Shown here in pieces: positions 1 to 64,000 of a DNA stretch of 64,000 nt. The notes under the pieces are model-generated. The model saw nothing but the letters and a program-made list of their open reading frames with translations. It ran no database searches and was not told the DNA's origin. Position numbers and translations under genes: made by a program. Origin of the DNA: Verrucomicrobiota bacterium (GTDB lineage: Bacteria > Verrucomicrobiota > Verrucomicrobiia > Limisphaerales > AAA164-E04). The DNA lies in the NCBI GenBank assembly GCA_047947115.1, contig CP170459.1:5760001-5824000 (forward strand), written 5' to 3'. How positions within the stretch are numbered: the stretch's first letter is position 1; every line of letters begins with the position of its first letter.

Positions 1-549
1 AAGGCACTGATACGAGCAGGCATGTGGCTTGATGAACAGGATTCAAGTGGAGTTTACAAAAACCGTCATGAAGCTGCGCGCATACTCTCACGTCCGGAAT
101 ATGTCGGTGCGGATTATGCCGTCATTAAGAACAGCATGACGGGATACTTCTATTTCCAATCCACAGACAAACGCCCCATGCCGGACTTCAACGTCTTCTT
201 CAATCATCACGCGAGTTACCCATGGTACAGCGACTGTGTATGGTTCCTCACCCAGATGCGACGTTGGGGCCAAATTCCACAATCCAAATCAGCAAGTTGG
301 TATCACGAGACGGCAAAAAAAATCTACCGCCCGGATATCTACATGGCTGCAGCAAAACACTTGATGGAGGAGGACTACATGAAAAAGGAACAACTTCCCG
401 CCATCGACGAAGATGATACCTGGGCAGGGTATCGTCCCCCCACGAACGATTTCATTGATGGCAATCATTACGATGCCCGCAAACCCATCGAATACATCAA
501 CAGCTTCAAAATCGGCATCAAGGAAGAAATCCAATTGAGCAAGCAGTAA
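1..549 (+). CDS. nrtA: Nitrate ABC transporter substrate-binding protein (NrtA/CmpA family), 5' truncated by window
   Basis: Frame open from base 1; NrtA-like C-terminal motifs ([31 protein letters not shown]); directly upstream of permease and two ATPases. Confidence 0.85.
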
Positions 550-632
550 CGCATTCAACTGCACAAGGCCAGCTACCCGAACTTGGACAAAAAATTACCA
601 GAGCACACACACGCAAAAACCAACAAGAATTC

Positions 633-2243
633 ATGAAAGACGAAGCATTTTATCGTTGGATCACGTTCCTGAAAAAAATCCGTTTCGGGTGGCTGGCCCC
701 TTTTTTCCTCCTGCTAAAAGGAGAAGACGCCAAAACACAATGCAAAGCCATATTCAGCGGAGTCATGATGCCCATTTTTTCCATTCTGCTATTCCTGTGG
801 ATATGGGATCTTGCCTCAAAAGAGATTGTCACCAAATTCGGTACCGTCCCGGGACCACGACAGGTTTGGTCCGCCTGGAAATCTCTCGGCAATGAAACAA
901 GACTCGAACGGATCAAGGCATTGGAACACCAGCATCGTGCCAGAGAAAAAAGAATTGTCAGCGCGAAAAAATACAAAGAGGTTTTGAATGATTTTCCGGG
1001 AGAAATGCCAACAGGATTGCTCTCGCCCGGAACAGAAGACGCTCTGTCTACCTCCTCGGACGCCTTCCAGCAGGCAAACGAACTGCTCGAGGTGTACAAC
1101 AAGATTTCCATCACCCTTTCAAAGGAAGAAGCCCAATCAGTTGCCGCTTTATTCCAGTACGAAACCAGCAGACAATACGCCGAAAAGGTGATCCAACAAG
1201 CACTGCCTCTAGAAATTCGCCACAGGGAAAGAGTGGAGGCATTGAGAATGGCTCCTGAATGGAATCCTTCTCCCGATGATCCCGACAAGGTGGTCGAATC
1301 AAAGTCGGCCTTGAAAAAATCGGAATCTAAAAAACTGGCCAGAGAAAAAGCTATTCTTCTGATCGAAAGACAAAGGTACGCCACCGAAGCAACGAAAGCC
1401 GCATACGCTTTGATCACTTCGCTGCCCAAGAGTGTTCGAACACTGCTGGCACAAAGCGACAAATCCGCATCCAAACTCTACCCGGAACTCAAGGCCTGGC
1501 ATGAAAATCTGCTGGCAGAAGAAGCGGCCACAGGTGTCAAATACGCGGGAAAGGTGAAACTTAAAATGCTTCTCAAAGCATTCGAATACAAACCCTATCC
1601 GGGCAAAGACACCTATTTCGCGCAAATAGCCACGAGCCTGAAAACGGTGTTTTTCGGATTCTGCATTGCTTCATTGATTGCCATCCCCATCGGCATCATC
1701 TGTGGTTTGAGCCCCAACATGAACAATGCCATCAACCCACTGATTCAAATCTTCAAACCCGTTTCTCCTCTGGCCTGGCTGCCCATCGTGATGATCCTGG
1801 TCGGAGCACTGTATGTTTCGGATGATCCCATGTTTGAATTGTCTTTCTTGAATTCGGCGATCACCGTCGCTCTCTGTTCGCTTTGGCCGACTTTGGTCAA
1901 CACTTCCCTGGGAGTGTCCTCGACCGATAAAGATATCATGAACGTGGCCAAGGTCCTGAAATTGGGATGGTACAAGAAAGTCACCAAGGTCATCATCCCC
2001 TCCGCCATGCCCCTCATTTTCACCGGACTTCGATTATCTCTGGGAGTGGGCTGGATGGTACTGATCGCAGCTGAGATGTTGGCACAAAACCCTGGACTGG
2101 GAAAGTTTGTTTGGGACATGTTCCAAAACGGATCCAGTGAGACACTGTCCATGATCATGGTCGCCGTCTTCACGATTGGCATCATTGGATTCATGCTCGA
2201 TACCATCATGCTGAGCCTGCAGGAACTGGTCAGCTTTGATTAA
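633..2243 (+). CDS. nrtB: Nitrate ABC transporter permease with large extra loop
   Basis: NrtB core motifs [47 protein letters not shown]. Confidence 0.9.
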
Positions 2244-2262
2244 TCCACATGGGGCCAAAAAC

Positions 2263-3186
2263 ATGAAACCTCTCATTTCACTTGAAGGCGTGTCGAAAAG
2301 TTTCGGCTCTGGTCAACAAAAAACAAATGTCCTGAGCAACATTCAGCTCGAGATCAAGGAAGGTGAATTTGTCGCCATTGTCGGATATTCCGGCTCGGGT
2401 AAAACCACGTTGATCTCCATTTTGGCCGGGCTGATCCATCCCGACAAAGGAGTGGCAATGTATCGCGAGCACCCCATCAGGGAACCCGATCCCGGACGCG
2501 CCTTGGTTTTCCAAAACTATTCACTGCTGCCTTGGCTGAGTGTATGGGACAACCTCGCCCTGGCGGTGAATCAGGTCTTCCCCCATTGGTCCACATCAAA
2601 ACGCGAAGAACACATGAACCATTACCTCGACATGGTTCGATTGACACCGGCCAAACGCAAAAGACCGTCGGAACTTTCAGGTGGCATGCGACAAAGGGTG
2701 GCACTGGCACGCGCCCTGGCCATAGATCCGGAAGTATTGTTGTTGGACGAACCACTGGGAGCCCTGGATGCTTTGACCCGTGGAAATCTTCAAGAGGAAA
2801 TTGCAAGGATCTGGTCTGAAAACAAAAAGACGGTGGTTCTGATCACCAACGATGTGGATGAAGGCATTCTACTGGCAGATCGGGTCATCCCTCTGACTCG
2901 AGGACCGGAAGCCACACTGGGGCAACCCATCCATATCAATCTCCCCAGACCTCGCAACCGCAAGGAACTCAATCATGACGCATCTTTTAAAGATTTCCGC
3001 AAACGAATCATCGAGTCCCTGATGCACGAAGGACGTCAACCATCTACCACCACGGTGCGAAGGACGTTCGTTCTTCCCAACATTCTACCGGAAGACCTGA
3101 ACGCACCGGGCACGTTCCGGTTCGGCAGAAGATCACCGGTGCGTCATGAGGAATTCAAACAGGAACCCCTGGAAATAGAAATATGA
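2263..3186 (+). CDS. nrtC: Nitrate ABC transporter ATP-binding protein
   Basis: Walker [33 protein letters not shown]; in-frame ATG at 2263 preferred over 2236. Confidence 0.85.
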
Positions 3187-4115
3187 ATCCTTTCTGTATC
3201 TTATCACAACTCACCAAAAGCTATCCTACCCCAAAAGGGGATGCGGTCATCGTCAAGGATTTCAATCTCAAAATCAAAAAGGGGGAATTTGTTACCTTGA
3301 TTGGTCATTCAGGTTGCGGGAAATCCACCGTCCTGTCGATGCTGGCGGGACTCAATCCCATCACATCCGGTGGCATCATCCTCGCCGGCAAGGAACTGAG
3401 CGGTCCCGGCCCGGATCGCGGTGTGGTGTTTCAATCCCCCAGCTTGCTACCCTGGCTGAGCGCACTGGACAATGTCCTTTTGGGTGTCAATCAAGCTTTC
3501 TATACCGCCAGCCGGCTCGAACGCAAACAAATCGCCGAATACTACCTCGCCATCGTCGGCCTGGCGAATGCCATGCATAAAAAACCCGCAGAACTCTCAC
3601 AAGGCATGTGCCAGCGCGTCGGTATCGCCCGCGCATTTGCATTGTCTCCACGCATGTTGCTGCTGGATGAACCTTTTGGCATGCTCGACGCTTTAACACG
3701 CTTTGAATTGCAGGAAATACTACTGCGACTCTGGTCCAAAAACCAGATCACCGCCCTCATGGTCACACATGATGTGGATGAGGCGCTGTTTCTCTCTGAT
3801 CGAATCGTCATGATGACAAACGGACCGGAAGCCGAGGTCGGGGACATCCTTCCTGTCCATTTTGAACGACCGAGGGACCGCGCTGGCATTCTTGCCCATC
3901 CCGATTACTATGATATGAGAGAGTACCTCATCACCTACTTGAGTGATCGTTCCCACATCAAGGGACAATACAAAGCCTCTGTGGAAAACCAGGGATTTGA
4001 TTTCGCAGCTTTAAAGGATCAAGACGAAAAGTGCACCCCACTCGTCATGGAAGGAAAACACATCGCGGAAAGACGCAACCGTCCCGTGCTGGAGGATACA
4101 ACCAAACTGAACTGA
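3183..4115 (+). CDS. nrtD: Nitrate ABC transporter ATP-binding protein
   Basis: [36 protein letters not shown] overlap with previous gene. Confidence 0.85.
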
Positions 4116-4152
4116 TCAACTCTCCGCCCCTCCCGATAGATACGTCACCTAC

Positions 4153-5742
4153 ATGGAGCAGCCCCACACATTGATTGATCTGAACAGGGCCAACGATGCA
4201 TCAGCTGTCGAGATTTTCGCCCGCCAGCAAGATGCCGCCTCCCAATGGTCAAGGGACAAGACGACTGGCACCTACCGCTCATTGATTCCAACCCAGTTAC
4301 CGGCTCCCGGGGAGCAATATGCTTTTGAGGTTAATCTGGATAAGTGCTCGGCCTGCAAATCCTGTGTCAGCGCATGCCACCACATGAATGGATTAAGTGA
4401 TGAGGAATCATGGAGAAGAGTCCATCAATGGTTCGGAGAAAATCAGGGTGAGCAATGGGTACAGACCGTCACCAGTGCATGCCATCACTGTGTGAATCCT
4501 GAATGCATGCATGGATGCCCCGTCGGCGCCTATGAAAAACACCCCATCACCGGCATCGTAAAGCACCTCGACGACCAATGCATAGGGTGCGAGTATTGCA
4601 TCTGGAAGTGCCCTTACGAAGTGCCGCGCTACCACGAGTCCTACGGCATCGTGCGCAAGTGCGACATGTGTTCGGAAAGATTGAGCAACCAGTTGGAGCC
4701 GGCCTGCGTGCAAGCCTGCCCTCATGACGCCATACAAATTAAAATCGCAGATCAGGAAAAACTGACACACAACGCCAAACCGAGGATGTCAGGTAAAAGA
4801 CTTTACCCCGGGGCACCCGATTCTTCCATCACTACCCCGTCTTCCACCTATTATTCCAAAAGGTCACTTCGAAAAACCCGATGGAGCAAAGCCGATTCCC
4901 ATCCTCCACAAAATAAACCCCACTGGCCATTGGTATGGATGTTGATTCTGACCCAATGGGGTGTGGGAATACTTACCTCGCATTTCATCCGGACTGCCGC
5001 ATCAGAAAGCATTCAAACCCCTCTTTATGGAACAGCTTTTTGGATGGGTACTTTGCTCATTTTTACTGGACTGCTGTGCAGCTTTTTCCACCTGGGACAA
5101 CCAACCAAGTCCTGGCGCTTTTTCCTTGGCCTGAAAACTTCCTGGTTAAGCAGGGAAATTTTGATGTTCAACACGTTGGCAGCCTGTCTGTGCATCGCAT
5201 CTCTGGATGCATTGGTGAACATCATTCCGGTTCATTTCAAAACATCAATCGCGATCACTATTGTCCTGTGCGGGTGGTTGAGTGTGTTCACTTCGGCAAT
5301 GATTTACCACGACACTCAGCGCCCGGAATGGTCGATCCATCGAACCGGATCACAATTCATGGAGTCCCTATTATCGGGAGTACTTGCCTGCAGCTTTATC
5401 GCCTCCTTCATCAACAACAATACCAACTCCAAACTGCCGCTCTATACCACGTTTGTGATCACGCTATTCATGTTACTCACCAAATCCATCAAGATAACCT
5501 CCACGAGAAATGCTGCCAATCATCAAGGATCTCATCGTTTGAAGGGAGTTTTGATCGGTTCGGCAATGCTCCTGTTTGTCTTTGCCGTGGGAACCATCCA
5601 TCAGATGCCTTGGTTAACAGGGACTGCCGCAGGGCTCTCAACAGGATGTTTGTTCCTGCTGGATCTGGTTGGCAGACGAGATTTTTTTCTTCAAACCAAA
5701 TCACCCATGACGAAACCCCTTGAAGAAGGAAACAACTCATGA
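4153..5742 (+). CDS. 4Fe-4S dicluster protein fused to DmsC-like membrane anchor (DmsB-DmsC fusion)
   Basis: [51 protein letters not shown]; hydrophobic C-half with HLGQP and SWLSREI DmsC-type motifs. Confidence 0.85.
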
Positions 5743-7949
5743 AACTTCCCCCATTTCTGGAGCGTGTCTTTAAAAGCAAATCGGGGCGATTAACGGATAA
5801 ATTGCGGCTGAAACAGAATCGGCAACTTGGTTTGATCCCCGCCCGATACGATTCGAACAACATCCAGAAGTCCATCTGCGGTTACTGTTCCACCGGCTGC
5901 CAACTCGACATCCACACGAAATCAAGCAGACCGGTTTTACTCACTCCGGACACAAACCATCCAGTCAACCTTGGAATGGCGTGCCCCAAGGGCTGGGAAG
6001 CTTTGGAACCTTTGAATGCACCCGATCGAGGTCGCGTGCCTCTCATACGTGATGTCGATCACACCTTTAGGCAAGCAGAATGGCCGGAGGCATTGGATTA
6101 CTTTTGTCAACGTTTCAAAGAAATACAAAATCAACATGGCAACGAATCAGTTGCATTTCTGGGTACAGGACAAATAACGAATGAAGAGCTGGCTTTAATG
6201 GGAGCACTTGCCAAGTTTGGCATGGGATGGGTGCATGGCGACGGGAACACCCGCCAATGCATGGCTTCTGCAGTAACGGCTTATAAGGAATCCTTTGGAT
6301 TTGATGCCCCTCCCTATACCTACGCGGACCTGGAGCTATCGGACACTCTTATTTTCATCGGAGCAAACCCCTGTATCGCCCATCCCATTTTATGGCATCG
6401 AGTCATGCGTAATCCGCATCGTCCAAAAATAATCGTGATTGATCCACGCGCCACGGAGACAACGGCAGCTGCAACCACACACCTGGCCATACGCCCGAAA
6501 TCTGATCTGACTTTGTTGTATGCCATAGCCAGTATCCTGATTCAGAATGACTGGATCGACCACTCCTACATTGACCAGCACACCGAGTTATTCGATGCAT
6601 TTGCGAGGTTTGTGAAGAGCTATTCCATTGATCGAGCAGTTGATGCAACCGGGTTGCCGGCATCCTCTGTCATGGAACTTGCAAGCAAAATTCACGAAGG
6701 AAAGGCGGTTTCATTCTGGTGGACCATGGGAGTCAACCAAAGTTACCAGGGAACGCGCACCGCCCAGGCGATCATCAATCTTGCCTTGATGACCGGCAAT
6801 ATCGGCCGACCAGGAACGGGGGCCAATTCCATCACGGGTCAATGCAATGCCATGGGCTCACGATTATTCAGCAATACAACCTCGCTGTTTTGCGGGCGGG
6901 ATTTTGAGAACCCCGCTGATCGTGAGGACATCGGAAACCGGCTCAATATCCCCGTAGATCGCATCCCCAATAAGAAAAGTCTCCCCTACCACGAGATCAT
7001 GAAAGGGATTGAAAAGGGGGCCATCAAAGGACTGTGGATCGTCGCCACCAATCCCGGGCATTCCTGGATTGATCAATCCAGCTGGTTCAAAAGTATTCGA
7101 TCCAAGCTGGAATTCCTTGTGGTGCAGGATATGTATGAATCCACAGAAACGGCACAAGAAGCAGACCTCTTTCTACCGGCGGCGGGATGGGGTGAGAAAT
7201 CAGGCACCTTCATCAATTCAGAGCGCAGGTTTGGTGTGATTGAAAAAGTGCAAGATCCGGTCGGCGAAGCACGCAGTGACTTCGACATATTTAAAGACAT
7301 CGCCGATCACTGGGGTTGTGGTGAACTGTTTGAACATTGGAAAACGCCCGAGGACGTGTTCCAAATCCTGAAAACGCTTTCCATGCATACTCCCTGCGAT
7401 TTTTCAGGCATCAAGGATTACTCGATGCTGCAGAAGAACGGAGGCATCCAGTGGCCCCACATCCAAAACCAGCAAAATGGTGATCTGCCGGAAAAGGAGC
7501 GCAGGTTATTTGAAGATGGCCGTTTCCATCACCCTAACGGAAGGGCCCACTTTGTCTTTGAAGAAACCACCCCCAATCCTGAATCAGTTTGCCCGAATTT
7601 TCCGGTGTGGCTTCTGACAGGAAGGGGCACATCGGCACAATGGCATACGCAAACACGCACTGCAAAATCCAAGATGCTCAGACAAATGGCCCCAGGGAGT
7701 GTTTATGTAGACTTACATCCGGCGGATGCGCGCGAACTCGGAATAAAAACGAATGACTTGGTTGTGATCCGTTCAAGACGCGGATCGTTGGAAGCCCATG
7801 CCCGGGTTCAAGCAAGTGTCCAGCAAGGTCAAATCTTTATCTCAATGCATTACCCTGAGGTCAACCAACTGACTCATCCTTCGTTTGACCCCTATTCTCA
7901 TCAACCTTCCTACAAGGCATGCGCTGTAAGCCTGTCAAAAAGAACATGA
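5739..7949 (+). CDS. Molybdopterin nitrate reductase catalytic subunit (NasA/NarB-like)
   Basis: CGYCSTGC...CPKG Fe-S motif, NTRQCMASA Mo-ligand segment, [18 protein letters not shown], molydopterin-binding C-terminus; no Tat signal seen. Confidence 0.9.
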
Positions 7950-9748
7950 CAACACCCCCCCTTAAATCTCAATCCACCGGAAGCATTCCCTATATTCCAG
8001 CCCAAGCCCCCTTTTCACCCGAACAAAGGGCATGGCTGAACGGATACCTCGCGGGAATGTTTTCCAGAGCCATTCAAGACGGTCCTCAAGTTCAGCAGCC
8101 TGCATCAGAGCCGACACCCGGTGCAACCATCCATATCCTTTATGGAAGCCAAAGCGGAACGGCGGAAGGAATCGCAAAAGACCTTGCAAAACAGGCGAAG
8201 GTAAAAGGTTTTGAATCCGTTTTACTTGAACTCAATGACCATCAAAAAATGGATCGTGCTCAGGAACAAACGGCCTTGATCGTTACCAGCACATGGGGAG
8301 ATGGCGAACCACCGGACAATGCGGTCAAGTTCTGGAAAGACATCCAATCATCGGATGGAAGTGATTGGAAAAATGTATCTTATTCAGTGCTCGCTCTGGG
8401 TGACAGCAATTACGCCGAGTTCTGTGGGGCGGGGAAATGTTTTGACGAGCGTTTGCATGAATTGGGGGCCAAACGTCTACATGAACGCGTAGACTGCGAC
8501 GTGGATGAGGAAACGGCCGCACAAGAATGGACGCGGCGCATTTGGGAAATTCTTGAAGCCATACCCAGCGCAGCCCATTCGAACCCGGATGACCAAACAG
8601 CTGCCTCAGCAACAGTGCGAACAGCAAGCTCAACCAGCAAGCAACCAAAGGACAAAACCAAATATCATCGGAAACATCCGTTTCAAGCACGACTCATCCT
8701 TCAAAAAAAATTGAACCTTCCCGGTTCCGCCAAAGACACCCGGCATGTGGAAATCAGCTTGGACGGATCGGGTCTACAGTATCAGGCGGGAGACGCTCTC
8801 GGCATCTATCCGTCCAACGACCCTGATTTGGTGGAAGCACTTTTAGAACATTGCCAATTGAGCCATGGAGCAGAGGTTCAATCCAAGGACGGAAAACGAA
8901 AACCGATAAAGGAGGCCCTTACCTCGGATTGCCAAATCACAAAAATCAGCCAACGGTTAGTGACAGAACTTGAAAGTTTAAAAGGATTCCCCCCCTTGAG
9001 TGCCGCCTTCAAGTTGCGCGAAGGGATGGATTTATTGGATGTGATTCCTCTGGGAGCTGAATTGGATAAACAGGCTTTCGTGGATCTGCTGCCCAGGTTG
9101 CAACCTAGACTTTACTCGATTGCCAGCAGTCCACTGGTTCATCCCGATGCTGTTCACCTAACAGTCGGAGTTGTCCGATATGAAATGAATGAACGCATGC
9201 GTCATGGTATTTGTTCCACGTTTCTTGCGGATCGTTTATCTCCTTCCGACAAGATGCCGGTCTTTATTCATCCTTCTGCCTTCAAACTTCCAGAACAAAC
9301 AGATCAATCCATCATCATGGTTGGCCCCGGAACCGGAATCGCACCATTCAGAGGATTCCTTCAGGAGCGAAAGATCAACGGTGGATCAGGAAAGAACTGG
9401 CTGTTCTTTGGCGATCAAAAAGCATCCACCGATTTTCTCTATCAGGAGGAATTGAAAGCATTTCAATCCGAAGGCGTGCTCCATCGATTCCATACAGCTT
9501 TCTCGAGAGATCAGGTCCAGAAAGTCTATGTCCAGGACCGTATGAAAGAGCAGGCTTCCGAACTGTGGAAATGGATAGAAGGAGGCGCGGCATTTTATGT
9601 GTGTGGAGATGCCAGACGGATGGCAAAAGACGTTGATCAGACACTCTTCGAGATCATCATGAAGGAGGGAGGGATGTCAAGGGACCAAGCCTCCGCCTAC
9701 GTGGAACAAATGAAAAAGGAGAAACGGTATCAGCGCGATGTATATTGA
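7946..9748 (+). CDS. CysJ-like NADPH-dependent diflavin reductase (flavodoxin + FAD/NADPH domains)
   Basis: [53 protein letters not shown] 7946 overlaps upstream stop. Confidence 0.9.
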
Positions 9749-9785
9749 TCCACCACTCCATGCACTCGTTCAAAACAACCACCCT

Positions 9786-11555
9786 ATGAAACCTATCTTC
9801 GAAAAAATTGCAGGAACTGACATCAACGCAGAACAAACTTCCTATCTCGACGGTTTTTTTAACGGACTGGCACAACAGGGCGTCCGCTTTACCGACATGG
9901 AACCGGACCCGACCGTGTCACATGCTGCTTCACAGGATACCGACTCATTCTGCAAAGAAGAAAAGCTGAAACACAAAACCGACCTCAACAAAACCTACCA
10001 ACTGGTCGATAAGGTTTCATCATCCGTAACCGATCCGGATCCTGAAGAAACTTTCCTCTTGAAATGGCATGGTCTTTTTCACCTCGCCCCCAAACAGGAC
10101 GGATTCATGTGTCGTTTAAGGATACCCGGAGGATATGTTCGAGATTATCAACTGCGTGAACTGGCTCACATTTCGCGGGACAGAACTACCGGGTACATCC
10201 AACTGACCACAAGAGCCAATTTCCAGCTGCGTGTTATCCCGTTAAAACATGCTTCAGAAGTCCTGCAGCGGATACAATCCGTCGGTTTGCATTCCAAAGG
10301 TGCCGGAGCTGATAATGTGCGAAACATCACAGCATCTCCATGCGCCGGTCTTGATCCGCTGGAATTGATCGATGTCAAACCCATCTGCCAGCAACTGGCC
10401 CAACTTATCATCAATACGGACGAATTTTACAATCTTCCCAGAAAATTCAACATTGCATTGGATGGAGGGGGCGCTGTCGGCCTTGTCGAAGACACCAATG
10501 ATATCGGAGCCAAAGCAGTCCGCATCGAGGATTCCATCGCAGGCGTTCCACCGGGAGTTTACTTCCTGATCGCCCTTGGAGGCGTGACGGGTCACAAGAC
10601 CTTTGCCAATGACGCGGGAATTCTCATTTCAAAAGACGAACTTGTGGAAGTCATCCTCAACATGGTCCGTGTGTTTATTGAAAACGGAAACCGATCTTCC
10701 AGAAAGAAAGCACGTCTCAAATACCTCCTGGAGGACTGGGGATTTGAAAGATTCCTCGCCGAAGTAGACACCAAACAATCTAAACCGTTGACGCGCCTGA
10801 CTAGGGAGAACATGGAACAAATCAAATCCTGGAATCCACCCCGCGAATCAACATCCACGCACCCACAATTGGGTATCCATCCACAAAAACAAAAGGATCT
10901 CAACTATGTGGGAGTCGGGATTCCGACGGGAGTCCTAACCCCGGATCAGTTGGAAAGCCTGGCCACACTATGCGGGAAGTATGGAAACGGTGAAGCCAGG
11001 CTAACCGTCTGGCAAAATCTCATCATTCCCAATGTGGCATCCGATCAACTCGAACCCCTGAAAAAGGAAATTCTGGATTTGGGACTCTATGTCGATGCTT
11101 CCCCCATTCGAAGCGGTGTCATCGCCTGTACCGGAAACGCATACTGCAAATTTGCAGGAGCAAACACCAAGGCGCACGCCAAACTGCTGATGGATCACCT
11201 CGAAAGATCGTGTGGATTGGATCAGCCCATCAATATTCACATCACAGGATGCCCCCACTCCTGCGCACAGCATTACATTGGAGACATAGGTTTGCTGGCC
11301 ACACAGGTGAAGAGCGGTGACAAGGTGGAAGAAGGTTATCATGTTTTTGTTGGAGGTGGATTTGGTGAACACCGGGAGATTGGTCGGCAAATTGCCAAAG
11401 CAGTCAATATGGAATCACTTCCAGGCATGCTTGAGGCACTCTTCAACGAATACCTTGCTTCCCGGTGGCCAAACGAAAGCTTCCAGGAATTCACTTTGAG
11501 ACATCCGGTTGAGGCACTTCAGTCCTTCTTGGGCGATCCCAAGATTCATCCGTGA
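9786..11555 (+). CDS. nirA: Siroheme nitrite reductase (NirA family)
   Basis: RLRIPGG, TTRANFQ, DNVRN, LPRKFN, ACTGNAYC and TGCPHSCAQH siroheme/4Fe-4S cysteines; nitrate operon context. Confidence 0.85.
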   Translation: MKPIFEKIAGTDINAEQTSYLDGFFNGLAQQGVRFTDMEPDPTVSHAASQDTDSFCKEEKLKHKTDLNKTYQLVDKVSSSVTDPDPEETFLLKWHGLFHLAPKQDGFMCRLRIPGGYVRDYQLRELAHISRDRTTGYIQLTTRANFQLRVIPLKHASEVLQRIQSVGLHSKGAGADNVRNITASPCAGLDPLELIDVKPICQQLAQLIINTDEFYNLPRKFNIALDGGGAVGLVEDTNDIGAKAVRIEDSIAGVPPGVYFLIALGGVTGHKTFANDAGILISKDELVEVILNMVRVFIENGNRSSRKKARLKYLLEDWGFERFLAEVDTKQSKPLTRLTRENMEQIKSWNPPRESTSTHPQLGIHPQKQKDLNYVGVGIPTGVLTPDQLESLATLCGKYGNGEARLTVWQNLIIPNVASDQLEPLKKEILDLGLYVDASPIRSGVIACTGNAYCKFAGANTKAHAKLLMDHLERSCGLDQPINIHITGCPHSCAQHYIGDIGLLATQVKSGDKVEEGYHVFVGGGFGEHREIGRQIAKAVNMESLPGMLEALFNEYLASRWPNESFQEFTLRHPVEALQSFLGDPKIHP

Positions 11556-11604
11556 TTCAATCATTGTTCCGTTACTCCAACAGCCGATCTCCAGCAATTC
11601 GCTC

Positions 11605-11639
11605 ACCGGATCCTGATCTACCAGGCTCCGGTTTTTTTT
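11605..11639 (+). terminator. Rho-independent terminator of the nitrate operon
   Basis: ACCGGATCCTG-loop-CAGGCTCCGGT hairpin followed by T run. Confidence 0.75.
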
Positions 11640-11646
11640 ATTTTAA

Positions 11647-11662
11647 AACTAATTAATTAGTT
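11647..11662. promoter_or_regulatory. Perfect 16-bp palindrome, candidate BlaI-family operator
   Basis: AACTAATTAATTAGTT about 90 bp upstream of the blaI-like start. Confidence 0.5.
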
Positions 11663-11749
11663 AACACTCCACCGGACTGCTGGCACGTTAACTCCATCAA
11701 TTAATTCTTTAGTACTTAGACAACTCAACGTAGAAGCTATCCGTCCATC

Positions 11750-12147
11750 ATGGCCAGACCCAAGTCCAACACCCTTACTGATTCCGAACACCGCATTATG
11801 GAGGTCCTGTGGGACCAGGGTGAGTCGACGGTTGCGGATGTGGCGGACACCCTGGAGGGGAAACCCGGTTCCGCCTACAACACGGTCCTGACCATGATGC
11901 GCATTCTCCATGAAAAAGGATATTTGAAATGCCGCAAAGAGGGACGTGCTCATTTTTACAAACCTATCGTCAATCGCCATACCGCCGCAAGACATGCCGT
12001 TAAGCAATTGCTTGGAAAATTTTCAACGACTCTCCGAGTCAATTGGTGTTGAGTTTTCTGAAAGATGAAGATCTGAGCAAAGAAGATTTGAATGAATTGA
12101 CCAAGCGCATCAAAGCCTCGCCGGATCAACCCAGGAAAAAGTCATGA
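11750..12147 (+). pseudogene. BlaI/MecI/CopY family repressor, frameshifted at ~12020-12023
   Basis: LTDSEHRIMEVLW, AYNTVLTMMRILHEKGY, EGRAHFY; adding one T restores FFNDSPSQLVLSFLKDEDLSKEDLNEL...KKS ending at TGA 12145-12147, overlapping the next ATG. Confidence 0.8.
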
Positions 12148-12817
12148 ATATCCTGTGGAGTCAGTATGCCGACACGATTCTTTCCGCCTTGATAAACGGA
12201 GTTATGCAAGGGCTGGTACTTTGTGGGATGATCTGGACCGTGCTTAGGATTTCCCGAAAATTGAACGCATCAACCCGTTACCTGATCTGGCTCAGCACAT
12301 TGGTTGCAGTTTGCCTGTTGCCATGCACCCATTTCCTATTGGCGAGGACCGGCGTGGGCCAGAACGTTCAGAAGGACACTTCCGAACGTTCCACGCCGGT
12401 CCATTCGTCGACATCCTCCAAACCACCACAATCTGCTGAGACCATTTTCCACACGCCCCGTTCAGACCTGCCCGGCATCCCTGAACCACTGGAGCCGGAA
12501 CATTACTCCGTGATCACTTCAAGAGGAGAACAACCGATCACAGCCTCTTTTGAGTCAGAAAACCCCATGGACGCTTTGTTCCTGGCCGATGTCGTTTCCG
12601 AGGGTTCAAACGAGGCATTGAACGAAACAAGTCCAATTTCCAAACAAGCACCATCTGCGCAAACAAACCAAACGGAAATCCAACAATGGTTTCCTGTCCA
12701 ATCCATCACCTTTCAAACGCTTTGGCCACCTTTCCTCAGCTTGGGAATACTGGTTACCCTCTTGCTGATCACCCTTTTCAAAGGGTCACGGCTGGTACGG
12801 GACCTTTTCTTGCTTAA
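12144..12817 (+). pseudogene. BlaR1/M56 family membrane peptidase, N-terminal fragment (IS-interrupted)
   Basis: TM segments, NASTRYLIWL motif typical of M56 N-termini; frame rejoins 14305 onward when the IS is removed. Confidence 0.85.
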
Positions 12818-14300
12818 CAGCCCGTTAAAAAAGTCACAATTCTTCACGAAAAGATTCGTGATTGATCACATGATCAAGTAAAGTATTTGCCATGGCACTT
12901 GGCAAACGGAAAACGAAACAGCAAGAACTGTTCATTGCCTCCAATCAGATTCCCAAAACGCCGGCTCACCCGTTTTATTCCAAACTCAATCAGGTTTTTG
13001 ATGAGTGCGGATTTGATGCTTATGTCGAAGAGTTGTGCGCCCCGTTTTACAAGAATTTTGGTAGGCCAGGCATTGCGCCCGGTATTTATTTCCGGATGAT
13101 TTTCATCGGATACTTTGAAGGGCTCAACAGTCAACGTGGTATCGCATGGAGATGTCATGATAGCCTTTGCCTGCGTGAATTTCTCGGCATCAGTTTGACA
13201 GAGAAAACTCCTGTTCACGCATCGATGACAATTATCCGTCAACGCTTGTCCGATGAAGTGTTTCACAAGGTTTTCCTTTTTGTCCTTGAACAACTCAAAG
13301 AGAAAAAGCTTTTGAAGGGAAAAACTCTTGGTGTTGATGCCACCACCCTGGAAGCCAATGCAGCCATGCGTAGCATCGTGCGCAAAGGGACGGGTGAGGA
13401 TTGGAAAGAATACCTTCGTGAACTGGCCAAAGAAGAAGGCATTGAAAATCCGAGTGATGAAGACATTCAGCGCATCGACCGAGGGCGCAAGGGGAAGAAA
13501 GTTTCCAACAAAGAATGGCAAAGCAAGTCAGATCCGGACAGCCGCATTACCAAGATGAAAGATGGGCGCACACATCTTGCATATAAGGCTGAACATTCGG
13601 TGGACTTGGAAACCGAGGCAATTGTTTCTTGTCATGTCACACATGCAGATCAAGGCGATACAACCACGGGGCCTGAGAGCCTCATCTTGGCTGAAGCCAA
13701 TCTACAATTAATCGAATCAGAAAGGACCGTTGAAGAGGCGGTGATGGACAAGGGATATCACAGCAACGCATTGTTGGAACGGCTCACGCAGTGGGGTATC
13801 CGCACATACATACCAGAGAAGAAGCAAAAGAAGCGTAAGTGGGTGGACAAGCCGGAAAGCTACGAACACGCATTCCGTGGTAATCGACGAAGAGTTCGGA
13901 GTGTCAAGGGTAAGCGACTGAGTCGAAAACGAAGCGAACTTGTGGAGCGAACATTTGCTCATGTGTGCGAAACAGGAGCTGGACGTCGAACCTGGCTCCA
14001 GGGAATGGAAAATGTCACCAAGATTCACACACTGAAGTGCGCAGCATTCAACCTCGGATTGCTGATGCGGAAAATCTTTGGCCTCGCCAAGCCAAGAAAC
14101 TGGGAAGCGAGCCTCGCTACCGCTTTGACGGCTGCTTTTGTCATAATTTTTGGCGAATGGATGACTCAGGGGGCGATAAATATGGCTCCCGCCGTCCTTT
14201 TACTGATTTCCACCATTTTATTATGCAGCTTGATGAAATCGAAGCCGGACGAGATTCGGATCATTCGGTTTTTCGAAATTGGCACTTATTAAACGGGCTG
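12818..14300 (+). mobile_element. Insertion sequence, IS1182/IS5-like DDE element, 1,483 bp
   Basis: Terminal IRs CAGCCCGTTAAAAAAGT / ACTTATTAAACGGGCTG; TTAA on both sides (12814-12817, 14301-14304); single transposase. Confidence 0.9.
12892..14292 (+). CDS. DDE transposase (IS1182/IS5-like)
   Basis: GRPGIAP, VDATTLEANA, SDPDSR, MDKGYHS, RSELVERTFA motifs; stop codon lies inside right IR. Confidence 0.9.
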   Translation: MALGKRKTKQQELFIASNQIPKTPAHPFYSKLNQVFDECGFDAYVEELCAPFYKNFGRPGIAPGIYFRMIFIGYFEGLNSQRGIAWRCHDSLCLREFLGISLTEKTPVHASMTIIRQRLSDEVFHKVFLFVLEQLKEKKLLKGKTLGVDATTLEANAAMRSIVRKGTGEDWKEYLRELAKEEGIENPSDEDIQRIDRGRKGKKVSNKEWQSKSDPDSRITKMKDGRTHLAYKAEHSVDLETEAIVSCHVTHADQGDTTTGPESLILAEANLQLIESERTVEEAVMDKGYHSNALLERLTQWGIRTYIPEKKQKKRKWVDKPESYEHAFRGNRRRVRSVKGKRLSRKRSELVERTFAHVCETGAGRRTWLQGMENVTKIHTLKCAAFNLGLLMRKIFGLAKPRNWEASLATALTAAFVIIFGEWMTQGAINMAPAVLLLISTILLCSLMKSKPDEIRIIRFFEIGTY

Positions 14301-14304
14301 TTAA

Positions 14305-15901
14305 GCGACTTAAAAAGGAATCAACAGCAACGACACCTGAGCTGGAACGATGGATCGTGCGTTTGAATTTCCATGAACGCGGCCAACGTCGCGTTCAGGT
14401 CAGAGTGCATGAAGCCATCAAAACACCCCTTGCACTTGGCTTTTTCAATCCAATGATCTTGCTGCCACAATCGCTGGCAGAAACCATGGAGGAGCAAAAA
14501 CTCTCCTGCATACTCCGACACGAATGGGCACATATCGTGCGGTATGATGACTGGACCAATTTCTTTCAGCGGCTTATGGAGGCGCTGTTCTTCTTCCATC
14601 CAGTGGTCGCCCTGATCGGGCGCCGTTTGGATATCGAACGGGAGATTGCCTGTGACGACCACGTTCTGGCCGATGGTTCGCAGGCGAAAGCATATGCACT
14701 GATGCTGACACAATTTGCCAATAGGGAGCGGGACCGTCATCTGGCGACGGCAACCGCAGGTTGGAACAAAAAACATCAAATCAAAGAAAGAATAGATATG
14801 TTACTCGATTATCATCGAAACACCGCTCCCCGTCCCGCCCGTGTTGGTGCCGGACTGTTTACCTTGGCCATCCTGGCAGCCGCCATCCTGGCCATGAACG
14901 TGAGTCCCAGACTCGCTTTCGCTCAATCCGAAAGCAGCTCGATCTCTCAAAATTCATCCTCTGCTGATGACCTTTTTGAAGCTCCCGTTGCCGAACCCCG
15001 ATCCAAAGACAATAGGAGAGTCCGAGTCCAGGGAACAATCCAGAACAACGCCGACGTCGAAGCTTCACCAAGGGAAAGCTCTATCTTCATGCAAAGAGAA
15101 GCTGAACCAACATTAGAGTCGAATGGTTCGGATTTACTGCTGACATCACCCGCAGGTGCTACCTTGAGGTTACCAGGATCGCCCACTGCCCCCACAGCTA
15201 TTAGTGTTCCTGTAGAGATAGCAATTCCCGAGTTTCCAGAGCCTGAGGTAATACCATCGCCTCAAACAAGCACTGGCGCCAGCGATGCCGCGCCCTCCCA
15301 AGCCTTCCCTGCTGCAGATCCTTATCATTTCCCACAGTTCCCTCATGATGAACAACTGGCAGCCCATGTCGAAGACGCCATCGCCCACGCCCACGAATGG
15401 CAAGCCTGGGCTGAACATCAACAAGCATCCGCCCAGCGCCTGCAAAATGATTCCGAACTGGAAAAAAGAATCAAAGCGCTGGAAAATCTAGTCCATCGAC
15501 TCGTAGAGGATAAAACAGCGCAAAGCGTGGGAAGAAGAGGAAGAAGCGTTCCTTCACAATACAATAACACCCCTGCCGAGGAGTCTATCCCTGGAAGAAC
15601 CTATCGGATATCGAACAACCCTTTTGCGTCTGTAGCTTCCGTTCCCCAGGCAGTTGACCATGCGGAAGAACTGACCGAACGAACCATCCGTCTGGCAAGA
15701 CAGGATGCGCGCCTCGTCAGACAGGACGCTTTACGCGGATTGGAGAAACTGAAGCAAGAGCAAGCCAAACTGGAAATGGAGCGTCAAAGGTTGACAGAGC
15801 AACTCCAATTGCTTGATCGAAGAGCACATTCATTGCTTCTCAAAATGTCTCAGGAAATGGCCGAAATCGAGTCCAGACAGACTCAAGGAAACGCCCCCTG
15901 A
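14305..15901 (+). pseudogene. BlaR1/M56 peptidase, C-terminal fragment with low-complexity and coiled-coil extracytoplasmic tail
   Basis: LRHEWAHIVRYD (HExxH), FFFHP, EREIACDD, IKERI, TM helix. Confidence 0.85.
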
Positions 15902-16180
15902 ACCTCCCACGCATCCTGCTCATAGGACATTGAAATGGTAGTCAGATGAGCGGGAGTCACCCAATCAAACTTCACTGAATCCTCATAGAGATGAGGACAT
16001 GTCTTTCGGCATCGTGACACGTTGTCGTGAGGAAACCATTACCCACGACAACGTTTGTTCCGAATTCAGTTCAAGCGCATACTCGCGCGTAGCGATTCTG
16101 TTTCGCTGCCTGAAATCGAAACAGTATTCCAACACTCACTCGCACCGAAAGCCCAACCGTTCCAGAGTCCATCACACATC

Positions 16181-17344
16181 ATGAACAAGCCCCTTGAATC
16201 ACCAAAAAAGACAACAGATCCAGCTCCATCAGATCCCCAAACCCCGATTCATTTGGAATACATTCGCCATCTGGCAGACATCTCAGAGGACAATGGAGAA
16301 GAACAAATCACAAATTACCACCGGGCCGTGTTCACGAACAAACATGGCGCGGAACTGGAACAACTTGCCCATCAAATCAAACATTCGGAAACCCGCCTGA
16401 ATGGTCTTGAACCGGAATGGCGTCGTGCGACAGAGAAGCTGAATGCGATCGATCCGCTTTTTCCAAACAATGGGAGCGCCGCCAAAACCGAAGAATCACC
16501 TCAACCCTGGAACCACTGGGATCGATGGATGTTTGTGATGGCGGGCATTGGAGTCGTTTGTCTGGTTGTGTTCGGGGTCCTGAATATTTCCTTCAATCTG
16601 ATCGAATCAGGTCTGGTTTTGTTCGGTGACCACCCATACCGAGCTTATTTCTGGGCAGCATTGTTACCGGTCGGAGCATTGGGCATCAAGATCGGGTGGG
16701 ATCTGATCACGTCCCGGAGTTTCAAGTCGATCTATGTGTGGTGTTGCCTCGGCACGGGATTCCTTGGAGTGCTTGTCTGGTTGCTGTCTTATGCCTCCAT
16801 CTACCCTTCCCTTTCGATGAGCACGGCTGAACAGCTCGAATCCATTCATTTGTTCACCGATCAGGAAACCGCTGATCCGACGGTTCCCTTTGGGAAGGTC
16901 AACTGGGGGGACATGATACTGGTTGTTTCTCAGGCGATTGCCGAACTGTTTCTCTCCGCACTATTGGGCATTTACATGACCATCATTTACCAGAAACATC
17001 GCACCATCAAACCCTCCATCCATCCAGAATACCTATATTGGGATGGGGAACGGTTAAAACTCGAGCGTTCTGTTTTTGATGAGAGGAAAACCCTGGCAAC
17101 TGCACGCGGGCGCATGAAGGAGTTGGACAGTCAACTTGCCGTTTACCTCGGCTATGCCAAATCCGTTTATCAACGGGAATTGGTATTGAGTCAAAATCAC
17201 AGTTTCCGAAAAGAACGTTTGTTGACCGAGCTGACATCGGATGTCATGGAACGACTTCAGTCCATACGCGCATCCAGTGACATCAACCACCTCATCGCAG
17301 ACTCGCCCGGTGAACCCGCCTCTTTGGAAACCAAAACAGCTTAA
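16181..17344 (+). CDS. Hypothetical membrane protein (coiled coil - about 4 TM helices - coiled coil)
   Basis: Long ORF with four hydrophobic segments flanked by heptad-rich helices; ATG 16181 preferred over TTG 16055. Confidence 0.7.
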   Translation: MNKPLESPKKTTDPAPSDPQTPIHLEYIRHLADISEDNGEEQITNYHRAVFTNKHGAELEQLAHQIKHSETRLNGLEPEWRRATEKLNAIDPLFPNNGSAAKTEESPQPWNHWDRWMFVMAGIGVVCLVVFGVLNISFNLIESGLVLFGDHPYRAYFWAALLPVGALGIKIGWDLITSRSFKSIYVWCCLGTGFLGVLVWLLSYASIYPSLSMSTAEQLESIHLFTDQETADPTVPFGKVNWGDMILVVSQAIAELFLSALLGIYMTIIYQKHRTIKPSIHPEYLYWDGERLKLERSVFDERKTLATARGRMKELDSQLAVYLGYAKSVYQRELVLSQNHSFRKERLLTELTSDVMERLQSIRASSDINHLIADSPGEPASLETKTA

Positions 17345-17363
17345 CTTTTACAGAGAACTTCCT

Positions 17364-18716
17364 ATGCGCTTAAACAAGAACCATCCATTCCTCCTGTTCC
17401 TGCTGAGCATGTTGATCGGTTTCGGATCTGCCTGCAAACAGGATTCCGAGCCCGTTGGCGGAAAACAAATGAAAATCCTCGTCGGAATTTCACCATTTCT
17501 TCCAGAAAAGGAAAGAGAAGAAGTGTTCGGTCAACTGATGTTGTTGGTATTGGACAAAATGCCACTCAACGCATCCCTCGTGGTATACGACGCATTCCAC
17601 ATTCAAACCATCTCCACGTTTGACATTCCCAACAGAAACGCGTTCCGTTCAACACGAACCCGACTGAATCAATTCAAGAAGTCGATTCAATTACTCCGTT
17701 TTTTTCTTCAGCCTCCTTCTTCGGAGACTGAGGGTCGGGAAATCCATCAACAGGGCGCCATCCGTTTTCCACAATGGTCGGATTTCATCGGAAAGAACCA
17801 GATCCTGGGCAACGTCGACACCCGCTTGGTCGTCCTTGGCAATCCACTCTACATCGATGTAAGAGAGCCGGCCTATTCGATGCATGCTGATTACTTCCCC
17901 TCCGACGGACACATCCATCTAAGCGCCCGGGAATCGGTTTATGGAACGATTGGAAAAGAGAAACAGCTGCTGAACATTCCGGTTCATTGGGGTTACTTGC
18001 AGGAACCATGGATCAATCCGGCACATGAGGAAGCGGTTTCAAGGTTCTGGAAACTCTACACTCAAAACCAGGGAGGCCATTTGGAAACGTTTTGCCTGGA
18101 TCTCCAGACAGTGTTTGAGCGACTCATGATTCATAACCGGGACACCAATGCTTTCGAAGAAAGCAACATCACCCCACTCCATACACGGGTTGAAATGATC
18201 CGCATACAACGTCAAATCGGCAGCACGGACTGGATCACTTCCAATCTGACAAGAAACGGCAACACCAAACCTCCAACCTTGTTGGAGGGTCCCATCAAAA
18301 TAGGCATCCGCTGGCGTGGAGAAATGGATCTGGATCTGTATGCGAAATCAGACGCTGAAGCGGAAACCTTGTTTTTCGAGCATCCGGAAAGCCAGGAGGG
18401 ATACTACTACAAAGATCACAGGCAGTCACCTGATCGGGAGTTTGAATTCATCGAATACCACCAACCGATCCAGCTCAACCGAATCAAGGTATGGGTTAAC
18501 TTTTTCGAAGGACAAACCGTTGAGCCGCCTGAGTTCGAAGCACGCATTGAGTTCGACCGGCAAATCTATTCCAGAATGATCAGCATCCCATCTCTCAAAG
18601 GAAACCAAGGTCAAACAGGCTCGGATCATGAAGATTGCTGGGTTGAAGTTAATTTAATTCAACTCATGGGCATTCCTGCATCACCGTCGCTCATTCTACA
18701 GGAGAGAGGGGAATAG
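17364..18716 (+). CDS. Hypothetical lipoprotein-like protein with C-terminal YfaP/DUF2135-like domain
   Basis: Signal ending LIGFGSAC; IKIGIRWRGEMDLDLY resembles the YfaP-type W..DLDL motif. Confidence 0.6.
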   Translation: MRLNKNHPFLLFLLSMLIGFGSACKQDSEPVGGKQMKILVGISPFLPEKEREEVFGQLMLLVLDKMPLNASLVVYDAFHIQTISTFDIPNRNAFRSTRTRLNQFKKSIQLLRFFLQPPSSETEGREIHQQGAIRFPQWSDFIGKNQILGNVDTRLVVLGNPLYIDVREPAYSMHADYFPSDGHIHLSARESVYGTIGKEKQLLNIPVHWGYLQEPWINPAHEEAVSRFWKLYTQNQGGHLETFCLDLQTVFERLMIHNRDTNAFEESNITPLHTRVEMIRIQRQIGSTDWITSNLTRNGNTKPPTLLEGPIKIGIRWRGEMDLDLYAKSDAEAETLFFEHPESQEGYYYKDHRQSPDREFEFIEYHQPIQLNRIKVWVNFFEGQTVEPPEFEARIEFDRQIYSRMISIPSLKGNQGQTGSDHEDCWVEVNLIQLMGIPASPSLILQERGE

Positions 18717-18822
18717 TAGCCCTTGCTCCTGCGAACAGGTGAGCGTCAAAAAAATGTGGCAGCGCAGAAACAACGAGAACCAAAAAGGTCAGTAATGCCT
18801 CACTGGTTAGATTCCAGCCAAC

Positions 18823-19734
18823 CTAAGAAAGCAATCCGAGCTCTTTGAACTGCGGCATCAGATCTTCAAGCACCTGTTCCATACTGGAATTGCTGACAGA
18901 CTCAAGGGGCAAACGCACATCTCCGCAATCCAGTCCGAACTGCTTCATCAAGGCTTTGGCAGAGGCCAGATAACCTGATTGAACCAAACGGTTAACCACA
19001 CTCAGTGAGCGATACTGCCACTTTTGCGCACTGGCAAGATCCCCATTTTTAAAGGCCTTGATCATCTCCCAACAAACTGGAGCCATAAAATTATAGGTGC
19101 TGCCAATGGCCCCATGTACGCCTAATGCGAGACCGGTCAACAAGGATTCATCATTGCCATAATAGATCTCATGTGAATCTCCGAATCGTTGAAGACATTC
19201 CAGAATTTCGGCAGGTTGAATCGCTGAAAACTTGATACCTTTCAAGTTCGGGATCTGGTTGATTCCCTCCCGAAGGAACTCGCTCATGGAAAAGTTCACA
19301 CCGGTCAAGCCCGGTATATGATAATAATAAAATGGACAATCCGGAGCTTCAGCCGCAATGGCCGACATCCAATCCACCAACACCGGGAGACGTTCCGGTT
19401 TCAGGTAGGAAGGAGCGACCGCGCTGATGGCATCGGCCCCACACGAGGCGGCATGGGAGGTCAATTTGACGCAATCCGAAAGGCTGTTGGCTCCGACATG
19501 CACCATGATATCGAGTTCATGCTCACGTCCGGCATCCATCCACGCTTCGGTCAAAAGGCAACGCTCGTCCATGGTCAAAGAGGAATACTCCCCCGTCGTT
19601 CCGTTCACGAACGCAGCATGTACTCCATGACGCTTAAGATGGCCGGCCATTGGAAGAACCAAATCAACATTGATTTCTCCATCTTCATGAAATGGCGTAA
19701 AAGGTGCCGCCGTTAATTTGAATGCCCCGTTCAT
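18823..19734 (-). CDS. nanA: N-acetylneuraminate lyase (DapA family)
   Basis: GTTGE, YYHIP, GIKFS Schiff-base Lys, IGSTYN motif characteristic of NAL. Confidence 0.75.
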   Translation of the reverse strand: MNGAFKLTAAPFTPFHEDGEINVDLVLPMAGHLKRHGVHAAFVNGTTGEYSSLTMDERCLLTEAWMDAGREHELDIMVHVGANSLSDCVKLTSHAASCGADAISAVAPSYLKPERLPVLVDWMSAIAAEAPDCPFYYYHIPGLTGVNFSMSEFLREGINQIPNLKGIKFSAIQPAEILECLQRFGDSHEIYYGNDESLLTGLALGVHGAIGSTYNFMAPVCWEMIKAFKNGDLASAQKWQYRSLSVVNRLVQSGYLASAKALMKQFGLDCGDVRLPLESVSNSSMEQVLEDLMPQFKELGLLS

Positions 19735-19885
19735 ATCTGTTTTCGTGGTAATTGAGGGAATCATCCGCTCAGAAAGCATCCGATTCAATCAGAATGTTTT
19801 ATTTTCTGAATCTTGTTCAGATGAACTAAGCATTGGAATCTTCGGCATCATCGCGTATGATCGAACCTCATCCAGCAAGTAAACC

Positions 19886-21907
19886 ATGAATTGGCAAACA
19901 GCACATGCTTCAGTCAAGCTATTGAAAAGGATAGCCTTCCTCGGAATCATCCAAAGCAGCCTCTGTTGCCTGCTTCAGGCTGAACAAAAAGAACCTGACT
20001 GGCAAACAGACATAGAGCCGGTCTTGAATGACCACTGTGTCAAATGCCATGGCCCGCTAAAACGTAAAGGAGACCTCGATCTCAGCACCTTTCATGGTCT
20101 GATTAAAGGAGGCGAGAACGGTCCGGTCCTGATTGCCGGAATGCCCGACACAAGTCCGGTCTACACCGTGCTGCTGGAGGGATCCGACCCTCACATGCCT
20201 CCCAAAAAACAACTGGAAACCAGGTCCATTGATTTAATCAGGGAGTGGATTCTTCATTTCAAGGAAATTGCCCCCATTGCAGGCGACCAAGAATGGACGG
20301 ATGCCAGTCCTGAACCTGCGGAACCGGAGAATTTACCCGCCCCTCCGAAAAACCTTACCCCTTCGCAAGCCATCGACTACTTCATCGAGACCAGGCTCGA
20401 ACAGGAGGGTATCACTCCGACCCCGGTATGTGATGACCGAACATTCCAGCGTCGCCTTTATCTGGATCTCATCGGACGGCCCCCCTCGATACAGGAATCC
20501 GAGCGATTTCTACGGAGCGGTTCCATTGCCAAACGAGCTGAAGAGGTCGACAGATTGCTCAAAAATGAATCGTTCGCGGTTCACTTTACCGAGTTATTCG
20601 ATGTATTCCTGATGGAGCGTCGCGGCAAACGGTGGGAGGATCGGCGCAAGGAGAATGGCTGGCATGATTTTTTAAAATCATCCTTTGCGGAGAACAGGCC
20701 CTGGGACCAGGTCACTCGTCAGATCATCCTGGCCAGACCGGATGAAACTCATTCAACGCCTATGGGAAGCATGTGGTTCCTGTATGAACGGGAGGACAAC
20801 CATCAGGCCATGGCTGAAGCCATCGCCCCCATCGTGTTCGGCACTCAAATCAAATGCGCCCAGTGCCACGACCACCCGCTGGCTCATGAGATCAAACAGG
20901 GCCACTATTGGGCCATGGTGGCGGCATTCAATCGCAGCAGGAATGTCAAAACCCCCAGAGGCATAGGCATCGCTGAATCCGCCGTTGGCGGTTTCATCAG
21001 TTTCGCCAATTTAAAAAAGGAATCCCAACCGGCAACACTTACCTTTCTCAACGGCGTCTCCGTTGAAGAGACGCGTCCCGATCCGGATGCCAATGATTCC
21101 GACCTTCCTAAGTATTACCTGATCGCTCCGCCCGAGGGAGATCAACAGCCTCAAGAACCTTCCATCCCCAAATTCTCCCGCCGAGAGGTCCTTGCAGATG
21201 CGGTCACAGTCGACAACCCATTGCTTGCCCGTTCCATGGTCAACCGTCTTTGGGCACTCATGATGGGGCGCGGCATCGTGCATCCGGTGGATGAAATGAA
21301 TTCGAAACACCCACCCAGCCATCCGGCACTGCTCCATTGGCTGTCGCTGGATTTTGAAGAGCATGGATATGACGTGCAACGCCTCGTTCGGACATTGGTT
21401 CTGAGCGAAACCTATCAACGCTCGACCTGGATCGGACAGGATCGACCGCACGCGGTCGACACTTTCGCTTGGGCTGCGGAGAAACCACTCTCGGCCGAAA
21501 CAGCGTTCCGGTCACTGCTGGCAGCCACCGGGCAGGATCTCGGCAAACCGTCGTCAGATAACGCCGTTCAGGCATTACGGCAGGCATTCATTGAACATTT
21601 CCCGGATCTGCTCCCGGTTGAATACAACGCAACCCTTCAGCAAGCCATGTTTCTGTCCAATTCACCGCTGGTTCAGTCCCTGCTGGAACCCAAAGCCGGG
21701 AACACTGCCGAAAAGCTGTTAGATATCGAAAACATCAACCAACGCGTTCGCGAGGCGTTTCTCTTTGTCTACGGCAGATGGCCGGATGCCTCTGAAAAGG
21801 AAGCAGCCACACAATTCCTGATCCATCGCGAGGATCGCCCCAAAGAAGGCGTTCAACAATTGTTGTGGACCTTGATCACAAGCGCGGAGTTTCTGACCAA
21901 TCACTAA
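19886..21907 (+). CDS. PVC-type cytochrome c + DUF1549/DUF1553 protein
   Basis: CVKCHG and CAQCHDHP motifs, RRLYLDLIGRPP, MVNRLW..MMGRGIV, PSHPALL, SAEFLTNH. Confidence 0.9.
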   Translation: MNWQTAHASVKLLKRIAFLGIIQSSLCCLLQAEQKEPDWQTDIEPVLNDHCVKCHGPLKRKGDLDLSTFHGLIKGGENGPVLIAGMPDTSPVYTVLLEGSDPHMPPKKQLETRSIDLIREWILHFKEIAPIAGDQEWTDASPEPAEPENLPAPPKNLTPSQAIDYFIETRLEQEGITPTPVCDDRTFQRRLYLDLIGRPPSIQESERFLRSGSIAKRAEEVDRLLKNESFAVHFTELFDVFLMERRGKRWEDRRKENGWHDFLKSSFAENRPWDQVTRQIILARPDETHSTPMGSMWFLYEREDNHQAMAEAIAPIVFGTQIKCAQCHDHPLAHEIKQGHYWAMVAAFNRSRNVKTPRGIGIAESAVGGFISFANLKKESQPATLTFLNGVSVEETRPDPDANDSDLPKYYLIAPPEGDQQPQEPSIPKFSRREVLADAVTVDNPLLARSMVNRLWALMMGRGIVHPVDEMNSKHPPSHPALLHWLSLDFEEHGYDVQRLVRTLVLSETYQRSTWIGQDRPHAVDTFAWAAEKPLSAETAFRSLLAATGQDLGKPSSDNAVQALRQAFIEHFPDLLPVEYNATLQQAMFLSNSPLVQSLLEPKAGNTAEKLLDIENINQRVREAFLFVYGRWPDASEKEAATQFLIHREDRPKEGVQQLLWTLITSAEFLTNH

Positions 21908-21915
21908 ACTCACCC

Positions 21916-23250
21916 ATGAACCCAAAACCATCCAATAACAGCCCCCAGCACTGCGTCACCCATGAACACACATGGCACCGTCGCAAATTCCTACAAGGCC
22001 TCGGTACAGGCATCGCAGGATCGATGTTCAGTTGGTCCGGATTGATGACACCCCAAATGTTCGCTGAGGCAGCGAAAAAGCAACAGAAGAGCTGCATCCT
22101 GCTCTGGCTCTGCGGTGCACCCAGCCAATTTGAAACATGGGATCCCAAACCAGGGCGTGCAACAAGCGGTCCGTTTGGCCATATTCCCACGAAAATTCCA
22201 GGTGTTCATTTCAGTGCGCTGATGCCAAAGTGCGCATCAATTGCGGATAAAATCTCAGTCATACGCTCCATGAAAACGGAGCCGACCGAACATTTTCAAG
22301 GCATCGACCGATTGAATCGAGGCGACGCACCGCGTCCCCCCTTCATACGTCCCTCCCTGGGAAGCGTCCTGGGTCAACAACTCGGTCAATTGGACAGCCC
22401 CATCCCTAATTTCATCCTCTTGGACCCCTGCCCTGAGGGCAATGAGTTTAAATCTTTCAAAGCTGGAAATTGGGCCGGATGGCTGGGGGCGGAGTACGGC
22501 CCCGTGAGACTTGGGGGTGAATACAGAATTCCAGATGTACAAAAACTCCCTGACATCACCACCCAGGACCATGAAGAACGTGAAGCGTTGAGACGTTTCC
22601 TGACACGTAAATTCGAGAACGATCGAAAAAGCGCTGCAGCAGCGTCGCAAAATGCCGCTTTTGAACGCGTCAAAGGACTCATGAGCTGCTCCCACCTCTT
22701 TGACCTGCAAAAGCTGCCTCAAAAGGATCGTGAGCGATACGGACAGGGCACCTTTGGCCAACACACACTGCTGGCCAGACACCTTGTAGAAAATGGGGCT
22801 CCTTTTGTGATGGTCGCCAATGGCATGCCTTGGGATTGCCACGTCTTTCAGCACGAAAACTACCAGATGCTCGTCCCTGATCTCGACAACATCATCTTCC
22901 AACTGATCAATGACCTGGACGATCGAGGCATGCGGGAAAACACCCTCGTGGTCATGATGGGCGAATTTGGACGCACACCATGGCTGAACGCCAGCCGAGG
23001 GCGAGATCACTACCCAAATGCCTGGAGCCTGGCCATGGCCGGTTGTGGTATCCAACAAGGCGTGGTAGTGGGTGAAACGGACCCTGACGGTATCGAAGTC
23101 ATTGACAAACCGTTTGATGAAAAAAACCTGTTTGCCACCATTTTCACCGCACTGGGAATTGATCCTTACGCAGCCTACGACCTCCCAGGGCTTCCGACCT
23201 TTCACCGCGTGGAACAGGAAGCATCGCCCATTCAGGAAATTTTGCTATAA
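21916..23250 (+). CDS. DUF1501 family protein with Tat-like signal
   Basis: RRKFL, GAPSQFETWDPKP, GEFGRTP, GRDHYP. Confidence 0.9.
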   Translation: MNPKPSNNSPQHCVTHEHTWHRRKFLQGLGTGIAGSMFSWSGLMTPQMFAEAAKKQQKSCILLWLCGAPSQFETWDPKPGRATSGPFGHIPTKIPGVHFSALMPKCASIADKISVIRSMKTEPTEHFQGIDRLNRGDAPRPPFIRPSLGSVLGQQLGQLDSPIPNFILLDPCPEGNEFKSFKAGNWAGWLGAEYGPVRLGGEYRIPDVQKLPDITTQDHEEREALRRFLTRKFENDRKSAAAASQNAAFERVKGLMSCSHLFDLQKLPQKDRERYGQGTFGQHTLLARHLVENGAPFVMVANGMPWDCHVFQHENYQMLVPDLDNIIFQLINDLDDRGMRENTLVVMMGEFGRTPWLNASRGRDHYPNAWSLAMAGCGIQQGVVVGETDPDGIEVIDKPFDEKNLFATIFTALGIDPYAAYDLPGLPTFHRVEQEASPIQEILL

Positions 23251-23282
23251 TCCATATCTGACAATCATTTGAACCTCTTCCC

Positions 23283-24344
23283 ATGAAACTGAACCTGAAC
23301 AAGGAAATCAAAATACCCACCGCAGCACTGGGAATCAGCACAATCCCCCAAAGCCGGCGCCTTCTGGTCAGTTGCTTCGATGGATCTGTTGTATTGGTGG
23401 ATCCAGACAAGGAATCTTTGGTTCCTCTTGGCACCCACTCGAGCTATGCCTCGGGTGTGATGTCTGTCCTGGAGGGTACCATGGCCGTATCAGCCGGATA
23501 CGACGGCATCCTGCAGTGGCATGACATCGAATCTCAGAAAACAGTGACTGTGGAAAAAGCTCATGATTTCTGGTCATGGCAGCTCAAAGCATCCAACAAC
23601 GGAAAGCTCGTCGCCTCCACCACCGGACAATATTTAAGCGGCGGATATAAATATGAACCAGCTCCCGAAAAAGAGCCTTCCATCAAGGTGTACGACACCG
23701 AAACCACAAAACTGCTCGCATCTTTCAGCCACCTTCCTCCGGTCTTGAGCGTTGCCTTCAGTCCAGACAATCGTTTCCTGGCCGCAGCAAACATGATGGG
23801 TGATATCAGGGTTTGGGACCTTGAATCGAAAGAACTCCTCAATGAATGGAATACTCCCGATTTCACGAGTTGGGGCATCATCAAGAGTCATCACTATATC
23901 GGAGGCATCTTCGATTTAAGCTTCGCACCGGATGGCAAAACCATTCTGGCATGCGGCATGGGACCCATGCGTGATCCGATGGCTGGCAACGGAAAACAAA
24001 CATGGCAGGAATTCGATTGGCAAAAACCCGAACCCGAAAAAATACGTGAAATCATGGACGATGAGCGCGGACGTGGATTAATGGAAACACTATCCTGGCA
24101 TCCTGATAATAAATCTTTCTGCATGGCTGGACGTATGGCCCAAGGAAACTGGAACACCGCACTTTTCGCTCATGAAACCGGTCAAATACTTCAAGGAATT
24201 GACAATAAAACCCGGGTCACAAAATCTGTATTCACAGAAGATGGAAATCAACTGATCCTTGCCGGGGCAAAAAGCCAGGGAGCCCCGGAAAAAGGTAAGT
24301 GGAAGGATTTTGGTAGATTATACATCTACGATGTTGTGCCATAA
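23283..24344 (+). CDS. WD40/beta-propeller protein
   Basis: Repeats such as VLSVAFSPDNRFLA..GDIRVWDL and SAGYDG; usual third gene of DUF1549-DUF1501 modules. Confidence 0.8.
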   Translation: MKLNLNKEIKIPTAALGISTIPQSRRLLVSCFDGSVVLVDPDKESLVPLGTHSSYASGVMSVLEGTMAVSAGYDGILQWHDIESQKTVTVEKAHDFWSWQLKASNNGKLVASTTGQYLSGGYKYEPAPEKEPSIKVYDTETTKLLASFSHLPPVLSVAFSPDNRFLAAANMMGDIRVWDLESKELLNEWNTPDFTSWGIIKSHHYIGGIFDLSFAPDGKTILACGMGPMRDPMAGNGKQTWQEFDWQKPEPEKIREIMDDERGRGLMETLSWHPDNKSFCMAGRMAQGNWNTALFAHETGQILQGIDNKTRVTKSVFTEDGNQLILAGAKSQGAPEKGKWKDFGRLYIYDVVP

Positions 24345-24347
24345 AAA

Positions 24348-24424
24348 TGGCGGGAGCGACGGGACTCGAACCCGCAACCTCTGCCGTGACAGGGCAGCGC
24401 TCTAACCAATTGAGCTACGCCCCC
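24348..24424 (-). tRNA. tRNA-Asp(GTC)
   Basis: GGGGGCGTAGCTCAATTGGTTAGAGCGCTGCCCTGTCACGGCAGAGGTTGCGGGTTCGAGTCCCGTCGCTCCCGCCA; cloverleaf, encoded CCA. Confidence 0.97.
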
Positions 24425-24492
24425 GTTTCAAACGGGAATCGGAATGTATGCGAAATCCACGATGTTCGTCAATAGCTTATTGAAAAATTTCG

Positions 24493-24573
24493 CAAAAAAG
24501 ATTCGAGTAGCAGACGCCAAGGAGGTGGGGGTGGGGAACCCCTCTGAAGAAACGCACCACTACTCGAATCTCT
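24493..24573 (-). ncRNA. Candidate small RNA (~80 nt) with C-rich anti-SD loop
   Basis: 12-bp closing stem (24499-24510/24560-24571), U-tract, upstream sigma70-like promoter; no ORF. Confidence 0.5.
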
Positions 24574-24578
24574 GGTTA

Positions 24579-24606
24579 ATGTTAACAATTGCGTAACACA
24601 TGTCAA
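24579..24606 (-). promoter_or_regulatory. Sigma70-like promoter
   Basis: TTGACA-16 bp-TAACAT with extended -10 TG on minus strand. Confidence 0.6.
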
Positions 24607-24866
24607 CGTTCCGTTGGTCGGGAAGTTGAACCTTTTACATTATTTACATATGAATCCACTAAGCCTGAGCTCCATACAAGCCAGGAGTTTGACAATAGGA
24701 ATGCATTGAGTAAATCAACTGAATGACAATCCCAAGATTGATACCTATTGCCAAAAATGGTTGAGGAATTGAATCCACTGAGGTTTCTTATCCAGACATC
24801 AACTGCACCAGAACCGCGGTGATGCAGATGTGATTCAGCTTTTTCCTTTGCCATCGTAATTAAAAA

Positions 24867-25460
24867 TCACACTGCCAAGAGATGCCTTTGAATCGATTCC
24901 CATTGCATAATGGTCGTAACAATTGTGGCGTCAGTCCAAATAACAAAATCACTCGCTTCCACTTTATGTTTGAGAGATAACTGTGCACCCAATCGCTTTT
25001 GAATGTGAGATTCGTCCCATCCCCTGCTGATCAAACGAGCATGTTGAGTTTTTGAAGAGCATGCCATGGCAATGATCTTGTCGAATCTTTTTTCAACTCC
25101 AGTTTCAAATAACAACGGAATAACCACTACTCCAAACGAAACACCCCTATCATCCCATTGGACCACCATGTTCTCCCAAACTTCGCGAATGCGGGGATGT
25201 AAAATTTGTTCCAGTTGTTTAAGCGAGTGATGATCATTGAAGACTATCCGGGATAACCGTTGCCGATTCAAAGAACCATCTGAAGCACAGACATCCTCAC
25301 CAAACATTTGTTTCACCAGATCAAAGGCAGGTTGACCAGGAACCAATAGTTCTCGGGAGATATCATCAGTGTCGATGACCGGCACATTCTCTGTTAAAAG
25401 GTGGCGAGTCAAAAAGCTTTTACCACAACCAATGCTTCCGGTTAATCCAACTAATTTCAT
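24867..25460 (-). CDS. coaE: Dephospho-CoA kinase
   Basis: GLTGSIGCGKS, VIDTD, LEQILHPRI, IPLLFE. Confidence 0.92.
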   Translation of the reverse strand: MKLVGLTGSIGCGKSFLTRHLLTENVPVIDTDDISRELLVPGQPAFDLVKQMFGEDVCASDGSLNRQRLSRIVFNDHHSLKQLEQILHPRIREVWENMVVQWDDRGVSFGVVVIPLLFETGVEKRFDKIIAMACSSKTQHARLISRGWDESHIQKRLGAQLSLKHKVEASDFVIWTDATIVTTIMQWESIQRHLLAV

Positions 25461-25463
25461 AAC

Positions 25464-25494
25464 AAAAAAAGGAACCGCCGCGGCGGTTCCTTTT
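25464..25494. terminator. Intrinsic terminator (perfect palindrome, potentially bidirectional) after the subtilase gene
   Basis: AAAAGGAACCGCCGCGGCGGTTCCTTTT; T7 tract on minus strand. Confidence 0.85.
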
Positions 25495-25516
25495 GCAAAG
25501 TCAAATTTAAATATCC

Positions 25517-28500
25517 TTACTCGGATACCGCTCTGAAGAACGACTGGGACTTGCCGCCATTTTCAACACCTCGAACCTGAAGTCTACCTTCATGATTGGT
25601 TCGACCATTGTAAATCTGCTGCCACTTGTCCAATCCTTTCGATGTTTCAAGGATATATACCTGATCGGGTTGTCCGACGATTTCAAAATCAAGACCTCCT
25701 TGATCACCTTGAGAAACATACACAGAGGCGGTTTGTTGAGGTGCTGACACGATTTCCAAAGGAAGATCGATATTATCCAAGAAAACGGCATCCTTGCCTT
25801 CGCTATTGGAAAAATCTTTCACGTATCGCCATTCAAGCAAATGTTCGCCGGCATCAATGAGAAATTCAAATCGTTGCCACTCGAGATCGCCTGACCATTC
25901 ATTAACCAGCCGTCCGTCAATAAGGAAAGAAACCACATCCCAACCTTCCTCAGTGCTGACCTTGATATCAAATTTGCCCCGTCCTCCTGAAAAGTTTTGA
26001 CGGAGACTCAAGGTAGTCGTTTGGCCATGGCCAATTGAACCTGACATCAGTGAATAACTACCCGTGAAGCTTTCGGCGTCGGTGACTGTCCAGTTAGCAC
26101 CCTCACTCTGGAATGGCTGGGAAATGACCCCTGACTCAAAGTTATCACTCACCGTGATGGGTAAAAACTGAGCCTGCACCTCGAGATTCGAATCGATTAC
26201 CAAATTCAGTGGATTATCAGTGGAATCCACACTTCCTGCCCAACCGGCAAACTGAAATCCAGCATCAGGAACTGCTGTTAGCAAAACCTCAGAGCCGACG
26301 CCAAACAGTCCGGAAGCACCATCGATAACGCCTCCCTCACCGGCAATCAATATCAACTCACGTAGTTCGGTCGGTGTGTATTGGTAACGGATTCCAAAAC
26401 TACCACCGGCGCCACCAAACCCGTCAATCACTATCCAATATTGTTTACCAGCTTCCAACGCCTGGGTAATTCTGCTTCCTGAGCTGCTTGGTGTTGCGTC
26501 ATCATTGGAGGCGACAGCAACAAGATCAACAACCTTGGAACCGGTATAGATGGCCATTAAAGTGTCAAATCGTCCTCGGCGAACAGCTATGTCGATCTGC
26601 CCATCAGCTTCAGGAGTATAAGTATACCACATCGAACGTCCACCTGCGTTTCCTGCATGAAATGGCTCACCAAATTGTTTGGTTGCATTGGAACTGTCTC
26701 CTTCAATATCCCCCTCAAGTCCCTCCAAAACCAATGCATTTTTCAAATGATCATTAACCGGGTCCGAAACGACATATGAAACAAACACTTTAGAAATCTC
26801 AGATCGATTCCCTGCAAAATCAACTGCTTGTGCTTGGATGGTATTTAAACCTGGAACCAAATAGGCAATGGTTTCCCAATCTGATACGCCTTTGGCTGAA
26901 CCACCCGAAATCTCGCCGTTAACCCGTAATTGCACCTCCTGAACACCTGAAGCGCTGGGTTCCGGATCAAATGAATAACCCTTGATCACAATTTGCTGTT
27001 GTGAGCTGATGAGTCCACTTGATGGGGATTGTATTTTAACTACAGGTGCCATTAAATCAGGAGTTCCGTTTGGCTGGATGCGAAGACGGATAGTTCCTGA
27101 AGAAGTTTCATCGTGACTTGCCACAACAATCCGGTAACTGGCACCTTTGGTTACATTAAGGTTGAGGAAACCTGCCTTGCGTGATCCACTGTTGTCCACA
27201 CTGCCAACCTCCCGAAGACTATTGAGCTCATTGCCCTCGTAAACAGCCAATATAGTGTCAAAACCACTACCGGCAGTGTCAAGAATAACGGGACCAGAGA
27301 CTGCTGGAGACCAGCTCCACCACAATGAGTGGTCTGAGAAAAAGAATCCACCGTGTGCTGGTTCGTCCTCTTCTTTCGTAGCAAACTGATTATTGGTAAT
27401 GAACCTGCCACCAGAAGGGGACACCTTGGTTGCTAAACGAAAATCATCATTAGATGGGGAGGGAACAAGTATATAAGTTAAAGATATTTCTACAGGAGCT
27501 TTACCTTCTGCCTCCACCCTGACCACCATATCGTATTCGCCTGTATTACCCGGTAAATTAATGTTGGCACTGTAAATGGCGTCTCCTGCCTTAATGTCAG
27601 GAGCAGCTCCGTCATTGGCAAAGGTTGTAACTGTCCCGTCGGGACCTGATGCGGTAACTGTGGCATCGGGAATTCCAATCAAGTCGGTTACACGAACAAA
27701 AACAGGTTGTGCTGAACCGGTTAGCAAAACAGATTGAGAAGGTGGTGTCACCGAAGCTTCTAATGTCCCATCCGGTTCTACCTGAAGAGCATTCCATGCG
27801 TTAAGACGACCTCCGGTGGAAACTTTACTCAAAAAAGCTGAAGATTTCACAGCGGAACTAAGTATCCGTTCCTTTAATTCTGCAGCTTGCGAATCTGGAA
27901 AGACAGATTTGATAAGTGCCGCAACACCGGATACGTAAGGCGCTGCAAAACTGGTTCCGTCAAGAATATCGTAATCCTCGTCTGGAGCGACAGTTGTTGA
28001 TCCGGTTCCGGTGCCAATGTTGCCAGCTTCATCCCCGCTTCCCGCAACATGAATTTCGCTACCTGGAGCCGCAATATCGACAGATGTCACACCATAATTT
28101 GAAAAATCAGCAAGAAGATCATGTCGATCAGAGGCTGCGACGGAAATGATGTTGTCGATTTCGTAGTTTGATGGGAAATGGGTAAAAATATCGTTGTTAA
28201 GACCGTCATTACCGGCTGCAGCTACAAAAAGCACTCCGTTTTCCTGCGCCAAAGCAATGGCATCAAAGAGACCTTGACCATAAGATCCCCCACCCCAGCT
28301 GGCGTTGATAATGTGAGCGCCCATTCGAACAGCGTATTCGATGGATTCAATCAAATCGGAGTCCTGACCACCGAAAGGGCCCAGGGCTTTGCATGCCATA
28401 AGCTGGACTTCCCAAGCAACACCCACAACATCTTTGTCGTCTGCAGAAGCTCCGATAATGGAAGCAACGGCGGTTCCGTGATCTTCGACATCCAATGGAT

Positions 28501-29257
28501 CACCAGTGTCATTCACTGCATTGATGCCATAAATATCATCCACCCATCCGTTGAAATCATCATCAAGCCCATTCCCTGGAATTTCACCGGAATTGACCCA
28601 CATGTTGGCAACCAATTCCTGATGAGTATAACGTATGCCTGTGTCGATAACGGCGACCAACACATCTTTGGATCCTGTTGTAATATCCCATGCTAGATCA
28701 GCATCAATATCAGCATTTTCCACACCTCCGCTCTCACCAGTGTTTTTCAAACCCCAAAGTCGGCCATCTACGTATGCTGGATCTTCTGCATCTTTATATA
28801 TACGACGAATAAAATTAGGCTCTACGTATTGGAACAAGCCAGATTGTTTCAGAACATCAATTCGTGCTTGCAAGTCCTCTGCCTGCTGCTCCTTGTTAAC
28901 CCCGGGACGATATCCCGCTCTGGGAGCATTGTGATTCACGGCAACATCCAAAAGGACTAATCCGGGGATACCTGGATATTGGCGACCAACCACCGAACCG
29001 GACTCCTGCAAGGCGGATCTAACGTCAGCGGATGTAAGCGCGCTTGTGTTATGATTGTTAAGCCTGGCCAATATGCGTGTGGGATGAACTTCGCCACCGT
29101 TTAAGGATATCCAAGGGGAACCTTCCTGTGCATTGGCAATCATACACATTACATAAAAAGTGAAGATCCCAGTTGTTAAAAACTTCATACCCTGTGTGCT
29201 TAGCCTTTTAAGAGAGTTTTTCATTATTATTTCAGGCAATCCGGATTGGCTCCTCAT
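25517..29257 (-). CDS. Secreted multidomain S8 subtilisin-like protease
   Basis: VAVIDTG, HGTAVA, AAAGN, GTSFAAP triad/oxyanion; two repeated ND..A...EP.H...FDT.LAVY.G domains, Ig-like and InlB-B-like repeat; C-terminal ...FFRAV domain. Confidence 0.88.
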   Translation of the reverse strand: MRSQSGLPEIIMKNSLKRLSTQGMKFLTTGIFTFYVMCMIANAQEGSPWISLNGGEVHPTRILARLNNHNTSALTSADVRSALQESGSVVGRQYPGIPGLVLLDVAVNHNAPRAGYRPGVNKEQQAEDLQARIDVLKQSGLFQYVEPNFIRRIYKDAEDPAYVDGRLWGLKNTGESGGVENADIDADLAWDITTGSKDVLVAVIDTGIRYTHQELVANMWVNSGEIPGNGLDDDFNGWVDDIYGINAVNDTGDPLDVEDHGTAVASIIGASADDKDVVGVAWEVQLMACKALGPFGGQDSDLIESIEYAVRMGAHIINASWGGGSYGQGLFDAIALAQENGVLFVAAAGNDGLNNDIFTHFPSNYEIDNIISVAASDRHDLLADFSNYGVTSVDIAAPGSEIHVAGSGDEAGNIGTGTGSTTVAPDEDYDILDGTSFAAPYVSGVAALIKSVFPDSQAAELKERILSSAVKSSAFLSKVSTGGRLNAWNALQVEPDGTLEASVTPPSQSVLLTGSAQPVFVRVTDLIGIPDATVTASGPDGTVTTFANDGAAPDIKAGDAIYSANINLPGNTGEYDMVVRVEAEGKAPVEISLTYILVPSPSNDDFRLATKVSPSGGRFITNNQFATKEEDEPAHGGFFFSDHSLWWSWSPAVSGPVILDTAGSGFDTILAVYEGNELNSLREVGSVDNSGSRKAGFLNLNVTKGASYRIVVASHDETSSGTIRLRIQPNGTPDLMAPVVKIQSPSSGLISSQQQIVIKGYSFDPEPSASGVQEVQLRVNGEISGGSAKGVSDWETIAYLVPGLNTIQAQAVDFAGNRSEISKVFVSYVVSDPVNDHLKNALVLEGLEGDIEGDSSNATKQFGEPFHAGNAGGRSMWYTYTPEADGQIDIAVRRGRFDTLMAIYTGSKVVDLVAVASNDDATPSSSGSRITQALEAGKQYWIVIDGFGGAGGSFGIRYQYTPTELRELILIAGEGGVIDGASGLFGVGSEVLLTAVPDAGFQFAGWAGSVDSTDNPLNLVIDSNLEVQAQFLPITVSDNFESGVISQPFQSEGANWTVTDAESFTGSYSLMSGSIGHGQTTTLSLRQNFSGGRGKFDIKVSTEEGWDVVSFLIDGRLVNEWSGDLEWQRFEFLIDAGEHLLEWRYVKDFSNSEGKDAVFLDNIDLPLEIVSAPQQTASVYVSQGDQGGLDFEIVGQPDQVYILETSKGLDKWQQIYNGRTNHEGRLQVRGVENGGKSQSFFRAVSE

Positions 29258-32079
29258 GGTGCATAACTGACCCGATAGAACCTACCGTGAATATCGGATC
29301 CTACATTATCTTCTACGCTGATGACCTGTCGTTCACGAGATGGATTTGAAACTGATTTCAAATAATTCCAACCCTGTTCAAAAATGTCATTCTTGAACTC
29401 AACTTTATAGGTTGTACTACCAGCAGCCATCCAAGAAATGCTGGCTGTTTGTTGAGCACCATTATCGACGCTTATTTCATTCAGTACGACCCCGTCGAAA
29501 GGGTTCACATCAAGACCGTTAGCAACACCATCCCCATCATCATCAAGAATCAGGCTTTCCTTACGTGCCTGGTTGACCAAAATTGAGGTTCCGTCCGATA
29601 ATACGACAGGAACTCCACTTAGAGGACCGGCATACTCGGGAACCCATTGAAGTTTTCCTCCAAAAGCGCCGTCCAGCTCCTCGACAGGTATGTTGGAACT
29701 TGCAAAATAAATCATCATACCCTCTTCAATGGACACTGTGCTTTGCCAGTTTTCAGCAAAATTGTCATTGAACAGCAATCTATCCACGTAAATGGCCGCA
29801 CTACCACCTCCGGAGGAGAATTTAGCTTTTGCACCGATAGGTCCTTCGATAACCAATGTGCCGATGGCAGAATTATTTTTAAAACCTGACACAGATCTAC
29901 CCAAGTCCCGGCTTTTCCAAATGTGGCTCACATTGGCAAATCTGGGAATGTTACTTTCCAACCTAGTTCCCAATAAATCACCGTTTGCAGGAGTTTGTAG
30001 CATTTGGAATCCATTATTAACCCGTATATTGTTGTTAGCATTCGGCCCTGAATCGGTCAATGTACCGGTGATATCCAAAAATAATTTGGAAGATGTATCT
30101 ATTTGGTTGTCTCGCAACTTGAAATTTGTTCCTTTCAAAACTAAATCTCTACCGGCTCCCACCGTTCCAGATTCTAATTTGCCATCAACTGCCTCAATTT
30201 CGACTCTACCACCGCTGGCAATCAAACCGGTGTTCTCGAAATAATCAGCTTTAAATCTCTGACTGAAAGCGACCACTGCACCATTGTTGATAAAGGAATC
30301 CAGTCCATCATCGATATCTGAACCATATTCGGCGAGCTCGTTTACGCTTAACGCTCCGTTCACTGTAATGTTGCGCGTTTCCGGCCAATTGGATTTGCCC
30401 AGTTGCTCGATGTGACCAAAGAAGTTTAATTCAGAATCCACGGTGAGATTCTCGGATTTAACCTGAAATGATTGAATGACGTTTAGATCATCTCCAATAA
30501 CAACGTCCGTGGCTTCAGCAACCAATTCATGTGTCAAGACATTGGCACGCGTCCTTAGCTGAGTGGCGTCAATGACAGTCATGTGGTAAAAATATGTAAT
30601 GACATTCGTGGTCATTGTCGGCTCAGCAGCAGGATCCTCTGCGGGCGTTTCTATTACGATACCAGACAAGTTTGTCCAAACGGTACTATAAGCGTAAATT
30701 TCGCCACTGAATCGATCAACCTGCGGCTTTGAAACACCGGTCATATCGAGCACACCGTTTGTGGATGCCAAACTGTAACTGATATTTTGAACATCAATTG
30801 CAGAGTTGGCTGTGTTGACCAAGTGCTTGGTGTTTACACTGATTAAACCTTCGCCTCGAATACGCGTCCCGTTTAAATCCAAAACATCGGCGTTGATTTC
30901 GACTCTCCCAGGCTGACTCTCCGATGCGGGTATCCTAGCAGAAGTGATATCTCGTTCTGTAGAACTTTCCACCAGCGCTGCATAAGCTGCATAGAAGTTG
31001 GTTACAATCGTATTTGAGAAACTGGCATTGTAAAGCAGATCAGGAGATAGCTCAGCGTTTGGTAAAGTACCATCGGACCAGCTGTAATCCTGGGTAAATG
31101 GTGCAATACGTGAGAGAGAATACGTGGAAGGTTTGTATGTGGGCTCATTTCCATTCTGCTGGAAAACAAGATTTGTATCCCAAGCCAGTGTATCCGTCAT
31201 GTAGAGAGTAAACAGATCAGAGCTACCAGTAACAACGTTGGTTAATGGAACGCTGTATTCAATCATGGCTGTACTGATATTGTTAGTAACAGGACTTGTG
31301 TCAAAACGAACCTGAGTCTGAATTCTACTGTCTCCCAAGGCTGAAAAAACAGCTTGTACGATGATATTTGTTTCTGTAATAGCATTGGAGATGATAAAGG
31401 CATCCGCACCTTGCAATGCTACAGTGGCAAATTGTGGAAACAAAGCAGTGTTTGTTACTTGATGACCAGGAGAAATGATATTGGCACTGCTACCTACAAC
31501 ATTTAGAAAACCGGACGAATCAACTAAACCATTTGTCAGGCCACCCCAATATTGATCAAATACACCAGCTTCGGGATTAAAATTTGTCCCAAAAGAAGAT
31601 GAACCAGTTCCCCGTAAGGGGGCAACGAGTAAACCACCATCACTTAAATCGACGTGGTCACCGTTAATGCTCAATAATCCAGATGAACCGACGGAAATAA
31701 GTCCGTGGTTTTGAATATTGGTGGCATTCACAACGACTCGATTGGGAGTGTTGGAAAGAGCATTCACTTGAGCCCCCACTCCATTAAAAAATGAACTGGC
31801 TTTCGAATGTGCTCCACCGTCGCTGATATGTTCAAAAATAAAACCAGCTTGACTGTTCATCACGCCATAATTGGTATAGTTTAGCGTGTTTTGAGTATCG
31901 AATGGCAGGGGTGAAGAAAACTCGGAAAAAGATCCTTGATTTATGAAAGTAACCGCATTGACAGGGAGATCATCGAGTGCATCGACAAATCCCTTATTGA
32001 TATATACATCTTGCGGTTGTGCCGAGGCGTTTAAACCACCGGCTAACATGAGTAACACCCATTTATTAATCAACTTCAT
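29254..32079 (-). CDS. Large exported hypothetical protein, beta-helix/adhesin-like with DDDGDG Ca-binding motif
   Basis: Signal peptide, N/T/G-rich repeats (NATNIQNHGLI, FENTGLIASGG), C-terminal ...RFYRV domain. Confidence 0.7.
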   Translation of the reverse strand: MKLINKWVLLMLAGGLNASAQPQDVYINKGFVDALDDLPVNAVTFINQGSFSEFSSPLPFDTQNTLNYTNYGVMNSQAGFIFEHISDGGAHSKASSFFNGVGAQVNALSNTPNRVVVNATNIQNHGLISVGSSGLLSINGDHVDLSDGGLLVAPLRGTGSSSFGTNFNPEAGVFDQYWGGLTNGLVDSSGFLNVVGSSANIISPGHQVTNTALFPQFATVALQGADAFIISNAITETNIIVQAVFSALGDSRIQTQVRFDTSPVTNNISTAMIEYSVPLTNVVTGSSDLFTLYMTDTLAWDTNLVFQQNGNEPTYKPSTYSLSRIAPFTQDYSWSDGTLPNAELSPDLLYNASFSNTIVTNFYAAYAALVESSTERDITSARIPASESQPGRVEINADVLDLNGTRIRGEGLISVNTKHLVNTANSAIDVQNISYSLASTNGVLDMTGVSKPQVDRFSGEIYAYSTVWTNLSGIVIETPAEDPAAEPTMTTNVITYFYHMTVIDATQLRTRANVLTHELVAEATDVVIGDDLNVIQSFQVKSENLTVDSELNFFGHIEQLGKSNWPETRNITVNGALSVNELAEYGSDIDDGLDSFINNGAVVAFSQRFKADYFENTGLIASGGRVEIEAVDGKLESGTVGAGRDLVLKGTNFKLRDNQIDTSSKLFLDITGTLTDSGPNANNNIRVNNGFQMLQTPANGDLLGTRLESNIPRFANVSHIWKSRDLGRSVSGFKNNSAIGTLVIEGPIGAKAKFSSGGGSAAIYVDRLLFNDNFAENWQSTVSIEEGMMIYFASSNIPVEELDGAFGGKLQWVPEYAGPLSGVPVVLSDGTSILVNQARKESLILDDDGDGVANGLDVNPFDGVVLNEISVDNGAQQTASISWMAAGSTTYKVEFKNDIFEQGWNYLKSVSNPSRERQVISVEDNVGSDIHGRFYRVSYAP

Positions 32080-32106
32080 ATGCAAACAAAATTCCTTGAA
32101 AGGAAA

Positions 32107-33582
32107 TTATCGAGAAAAAATCAGACTTTCCAATGCCTCTAGATCTGCCCCTTGTGGAAATACGACAGGATCATTGGTTGTCCCATCAAATGCTCCCCAC
32201 ATTTGCCAGCTAACTGCTCCAAAAGTGCCATTTTCCAGATAGGCACCAGTAGCATCGACAACTCCATTCCAAAAAGGAGTAACCGTATTGAACGTTAACG
32301 TAGCACCTCCAATAATCCCTGGTCCATCGTCATCACCAGTTGTTCCATCAAATGTGTCACTATTGATCCAGTTGACATTGCCAAGTGCCAATGGAGTGTA
32401 AGTCACCGGATCCTGGGCGAAAGCTCCTTGTAAATCCCGAGCGTCAAATCTAAGATCTGGCTGGATCAAATTACGAATCAACCTCTGTGATCTCCGCACT
32501 CCATTGGTAACGTAGTTGTCGGTAAAATTAACCGTCATTGGCGTAAAAAATTCACCCAGTAGGGAATCATAATTGGCTTCCACAAAATCCAGGACACCAA
32601 TACCACCCCTAACAGCAGGGTTGATAAAAGTTGTCGTTCCGGCACCCGCACCACCAGCTGGTTGGGTTCCAGTTGTTACGGTAGCGACTGCATTGGTTGC
32701 AATAACGGCTGAATCATAAGCCCCGCCCCCCGAACCACCGGGAAATCCGCTGTAGTCATAAATGCCCCCACCACCAACAGCACCACCACCGCCAGCAACG
32801 ACACCGCCAGTGCCGGTCACATCAGGAATCGACGTTTCCATGTTGTAGTTTTTGGGATTGTAGAGATACTTTATGCCTCCGACATCATCACGGCTGAGGC
32901 TGGAGATGTAGAGACCTGATAGCAGTTCAACAGGACCACTACGAGCGGCGGAAGCAGGTGTAGTTGTAGTAAAAAACCTCTCAGAAGGATCTACCGGGAA
33001 GACAGACGGACAACCTTGCCGATTATAAGTGTAAAGGGTACCGTTGACATACGGACTCATTAAATAAGTCACCGGATCAAAATTCCGGACAGTGAGGTAG
33101 TATTCAACAACAGCACCATTTTGAATCCACGCATTTCTTGGCGCATAAACGTAGGCTGTTGGATCTTCCAAACCTAGGGCACGCATGGTGCTTTGGATTG
33201 CAATTGATTTGACATCCATCAACCCTAAGGCGCGCGCACGGTGATTGATCCTCATACTCTGAGTTGGATAATCATCGATATTGAGTGCATCGGCACTGGG
33301 CAATTCATCAAGAACAGCTATGGCCTTTTGAATTTCCTCTACACCACGCGCACCAAAAAAACTCGCGAAGTCGGAAGTAACACCGTAAGTGATAATGGGA
33401 ACGTTAAACCGGTATTCCTCATCAATGTTCATCGGCCCGGTAAGACCACTATAACACGCATTGCTAGAGGGAATTGCCTCAGACATCCAAGGGGGTCGAG
33501 GACCTGCCAGCGAGAAGGCGTTTGTGTCACTGGTAGAAACCAGAAGAACAGTCAAAGCTACTAAATTGAAAAATCTTGTCAT
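32107..33582 (-). CDS. Exported hypothetical protein with degenerate matrixin-like region
   Basis: Signal peptide (..TNA/FSL), DVKSIAIQSTMRALGLED and LSRDDVGGIKYLY segments, Gly/Thr-rich linker. Confidence 0.65.
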   Translation of the reverse strand: MTRFFNLVALTVLLVSTSDTNAFSLAGPRPPWMSEAIPSSNACYSGLTGPMNIDEEYRFNVPIITYGVTSDFASFFGARGVEEIQKAIAVLDELPSADALNIDDYPTQSMRINHRARALGLMDVKSIAIQSTMRALGLEDPTAYVYAPRNAWIQNGAVVEYYLTVRNFDPVTYLMSPYVNGTLYTYNRQGCPSVFPVDPSERFFTTTTPASAARSGPVELLSGLYISSLSRDDVGGIKYLYNPKNYNMETSIPDVTGTGGVVAGGGGAVGGGGIYDYSGFPGGSGGGAYDSAVIATNAVATVTTGTQPAGGAGAGTTTFINPAVRGGIGVLDFVEANYDSLLGEFFTPMTVNFTDNYVTNGVRRSQRLIRNLIQPDLRFDARDLQGAFAQDPVTYTPLALGNVNWINSDTFDGTTGDDDGPGIIGGATLTFNTVTPFWNGVVDATGAYLENGTFGAVSWQMWGAFDGTTNDPVVFPQGADLEALESLIFSR

Positions 33583-33590
33583 AGTTTGTA

Positions 33591-35507
33591 TTACTTCAGT
33601 CTGACAACTCGATAGATGTTCTGTGCTTCAGAAGCAGTTATGGACATTCGTTCACCGACGTCACCTGCCACCTTGGGACCTGTGACATTACCCCACTGAA
33701 GGAGATCTCCGGTACTTTGAATTTGATATACTGCACCGGGAATTGTATCCCAAGTCAGCCAATAATCGCCATCCAATTTCTCCATACCGACCTGGAGAAC
33801 ACTGCGAGGGTTCAAAGGATTGGTTCCAGCCAGCAACTCTTCCAAATTGGTGAGCCCATCGCCGTCACTATCCATTTGTGAGTCATCCCATTGTTTCGGG
33901 TTAAAACCCCAAAATGTTTGCTGAAAACTGTCGGGCAAGCCATCGTTGTTATTATCATCCCCCCACGTAGTTCCCTCACCGGGTGCGCTCAAGGTTGATT
34001 TAACTCCAGCGGTTGTCACATAGGAAATGCTGGCACTATGACGTGAGCCTGCGGGTAGATCAGTAATTTCAATGAAATTGGAGCTTGATATGATCGGGGA
34101 ACTCGAATCATCCAAAGTCACCTCATAATGTTTAACGTCAGCGTTTTCAACAGCTGGCCAAGTGATTCCAAGTTTATTGAAACCAAGCCCATATACAAAC
34201 GGGGTCGAAGGATTTTCCAACTGAACACCCGAGCTTGATTGGCTACCTTCAAATTTTAATGCTCGCAGGTCGAAACTCTGCACACCACCCAAATATGAAC
34301 TCCAAACGGCCACAAAATCACCGCTGTCAGTGGCGGCAAGCGAGGGCATGTATTGTAAGCTGGATTGGTCCTGATTTACAAATGCTGGAGAACCGGAAAC
34401 TGATCCATCGTCATTCAGCATGACACCATAAATATCTGAACCATTACCATCACCGCCAAAGCCGGTCCATGCAACCATCAGTTGATTGCCGCTACGAGCG
34501 ATTACTGGAACCGCTTGATCATTACCAGCATCTATGGATATTTGCTGAGATGAGTTTATGGATCCATCCGAACCAATAATAGATGCAAAAATTGCCCAGT
34601 TACCTGGCTCACCTACAAGAGAAACTTCCTGGAAGGCGGGATTCTGCAACCCTGAATAAACAAGCGCCAAATCGCCACTACCATTGAGAGCAATGGAAGG
34701 ATTTGCAGCCAAAGTTGTTGTTTCAGTGAGTTGAAATTCGTCCCCCTTGGGCTTGCCATTGTAATAAAAATGACGACCCCACACACTCACGGAAAAGTTT
34801 GAACCTAGACCACCAACAGGAGCCTCGGAAACCCAGACAACAAAAAAGCCTCCGTCCGCAGTCTTAGTAATGCCCGGACTTCTTTGGTTGAGGAAAGAGC
34901 TTTGTGGAACGGAAAATTCAGGACCAATTTTTGCGCCTTCCGTACTAATGATTTGTCCAAAAACACCTAACCGGTCTCCATCCTGGTCTTCACTTTCCCA
35001 TACAACAACAGCATTTCCATTGTCTAAAACAGTAATAGAAGGATTTTTTTGGTTGTGATCCGTATACGAATTGACATCAAAATCATCAGCCAAAAACGCC
35101 CCATCCTCCCCCATCAATCGGGCTCTGATATTACCGTCGCTTTCCCATATGAAAAAAGCCCCATTGTCACCAGTTAAGGCAACATCCGGATTTTGCTGGT
35201 CTCCATCTGTGGTCATATTAACCACAAAAGGTTCAAAAACGGGATGGAGTTCCTCGTTTAGCCGAACGGCACTGATGCCTTGACCATCACCGTCCATTGC
35301 ATTTCCCTCCCAGATCACGTATCCACCGTTGGGACCCAATGCGATCTTACTGTTGATCTGATCACCAGGTAGGGATGTTGCGATGGAAAATTCGCTCCCG
35401 ATGGGAGTGAGCTCAGCCATACAATTGCCTATGCAAACAGCACCAATAAGTGTGGTAAGCACGGGCTTTGTCAGACTGATGATGGTATTTCGATTCATTT
35501 CCAACAT
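33591..35507 (-). CDS. Exported hypothetical protein: propeller-like repeats, FN3-like domain, DSDGDG motif
   Basis: Repeats F.VN..T...Q..P.VA; DSDGDGLTNLEELLAGTNP; C-terminal ...IYRV domain. Confidence 0.7.
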   Translation of the reverse strand: MLEMNRNTIISLTKPVLTTLIGAVCIGNCMAELTPIGSEFSIATSLPGDQINSKIALGPNGGYVIWEGNAMDGDGQGISAVRLNEELHPVFEPFVVNMTTDGDQQNPDVALTGDNGAFFIWESDGNIRARLMGEDGAFLADDFDVNSYTDHNQKNPSITVLDNGNAVVVWESEDQDGDRLGVFGQIISTEGAKIGPEFSVPQSSFLNQRSPGITKTADGGFFVVWVSEAPVGGLGSNFSVSVWGRHFYYNGKPKGDEFQLTETTTLAANPSIALNGSGDLALVYSGLQNPAFQEVSLVGEPGNWAIFASIIGSDGSINSSQQISIDAGNDQAVPVIARSGNQLMVAWTGFGGDGNGSDIYGVMLNDDGSVSGSPAFVNQDQSSLQYMPSLAATDSGDFVAVWSSYLGGVQSFDLRALKFEGSQSSSGVQLENPSTPFVYGLGFNKLGITWPAVENADVKHYEVTLDDSSSPIISSSNFIEITDLPAGSRHSASISYVTTAGVKSTLSAPGEGTTWGDDNNNDGLPDSFQQTFWGFNPKQWDDSQMDSDGDGLTNLEELLAGTNPLNPRSVLQVGMEKLDGDYWLTWDTIPGAVYQIQSTGDLLQWGNVTGPKVAGDVGERMSITASEAQNIYRVVRLK

Positions 35508-35607
35508 GTTCTGTAATTAGATTTGCCTCTTTGACTCTATCTACGAGCAATTTCAATTCCAAATAGTAGTAAACGCTCGTTTAGTCGTTAAATGATTGGT
35601 TCAGCCC

Positions 35608-38601
<2,994 letters not shown>

Positions 38602-38647
38602 ACTAAAATTGAAATTTAAATGGGTTGTTCAATTGGATGGAGTTTCT

Positions 38648-39439
38648 TTATTGAACAATTCCTTTGGTTATGGTCGTGTGCTTAGATGTCTTTTCGTCAG
38701 ACAAAACAACTTCGGTTTCGGAAACAAATACAATTTCGTAATTGCGCTTATCAATAGAAATCTTGTCACCTTTCATGACGCTGGTGAATTTCCGGCGTCC
38801 GGCAGCATATTCCAGATCCGCTTTGTAACCTGCAATTTCTGTATATGGCTCTTGCGCATTGACAGTTATGGTTTTGTTTGATGCCAACAATTCAAGTACG
38901 AATGACTCAGGCCTGAGGGCATCCCCTTTCACTTCACGCAGAATAAAAATATCATTTTTATCACGTAAGCGAGCGTTGCGTGTCATCCGTCGACGCTCAC
39001 TTCGTTTTTCGGCAGCTTCTCTCGTAACAGAAAAACTATACTTGGGGTTTTCCACATCCAACTCCTTGTCGGCATTGAATTCGATAGTCAAGTAGAGTGG
39101 TTCAGTTGCCAATATCTCGACAGCGTTAGGTCCTTTGTGTCCGTAAAAACGATCCTTGACCAGTGTTCCGTTGTCTTCCAACCATCCGACCGGATTAAAC
39201 GTATTGTGGTCGGGACCAGCCAAACGGATGTGCTCCGGGTTCTTGGCACGATTCAACAAAGCGAGGCTTTCGCTGAGATCTTTCTGTTGAAATTCTTTTG
39301 GCTTTCTGGGACGTATACTCTCCTCCAATTCGGCGCGAATCGCGGACACCGAAAAGGGCAAGTATGCCGCAGCCCCAGCCAGACCGAGCAAGACCACGGC
39401 CAAGATTATCTTTTCGTAATGCTTTTTTAGAAAATCCAT
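38648..39439 (-). CDS. Secretin-operon accessory protein (Amuc_1099-like position)
   Basis: MDFLKKHYEKIILA N-terminal anchor; position between PilO-like gene and secretin. Confidence 0.6.
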   Translation of the reverse strand: MDFLKKHYEKIILAVVLLGLAGAAAYLPFSVSAIRAELEESIRPRKPKEFQQKDLSESLALLNRAKNPEHIRLAGPDHNTFNPVGWLEDNGTLVKDRFYGHKGPNAVEILATEPLYLTIEFNADKELDVENPKYSFSVTREAAEKRSERRRMTRNARLRDKNDIFILREVKGDALRPESFVLELLASNKTITVNAQEPYTEIAGYKADLEYAAGRRKFTSVMKGDKISIDKRNYEIVFVSETEVVLSDEKTSKHTTITKGIVQ

Positions 39440-39461
39440 GTTAAATCAAATCAATCTTTGA

Positions 39462-40574
39462 TTAATATCCATACCCGCCAGATCCGCCATCATCTTCCTC
39501 GTCGGACGGTAGAGGCATCAATGAGTCGAGTTCTTCCTCGGGGAAAGTAGCTATGGCAACCAAACTCATATTGACGGTCAAGGGGCTTTCGTCAAGATCT
39601 TCGAGTTTGTTGTTGTCCTGCATCGGTTGTTGCCCTCCGCCAGCCATTCCTGCATAAGGATTTCCACCACCGTATCGGCTTGCTTGGCCTGCAGAAGATG
39701 GTTCAAGACCATACATGCGCTGCATCATGGAGTCTCCACCTATTCCGGATCCGTATGATGAACCACCCCCGTCTTGTTCAACGGCCATCCACTTGATTCG
39801 GAAATAGTGGTTCGAACGGTTGAATCCATCCATCACCCTGGCCAGTTCCGAGCTGAAGCATTGAAAACTGATCTGGAATGGAATCATGATGGCATTAATA
39901 TTAGGATCTTGGGTTGCCACATCCTCTATATAATTTTCACCCGCTGATGCGCTTGAAGAAGTGCTAGTGGATGTTACCCCCAAACCGATTCCCCCTGCAG
40001 CACTTGGACCGTCGTTGTCACTGACTGGCAAACGCTTTATAGCATTAATGCCGTGAATCTTAGCTTCAAACAACACGTTGCACAATTCCCGAATTTCGTA
40101 GAGCTGGAAGGTCAGTGGCCGAAGCGCTTCCGGCTCCAGATCAATTCTTGGGCGAATGTCATCAAATGAAAATCCATAACTGCCCTGATCCACAGATGGG
40201 AGACTGATGCCAGTATACCTGGCATCTCTCTGCATTTCAGAAAGTGTGTTTTCCAGTATTTCCTTGAATTCGGAAATTGAAAGTGACTCTGGGATTTCGA
40301 ATCCAGGAAAATAAGATTCCATCGGTCCAAGCACAACTTCCTGCACACGCGCCTGTTCCTTTTGGACCGCACCGATATTGTCAACCTTGTCCGTACCGGG
40401 ATGGGGATCACGGTTATAGAGCTGTTGAACCAAAGAGCGCTGTTGCTCAAGATCAGCCGTAACGGTTTTTTCCAAATCGATCTGCGACATCATGTACCAA
40501 ACGGCCACTCCCATTAGAATGAGAGCTGTGACTCCGCCGATCACCAATCCCACGTTTTGCTTAATCCAGTTCAT
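39462..40574 (-). CDS. Amuc_1100-like / PilO-like protein
   Basis: MNWIKQN start, single TM, coiled coil, GFSF..Y/I motif; synteny pilM-X-X-secretin. Confidence 0.65.
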   Translation of the reverse strand: MNWIKQNVGLVIGGVTALILMGVAVWYMMSQIDLEKTVTADLEQQRSLVQQLYNRDPHPGTDKVDNIGAVQKEQARVQEVVLGPMESYFPGFEIPESLSISEFKEILENTLSEMQRDARYTGISLPSVDQGSYGFSFDDIRPRIDLEPEALRPLTFQLYEIRELCNVLFEAKIHGINAIKRLPVSDNDGPSAAGGIGLGVTSTSTSSSASAGENYIEDVATQDPNINAIMIPFQISFQCFSSELARVMDGFNRSNHYFRIKWMAVEQDGGGSSYGSGIGGDSMMQRMYGLEPSSAGQASRYGGGNPYAGMAGGGQQPMQDNNKLEDLDESPLTVNMSLVAIATFPEEELDSLMPLPSDEEDDGGSGGYGY

Positions 40575-42454
40575 TAGTCCACCAGTGAAATAGGTTCTTT
40601 CAGTTTCAAGGAAATTTCAAAATCGAAGGTTCCTTCCTCTTCGTCCACAGGAGCCAACTCACCGGTCAATTTCGTGTCGTCAGCATTGAAATAATTCGTT
40701 TGGGACTGCAGTTTTTGAAGCAAAGTAAATGCCAAATTGTTATTTGCATTGGGATTAATCGCTCGCCGATTCACTCCCCGACATGTTAGTGTCAGTTTGG
40801 AGATCAAATCTTCATTCTCCTCGTCTGATGTGTCCCCTTCTTCATCATCCCAATCATCTTCACCCCCACTGTCGCCCATGGGTATCAAGCCATACCGCTT
40901 CATCATTTCGATATCCATCATGGGAGTCTGCTCCTCTTCATCATCCCAATCATCAAACGTTTCGGCTGCACCAGTCAGATCAATTCCCGCACTGTCAGGT
41001 AAGAGAGACTCGATCCAAAGCCCGGAATCAAGCGAAAACCGACGCTGTGCTTCATTTTCAGCTTCGACCAGAGAACCGCGTATAACTTTAAGGAGGTCAC
41101 TCCAAAGGTACCGCTGGTTGAGAAGTTTTCCGTAGATTTCCGCTTTGCTCAACTGGGTTTCAAGAGCGGATTCTTCTGGACGAAGTTGTTGTTCCAAACT
41201 TTGCAGTGGAGCCGCGATGGTCCGAAGTTCGTTCAAGACGCGTTGTTTCTCGCCGTGAACCTGTGAGAAAAAGAGACCGATAGAAGCAACCACCAGCACC
41301 AACCCGAACACTGCAGAGATCAAGTAAGGCTTTTTGCGATTGAACTCCTGACGTTGAAGGGAGGATTTGGGCATCAAGTTCAGCTCCACAGGGCACTGAA
41401 CCACGTTTCGAAGCCCGAGCCCGACAACCTCCCCAAATGAGTGGGCTACCCGAGCCAATTCTTCCAAGTTGATGGAAGGATCAATCTCGACAGCCCGGAA
41501 AGGATTGAAGTATTCCACTTCAACGTTTAATTTTTCTGCAAAAAATTGGGCTGTATATGGCATGATGGAAGCCCCACCCGCCAGGAACAGTCGATCAGGC
41601 GCGGAACCACCCTGTTGACTGCGATAAAACTGCATCGTCTGGTTCACCTGGATATGCAGGCGAGTCATCACCTGACGAGCAATTTTGGAAATTTGTGCTT
41701 GCTGAGGATTGTCAGGATCTTCATAAGCCCCCCCCAAACTGACGAAGCCCTGTTCAATTTTGAATTTTTCCGCCTCAGGAAAGCGCATCTTTGCTTCGGT
41801 GGAGAATTCCTGAGTAATGGAATTGGCACCAATGTTTATACTGCGCGCAAATACTTTGCCCTTTTCGAAAAACAACAGGTTGCTGGATTTAGCCCCGATA
41901 TCCAACAGCATCGTGCAACCTTCCAAATCCCCGTAATTGTATCGGAAAGCATTGCAGATGGCGGCCTGCGAAACGTCCACGAGGTTAACCACCATTCCGT
42001 GGTTTTCGGCGGCCTTGAAAACTTTATCCACCAATTCAGTCTTGATGGCTACCAGAAGCACTTCCAGTTCACCACCTGGGGATGTCCCCATGATCTGGTA
42101 GTCCCAAACTACCTCATCCAGAGGGAAGGGCACATTCTGCTGCGCCTCGTATTGAATGATCTGGGTGACCTTGGACGAGTCAACGGGTGGAAGTTTGACG
42201 AACTTGGAGAACACCTGATAACCAGGAGCACAGACGTTGATTTGTTTCGTGGAAAATCCCTGTTCATTTACCAGAGATTGCAAGGCCTTTTTGACAACAC
42301 CTTCGCGAACGGCATCCTGAGCACCAGGCAATCCCAGAGCGTGCTGGCCGAATTTCTTCAATACCAGGCTGCCAGAATCGGTCTGATCAAACTCAGCGAC
42401 TTTGACGCAACCAGCGCCTAGATCGATGCTCAAAAACGATTTTGTCTTTAACAT
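40574..42454 (-). CDS. pilM: PilM fused to PilN-like domain (Amuc_1101-like)
   Basis: SIDLGA, EAQQNVPFPLDEVVWDYQ, LLDIGAK, LAGGAS, GLGLR then ELNLMP + TM + coiled coil (PilN-like). Confidence 0.85.
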   Translation of the reverse strand: MLKTKSFLSIDLGAGCVKVAEFDQTDSGSLVLKKFGQHALGLPGAQDAVREGVVKKALQSLVNEQGFSTKQINVCAPGYQVFSKFVKLPPVDSSKVTQIIQYEAQQNVPFPLDEVVWDYQIMGTSPGGELEVLLVAIKTELVDKVFKAAENHGMVVNLVDVSQAAICNAFRYNYGDLEGCTMLLDIGAKSSNLLFFEKGKVFARSINIGANSITQEFSTEAKMRFPEAEKFKIEQGFVSLGGAYEDPDNPQQAQISKIARQVMTRLHIQVNQTMQFYRSQQGGSAPDRLFLAGGASIMPYTAQFFAEKLNVEVEYFNPFRAVEIDPSINLEELARVAHSFGEVVGLGLRNVVQCPVELNLMPKSSLQRQEFNRKKPYLISAVFGLVLVVASIGLFFSQVHGEKQRVLNELRTIAAPLQSLEQQLRPEESALETQLSKAEIYGKLLNQRYLWSDLLKVIRGSLVEAENEAQRRFSLDSGLWIESLLPDSAGIDLTGAAETFDDWDDEEEQTPMMDIEMMKRYGLIPMGDSGGEDDWDDEEGDTSDEENEDLISKLTLTCRGVNRRAINPNANNNLAFTLLQKLQSQTNYFNADDTKLTGELAPVDEEEGTFDFEISLKLKEPISLVD

Positions 42455-42750
42455 GTGTTTTACTTTCCTGTCTATCAGGGCAACAAAAATCCTGTGAGAG
42501 CACATGCCCCCAAGAACTCACATTGCGAAGGTCGGGGAGGTGAATATGGGAAATTACCCATCGGGTCAACAGAAAACTGACCCCTTACTCAACAAACACC
42601 GCATTTCGCAACTTCATCCCATTTTTTGATGCCCTGTTTGGTTTCCAATGCGAGGTCTTTGAGTTTCTTTGACCGCTTCCACTTTCCACCTACTCAAAAA
42701 TAACTGAAGGCGTGTTTCGCACTCCTTCAAGGCACCTTTACGGGGTTCTT

Positions 42751-44169
42751 TCATTTGGCTCCCTCACCGGCAATCACAACGGGTATCGTTCTCAATAGAA
42801 TCTTGATATCCAGCCATAAGGACCAATTGTCGATGTATTCGAGGTCCAGTCTGACCCATTCTTTGAAATCAGTCACCTTATTTCTTCCACTGATTTGCCA
42901 AAGACAGGTTAAACCTGGTTTCACACTTAAGCGCCGACGATGTGCCAGTTCGTCGAATTGCATGGTTTCGTCCACCGGAAGCGGCCTTGGCCCCACCAAA
43001 CTCATCTCCCCCATCAGCACGTTGAACAATTGGGGCAATTCATCAAAGCTGCGCTTGCGAAGAAATTTACCAATGGGTGTGACACGCGGATCATTCGTTA
43101 CCTTGAATACCGGCCCCGCCATCTCGTTGTAGGCCTGCAATTCATCTTTTCGTTGTTCGGCATCGGTGACCATGGTGCGGAATTTGAACATCGTGAACGG
43201 GCGCCCGTTCAAACCGCTCCGCTGCTGCCTGAAAAACACCGGGCCAGGAGACGTTAACCTGATGGCAAGAGTGCAAAATATAAGAATGGGACTGAAGAGC
43301 AGGATTGCGAACAGAGCCCCTGTAAAATCGATGGCCATTTTACCCACGGCTTGCCATGAAAAATCCGGAGTGGATCGGAAGATCACCACCGGACGGCCGT
43401 ATAATTCATCCAGGGTGGTGCGCGAAATTTGTGTATTGAAAAAATTGGCAAACATCCAAACTTCTACCCCTTCCAGCTCACAGGCTTGAATCACTTTTTC
43501 TATGCGACCGAAATAAGTATGTTTTGTAGCCAGCAAGACACCGTTTGCAGAATGCGTGTGCAAGACTTCAACAAAGGTGGAAAGATCGGATTTGTTCACA
43601 TCCAACTCCGCCACAATTTCTATGTCACGCGCTTCCTCCAGGTGAAAATCCTCCCGAACCTGCTTCACGTCCTCCGGCGTGCCCACCACGATGATGCGAC
43701 GCCTTAACCGCGCCTGCCCGAGAGCATGCAGCAAATAGCGCTGGAGAATTTCCTCCTTAGCAAACACCAGCAGAAAACTGAAGATACCAAAAAGGATAAA
43801 CACAGACCGAGCCAAGTGCTCCTTGGCGAGGAAGGCTGCCAGCATCAGTCCCAGGGTGATAAACGTGCAGACCTTGAACAACTGCCACGCCGTCACCTTT
43901 CTGGAAGCAAGCAGCGGCCGACTGTAAAAGCCTTGAGTCTGAAGCAAAACAAGCGAAAGGGGCACAGTCAGGACCAGATATGGCAAGAATTCATCGAAGG
44001 ATTCAATTTCTTTCGTCCCACCGAAGATAGCCAGCATTCGAAGCCCATATTCACCAACTAACGATTCATTGGTTCGAAGCCAATAAGCAGACCACAGACC
44101 CAGCGCAAAAAGAGCGGCATCCAGGAGACGCTGGATATGGTTTCGAATCTGCTGTTGACGTCTAAGCAT
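42751..44169 (-). CDS. Polyprenyl glycosylphosphotransferase (WcaJ/CpsE-like sugar transferase)
   Basis: FKFRTM, DPRVT, DELPQLFNVL.GEMSLVGPRP, KPGLT, LDLEYI. Confidence 0.92.
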   Translation of the reverse strand: MLRRQQQIRNHIQRLLDAALFALGLWSAYWLRTNESLVGEYGLRMLAIFGGTKEIESFDEFLPYLVLTVPLSLVLLQTQGFYSRPLLASRKVTAWQLFKVCTFITLGLMLAAFLAKEHLARSVFILFGIFSFLLVFAKEEILQRYLLHALGQARLRRRIIVVGTPEDVKQVREDFHLEEARDIEIVAELDVNKSDLSTFVEVLHTHSANGVLLATKHTYFGRIEKVIQACELEGVEVWMFANFFNTQISRTTLDELYGRPVVIFRSTPDFSWQAVGKMAIDFTGALFAILLFSPILIFCTLAIRLTSPGPVFFRQQRSGLNGRPFTMFKFRTMVTDAEQRKDELQAYNEMAGPVFKVTNDPRVTPIGKFLRKRSFDELPQLFNVLMGEMSLVGPRPLPVDETMQFDELAHRRRLSVKPGLTCLWQISGRNKVTDFKEWVRLDLEYIDNWSLWLDIKILLRTIPVVIAGEGAK

Positions 44170-44240
44170 AGGACTTCAAATTGAGTATTCGGGCCTGAAT
44201 TCAGGAGTAAGAGAAAACGGATTAAACTTCAAATGCAAGG

Positions 44241-44969
44241 CTATTTGGCGTTTTCAGTCCTGGCAACAACATGGCTTTCCGGAAGTGTTTTTTGGAATAC
44301 CGGCACGGCATTCTGGATAAACCACTCCATGTGCTTGAATCCCGCCTCTTCCTGCCCAGGAATGACGATCGCAGAAAAGGTGATATAGGCCCATCGCTGC
44401 ATCTTACCTGTGGTAAAAAGATCCTTACCCATCAACCACATCCTTTCATAATGCTGATTGGTCACATGCTTGTCGTCTACGAACCAGTAGTAAAGCAACC
44501 CGCTATATTCATTGCCTTCTATGGTTTTGGTAGATTTCAACTGCATGACTGGCAATTTGAATGGCGCCGGCCTGGCGATTTCAATTACCTTGGCGTTGGT
44601 TTGTTGAATATGATACCCGGCACCGGTCAGGCAATACTGAGGCTTGTGAATACTGGTCCTGTCCAACCCCATTAACACAACCATCACATCGATAAAGAAC
44701 CCGTTCGGATGCTTGTATCGACGCTTGGTGATCGTCGTGTCCGGAGGCAAAGCATCTTTTTCAACATCACTTACCGGCAAATCTTCTCCCGTATAGTCCA
44801 GCACCCAATCCGGGAGTAACACCGGAGGTTTATCACTACCTGAATGCTCCAGCAACCTCACCCCTGGTTCTCCCATGGTCTGGTGAGCTTTCCAGTAATT
44901 TAGAAACCCGCCCGTAGAGCCAATGAGCATCAGCAGACTCACAAGCATGAAGACATTTTTCTTAATCAT
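44241..44969 (-). CDS. epsI: EpsI family exosortase-associated protein
   Basis: RTSIHKPQYCLTGAG motif, YYWF; ATGA overlap with exosortase. Confidence 0.8.
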   Translation of the reverse strand: MIKKNVFMLVSLLMLIGSTGGFLNYWKAHQTMGEPGVRLLEHSGSDKPPVLLPDWVLDYTGEDLPVSDVEKDALPPDTTITKRRYKHPNGFFIDVMVVLMGLDRTSIHKPQYCLTGAGYHIQQTNAKVIEIARPAPFKLPVMQLKSTKTIEGNEYSGLLYYWFVDDKHVTNQHYERMWLMGKDLFTTGKMQRWAYITFSAIVIPGQEEAGFKHMEWFIQNAVPVFQKTLPESHVVARTENAK

Positions 44970-45946
44970 GCATCCACCTCCTCTGGCTGGATGTCATTCC
45001 CATTCTCTGAAACAGGTTCTTTGAGCCAAATATCCATGATAAACACTCCCAAAATGGCGACCAAGAAAGTCACAAACCCCAATTTCTGCTCCCACAATTT
45101 ACCAGCTTCCTGGCCATACTGGTTTGCTATAATGATCACTAAAATAAGGCGAAGCGTGTTACCTGCAATGGCCAAAGGAATAGAGGACAACACAAGCAGG
45201 ACTCGTTTCCAACTGGTTTTGTAAGCAATAAATCCAAACGCCAAAGTGAGAGGAACCAGGGTCATCAGACTGTTGATACCACTGCAAGCAGGAGCGACGT
45301 CGTAACGAAATGTTCCGGCGAAGTTCGTGATGAATGTCCCCTGGCGCATGACATCAATTTGAAGAGCATGATCGGAAAACCCTACCGCCAGAGCGCTGAC
45401 AAACACGCGCAATGGAAACGTCAGAGGCTGAGCCAATGAGCCTATCGGCACACAGAACAGAAATAACACGTATGGAAAAATGACCACTTTCAACCAGGCC
45501 TTCCCCCAGCAATACCCCATCAAGCCATATAACCCGACGAACATCCCCAGAACCGAAAGGCGCGTTTGTTGAGCCATAAATCCGACAATGTGGAACAGAA
45601 GCCCCACTGCCACCAGCATTAGCCCGGGGTTCCACGCTTCGTAATTGAATTTCAAGAATTCCTTGCGCTTCCAGATCAACAGAGCAATGACCGCAAACGG
45701 AATCAAGTTTCCATGGCCGTCCTCGGACAGCTTTGCATTGTATGAATTATACATCCAATGGTAAACCGACGTGGTATCGACATATCCAAAGGTGGAATTC
45801 CCCAGCCATTGAAATAGAACGATCCAAGCCACAAAACCGACGATAAATACGGTTTTATGGGGTAGCTTCTGCCACAACTCACCCAGATCCCTGAGGATCT
45901 CCAAAAATATATTCTTACCCGAATCGCTGGTCTTTGTGTGTTCCAT
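44966..45946 (-). CDS. Exosortase (EpsH/Xrt family)
   Basis: Multi-TM; HGNLIP, VAPACSGINSL, GNTLRL. Confidence 0.85.
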   Translation of the reverse strand: MEHTKTSDSGKNIFLEILRDLGELWQKLPHKTVFIVGFVAWIVLFQWLGNSTFGYVDTTSVYHWMYNSYNAKLSEDGHGNLIPFAVIALLIWKRKEFLKFNYEAWNPGLMLVAVGLLFHIVGFMAQQTRLSVLGMFVGLYGLMGYCWGKAWLKVVIFPYVLFLFCVPIGSLAQPLTFPLRVFVSALAVGFSDHALQIDVMRQGTFITNFAGTFRYDVAPACSGINSLMTLVPLTLAFGFIAYKTSWKRVLLVLSSIPLAIAGNTLRLILVIIIANQYGQEAGKLWEQKLGFVTFLVAILGVFIMDIWLKEPVSENGNDIQPEEVDA

Positions 45947-46039
45947 GAAAAAACTGATCTAGTATGCCTTTGACTACTTTTATGCCATTTTGCTCATACA
46001 AAGACAGGATATTAATAAAAACACCCGAGATAACACAAT

Positions 46040-46813
46040 CTAATTACCCTCGGATGCACTCCAGGCCTTGCCGTTGATCATCCCTATTAAAAGCAAATAC
46101 AAAAACATGGAGTTGTAATATACATACCGCCCCAGCAAACGCCTCGGTTCGCTGCAAAGGCGATAGAGCCATCCAAGACCATTGCGCTGCATCCACAACG
46201 GCGCATCCGGTTTCGTTCCCGCATTGACATCAAAAGCAAATCCGACTGCCATAACGGCTCCACGTTTGATGGCGTCCTTATGTTGATGAACCCAAGCCTG
46301 CTGTTTCGGAGTCCCCAAGCCCACCCAGACGAAGTCGGGCGACAGTTCGTTGATCTCATCCACAATCCGCCCGGAATCTCCTTCTTTGAAATAGCCGTGA
46401 TGCTTGCCAATGATCCTTACCTTTGGTTGCCATTTGCGAAAGGAAGCCTCCAGCTTTTCAAGGCACTCTTCAGATCCCCCCAGAAAGTAATGGGTAAAAG
46501 GCTCCGGGGAATGAGTGACACAGTGGCGCATAAAAGTCGGACCATACACCCGGTCAGAAAGACCTGCTTTTTGAAGATTCAAACACCAGATCAAGGGCAT
46601 GCCGTCCGGAATGAAATAATCCACCTTGGATGTCGCTTCCCAAAATTGTCCGTCCAGTTTGCGCATGGTAACAATCTGGGTATTGGTAAAATCAACCGAG
46701 AACACGGATGAACTTTTCACTTTGGACTGACAGAAATCGGTCAGTTCCTCGTAAGTAGTAGCTCGGACCGGCGTGCCAAGGATGTGAAAACGTTTCAGGT
46801 CTTTCGGGATCAT
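46040..46813 (-). CDS. WecB/TagA/CpsF family glycosyltransferase
   Basis: PDGMPL, RVYGP, WVGLGTPKQ, AP.WMQRNGLGWLYRL..EPRRL; ATG 46813 overlaps upstream stop. Confidence 0.9.
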   Translation of the reverse strand: MIPKDLKRFHILGTPVRATTYEELTDFCQSKVKSSSVFSVDFTNTQIVTMRKLDGQFWEATSKVDYFIPDGMPLIWCLNLQKAGLSDRVYGPTFMRHCVTHSPEPFTHYFLGGSEECLEKLEASFRKWQPKVRIIGKHHGYFKEGDSGRIVDEINELSPDFVWVGLGTPKQQAWVHQHKDAIKRGAVMAVGFAFDVNAGTKPDAPLWMQRNGLGWLYRLCSEPRRLLGRYVYYNSMFLYLLLIGMINGKAWSASEGN

Positions 46814-47850
46814 GAGGACACTTGATCGATCATTCGCTCCAAAATCCGGTCCAGCGACCATTCCAATTTCCATTTGGGAAAATGAGATTGGAACTTACGC
46901 AGATCGGACATGTAACAAATGTGATCACCCTTGCGATTTTCATCCACATACCGCGTTTCGACGCCGCGACCAAGCAGTTGTTCAATTTTTTCCACGCACT
47001 CCAGAATCGAAGCGCTGTTACCGCGCCCTCCTCCCAAGTTATAGACTTCCCCGGGCCTCGGGTTGGCAGCAAAGGCCAAAAAGGCGTTAATAACATCTTC
47101 GCTGTGAATCTGATCACGCACCTGTTTTCCTTTGTATCCGAGAATGGAATACGTTTCGCCCGCTTTGGCGACTTTGACCAGGTAGGAAAGGAAACCATGC
47201 AATTGAACCCCAGAATGGTGTTCCCCCGTCAGGCATCCTCCACGAAACACTCCGACATTCATGCCGAAATAGCGGCCATACTCCTGAGCCATCACATCCG
47301 CAGCCGTTTTGCTCGCTCCAAACAGGCTGTGCATGGTTCGATCAATGCGACAAGATTCACTGACTCCGTGAAAATCCGATTCGTTTGCATAATCCCACCG
47401 TTTGGAAAGTTCCTTGAGCGGAATCTCGTTGGGAGCATCCCCGTAAACCTTGTTGGTCGACATGAATACGAACACCGACTCAGGCTGGGTTTGACGTGTC
47501 GCTTCCAGAAGATTGAGCGTTCCGACAGCATTGACATCGAAATCGATGAATGGAATGTCCTTCGCCTTGTCATGAGAAGGCTGAGCTGCACAGTGAATGA
47601 TCAGGTCAAACCGCTCCGACTTAAACAAATCCAACACCTTTTCCCGATCACGAATGTCCAGAGAATGATGGGTAAAGGATCGAGTCGTGTTTCGCAAACG
47701 TTCAAGCACCCATGTCGTGTCACCGCCCGGGCCAAAGAATTCACGCCGCATGTTATTGTCGATCCCAACAATCACATGCCCGGATCGATCCAACAGCCTG
47801 ACAGCCTCGGATCCGATCAATCCACTTGAACCAGTAACCAGCACTTTCAT
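46810..47850 (-). CDS. NAD-dependent sugar epimerase (CDP-paratose 2-epimerase-like SDR)
   Basis: TGSSGLIG, AAQPSHD, STNKVYGD, GASK, GKQVRD. Confidence 0.85.
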   Translation of the reverse strand: MKVLVTGSSGLIGSEAVRLLDRSGHVIVGIDNNMRREFFGPGGDTTWVLERLRNTTRSFTHHSLDIRDREKVLDLFKSERFDLIIHCAAQPSHDKAKDIPFIDFDVNAVGTLNLLEATRQTQPESVFVFMSTNKVYGDAPNEIPLKELSKRWDYANESDFHGVSESCRIDRTMHSLFGASKTAADVMAQEYGRYFGMNVGVFRGGCLTGEHHSGVQLHGFLSYLVKVAKAGETYSILGYKGKQVRDQIHSEDVINAFLAFAANPRPGEVYNLGGGRGNSASILECVEKIEQLLGRGVETRYVDENRKGDHICYMSDLRKFQSHFPKWKLEWSLDRILERMIDQVSS

Positions 47851-48013
47851 CCGGGCAAAACGATAAGGGCAGAAAGCAATAGTAAAAGGAAATTCCTCAG
47901 TGTGAAGAAAGGTTTATCCATCAGGAATTCCACTATGATTGTCAACCGGACTTGAAACCAGAGATGTTCCCCAAGGAAAGGACGGAGAAAATCTGGAAGA
48001 AACCTTGATAAAA

Positions 48014-48088
<75 letters not shown>

Positions 48089-48236
48089 GTGCCTTGATGT
48101 TTGCCGACCAGGCAAACGCAGGAAGAGATGTAGTAATTCAAACAGCTCAAGGTGACAAGTGATTATTTTGAAGAACTTCAAGTAAGGGCATCGATCTTCG
48201 CCTTTTCTTTTCCTTACCAATGCCTATACTGCCCCC

Positions 48237-50411
48237 GTGACACGATCCCATTTGATCCAATCTTTGGTACCGGTCTTGAAATGGTCGCTCGCCGTGATGC
48301 TTTTTCCCACCGGCACTGGGGCGCTCCGTTCACTGGGAGCAACCAGCGAGTGGCGCCATTTCGGCAGTGACCCGGCCAATTCACAATACTCCCCCCTCAA
48401 GCAAATCCATCGCGGAAATGTGGGACAACTGACCAAAGCCTGGGAATATGCATCGGAAAACGTAGAGACAAAAACAAGATCCCAGATCCAATGCAATCCC
48501 CTGATTGCAGATGGAATTCTTTACGGCACCTCCCCCACCCTCAAAGTGTTCGCGCTCGATGCGGCCTCCGGACAGGAGAAATGGATGTTCAACCCATTTC
48601 AGAACACCAATCCGATCGGGGTCAATCGAGGAGTGGTTTACTGGAGCCACCAGGAACAATCCCGCATCCTGTTCACCGCCAGTCACTGGCTTTATGCGCT
48701 TGATGCAATTACAGGAAAACCAATCCCTGCTTTCGGCCGGGAAGGTCGAGTGGACTTGCGACAAGGTTTGGGGAGAGATGCAGATAAACTTTTTATCCTC
48801 TCCAATACACCGGGTTCTGTTTACAAAAATGTATTGATCCTTGGAACAAGGGTTAACGAAGGCCCCGGCCCATCGGCACCGGGATATATCCGTGCTTATG
48901 ATGTCGAAACAGGCGAACTGAAATGGGTGTTTCACACCATCCCCCATCCGGGTGAAGAAGGGCATGACACTTGGCCGCAAGACGCATGGAAAACCGCTGG
49001 AGGCGCCAATGCCTGGGGCGGGCTGGCTGTTGATGAATCAAGAGGCTGGGTCTTTTGCCCGACGGGATCGCCTGCGTTTGATTTCTGGGGAGGCAACCGA
49101 GTCGGAAAAAATTTATACGGAAACAGCCTTTTGGTGATTGATGCCAAAACGGGAAAGAAAGTCTGGCATTACCAAATTGTACACCATGATCTGTGGGACA
49201 GAGATCTCCCCGCCTCTCCCAACCTGTTGGAATTGACGATCAACCATGAAAAAATACCCGCCGTGGCCCAAATCACGAAATCCGGCCATGTCTTTTTGTT
49301 TCACCGAGAAACCGGAAAACCCATCTTTCCAATCGAAGAACACCCATTCCCCCCCTCCGACCTGATGGACGAACAAGCCTGGCCTACCCAACCCATCCCT
49401 ACTTCACCGCCCCCCTTTGCCAGGCAAGCATTCAAACCAAAAGACGTGTCCACACTTTCCCCCGAAACACACGATCAAATGCTCGAGAAACTCCTTTCAG
49501 TAAGAAGCGGCGGTCAATTTGTGCCCCCCAGCACCATTGGCACGGTGATTTTCCCTGGTTTTGACGGGGGTGCAGAATGGGGAGGTGCCGCATGGGATCC
49601 TCAAAACGAATTTCTTTATGTCAACGCCAACGAAATGCCCTGGATTCTGACCATGGTTGATATTCGCAATAAATCACAATCCACGAACCAATCCGATGGA
49701 GCATTTTTGTATCAAAGACTATGCGCCGTCTGCCACGGTATAGACCGCATAGGAGATCCTCAAAAAACATACCCTCCCCTGCTAAACATCGGACAAAAAA
49801 TGAGCGCACAACAGATTATCGACCAATTGAGCCAGGGAAAAGGACTGATGCCTGCTTTTGGATTCCTCACATTGCCTGAAAAAACTGCGATCGCTCTATT
49901 TCTTCTGGGTAACCCAGAAGAAACCAAACAATCCCCCAAGGAAACAACTGTGTCAGAAAATCCAGCTAACAACGGCAAGGAGCCTTATTCGCACACCGGA
50001 TACAATCGATTCCTGGATTCGAATGGATATCCAGCCATCAAACCACCATGGGGCACCCTTAACGCCATCGACCTGAAGGCGGGACGTATCGCCTGGCAAG
50101 TGACACTAGGTGAGTTTGATGACTTACAAGCAAGAGGATTATCCCCAACAGGCACCGAGAATTACGGTGGCCCCGCCGTCACCGCAGGCGGACTGGTATT
50201 CATTGGAGCATCCAAAGACGAAAAATTCAGAGCTTTCGACAAATCTACAGGAGAAATGCTCTGGGAAACAAAACTGCCGGCAGGTGGATACGCCACTCCG
50301 TCCGTGTATGAAGCAAACGGAAGACAATTCGTCGTCATCGCATGCGGTGGCGGAAAAATGAATACAAAATCAGGCGTATCCTATGTTGCCTTTGCGCTGC
50401 CAAAACCATGA
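48237..50411 (+). CDS. PQQ-dependent (glucose-type) dehydrogenase with internal cytochrome c domain
   Basis: [44 protein letters not shown]. Confidence 0.88.
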
Positions 50412-51142
50412 CAAATTCCCTCCCCACTCCAAAGAAGCACATGGATCTGTTCAAAAAAGCTTTCACGCTGATCGAACTGCTGGTGGTCATCGCCATCATC
50501 GCCATACTGGCAGGCATGCTCCTTCCGGCGTTGAGCCAGGCCAAAAAAAAAGCCAACCGGATTGTCTGTGTCTCCAACATGCGCCAAATAGACCTTGGAT
50601 TCCGAATGTATCGATCGGATCATGATGAACGTTTTCCGGACAGACGTGACCTGAAAAAAATCTTACCTGGCGGCTACCGCCCATGGACTGCTTGGCCTCC
50701 ATCCGATCCCCGCAGCGGTTGGGCAGGATTCATCCTGTCAAACCATGTCGGATCCGCCAACTTATGGATGTGCCCAAGCATTAAAAAATCTCCATTGGGT
50801 AAATCCATTTCATCTGTACAACCGATGGGATTCGAAACAAACGCACCATTGGCCGGCTATTGGATGTGGAGATTTGACCGTGCCGATGAGGAAATACCTT
50901 TGGATAATTTCTGGGGTAAAACAGAAAATCAAGTGATCCAACATTTGCGAAAAGAAGCAAATCCGTTCATCGGAATTCCAAATGGCCCTTCCGATGTGGA
51001 ATTGATGGTGGATGTGTACTATCCTTCAACCATTGAAAGCATCGAGGAAACCATCCGAGGCCGAGCGGTGCACCCGATGGGCAGAAACCAACTCATGTTG
51101 GATGGTCATGTTCAATTCAAAAAAGACGCAAGGACTCGATAA
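50408..51142 (+). CDS. Prepilin-type N-methylation domain protein with H-X9-DG C-terminus
   Basis: [45 protein letters not shown]. Confidence 0.9.
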
Positions 51143-51174
51143 AAAAACCCGTTTCTCATCAGCTGAGAAACGGG
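51141..51174 (-). terminator. Intrinsic terminator of the alpha operon
   Basis: CCCGTTTCTCA-loop-TGAGAAACGGG with T7 on minus strand. Confidence 0.85.
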
Positions 51175-51202
51175 CGTTGAAAAATATATTGCTGGGGACA
51201 GA

Positions 51203-51751
51203 TCAGGCGTCTTTCTTCTCCTCACCTTCGGAGCTACCCTTGTCAGCCGCATCAGCATCATCTTCGGCAGCGGGGCCGTCCTCGGTAGCTTCAGCCTTGG
51301 CCTCATGAGCAGCCGGGGCATCCTCGGTTTCTGCTTTGGTAGGAGCGACCTCTGCTTTTGCAGCGGCATCACCTGAGGGAGATACAGCGGCATCACCTTC
51401 TTCAACAAATTCAATGATGGCCATCTGGGCAGCATCGCCTCGACGATCCATCAATTTGATGATACGGGTGTAACCACCCGGGCGATCCTGATGTTGAGGT
51501 GCAATTTCACTGAAAAGAATTTGTACCGCATCTTCCTGGTGCAATCTGGAAACAGCCAAACGACGGTGATGGATAGTTCCTTTCTTACCGAGGGTCACCA
51601 TCTTTTCAACAACCGGACGCACGGCTTTCGCTTTGGCAAGAGTTGTTGTTACGCGCTTGTGCTTGATCAAACTGCATACCATATTCGCCAGCATCGCGTT
51701 CCGATGAGCGCCTTTGCGGCCGAGTTTGGCATTTCGTTTTAAATGTCTCAT
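51203..51751 (-). CDS. rplQ: 50S ribosomal protein L17 with acidic C-terminal tail
   Basis: MRHLK, TTLAKAK, RPGGYTRI. Confidence 0.97.
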   Translation of the reverse strand: MRHLKRNAKLGRKGAHRNAMLANMVCSLIKHKRVTTTLAKAKAVRPVVEKMVTLGKKGTIHHRRLAVSRLHQEDAVQILFSEIAPQHQDRPGGYTRIIKLMDRRGDAAQMAIIEFVEEGDAAVSPSGDAAAKAEVAPTKAETEDAPAAHEAKAEATEDGPAAEDDADAADKGSSEGEEKKDA

Positions 51752-51772
51752 GTAAACAGCTTGTTAAATTTT

Positions 51773-52786
51773 TTACTCTAATGCGCTGTAGTCTTCTTTG
51801 GAATCCAGAAGCGCAGGATCAATGTTCATACCAAGAGACAGGCCTAAACCGGTCAACTTGTCCTTAATTTCGTTGAGAGACTTTTTGCCGAAGTTTCGAT
51901 ACTTCAGCATTTCGGCCTCTGATTTGATTGCCAGTTGGCCCACCGTGGTGATATTGGCATTATTCAAGCAGTTGGCAGCACGGACACTGAGCTCAATCTC
52001 GTTGACGCTCATGTTGAGAAGCTTCTTCATGCGAGACTTCTCGTCATCCTTTTGATCCACCACTTCCTCAAATTCAACAGCGTTTTTGTCGTAACCCACA
52101 AACACGTCGAGGTGATGCTGCAAAATAGCGGAAGCCTGAGTCAACGCATCATCAGGAGTAATACGACCATCTGTCGTAATTTCCATGATCAAACTGTCGT
52201 AATCTGTGCGCTGGCCAACACGGGCGCTTTCCACAGAATAACGAACACGGCTGACAGGCGAAAAAATAGAGTCAATAGGGATCACACCAATGGCTTGATC
52301 AGGCTTCTTATTCTCGTCACCAGGACAAAAACCACGACCTACTTTTACCTCCATCTCAATCTCGAACTTCTTCTTTTTATCCAACGTACAGATATGTTGG
52401 TCGGGATTGACGAGTTCGAGATTTTGATTCAATTGAATATCAGCTGCTGTGACTGCCCCTGCTTTATTAACGCTTAGCAAAACTGTCTGAGGATCGCGCG
52501 AATGACAAATGAACTTTACCTTTTTTAAGTTCAGCACAATGTCGGTAACATCCTCCGCAACACCTTCTACGACGGCAAACTCATGCATAGCCCCGTCAAT
52601 TTTGACAGAGGTAATAGCTGCTCCTTCCAACGAAGAAAGAAGCACTCTGCGAATGGAGTTACCGATAGTGTGTCCGTAACCTGTTTCAAATGGCTCCGCA
52701 ATGAATCTCGCGAATTTGTCTGTAGCGGTATCCTCATCTTTAGTCAACCGCTTGGGCATTTCAAAACGACCTAATCTTACTGGCAT
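51773..52786 (-). CDS. rpoA: RNA polymerase alpha subunit
   Basis: GYGHTIGNS, ELSVRAANCL, NFGKKSL. Confidence 0.98.
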   Translation of the reverse strand: MPVRLGRFEMPKRLTKDEDTATDKFARFIAEPFETGYGHTIGNSIRRVLLSSLEGAAITSVKIDGAMHEFAVVEGVAEDVTDIVLNLKKVKFICHSRDPQTVLLSVNKAGAVTAADIQLNQNLELVNPDQHICTLDKKKKFEIEMEVKVGRGFCPGDENKKPDQAIGVIPIDSIFSPVSRVRYSVESARVGQRTDYDSLIMEITTDGRITPDDALTQASAILQHHLDVFVGYDKNAVEFEEVVDQKDDEKSRMKKLLNMSVNEIELSVRAANCLNNANITTVGQLAIKSEAEMLKYRNFGKKSLNEIKDKLTGLGLSLGMNIDPALLDSKEDYSALE

Positions 52787-52872
52787 ATATTTTAATGGGT
52801 AACAGTTTTAATCTGACTACTGAACGTTATCCCGATCATTCAGAAGTCCGTATAACTGAAAATACAGGGTTG

Positions 52873-53481
52873 TTATCGGGAATAAAATTCGATGACAGTT
52901 TGTTCGTTTCCGATAGGTTGGATTTCATCCCTGGAAGGAACACGCATGACCACTCCTTTGAAAAAGTCGCGATCTAGATGCAACCACTCAGGAATTCGTC
53001 GGCTGGTGGACAACTCCATATTTTTGGTCGCCATTTGGCGGGAAACACTGGAGTTCTTCACTTCCACGACATCATTTACCTGAAGTGCGTAACTGGAAAT
53101 ATCAACTTTTTTGCCATTGACCTGAACATGTCCGTGGCTAACCATTTGACGGGCAGCAGGACGGCTACTGGCGAAACCGAGTTGATAAACGACGTTATCC
53201 AGTCGGGTTTCGAGGATTTGAAGCATCGTTTCGCCTGTCACACCCTTGCGGCGACGAGCAGTTTCGTAAACGGCGCGAAACTGCTTTTCCTGCAAGCCGT
53301 AAAAATAGCGAAACTTCTGCTTTTCCATCAGACCCAGAGCATACTCTGTGTTTTTGCGCCTCGAGCGAGGGCCATGCATGCCTGGGCCGTAATTGCGACG
53401 TTCTAGATATTTTGAAGGCCCAAAAATGGGCATGCCAAATCTGCGGCTGATCTTCGTTTTGGGTCCGGTATAACGAGCCAT
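52873..53481 (-). CDS. rpsD: 30S ribosomal protein S4
   Basis: MARYTGP, LETRLDNVV, IEFYSR. Confidence 0.98.
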   Translation of the reverse strand: MARYTGPKTKISRRFGMPIFGPSKYLERRNYGPGMHGPRSRRKNTEYALGLMEKQKFRYFYGLQEKQFRAVYETARRRKGVTGETMLQILETRLDNVVYQLGFASSRPAARQMVSHGHVQVNGKKVDISSYALQVNDVVEVKNSSVSRQMATKNMELSTSRRIPEWLHLDRDFFKGVVMRVPSRDEIQPIGNEQTVIEFYSR

Positions 53482-53502
53482 AATACTTAAAAATCCTGTT
53501 CT

Positions 53503-54084
53503 TTAGACGCGACGTTTCTTCCTTGGTCGGCAACCATTGTGTGGGACCGGGGTAACGTCTTTGATGGAGTTGATTTCTAGCCCAATGGCCTGTAATGCAC
53601 GAATAGCGGATTCACGGCCAGATCCAGGTCCTTTGACCTTGATCTCCACTTCTTTGAGTCCATGAGCCATTGCGGCACGACCAGCATCCTGGGCAACTTG
53701 TTGAGCAGCAAATGCGGTGCTCTTACGCGATCCCCTGAATCCCACCTTACCGGCGGAAGACCAGCTTACCACGTTGCCATGCATGTCCGTGATCGAAACA
53801 AGCGTGTTGTTGAAAGTCGCGCAAATAGTGGCCACACCTGAGACCACGTTCTTCGAACCTTTGGCCTTGATGATTTTTGCAGGGCCAAGATCGGTCGAAA
53901 GAAGTTCTGCCGCGGAGGGAGCTTCAGCTGCTGCTGGTCCTTCCTGTTCAGCCTTGTCACTGCTTTTTGCTTCTTTTGGCGCCTTGGCCTCAGCCTTTGG
54001 CGCTTCCGCCTTGGGAGCGGATTCGGCTGAAGGGGCATTTTCAGCCTCTGTTGCTTCAACCTTTTGTTGTTCTTCGTCTGCCAT
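53503..54084 (-). CDS. rpsK: 30S ribosomal protein S11 with long N-terminal extension
   Basis: [28 protein letters not shown]. Confidence 0.97.
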
Positions 54085-54105
54085 AGTCTAATTCAGATAA
54101 AAACC

Positions 54106-54501
54106 TTAATGGATACCGGATTTTGCATTCGGATTACGTTGGATACCCACGGTTTTGCGGGGACCTTTGCGAGAGCGTGCATTTGTCGACGTGCGCTGCC
54201 CGCGAACAGGTAATCCTCGAATGTGGCGAATACCACGATAGCAACGGATCGCCTGAAGTCGCTTCAGGTTCATGCTGATTTCCCGACGCAAATCACCTTC
54301 GATGACGTATTGACCTTCCTGAATCGCATGTACGATCTTGGAAAGTTGGTCTTCCGACAGATCCTTGGCGCGTGTGGCCGGATTGATACCTGTCGCTTCG
54401 ATGATTTCATTGGAAACGGCCGGACCAATGCCATACATATATCGCAGAGCAATATCGATACGCTTGTGTCCGGGAATGTCTACACCCATGATTCTTGCCA
54501 T
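54106..54501 (-). CDS. rpsM: 30S ribosomal protein S13
   Basis: [20 protein letters not shown]. Confidence 0.98.
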
Positions 54502-54518
54502 AATCTATTACCTTCCAA

Positions 54519-54632
54519 TCAACCTTGTCGCTGTTTATGACGTGGATTGGTACAAATCACACGAACAATACCTTTTCGGCGAATAATGCGACAATGTTCG
54601 CAAAGTTTTTTCACTGACGCTCTAACTTTCAT
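54519..54632 (-). CDS. rpmJ: 50S ribosomal protein L36 (not in ORF track)
   Basis: Read manually: [37 protein letters not shown]. Confidence 0.97.
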
Positions 54633-54641
54633 AAATCACTA

Positions 54642-54854
54642 CTATCCATTTACAATGGTCCCTCTCGCCATATCTGCCGGCGAGAAGAAAATGGCGATCT
54701 TATCGCCTACCTTTACCTCTGACAATTTAAATTTTGATTTTTTTGGCACCACACCCACTGCATGGTGTCCATTGGGCATCGCAATGATCACTCGATCATC
54801 GCCCAATTTACTCAAGACGATGCCTCGACTTTCGAATGCATCCGGGTCGCGCAT
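54642..54854 (-). CDS. infA: Highly diverged translation initiation factor IF-1 homologue
   Basis: map-X-rpmJ synteny; 70 aa; G.V, NGH, GDK, SP.D..RG.I pattern of the IF-1 OB fold. Confidence 0.65.
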   Translation of the reverse strand: MRDPDAFESRGIVLSKLGDDRVIIAMPNGHHAVGVVPKKSKFKLSEVKVGDKIAIFFSPADMARGTIVNG

Positions 54855-55609
54855 GTTAAAATTTCAGGTTCTCCCTCTGTCACCAGAACCGTATGTTCAA
54901 AATGAGCCGAAGGCTTTCCATCCCGAGTAATCACAGTCCAACCATCCGGTTGAACCTGAACATCAGGGCTCCCCATGTTAACCATGGGCTCAATGGCAAT
55001 GGTCATGCCTGCTTTAAGTTTAGGTGAAGGCCCACCGTCCACAAAATTAGGAATCTGTGGTTCTTCGTGCATTTTTCGGCCAACCCCGTGGCCAACAAAT
55101 TCCCTGACAACACTAAAACCATTAGCTTCAACGTGCTTCTGTATCGCACGCGATATATCCACCACACGATTACCAGCGACAGCCTTGAAAATTCCTTCAT
55201 ACAGTGACTTTTCAGTCACATCCATCAAGGTCTGCACCTCCACATCGCAGCCTCCGGCCGCGACTGTCAAAGCGTTATCACCAATAAATCCATGGTAAAC
55301 AACACCAACATCCAAGCTGATGATGTCTCCAAACTGCACTATCCTTCCGCCCGATATCCCATGAACCACTTCTTCATTCACTGAGATACATGTGTAACAA
55401 GGATACCCCCTGTAACCAAGGAAAGCAGACTTGCCGCCATATTCTTCGATACGGCGAGCCGCATACTCATCAATTTCACGAGTAGAAATACTCGGTTGGA
55501 TTATTTTTGCGACATCCAGTAGAACGGCATTTGCCAAAGCACCGGCCTCACGCATTCCCTCAATTTCCTTGTCGTTTTTTGGACGAATCATTGATGAAAC
55601 CTTGGACAA
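54812..55609 (-). CDS. map: Methionine aminopeptidase type I
   Basis: CISVNEEVVHG, GHGVG..MHEEP, AIEPM, SAHFEHT. Confidence 0.97.
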   Translation of the reverse strand: MSKVSSMIRPKNDKEIEGMREAGALANAVLLDVAKIIQPSISTREIDEYAARRIEEYGGKSAFLGYRGYPCYTCISVNEEVVHGISGGRIVQFGDIISLDVGVVYHGFIGDNALTVAAGGCDVEVQTLMDVTEKSLYEGIFKAVAGNRVVDISRAIQKHVEANGFSVVREFVGHGVGRKMHEEPQIPNFVDGGPSPKLKAGMTIAIEPMVNMGSPDVQVQPDGWTVITRDGKPSAHFEHTVLVTEGEPEILTCATRMHSKVEASS

Positions 55610-55641
55610 TTGAGGTGAAGGGAATGGTATGTATCCCCCTA

Positions 55642-57021
55642 TTAGAACCGACCCTTGATCTTTCCCTTTTTGAGGAAACCGTCATAATGACGGGTTAACA
55701 AATGGGATTCCATTTGCCGCATTGTATCCAGGACAACACCGACCGTAATCAACAGACTGGTGCCGCCAAAAAATGTAGCTGCGGCGAAAGGAATATTCAT
55801 CGCCCGAGTCAGGACAAGGGGGATAATTGCAATACCGGTCAGGAACATGGCGCCTGCAAAAGTGATTCGGCTCATCGTCCGGTGCAAAAAGTCACTTGTT
55901 GCCGTTCCGGGACGAACACCTGGTATGTAACCACCATATTTCTTCAAATCATCAGCAATCTGAATTTCATTGAACTGTGTCGCCACCCAAAAATAAGAGA
56001 AGAACAGGATCATCAGACCCTCAAGAAGCATGTAGCCACCACTTCCGTATGTGATCAAGGCACTGACTTCATCGAACACTTTAATTTCGGTAATACGTCC
56101 CAGTGTTGAGAAAATCTTGTCAGGAAACATCAAGATGGCCTGAGCAAAGATAATAGGCATAACACCGGCATAATTGACACGCAAAGGCATGAAGGAACTT
56201 CCACCAGAGTAGACTTTTCTTCCCACCGCACGTTGTGCATACTGAACAGGAATTTTTCGCTGAGCCTGGGTCACAGCAATCACGAGTGCTGTAACAGCTG
56301 CAAATATCACCAACATGGCAATAAAATGCGCAGGATTCCACTGTGCTTCCACACCTTCGACAGGGAAAAACATGCGGTATACCTGGCTGACGGCATCAGG
56401 AAGCCTTGCAAGGATGCCAATGGTGATCACGAGTGAGATACCGTTACCGATACCTCGTTCAGTGATTTGCTCGCCCATCCACATAAGAAGCAAAGTTCCA
56501 GTAGTCAAAACCATGACGGTCTGCAGTCGGTACCAAATGGGAGATTCCGAGAGAACCAGGTCACCAGTAAATCCTGGAAACAGCACCTCGGGTTTTTCCC
56601 ACCCCAAAGCCATCACAAATCCCTGCCCCAAACAAAGAATGACGGTTAAATAGCGTCCATATTGAATGATCTTTGCACGTCCGCCTTCCTCTCGGACCAA
56701 TTTGCTCAAACCAGGCAACACTGCTGTCATCAATTGTATGATGATAGTAGCACTGATGTAAGGCATGATCCCCAATGAGCCGATGGCACAACGCTCAAGA
56801 GCACCTCCAGTAAAGAGGCTATACATTCCCAGCAAGCTGTTATTGTTCTTTTGAGCTGCTTCAGCCAGGAATTCAGACAAGGCCGCTCCATCCAATCCCG
56901 GCACCGGGATCAAGGAGATGAGTCGACAAATCGCAAGCAACAGCAGCGTGAAAATGATTCTCGACTTGAGTTCCGGAATCTTGAAGCAATTGCTGAATGT
57001 ATTAAAAATGGACGCTAGCAT
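55642..57021 (-). CDS. secY: Preprotein translocase SecY
   Basis: LGIMPYISA, GIGNGISL, AGVMPIIFA, IPGVRPG, GGTSLLI. Confidence 0.98.
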   Translation of the reverse strand: MLASIFNTFSNCFKIPELKSRIIFTLLLLAICRLISLIPVPGLDGAALSEFLAEAAQKNNNSLLGMYSLFTGGALERCAIGSLGIMPYISATIIIQLMTAVLPGLSKLVREEGGRAKIIQYGRYLTVILCLGQGFVMALGWEKPEVLFPGFTGDLVLSESPIWYRLQTVMVLTTGTLLLMWMGEQITERGIGNGISLVITIGILARLPDAVSQVYRMFFPVEGVEAQWNPAHFIAMLVIFAAVTALVIAVTQAQRKIPVQYAQRAVGRKVYSGGSSFMPLRVNYAGVMPIIFAQAILMFPDKIFSTLGRITEIKVFDEVSALITYGSGGYMLLEGLMILFFSYFWVATQFNEIQIADDLKKYGGYIPGVRPGTATSDFLHRTMSRITFAGAMFLTGIAIIPLVLTRAMNIPFAAATFFGGTSLLITVGVVLDTMRQMESHLLTRHYDGFLKKGKIKGRF

Positions 57022-57036
57022 GAGGTAATCAATTGA

Positions 57037-57513
57037 TTAAAGAGCACGCGGGCCCGTTTTTGGAATACGATCCACAACTTCGCAGGCGCCACCGGCGGCC
57101 TCAATCTTCTGCTTGGCCGAAGCACTGAAAGCCTGAACCTTGACTGTCAACTTCTTGCTAAGTTCACCATGTCCCAGAATTTTGATACCTTGCCCCTTAC
57201 CAGACGCCAGACCAGCCTTTTGCAGAGTTTCTACATCAATCACTGCATCCACATCAAACTGTTCCAAATCGGCCACATTGACGGGTATGTAATAAATGGT
57301 GTGTTCGGCGTTGTTGAAACCACGTTTGGGCAACTGGCGATAGATAGGCATCTGACCACCAGCAAAACCTTCACGCACACTGCCGCCGGAGCGCGCACGT
57401 TGTCCCTTATGGCCACGTCCACTGGTTTTACCCAGTCCACTACCCTCACCACGACCGAGACGCTTTCTGCGGTGCTTGGCACCAGGTTGGGGTTTTAAAT
57501 CATGTAGTCGCAT
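57037..57513 (-). CDS. rplO: 50S ribosomal protein L15
   Basis: GRG.GSG.GKTSGRG.KGQ, GGQMP, LPKRGF; ATG 57513. Confidence 0.97.
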   Translation of the reverse strand: MRLHDLKPQPGAKHRRKRLGRGEGSGLGKTSGRGHKGQRARSGGSVREGFAGGQMPIYRQLPKRGFNNAEHTIYYIPVNVADLEQFDVDAVIDVETLQKAGLASGKGQGIKILGHGELSKKLTVKVQAFSASAKQKIEAAGGACEVVDRIPKTGPRAL

Positions 57514-57523
57514 AGAAATTTCC

Positions 57524-58186
57524 TTATACTGCTTCTGTTGTTTCTGCAGGAGCCGCTTCAACGGCAGCAGCTGCCGAAGGACGGATTTCCATTCCGCGTT
57601 TTGCGTAAATATCTTTCTTCAGTTTGAGTTGGCACAAAGCCTGAAGAGTTGCTTTGGCCACATTTGCTGCGTTTTTGGAACCAAGTGACTTGGACAACAC
57701 ATTGGAAACGCCAGCTGCATCGAGAACGGAACGAACAACCTTGCCGGCGATGACTCCGGTTCCCTGACAGGCAGGTTTTAAAAGGATGTTGGCACCATCA
57801 AAGACCGAGTTCACTTCATGTGGGATGGTGTCGTTGCGAAGTGAAACACTTACCATCTGTGTCCGTGCGTTGTCGCTTCCCTTTTTGATAGCGCTGGCAA
57901 CTTCACTTGCTTTGCCGAATCCTAGTCCGACCTTACCTTCACGATCTCCAACAACGACCAGCGCGCTGAAGTTAAAGCGTCGTCCACCTTTGACAACCTT
58001 TGATGACCGGTTGATGTAGATGACCTTTTCAAATAATTCCGGCCCTTTGTCTTCACCACCCGAACGGTCCTGATTGTCCCGGCCCCGGCCCCGTCGTTGG
58101 TTGCCACGTCCGTTTCCGCCACGACCACCGAATCCACGTGAATAACCGGAATTCTGATTTTGATTTTGATTTTGATTTTCAGCCAC
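57524..58186 (-). CDS. rpsE: 30S ribosomal protein S5
   Basis: KVVKGGRRFNFSALVVVGD, GTGVIAG. Confidence 0.97.
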   Translation of the reverse strand: MAENQNQNQNQNSGYSRGFGGRGGNGRGNQRRGRGRDNQDRSGGEDKGPELFEKVIYINRSSKVVKGGRRFNFSALVVVGDREGKVGLGFGKASEVASAIKKGSDNARTQMVSVSLRNDTIPHEVNSVFDGANILLKPACQGTGVIAGKVVRSVLDAAGVSNVLSKSLGSKNAANVAKATLQALCQLKLKKDIYAKRGMEIRPSAAAAVEAAPAETTEAV

Positions 58187-58221
58187 GATGACTCTCCTAT
58201 GATATTAAAATGCTGTCTGTA

Positions 58222-58587
58222 TTAGAAAACGAGGCCACCTTCGCGTGCCGCATCGGCCAGGGCTTTCACTTTCCCGTGGTACTTGGCTCCACTGCGATCG
58301 AAGACAACTTTCTCAATTCCTGCTGATTTGGCGCATTCAGCAGCCTGGGCACCGATTTTTTCAGCACTGGCGACATTCGCTTTCATGCTCTCCCTGCCTT
58401 CTACAGATTTGTGCAAAGTGGAGACGGAAGCCAATGTGTGTCCTCTGGAATCGTCGATAAATTGGACGTAGATGTTTTTACCGGTAAACCGAACACTCAT
58501 ACGCGGACGCTCTCCGGTACCAACGACTTTCTTGCGCGTGCGCCAACGGCGCTTCTGAACCTTTACTATATGGGAATTTGTTTTCAT
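58222..58587 (-). CDS. rplR: 50S ribosomal protein L18
   Basis: RPRMSV, VFDRSG..YHGKV.ALADAARE.GL. Confidence 0.97.
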   Translation of the reverse strand: MKTNSHIVKVQKRRWRTRKKVVGTGERPRMSVRFTGKNIYVQFIDDSRGHTLASVSTLHKSVEGRESMKANVASAEKIGAQAAECAKSAGIEKVVFDRSGAKYHGKVKALADAAREGGLVF

Positions 58588-58634
58588 GGATGTATTGAAC
58601 ACGGATTTTGCCGTGGACGATCTGCCAATTAAAA

Positions 58635-59174
58635 TTACTGGACGGTCTTACCTTCCTTGCGTTTGACCTGTTCGTCGCTGTAGCGCACTCCCTTGCCTTT
58701 ATAGGGCTCCGGAGGATAAAAACTACGAAGCTCGGCGGCTACACGACCCACAACTTGTTTGTCTGGGCCTTCTATTTTAACCTTTGTACCGCCCTCTTCG
58801 ATGGTGATTTGTATAGCACTTGGCACAGGATATTTGATCTCGTGGGAGTACCCGAGATTAAGTGTGATTTCATTGTTGGCCAAAGCGGCCTTGAAACCTA
58901 CTCCTTGAATTTCAAGCTGCTTAACAAAGCCGGTGCTGACACCTGTGACCATGTTTTGTATCAAAGACCTGGTCAAACCATGCTGTGACTTCGACTCTTT
59001 ATCGTCCTTCGCTCTGGTGACGACGACCTGGTTTTCATTGACGGAAACCGATGCGAGTGAAGGGAAGTCCCAAGACAGCTTGCCCTTTGGGCCTTCAACA
59101 TCAATGTGTCTGTCTGTGACGTTAACTTTTACCTTTTCAGGAATATCGACTGGAATTTTACCTATGCGTGACAT
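58635..59174 (-). CDS. rplF: 50S ribosomal protein L6
   Basis: MSRIGK, PEPYKGKGVRY. Confidence 0.98.
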   Translation of the reverse strand: MSRIGKIPVDIPEKVKVNVTDRHIDVEGPKGKLSWDFPSLASVSVNENQVVVTRAKDDKESKSQHGLTRSLIQNMVTGVSTGFVKQLEIQGVGFKAALANNEITLNLGYSHEIKYPVPSAIQITIEEGGTKVKIEGPDKQVVGRVAAELRSFYPPEPYKGKGVRYSDEQVKRKEGKTVQ

Positions 59175-59195
59175 GTGTCTGTATCCTTAAATTAT

Positions 59196-59579
59196 TTACC
59201 AAATGTAGCACAACAGCTCGCCACCGATATTGTTTCTACGGGCCTTGGTACCTGTCATGAGGCCTTGTGATGTTGAGACGATGGCAATTCCCATTCCGCC
59301 CAAAACTTTGGGAATGTTAGTGGCACCCACATAGCGTCTCAATCCGGGCTTGCTGACCTTTTTCAGGCCGGCAAACACGCCATTACGTCCATTGAACTTG
59401 AGTTCTATTTCAAGTTTTTTAATCGTGTCTCCGCTCACTTTATACCCGGAGATATACCCTTCAGCTTTAAGGATATCGGCAATATTTTCTTTGACTTTCG
59501 AATGGCGCATTTCCACCTTCGGCAACAAAGCCGAATTGGCATTACGCAAAATAGTCAACATGTCGGCAATAGGATCCAT
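59196..59579 (-). CDS. rpsH: 30S ribosomal protein S8
   Basis: DPIADMLT, SKPGLRRY, STSQG, GGE. Confidence 0.98.
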   Translation of the reverse strand: MDPIADMLTILRNANSALLPKVEMRHSKVKENIADILKAEGYISGYKVSGDTIKKLEIELKFNGRNGVFAGLKKVSKPGLRRYVGATNIPKVLGGMGIAIVSTSQGLMTGTKARRNNIGGELLCYIW

Positions 59580-59599
59580 AAATCTATCAAACTTTCGGT

Positions 59600-59869
59600 T
59601 TACCAGCTGGCCTTGGTGACGCCTGGGATCAATCCGTGCAGGGCCATTTCGCGGAATGTGAGACGTGAGACGCCAAACTTGCGGAAATAGCCATGACGAC
59701 GACCACTGATCTTACAACGATTTACAACGCGAGTAGGACTCGCGTTACGGGGTAGTTGAGACAATCCTTCGTAGTCTCTTTTTGCACGTAGTTCGGCGCG
59801 CAATTCAGCATATTTGTCAACAGTTTGCTGCTTTTTCTTGTTTCGTTCTTTCCAAGCGGATTTTGCCAT
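59600..59869 (-). CDS. rpsN: 30S ribosomal protein S14 (89 aa, Zn-ribbon-less form)
   Basis: LPRNASP.R..NRC..SGR, PGV.KASW. Confidence 0.97.
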
Positions 59870-59899
59870 AGGTCTTTGTCGTGTTAAATGCTGTGTAAA

Positions 59900-60439
59900 T
59901 TACTTGGTAAAAGGCATGCCCATCATGGTCAACAATTCATGGGCGTCCTTGTCGTTGGCCGCAGTCGTCACAATGGTGATGTCCATACCTTGTTGACGTT
60001 TGACTTTGTCCAATTCAATTTCAGGAAAAATACTCTGGTCATTAATTCCGAGTGAGTAGTTACCACGACCGTCAAAGGATCTTTTTGGGATACCACGGAA
60101 GTCGCGAATACGAGGCAATGCGGTGGTTACCAGTCGGTCAAAGAATTCCCACATGACATCTCGGCGAAGGGTAACTTTGCAGCCAATGGCTTGTCCTGCG
60201 CGCAATTTGAAATTAGAAACACTTTTACGTGCCAGACAGGTCACGGGTTTGCGCCCGGTAATGGTGGTCAGGTCGGCCGCAGCATGTTCCAGAGCACCTT
60301 TTTCCATCATTCCACTCACTCCCATATTAATGACGATCTTGGAGATGCCAGGCACCTGGTGGATGTTCTTGAACTTACCGTCGCCAATTAATTTCGGACG
60401 GACATCATTAAGGTATTTTTCGTAAAGTCTTGGTTTCAT
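59900..60439 (-). CDS. rplE: 50S ribosomal protein L5
   Basis: KIVINMG, LPRIRDFRG, FDGRGNY. Confidence 0.98.
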   Translation of the reverse strand: MKPRLYEKYLNDVRPKLIGDGKFKNIHQVPGISKIVINMGVSGMMEKGALEHAAADLTTITGRKPVTCLARKSVSNFKLRAGQAIGCKVTLRRDVMWEFFDRLVTTALPRIRDFRGIPKRSFDGRGNYSLGINDQSIFPEIELDKVKRQQGMDITIVTTAANDKDAHELLTMMGMPFTK

Positions 60440-60467
60440 AGGACCAGTATATCAGCAATGAAAAAGA

Positions 60468-60725
60468 TTAAGCATTGGCGCGTTTGGCATCGAAACGATC
60501 GGCTTTCATCACATTCGAAATGTGGATGGAGCCTTCGCGCTCCAGAATAGCCCCTTCGGGGTGTTGCTGGTTGCGGCGAACATGCTTCTTGATGATGTTG
60601 ATGCCTTCCACAATGACGCGCTCCTTCTTGGGCACTACCTGGATGATCTTTCCGCGCTTACCTTTTTCGGTTCCTGCGATGACGACAACCTCGTCGCCAC
60701 GTTTGACATGAAATTTAGTGGGCAT
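60468..60725 (-). CDS. rplX: 50S ribosomal protein L24 (short form)
   Basis: KRGDEVVVIAG.EKGK.G, IHISNV. Confidence 0.96.
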   Translation of the reverse strand: MPTKFHVKRGDEVVVIAGTEKGKRGKIIQVVPKKERVIVEGINIIKKHVRRNQQHPEGAILEREGSIHISNVMKADRFDAKRANA

Positions 60726-60730
60726 GGTGT

Positions 60731-61096
60731 TTAAATGACTTCAGGGGCCAGGGAAACAATTTTCATGAAACGTTTCTCACGCAACTCGCGGGCAACAGGA
60801 CCGAAGATGCGCGTGCCTTTAGGGTTTTTATCTTTATCAATGATGACCACGGCGTTCGAATCAAAGCGAAGGACAGATCCGTCCGCGCGATGAATAGCCT
60901 TTTTGGTACGGACCACGACAGCATTGACGACATCACCTTTTTTAACGGATCCATCGGGCGACGCCTCCTTGATATGCACTTTAAGGACATCTCCAATCTT
61001 GGCGTAACGCTGAGTTTTACCAAGTGCGGCGATCGCGGAGGCCTTTTTTGCGCCAGTGTTATCGGCGACATTTAAAATTGAGCGTAATTGTAACAT
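60731..61096 (-). CDS. rplN: 50S ribosomal protein L14
   Basis: [26 protein letters not shown]. Confidence 0.98.
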
Positions 61097-61116
61097 AAAT
61101 GTATGATTGCAGTGTG

Positions 61117-61389
61117 TCAGGCTTCAGCTTTATGCGTCACTTCCACCAGGCGCCAGCATTTGTTTTTGGACAAAGGCCGTGTTTCCTGGATGCGTACATG
61201 ATCTCCGATTTTCGCTTCGCTTCGTTCGTCATGAACATAGCATTTGCTGAAAACAGTAATGATCTTCTTAAACCGGGCGTGTCGAATGCGACGACGAACT
61301 CGCACGACGACGGTCTTGTTCATTTTGTCGGAAATTACTTCTCCGATGCGCAACTTGCGATGCCCGCGTTGATTGTTCTCTTCAGACAT
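61117..61389 (-). CDS. rpsQ: 30S ribosomal protein S17
   Basis: [19 protein letters not shown]. Confidence 0.97.
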
Positions 61390-61401
61390 GTGTTTATAAA
61401 T

Positions 61402-61611
61402 TTATTGTTGTGCTTCTTGTCGGCGCAGGACAGACAGTTGGGTTTCTACTCTGGCAATTCCGCGACGCAGATCTCGCAGACGTGATGGTTTCTCCAACTG
61501 ACTGCTGGCTTTCTGCAACTTCAAATTGAAAAGTTCCTGTCTCAATTCATGGGATTTGGCCAGCAACTCAGGCTTGGACAATTCGACAACTTCTGAAAAT
61601 TTAACCGCCAT
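61402..61611 (-). CDS. rpmC: 50S ribosomal protein L29
   Basis: ELFNLK.Q, LRR.IARV.T; synteny. Confidence 0.95.
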   Translation of the reverse strand: MAVKFSEVVELSKPELLAKSHELRQELFNLKLQKASSQLEKPSRLRDLRRGIARVETQLSVLRRQEAQQ

Positions 61612-61620
61612 ATAATTGTT

Positions 61621-62034
61621 CTATCTATGTCTTGAGATGAATTTTGTGCGAATAGGAAGTTTGGCAGCAGCCAAACGAAAAGATTCGCGTGCGACATTTT
61701 CCGGTACACCATCCACTTCGAAAAGGATGTTGGCCGGCCGGATTACAGCCACCCAACCTTCGAGAGGTCCCTTACCTTTACCCATACGAACTTCGAGAGG
61801 TTTCTTGGTATAGGATTTGTCAGGAAATATACGGATCCAAACTTTTCCTCTTCTTTTCATGTTACGGGTGATGGCAACACGTGCGGCCTCAATCTGTTTG
61901 TTGTCAAGCCAGCAACGCTCAAGGGCCTGCAGACCGTATTCACCGAATGAAACGGTCGCCCCTCGTCGTGCCAATCCGGCACGATTGCCGCGATGCATGC
62001 GCCGATACTTAACCCTGGATGGCATCAATGGCAT
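61621..62034 (-). CDS. rplP: 50S ribosomal protein L16
   Basis: QIEAAR, WIRIFPD, RMGKGKG. Confidence 0.98.
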
Positions 62035-62073
62035 AATTCAATCTTTCTTATTTCTTTTGTTGAAATTTTGTTG

Positions 62074-62739
62074 TTAAACCTTCTCGGCATAAGCGTTACG
62101 ATCTGCTTTTTCCACTTTGATGTCGCCCTTACAGATCCAGCATTTCACGCCGAGCACTCCATATAGAGTTTTCGCTTCAGCAAATCCATAATCGATGTTT
62201 GCTCTCAAAGTGTGCAATGGAACTCGACCCTGATTGTAGGATTCTACTCGAGCCAATTCAGCTCCCCCCAAACGACCTGCACAACGGATACGAATGCCGT
62301 CTGCACCGAAATCCATGGTTGTTTGAATGGCTTTTTTCATGGCGCGGCGAAATGAAACACGGCGTTCCAATTGAAGAGCAATGTTTTCAGCAACCAACTG
62401 AGCATCGAGTTCGGGAGTTTTAACCTCCTGAATGTCCACGTAAACTTCCTTGCCGGTCATTAAACTCAGTTCCTCTTTGATCTTGTCGATCTCGGCACCT
62501 TTGCGACCGATGACAACACCAGGACGAGCTGTGTGGATGGTAACGCGGCAACGCGTAGCAGCGCGTTCAATTTGAATGCGTGGCACGGCCGCAGCTTCGA
62601 GCTTCTTCTTTAAAATGGCCCGAATTTGATAGTCCTCCGCCAGCAGATTGCCGAAATTCTTTTTGTCGGAGAACCACTTGGATCGCCAGTCACGATTGAG
62701 GGCGATTCTTAAACCGATTGGATTGGTCTTTTGTCCCAT
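62074..62739 (-). CDS. rpsC: 30S ribosomal protein S3
   Basis: [30 protein letters not shown]. Confidence 0.98.
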
Positions 62740-62748
62740 ATGATTTGC

Positions 62749-63084
62749 TTAGCTGAGATCGGAAACTACAATTTTTACGTGGCAGGTACGTTTCAGGATG
62801 GGTCCTGCAGAACCGCGTGCTTTAGGTATGAAACGCTTCATCATCGGCCCTTGTCCTGCTACGGCCATCTTGACGACCAAAGATTCGGGGCTGGCGTTGT
62901 TGTTGTGTTCGGCATTGGCAATGGCGCTTTTTAACGTTTTGGCGACAACACGTGCTGATTTACGCGGCACGGCTCCTAAAACGGCAACAGCCTGCAATGC
63001 ATTCATACCCTGGATCTGGCGCACCACCTCACGCATTTTCTGCGCGGACATGCGGACATTTTTTGTAATGGCTTGTACTTCCAT
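62749..63084 (-). CDS. rplV: 50S ribosomal protein L22
   Basis: SAIANAEHN, KRF.PKARG. Confidence 0.97.
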   Translation of the reverse strand: MEVQAITKNVRMSAQKMREVVRQIQGMNALQAVAVLGAVPRKSARVVAKTLKSAIANAEHNNNASPESLVVKMAVAGQGPMMKRFIPKARGSAGPILKRTCHVKIVVSDLS

Positions 63085-63088
63085 ACGA

Positions 63089-63367
63089 TTACTTGGTCAC
63101 TTTTGCAGTGTGAGCTCCATGACCCTTAAAGGTGCGTGTAGGTGCAAACTCTCCGAGCTTGTGTCCTACCATATTTTCTGTGACAAACAGTGTGACGAAT
63201 GTCTTTCCGTTATGAATGTTGATGGTATGCCCCACGAAATCCGGGGTGATGGTCGATCTGCGTGACCATGTCTTAATCGGGCGCTTTTTATCCGCCTCAT
63301 TCATCTTATCGACTTTCTTCTGGAGACTGCCGTCGACGTAGAATCCCTTTTTGATTGAACGTGCCAT
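63089..63367 (-). CDS. rpsS: 30S ribosomal protein S19
   Basis: [20 protein letters not shown]. Confidence 0.98.
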
Positions 63368-63377
63368 AGGTCAAAAA

Positions 63378-64000
63378 TTACTTAAGCTTGTTTGGACGAC
63401 CATCGCGGCGTACCAAGATAAATTTGTTGGATGTTTTGTGCTTGTGACGTGTCTTGTATCCCTTGGCCAGCAGGCCCCATGGAGAAACAAGGTGCTGACG
63501 ACCACCACCGCCCTTGGATTTTCCGTTACCACCACCATTTGGGTGATCAACAGGGTTTCGGCAAGAACCACGAGTCAAGGGACGACGTCCGCGATGGCGG
63601 TTTCTACCGGCTGTTCCGATGATGATATTTTCGTGTTCGGTATTACCCACCTGACCGACTGTCGCCTGACATTTGCAGTGGATACGACGAATTTCACCGG
63701 ACGGCATCTTAATCTGTGCATATTCCCCGTCTCGCGACATCAATGTTGCGAAACTACCTGCGGTACGAGCAATCTGGCCACCACGACCAGGTGTCAATTC
63801 AATACTGTGAATTGTTGAACCGACCGGGATATTCGCCAAAGGCATGGCATTGCCGACCTCTGCAGGTGCTTCAGGGCCACTCTGAACCTTGGCTCCTACT
63901 TCAAGACCAACCGGTGCCACAATGTATCGCTTTTCGCCGTCCGAATACTGCAGGAGAGCCAAACGTGCTGAACGCATGGGATCGTATTCCAACGCGATTA
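63378..64000 (-). CDS. rplB: 50S ribosomal protein L2, 5' truncated by window
   Basis: EYDP.RSA, NPVDHP.GGG, SPWG. Confidence 0.97.

Follow-up and report, generated by a model that had tools for sequence, protein, structure and literature searches.

The window analysed here, a 64,000-nucleotide stretch of a Verrucomicrobiota genome, carries on its minus strand a secretin gene followed by a block of four genes for exported proteins, the gene models being longest open reading frames (ORFs) without curation (Table 1). Three of the four products (an S8 subtilase, a beta-helix-like protein and a propeller-like protein) have signal-peptide-like N-termini, as read from their translations, and close with a C-terminal tail, which an earlier note on this DNA had put forward as a shared sorting signal, either recognised by the adjacent secretin machinery or anchoring its cargo at the cell surface. 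The C-termini quoted there were found as given in the three minus-strand ORFs. The tail of the subtilase is covered by no model in Pfam or NCBIfam, and the fourth, tail-less protein has no family match in either collection. The secretin matches the Amuc_1098_fam model at 5.1e-93 with 312.6 bits, which is below the family cut-off of 750.

Table 1. Window positions of the tailed genes, their tails and the neighbouring genes
Feature	Position	Strand	Basis
S8 subtilase gene (1246 aa; exported, tailed)	25517..29257	-	Pfam match: Peptidase_S8 2.7e-54, Flg_new_2
Tail domain of S8 subtilase (residues 1168-1246)	25520..25756	-	HMM match; leave-out i-E 1.1e-5, residues 1172-1245
943-aa beta-helix-like exported protein gene, tailed; no catalogued domain	29254..32085	-	ORF without Pfam match
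Tail of 943-aa protein (residues 854-943); DDDGDG directly upstream	29257..29526	-	HMM match; leave-out i-E 5.5e-3
491-aa exported protein gene of the same conserved block, tail-less	32107..33582	-	ORF; orthologues L041-L044
638-aa propeller-like exported protein gene with TSP3 repeat (TSP3_bac) and tail	33591..35507	-	ORF, Pfam
Tail of 638-aa protein (residues 551-638)	33594..33857	-	HMM match; leave-out i-E 2.4e-6
TSP3-like calcium-type motif in tail of 638-aa protein	about 33807-33872	-	TSP3_bac 2.9e-7
Predicted sandwich core of tail of 638-aa protein, after TSP3-like motif	about 33594-33797	-	AF2 model
Secretin gene, neighbour of tailed block	35608..38601	-	Secretin PF00263 2.1e-29; best family Amuc_1098

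In four genomes (the window's own, G016 from a second genus of its family, G025 and G022), which represent three families of the order, the three tailed genes directly follow the secretin gene as a conserved block. Tailed orthologues of the subtilase gene occupy the same place in L041, L043 and L044, those of the beta-helix-like protein are tailed in these same three and carry a different C-terminal module in L042, and those of the propeller-like protein directly follow the secretin gene in L041-L045. In an Akkermansia-type genome coaE directly follows the secretin gene, and the secretin operon is without tailed genes. Within the order the four-gene block, which separates the secretin gene from coaE, is conserved, and the conservation of the linkage of the three tailed genes is limited to this order.

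A family of tail domains and its predicted fold

Since pairwise comparison of the three tails by phmmer gave no mutual match at E ≤ 10, profiles were needed to join them. We based a hidden Markov model (HMM) on 40 tails from elsewhere in the genome, with the three window tails excluded. It recovered all three in a search of 17,594 ORFs (Table 1; the match to the beta-helix-like protein is marginal), each at the extreme C-terminus, and gave no match at 1e-3 on reversed ORFs, which served as control. An HMM made from the three tails alone found seven further ORFs of the genome, and all seven matches ended ≤5 residues from the C-terminus. The proposal of a common C-terminal domain on three unrelated exported proteins is thus confirmed at the level of sequence profiles, and the three tails are one real family of ~70–85 residues. 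Its motif reads G..Y.[LVI][EQ].[ST].D[L]..W ... [FY][YF]R[VLI], after which 2–5 residues remain before the stop; among 96 aligned tails the W is present in 83% and the R in 80%. The conserved columns are mainly of core type (I/L, W, Y, F, G), with E/Q48, S/T50, D52 and R87 as the only polar ones. Two of the three window proteins do have the DxDGDG motif that had been reported upstream, and it precedes 13 of 100 tails compared to 60 of 5000 random windows.

Neither Pfam nor NCBIfam contains a model of the family, and fn3 (PF00041) matched neither the three window tails (E ≤ 0.01) nor any of 43 aligned tails (E ≤ 1). Matches of the Amuc_1099 family on 5 of the 43 tails were rejected as they correspond to a TSP3-like linker motif (model positions about 105–158), and the tail profile gave no match to Amuc_1099 orthologues at E ≤ 10. 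A homology search with a single tail returned one near-identical fragment only. With the alignment of tails as query it returned 27 proteins, named in their source as ‘hypothetical protein’, as ‘fibronectin type 3 domain-containing protein’ or after their cargo, and none of these names refers to the tail. The ESM Atlas gave unnamed clusters only, with Verrucomicrobiota the commonest phylum, and among the publications found, none had a title or abstract opening that deals with the tail domain.

AlphaFold2 (AF2) models were obtained for two tails, namely the last 88 residues of the beta-helix-like protein (pLDDT 86.2) and the tail of the propeller-like protein (pLDDT 84.4, with residues 21–88 mostly >89). 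Both are six-stranded sandwiches of the fibronectin type III (FN3)/Ig type, in keeping with the Ig-like fold that had been suggested. The former aligned with FN3 structures at Z 6.5–7.5 (titin, fibronectin, Dscam, tenascin) and the latter with Ig/FN3 structures at Z 5.2–6.4; these VIA-align values are middling, at most 7.5, and a Foldseek search of the PDB matched neither model at E ≤ 0.001. The alignments end 15–18 residues short of the ends of single FN3 chains (7jgu_A 2–75 of 90, 3mpc_B 3–78 of 96, 8oty_A 2–83 of 101), and the tail sandwich is predicted from the models to stop after strand F, without FG loop or G strand.

Copies, cargo and genomic context

In the 6.08-Mb source genome ~100 ORFs end in the tail domain, and 100 of 127 tail domains end ≤5 residues from the C-terminus. 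Under a strict model 66 of 80 domains lie ≤8 residues from the end, compared to 2.5 of 79 expected if placed uniformly; the counts vary with the threshold (80 to 127 domains) because iteration lets the profile spread into the wider FN3 superfamily. The 27 copies that were not scored as terminal include N-terminal ones, located directly behind the signal peptide and ahead of LIP and GDSL lipases, three FGE-sulfatase-like enzymes, a beta-lactamase fold, Spondin_N and CHRD, as well as eight tandem units in one 3021-aa protease. A 131-aa protein consists of a signal peptide and one stand-alone tail. The expectation in the earlier note that the domain is always C-terminal therefore fails.

Among the 40 carriers scanned, the cargo comprised S8, C11 and M10 peptidases, CotH/LTD giants, PKD, PA14, Calx-beta, LRR_5, an MtrC/MtrF-like and another multihaem cytochrome, and 14 carriers were without a Pfam match. 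Signal peptides on the carriers were borne out as a rough enrichment only (66 of 87 carriers of ≥300 aa positive, compared to 1182 of 2794 other ORFs), given that our two home-made tests are unspecific and scored 38–42% of background ORFs as positive. The tails are not PEP-CTERM signals, as had been maintained, for the three of them end in a beta strand followed by 2–5 residues; a crude pattern picked out only three PEP-CTERM-like ORFs genome-wide, no tail carrier was among them, and this reading was discarded. An exosortase gene is located in the window at 44966–45946.

Across the phylum, 70 of the 121 genomes sampled carry the domain, relatives having tens to over 100 matches each, and worldwide 49,089 cluster representatives match the profile at E ≤ 0.001. 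Tandem arrays are common worldwide, among them arrays in which each unit ends in FYR[LVA] and the last unit closes the protein, and a terminal copy is present in 92 of 145 multi-copy representatives. The profile also matches canonical FN3 arrays, in which the F strand reads YYYR[LV].A.N. Across families of the order each tail stays with its cargo, and the orthologue sets are single tree groups (support 87–94), which shows that each tail has been co-inherited with its cargo over a long time. In seven of eight orthologue pairs the tail is less conserved than the cargo. In G028, orthologues of two window genes share another C-terminal module (~330 aa) in place of the tail.

Co-occurrence with secretins had been proposed as a further test. 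A secretin match is present in each of the 70 genomes with tails, but the comparison is uninformative because secretin matches are found in 116 of the 121 genomes and 46 of these are without the tail; one of the relatives from the same order, G026, has a secretin and no tail match. Since no tail genome is without a secretin match, the tail may still depend on some secretin. Near the nine secretin-domain ORFs, tail genes are not enriched (6 within 15 kb compared to 5.3 expected, P 0.42). Recognition by the adjacent secretin, as suggested in the earlier note, finds no support in this lack of enrichment or in the tail-less secretin genomes. The phylum-wide end module and the order-level gene block are two separate things, which that note had merged.

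Possible roles and known counterparts

Our best explanation, held tentatively and at somewhat under an even chance, is that the tails are copies of a six-stranded FN3-like domain missing from the catalogues searched, which terminates with strand F and likely acts as a surface retention or binding module, and not as a signal for the neighbouring secretin. The surface-anchoring half of the first reading is thereby kept, whereas its secretin recognition and its strictly C-terminal export tag are not. The proteins would be exported by Sec and cross the outer membrane by each cargo's own route, after which the module would attach to a shared component of the envelope. This component could be a glycan; alternatively, a protein strand, possibly from other copies of the module, may pair with the free edge left by the absent G strand, and tandem copies would add avidity. 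The non-terminal, tandem and stand-alone copies agree with a binding module but not with a cleavable export tag, and the parallel exchange in G028 follows the logic of a module. Similarity to CBM32/discoidin domains, together with weak F5_F8 matches, hints at glycan binding, but as it covers only ~52 of 136 residues it could be convergent. Three further points weigh against retention: the conserved columns are mainly core residues with few polar ones among them, the faster evolution of the tail than of its cargo would also be expected of a spacer, and the strict end 2–5 residues after the Arg is needless for a simple binding module.

It is rather unlikely, in our view, that the tail is a signal for outer-membrane translocation and attachment like the C-terminal domain (CTD) of type IX secretion systems (T9SS), with some other machine or a secretin-based T2SS-like system, such as the neighbour, as its reader. 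The predominance of extreme C-terminal copies on ~100 unrelated exported proteins, an Ig-like sandwich of T9SS-CTD size with the PorZ CTD among its structural matches, three carriers in the conserved block after the secretin of four genomes, the presence of a secretin match in every tail genome and the low sequence conservation that is also typical of export tags would all be expected of such a signal. They are countered by the N-terminal, tandem and stand-alone copies, by a PorZ match that is tied with dozens of generic Ig/FN3 structures, by the secretin genomes without tails (G026 included), by the lack of enrichment of tail genes near secretin ORFs, by the Akkermansia-type arrangement with coaE directly after the secretin, and by the absence from the genome of matches to T9SS markers, which is weak evidence because controls of both searches gave no match either (SprA_N PF14349 in 14 control genomes; PF18962 likewise none). 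A different account makes the tail an FN3-type spacer or stabilising cap only, its position being a by-product of the addition of modules to genes. The generic fold, the core-type character of most conserved positions, tandem arrays that resemble FN3 stalks, the overlap of the profile with canonical FN3 repeats and the fast evolution of the tails agree with this; we nevertheless consider it unlikely, since the 26-fold excess at the exact protein end, the consistently missing G strand and a chain that stops shortly after the Arg, the stand-alone secreted copy, the well-supported retention of tails on their cargo across families and the parallel switch of two G028 orthologues to another common terminal module all argue against it. 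We find it quite improbable that the tail targets substrates as a carbohydrate-binding module descended from the C-terminal part of a discoidin/CBM32 domain and holds enzymes on polysaccharide and not on the cell. Here the profile match to CBM32 domains in the PDB and the weak Pfam matches (F5_F8_type_C_2, NedA-like, on 8, F5_F8_type_C on 7 and DUF3999 on 6 of 43 tails) are set against a match limited to the middle of the CBM32 domain, a predicted fold that is FN3/Ig and not a full jelly roll, and cargo such as cytochromes, proteases, CotH kinases and LRR proteins that has no polysaccharide substrate.

A bolder extension of the retention reading, which we regard as unlikely, is that Verrucomicrobiota have an undescribed pathway of surface display with the G-strand-less tail as its address tag, in which an outer-membrane receptor or scaffold would donate the missing strand. 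If this were true, ~100 exoproteins per cell would be surface-fixed, and the tail would be a functional counterpart of the T9SS CTD. Verrucomicrobiota rank among the main polysaccharide degraders of soil, sea and gut, and we know of no established route by which their exoproteins are displayed or released; to our knowledge the phylum is without a T9SS. One uncatalogued module that closes ~100 exported proteins per genome offers a marker of the exoproteome for annotation and a bait for its ligand or receptor and, if it retains proteins on cells, a possible display tag.

In relation to known systems, surface-layer homology (SLH) domains and dockerins are small terminal anchoring or docking modules that occur at either end of secreted proteins, are often tandem and are exchangeable between cargoes. 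The likeness is one of working only, with no relation in sequence or fold, and the host of the tail is Gram-negative. The T9SS CTD type A of Bacteroidota (Por_Secre_tail, PF18962/TIGR04183) is likewise a small Ig-like beta-sandwich (70–90 aa) of low sequence conservation that ends many unrelated exported proteins of one genome, and the PorZ CTD (5m11_A 684–761) aligned with the tail over 70 residues at Z 5.4 and rmsd 3.6. The tail differs in having six strands and not seven and in its N-terminal, tandem and stand-alone copies, and PF18962 matched neither the three proteins (E ≤ 0.01) nor the 43 tails (E ≤ 1). With CBM32 or F5/8 type C (discoidin) domains the tail shares the local pattern W...Y.[IV]Q.S.D...W: searched against PDB sequences, its profile matched 2rv9/4zxe, from the CBM32 discoidin region of a Paenibacillus glucanase/chitosanase, at E 1.6e-5, with other CBM32 entries following at 0.007–0.9. 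The PDB match covers residues 56–110 of 136 and the Pfam matches are partial and sub-threshold; the tail, only half as large, has an FN3-like sandwich as its predicted fold and shows no sign of a sugar site. FN3 domains are the best structural match and share with the tail the pattern of a W in strand B, a Y in strand C and Y/F-x-R/V in strand F; they have seven strands (A-B-C-C'-E-F-G), whereas six are predicted in the models of the tail, which is moreover strongly biased to the protein end.

The FYRV tail and its placement

The subtilase, beta-helix and propeller proteins of the window have signal-peptide-like N-termini, and their C-termini read as the earlier note had quoted them. No Pfam or NCBIfam model covers the last ~80 residues of the three proteins, and pairwise phmmer comparison left the three tails unconnected. 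An HMM built from these tails alone matched 7 further ORFs of the genome, each match ending ≤5 residues from the C-terminus. A leave-out profile, made from 40 of the genome's other tails with the three window tails excluded and searched among 17,594 ORFs, recovered the propeller tail at 2.4e-6, the subtilase tail at 1.1e-5 and the beta-helix tail at 5.5e-3, always at the extreme end of the respective protein, and no reversed ORF scored at 1e-3. The leave-out matches and this control thus bear out a C-terminal domain shared by the three proteins. Its conserved columns are I/L23, L33, I35, W/F37, G39, G42, Y45, L47 and E/Q48 in the first half, and S/T50, D52, L53, W57 (83%), V60, F85 (83%), Y/F86, R87 (80%) and V/L88 in the second, with usually 2-4 residues following the Arg. 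A TSP3-like motif (D.D.DG...EE...T.P.DP.S) lies upstream of 13 of 100 tails; it is the section of the Amuc_1099 pilus-system family (model positions ~105-158) that matches tail proteins, and none of the Amuc_1099 orthologues themselves bears a tail (comparison of window 33807-33872 and loci L104-L106).

On the single 6.08-Mb contig the iterated profile (i-E≤0.01) found 127 tail domains in 119 ORFs, 100 of the domains ending ≤5 residues from the C-terminus; several of the remaining 27 are terminal tails as well, but divergent ones whose alignments were cut. A strict model, trained on terminal copies only, gave 80 domains, 66 of them terminal, where uniform placement predicts 2.5 of 79. True non-terminal copies stand just after the signal peptide, ahead of a LIP lipase, two GDSL lipases and three FGE-sulfatase-like enzymes, and further copies in this position precede a beta-lactamase-fold protein, Spondin_N and CHRD. 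One S8 protease of 3021 aa, which also has a P-domain and a PPC domain, contains eight tandem tail units, the eighth closing the protein; its close counterparts include proteins P0013, P0014 and P0036 from the top worldwide matches. A 131-aa ORF is made up of a signal peptide plus one tail. Forty terminal carriers bear cargo of a typical surface or secreted type, 14 of the 40 having no Pfam match. A crude signal-peptide test scored 66 of the 87 carriers with ≥300 aa as positive, versus 1182 of 2794 other ORFs (55 of 87 versus 1053 of 2794 in a second version), and many of the carriers missed have what looks on inspection like a signal peptide.

Tail matches occur in 30 of 31 related genomes (20 to 148 per genome) and, in a phylum-wide sample of 121 genomes, in 70. 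Most Akkermansia-type genomes are tail-less. The relative with zero matches is G026 (2.6 Mb, 94% complete). Its propeller orthologue (locus L045, G026:C31:1-6000), an ORF ending at the contig start, has a long Ala/Thr/Lys-rich low-complexity stretch and is cut by the contig end where a tail-like start (...LQWGSD) appears, so that, judging from sequence, it may carry a divergent tail. A library of 1.84 billion cluster representatives contains 49,089 proteins with a match at E≤0.001, of which 1,982 reach 1e-10. The best 150 are mostly multi-copy proteins, and in the five of these inspected each unit closes with FYR[LVA] and the final unit is the protein end; 92 of 145 re-found proteins of the best 150 have a copy ≤6 residues from the end. 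Source names are 'hypothetical protein' or that of the cargo, and the Atlas holds unnamed clusters only, Verrucomicrobiota being commonest.

Gene neighbourhood, joint inheritance and the secretin

Coordinates of the features discussed (window positions unless a contig or locus is named; G000 is the genome of the window)
Feature	Position	Strand	Remark
Exosortase, DUF3485 partner, Bac_transf sugar transferase	42751-45946	minus	exosortase: EpsH, 2.6e-43
PilM-like protein	40574-42505	minus	
Two small proteins	39462-40574 and 38648-39439	minus	
Secretin	35608-38601	minus	best family Amuc_1098 (5.1e-93; 312.6 bits, below the cut-off of 750)
Four-gene block	25517-35507	minus	
Propeller-like protein	33591-35507	minus	638 aa
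TSP3-like motif	33807-33872	minus	
491-aa protein	32107-33582	minus	
Beta-helix protein	29254-32085	minus	943 aa
S8 subtilase	25517-29257	minus	1246 aa
coaE	24867-25460	minus	
PSCyt1/PSCyt2/PSD1 protein and DUF1501 protein	19886-23250	plus	
S8 protease with eight tail units	G000:C1:476355-485420	minus	L060; outside the window
Stand-alone tail ORF	G000:C1:5097987-5098382	plus	outside the window
G028 orthologues with ~330-aa module	L042 (G028:C3:48000-67900), ORFs 14485-16998 and 8358-12176	minus	

The order secretin, propeller, 491-aa protein, beta-helix protein, subtilase, coaE is kept with all three tails in G025 and G022, two members of other families within the order, and in G016, another genus of the window's family; the full four-gene block is thus found in four genomes of three families. 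In the Akkermansia-type genome G108 (L061, G108:C1:1265500-1285200), coaE directly follows the secretin and the block is absent. In a tree of the tails, these group by cargo orthology and not by genome (one group per orthologue set, support 87-94), which indicates long joint inheritance of tail and cargo, and the tail is the less conserved of the two in 7 of 8 comparable pairs (26-44% versus 34-45% identity). G028 differs: its propeller and beta-helix orthologues have, in place of the FYRV tail, another C-terminal module of ~330 aa in common (34% identity over 337 aa, E 2.6e-46), to which no ORF of the window's genome gave a match. Such a joint switch in two orthologous cargos speaks for an end module that gives its carriers a common fate, and against a function specific to each cargo.

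The earlier note had suggested, as one of two options, that the adjacent secretin machinery recognises the tail. Scored as an Amuc_1098 family model match at E≤1e-10, a secretin is present in 116 of 121 phylum genomes; the model also matches E. coli and other controls and therefore detects secretins of any kind. Each of the 70 tail genomes has a match, as do 46 tail-less genomes, and the five genomes lacking a match also lack tails. The relative G026, with zero tail matches, has the secretin too (6.4e-59). Tail genes ≤15 kb from one of the genome's 9 secretin-domain ORFs number 6, with 5.3 expected (P 0.42), and 3 of the 6 are the window's own. Since secretins occur in tail-less genomes and tail genes are not enriched near secretin-domain ORFs, neither the phylogenetic nor the positional comparison calls for a special tie or lends it support.

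Directly upstream of the PilM-secretin operon lie an exosortase, its DUF3485 partner and a sugar transferase; despite the exosortase, a crude pattern search of the complete genome picked up no more than 3 PEP-CTERM-like ORFs. The adjoining region holds a PSCyt1/PSCyt2/PSD1 protein and a DUF1501 protein, a pair typical of Planctomycetes and Verrucomicrobia.

Fold and candidate roles

AlphaFold2 models from tail alignments are confident (pLDDT 84.4 for the propeller tail, 86.2 for the beta-helix tail), the latter with six clear strands (11-19, 23-32, 36-43, 52-59, 65-74 and 81-86). Foldseek returned no match at E≤0.001 for either model, and the VIA-align matches are Ig and FN3 domains: EMMPRIN D1 and tissue factor are best for the propeller tail (Z 5.2-6.4), and a glucanotransferase domain, followed by cytokine-receptor, Dscam, titin and fibronectin FN3 domains, for the beta-helix tail (Z 6.5-7.5). 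Single FN3 chains end 15-18 residues beyond the tail alignment (7jgu_A 2-75 of 90, 3mpc_B 3-78 of 96, 8oty_A 2-83 of 101), and the modelled tail therefore looks like an FN3 domain terminating after strand F. The profile also matches canonical FN3 arrays, where the F strand reads YYYR[LV].A.N and a G strand follows, which fits a descent of the tail from FN3.

We found no description of the module in Pfam, NCBIfam, the PDB sequences or, at the level of titles and listings, the literature. The present analysis contributes the leave-out proof for the three tails, copies that are N-terminal or stand alone, tests of the secretin link with negative outcome, the conservation of the four-gene block, a tree of co-inheritance, the G028 module swap and a CBM32-like sequence hint. 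The hint comes from the best matches of the profile to PDB sequences, the CBM32/discoidin domains 2rv9 and 4zxe (E 1.6e-5); as the match spans only residues 56-110 of 136, it is not taken as membership, and a substrate-binding CBM appears improbable. That the tail is a mere FN3-type spacer, as its fold might suggest, seems unlikely to us, the joint switch of two cargos in G028 pointing to a shared fate. Because the domain is autonomous, working at either end, in arrays and alone, and on proteins that Sec already exports, we tentatively favour a retention or binding module over a cleavable translocation signal. Carriers would already have been exported by Sec before such a module acts; its ligand might be an envelope glycan or, alternatively, a strand from a partner or other tail copies that pairs with the free F-strand edge. 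The earlier note's T9SS-CTD-like export or attachment tag survives in weakened form and is, in our view, rather unlikely; its cleavable variant is the part that the N-terminal, arrayed and stand-alone copies fit less well. In the structural comparison, the T9SS CTD of PorZ is found among the fold matches of the tail (Z 5.4) and does not stand out from them.
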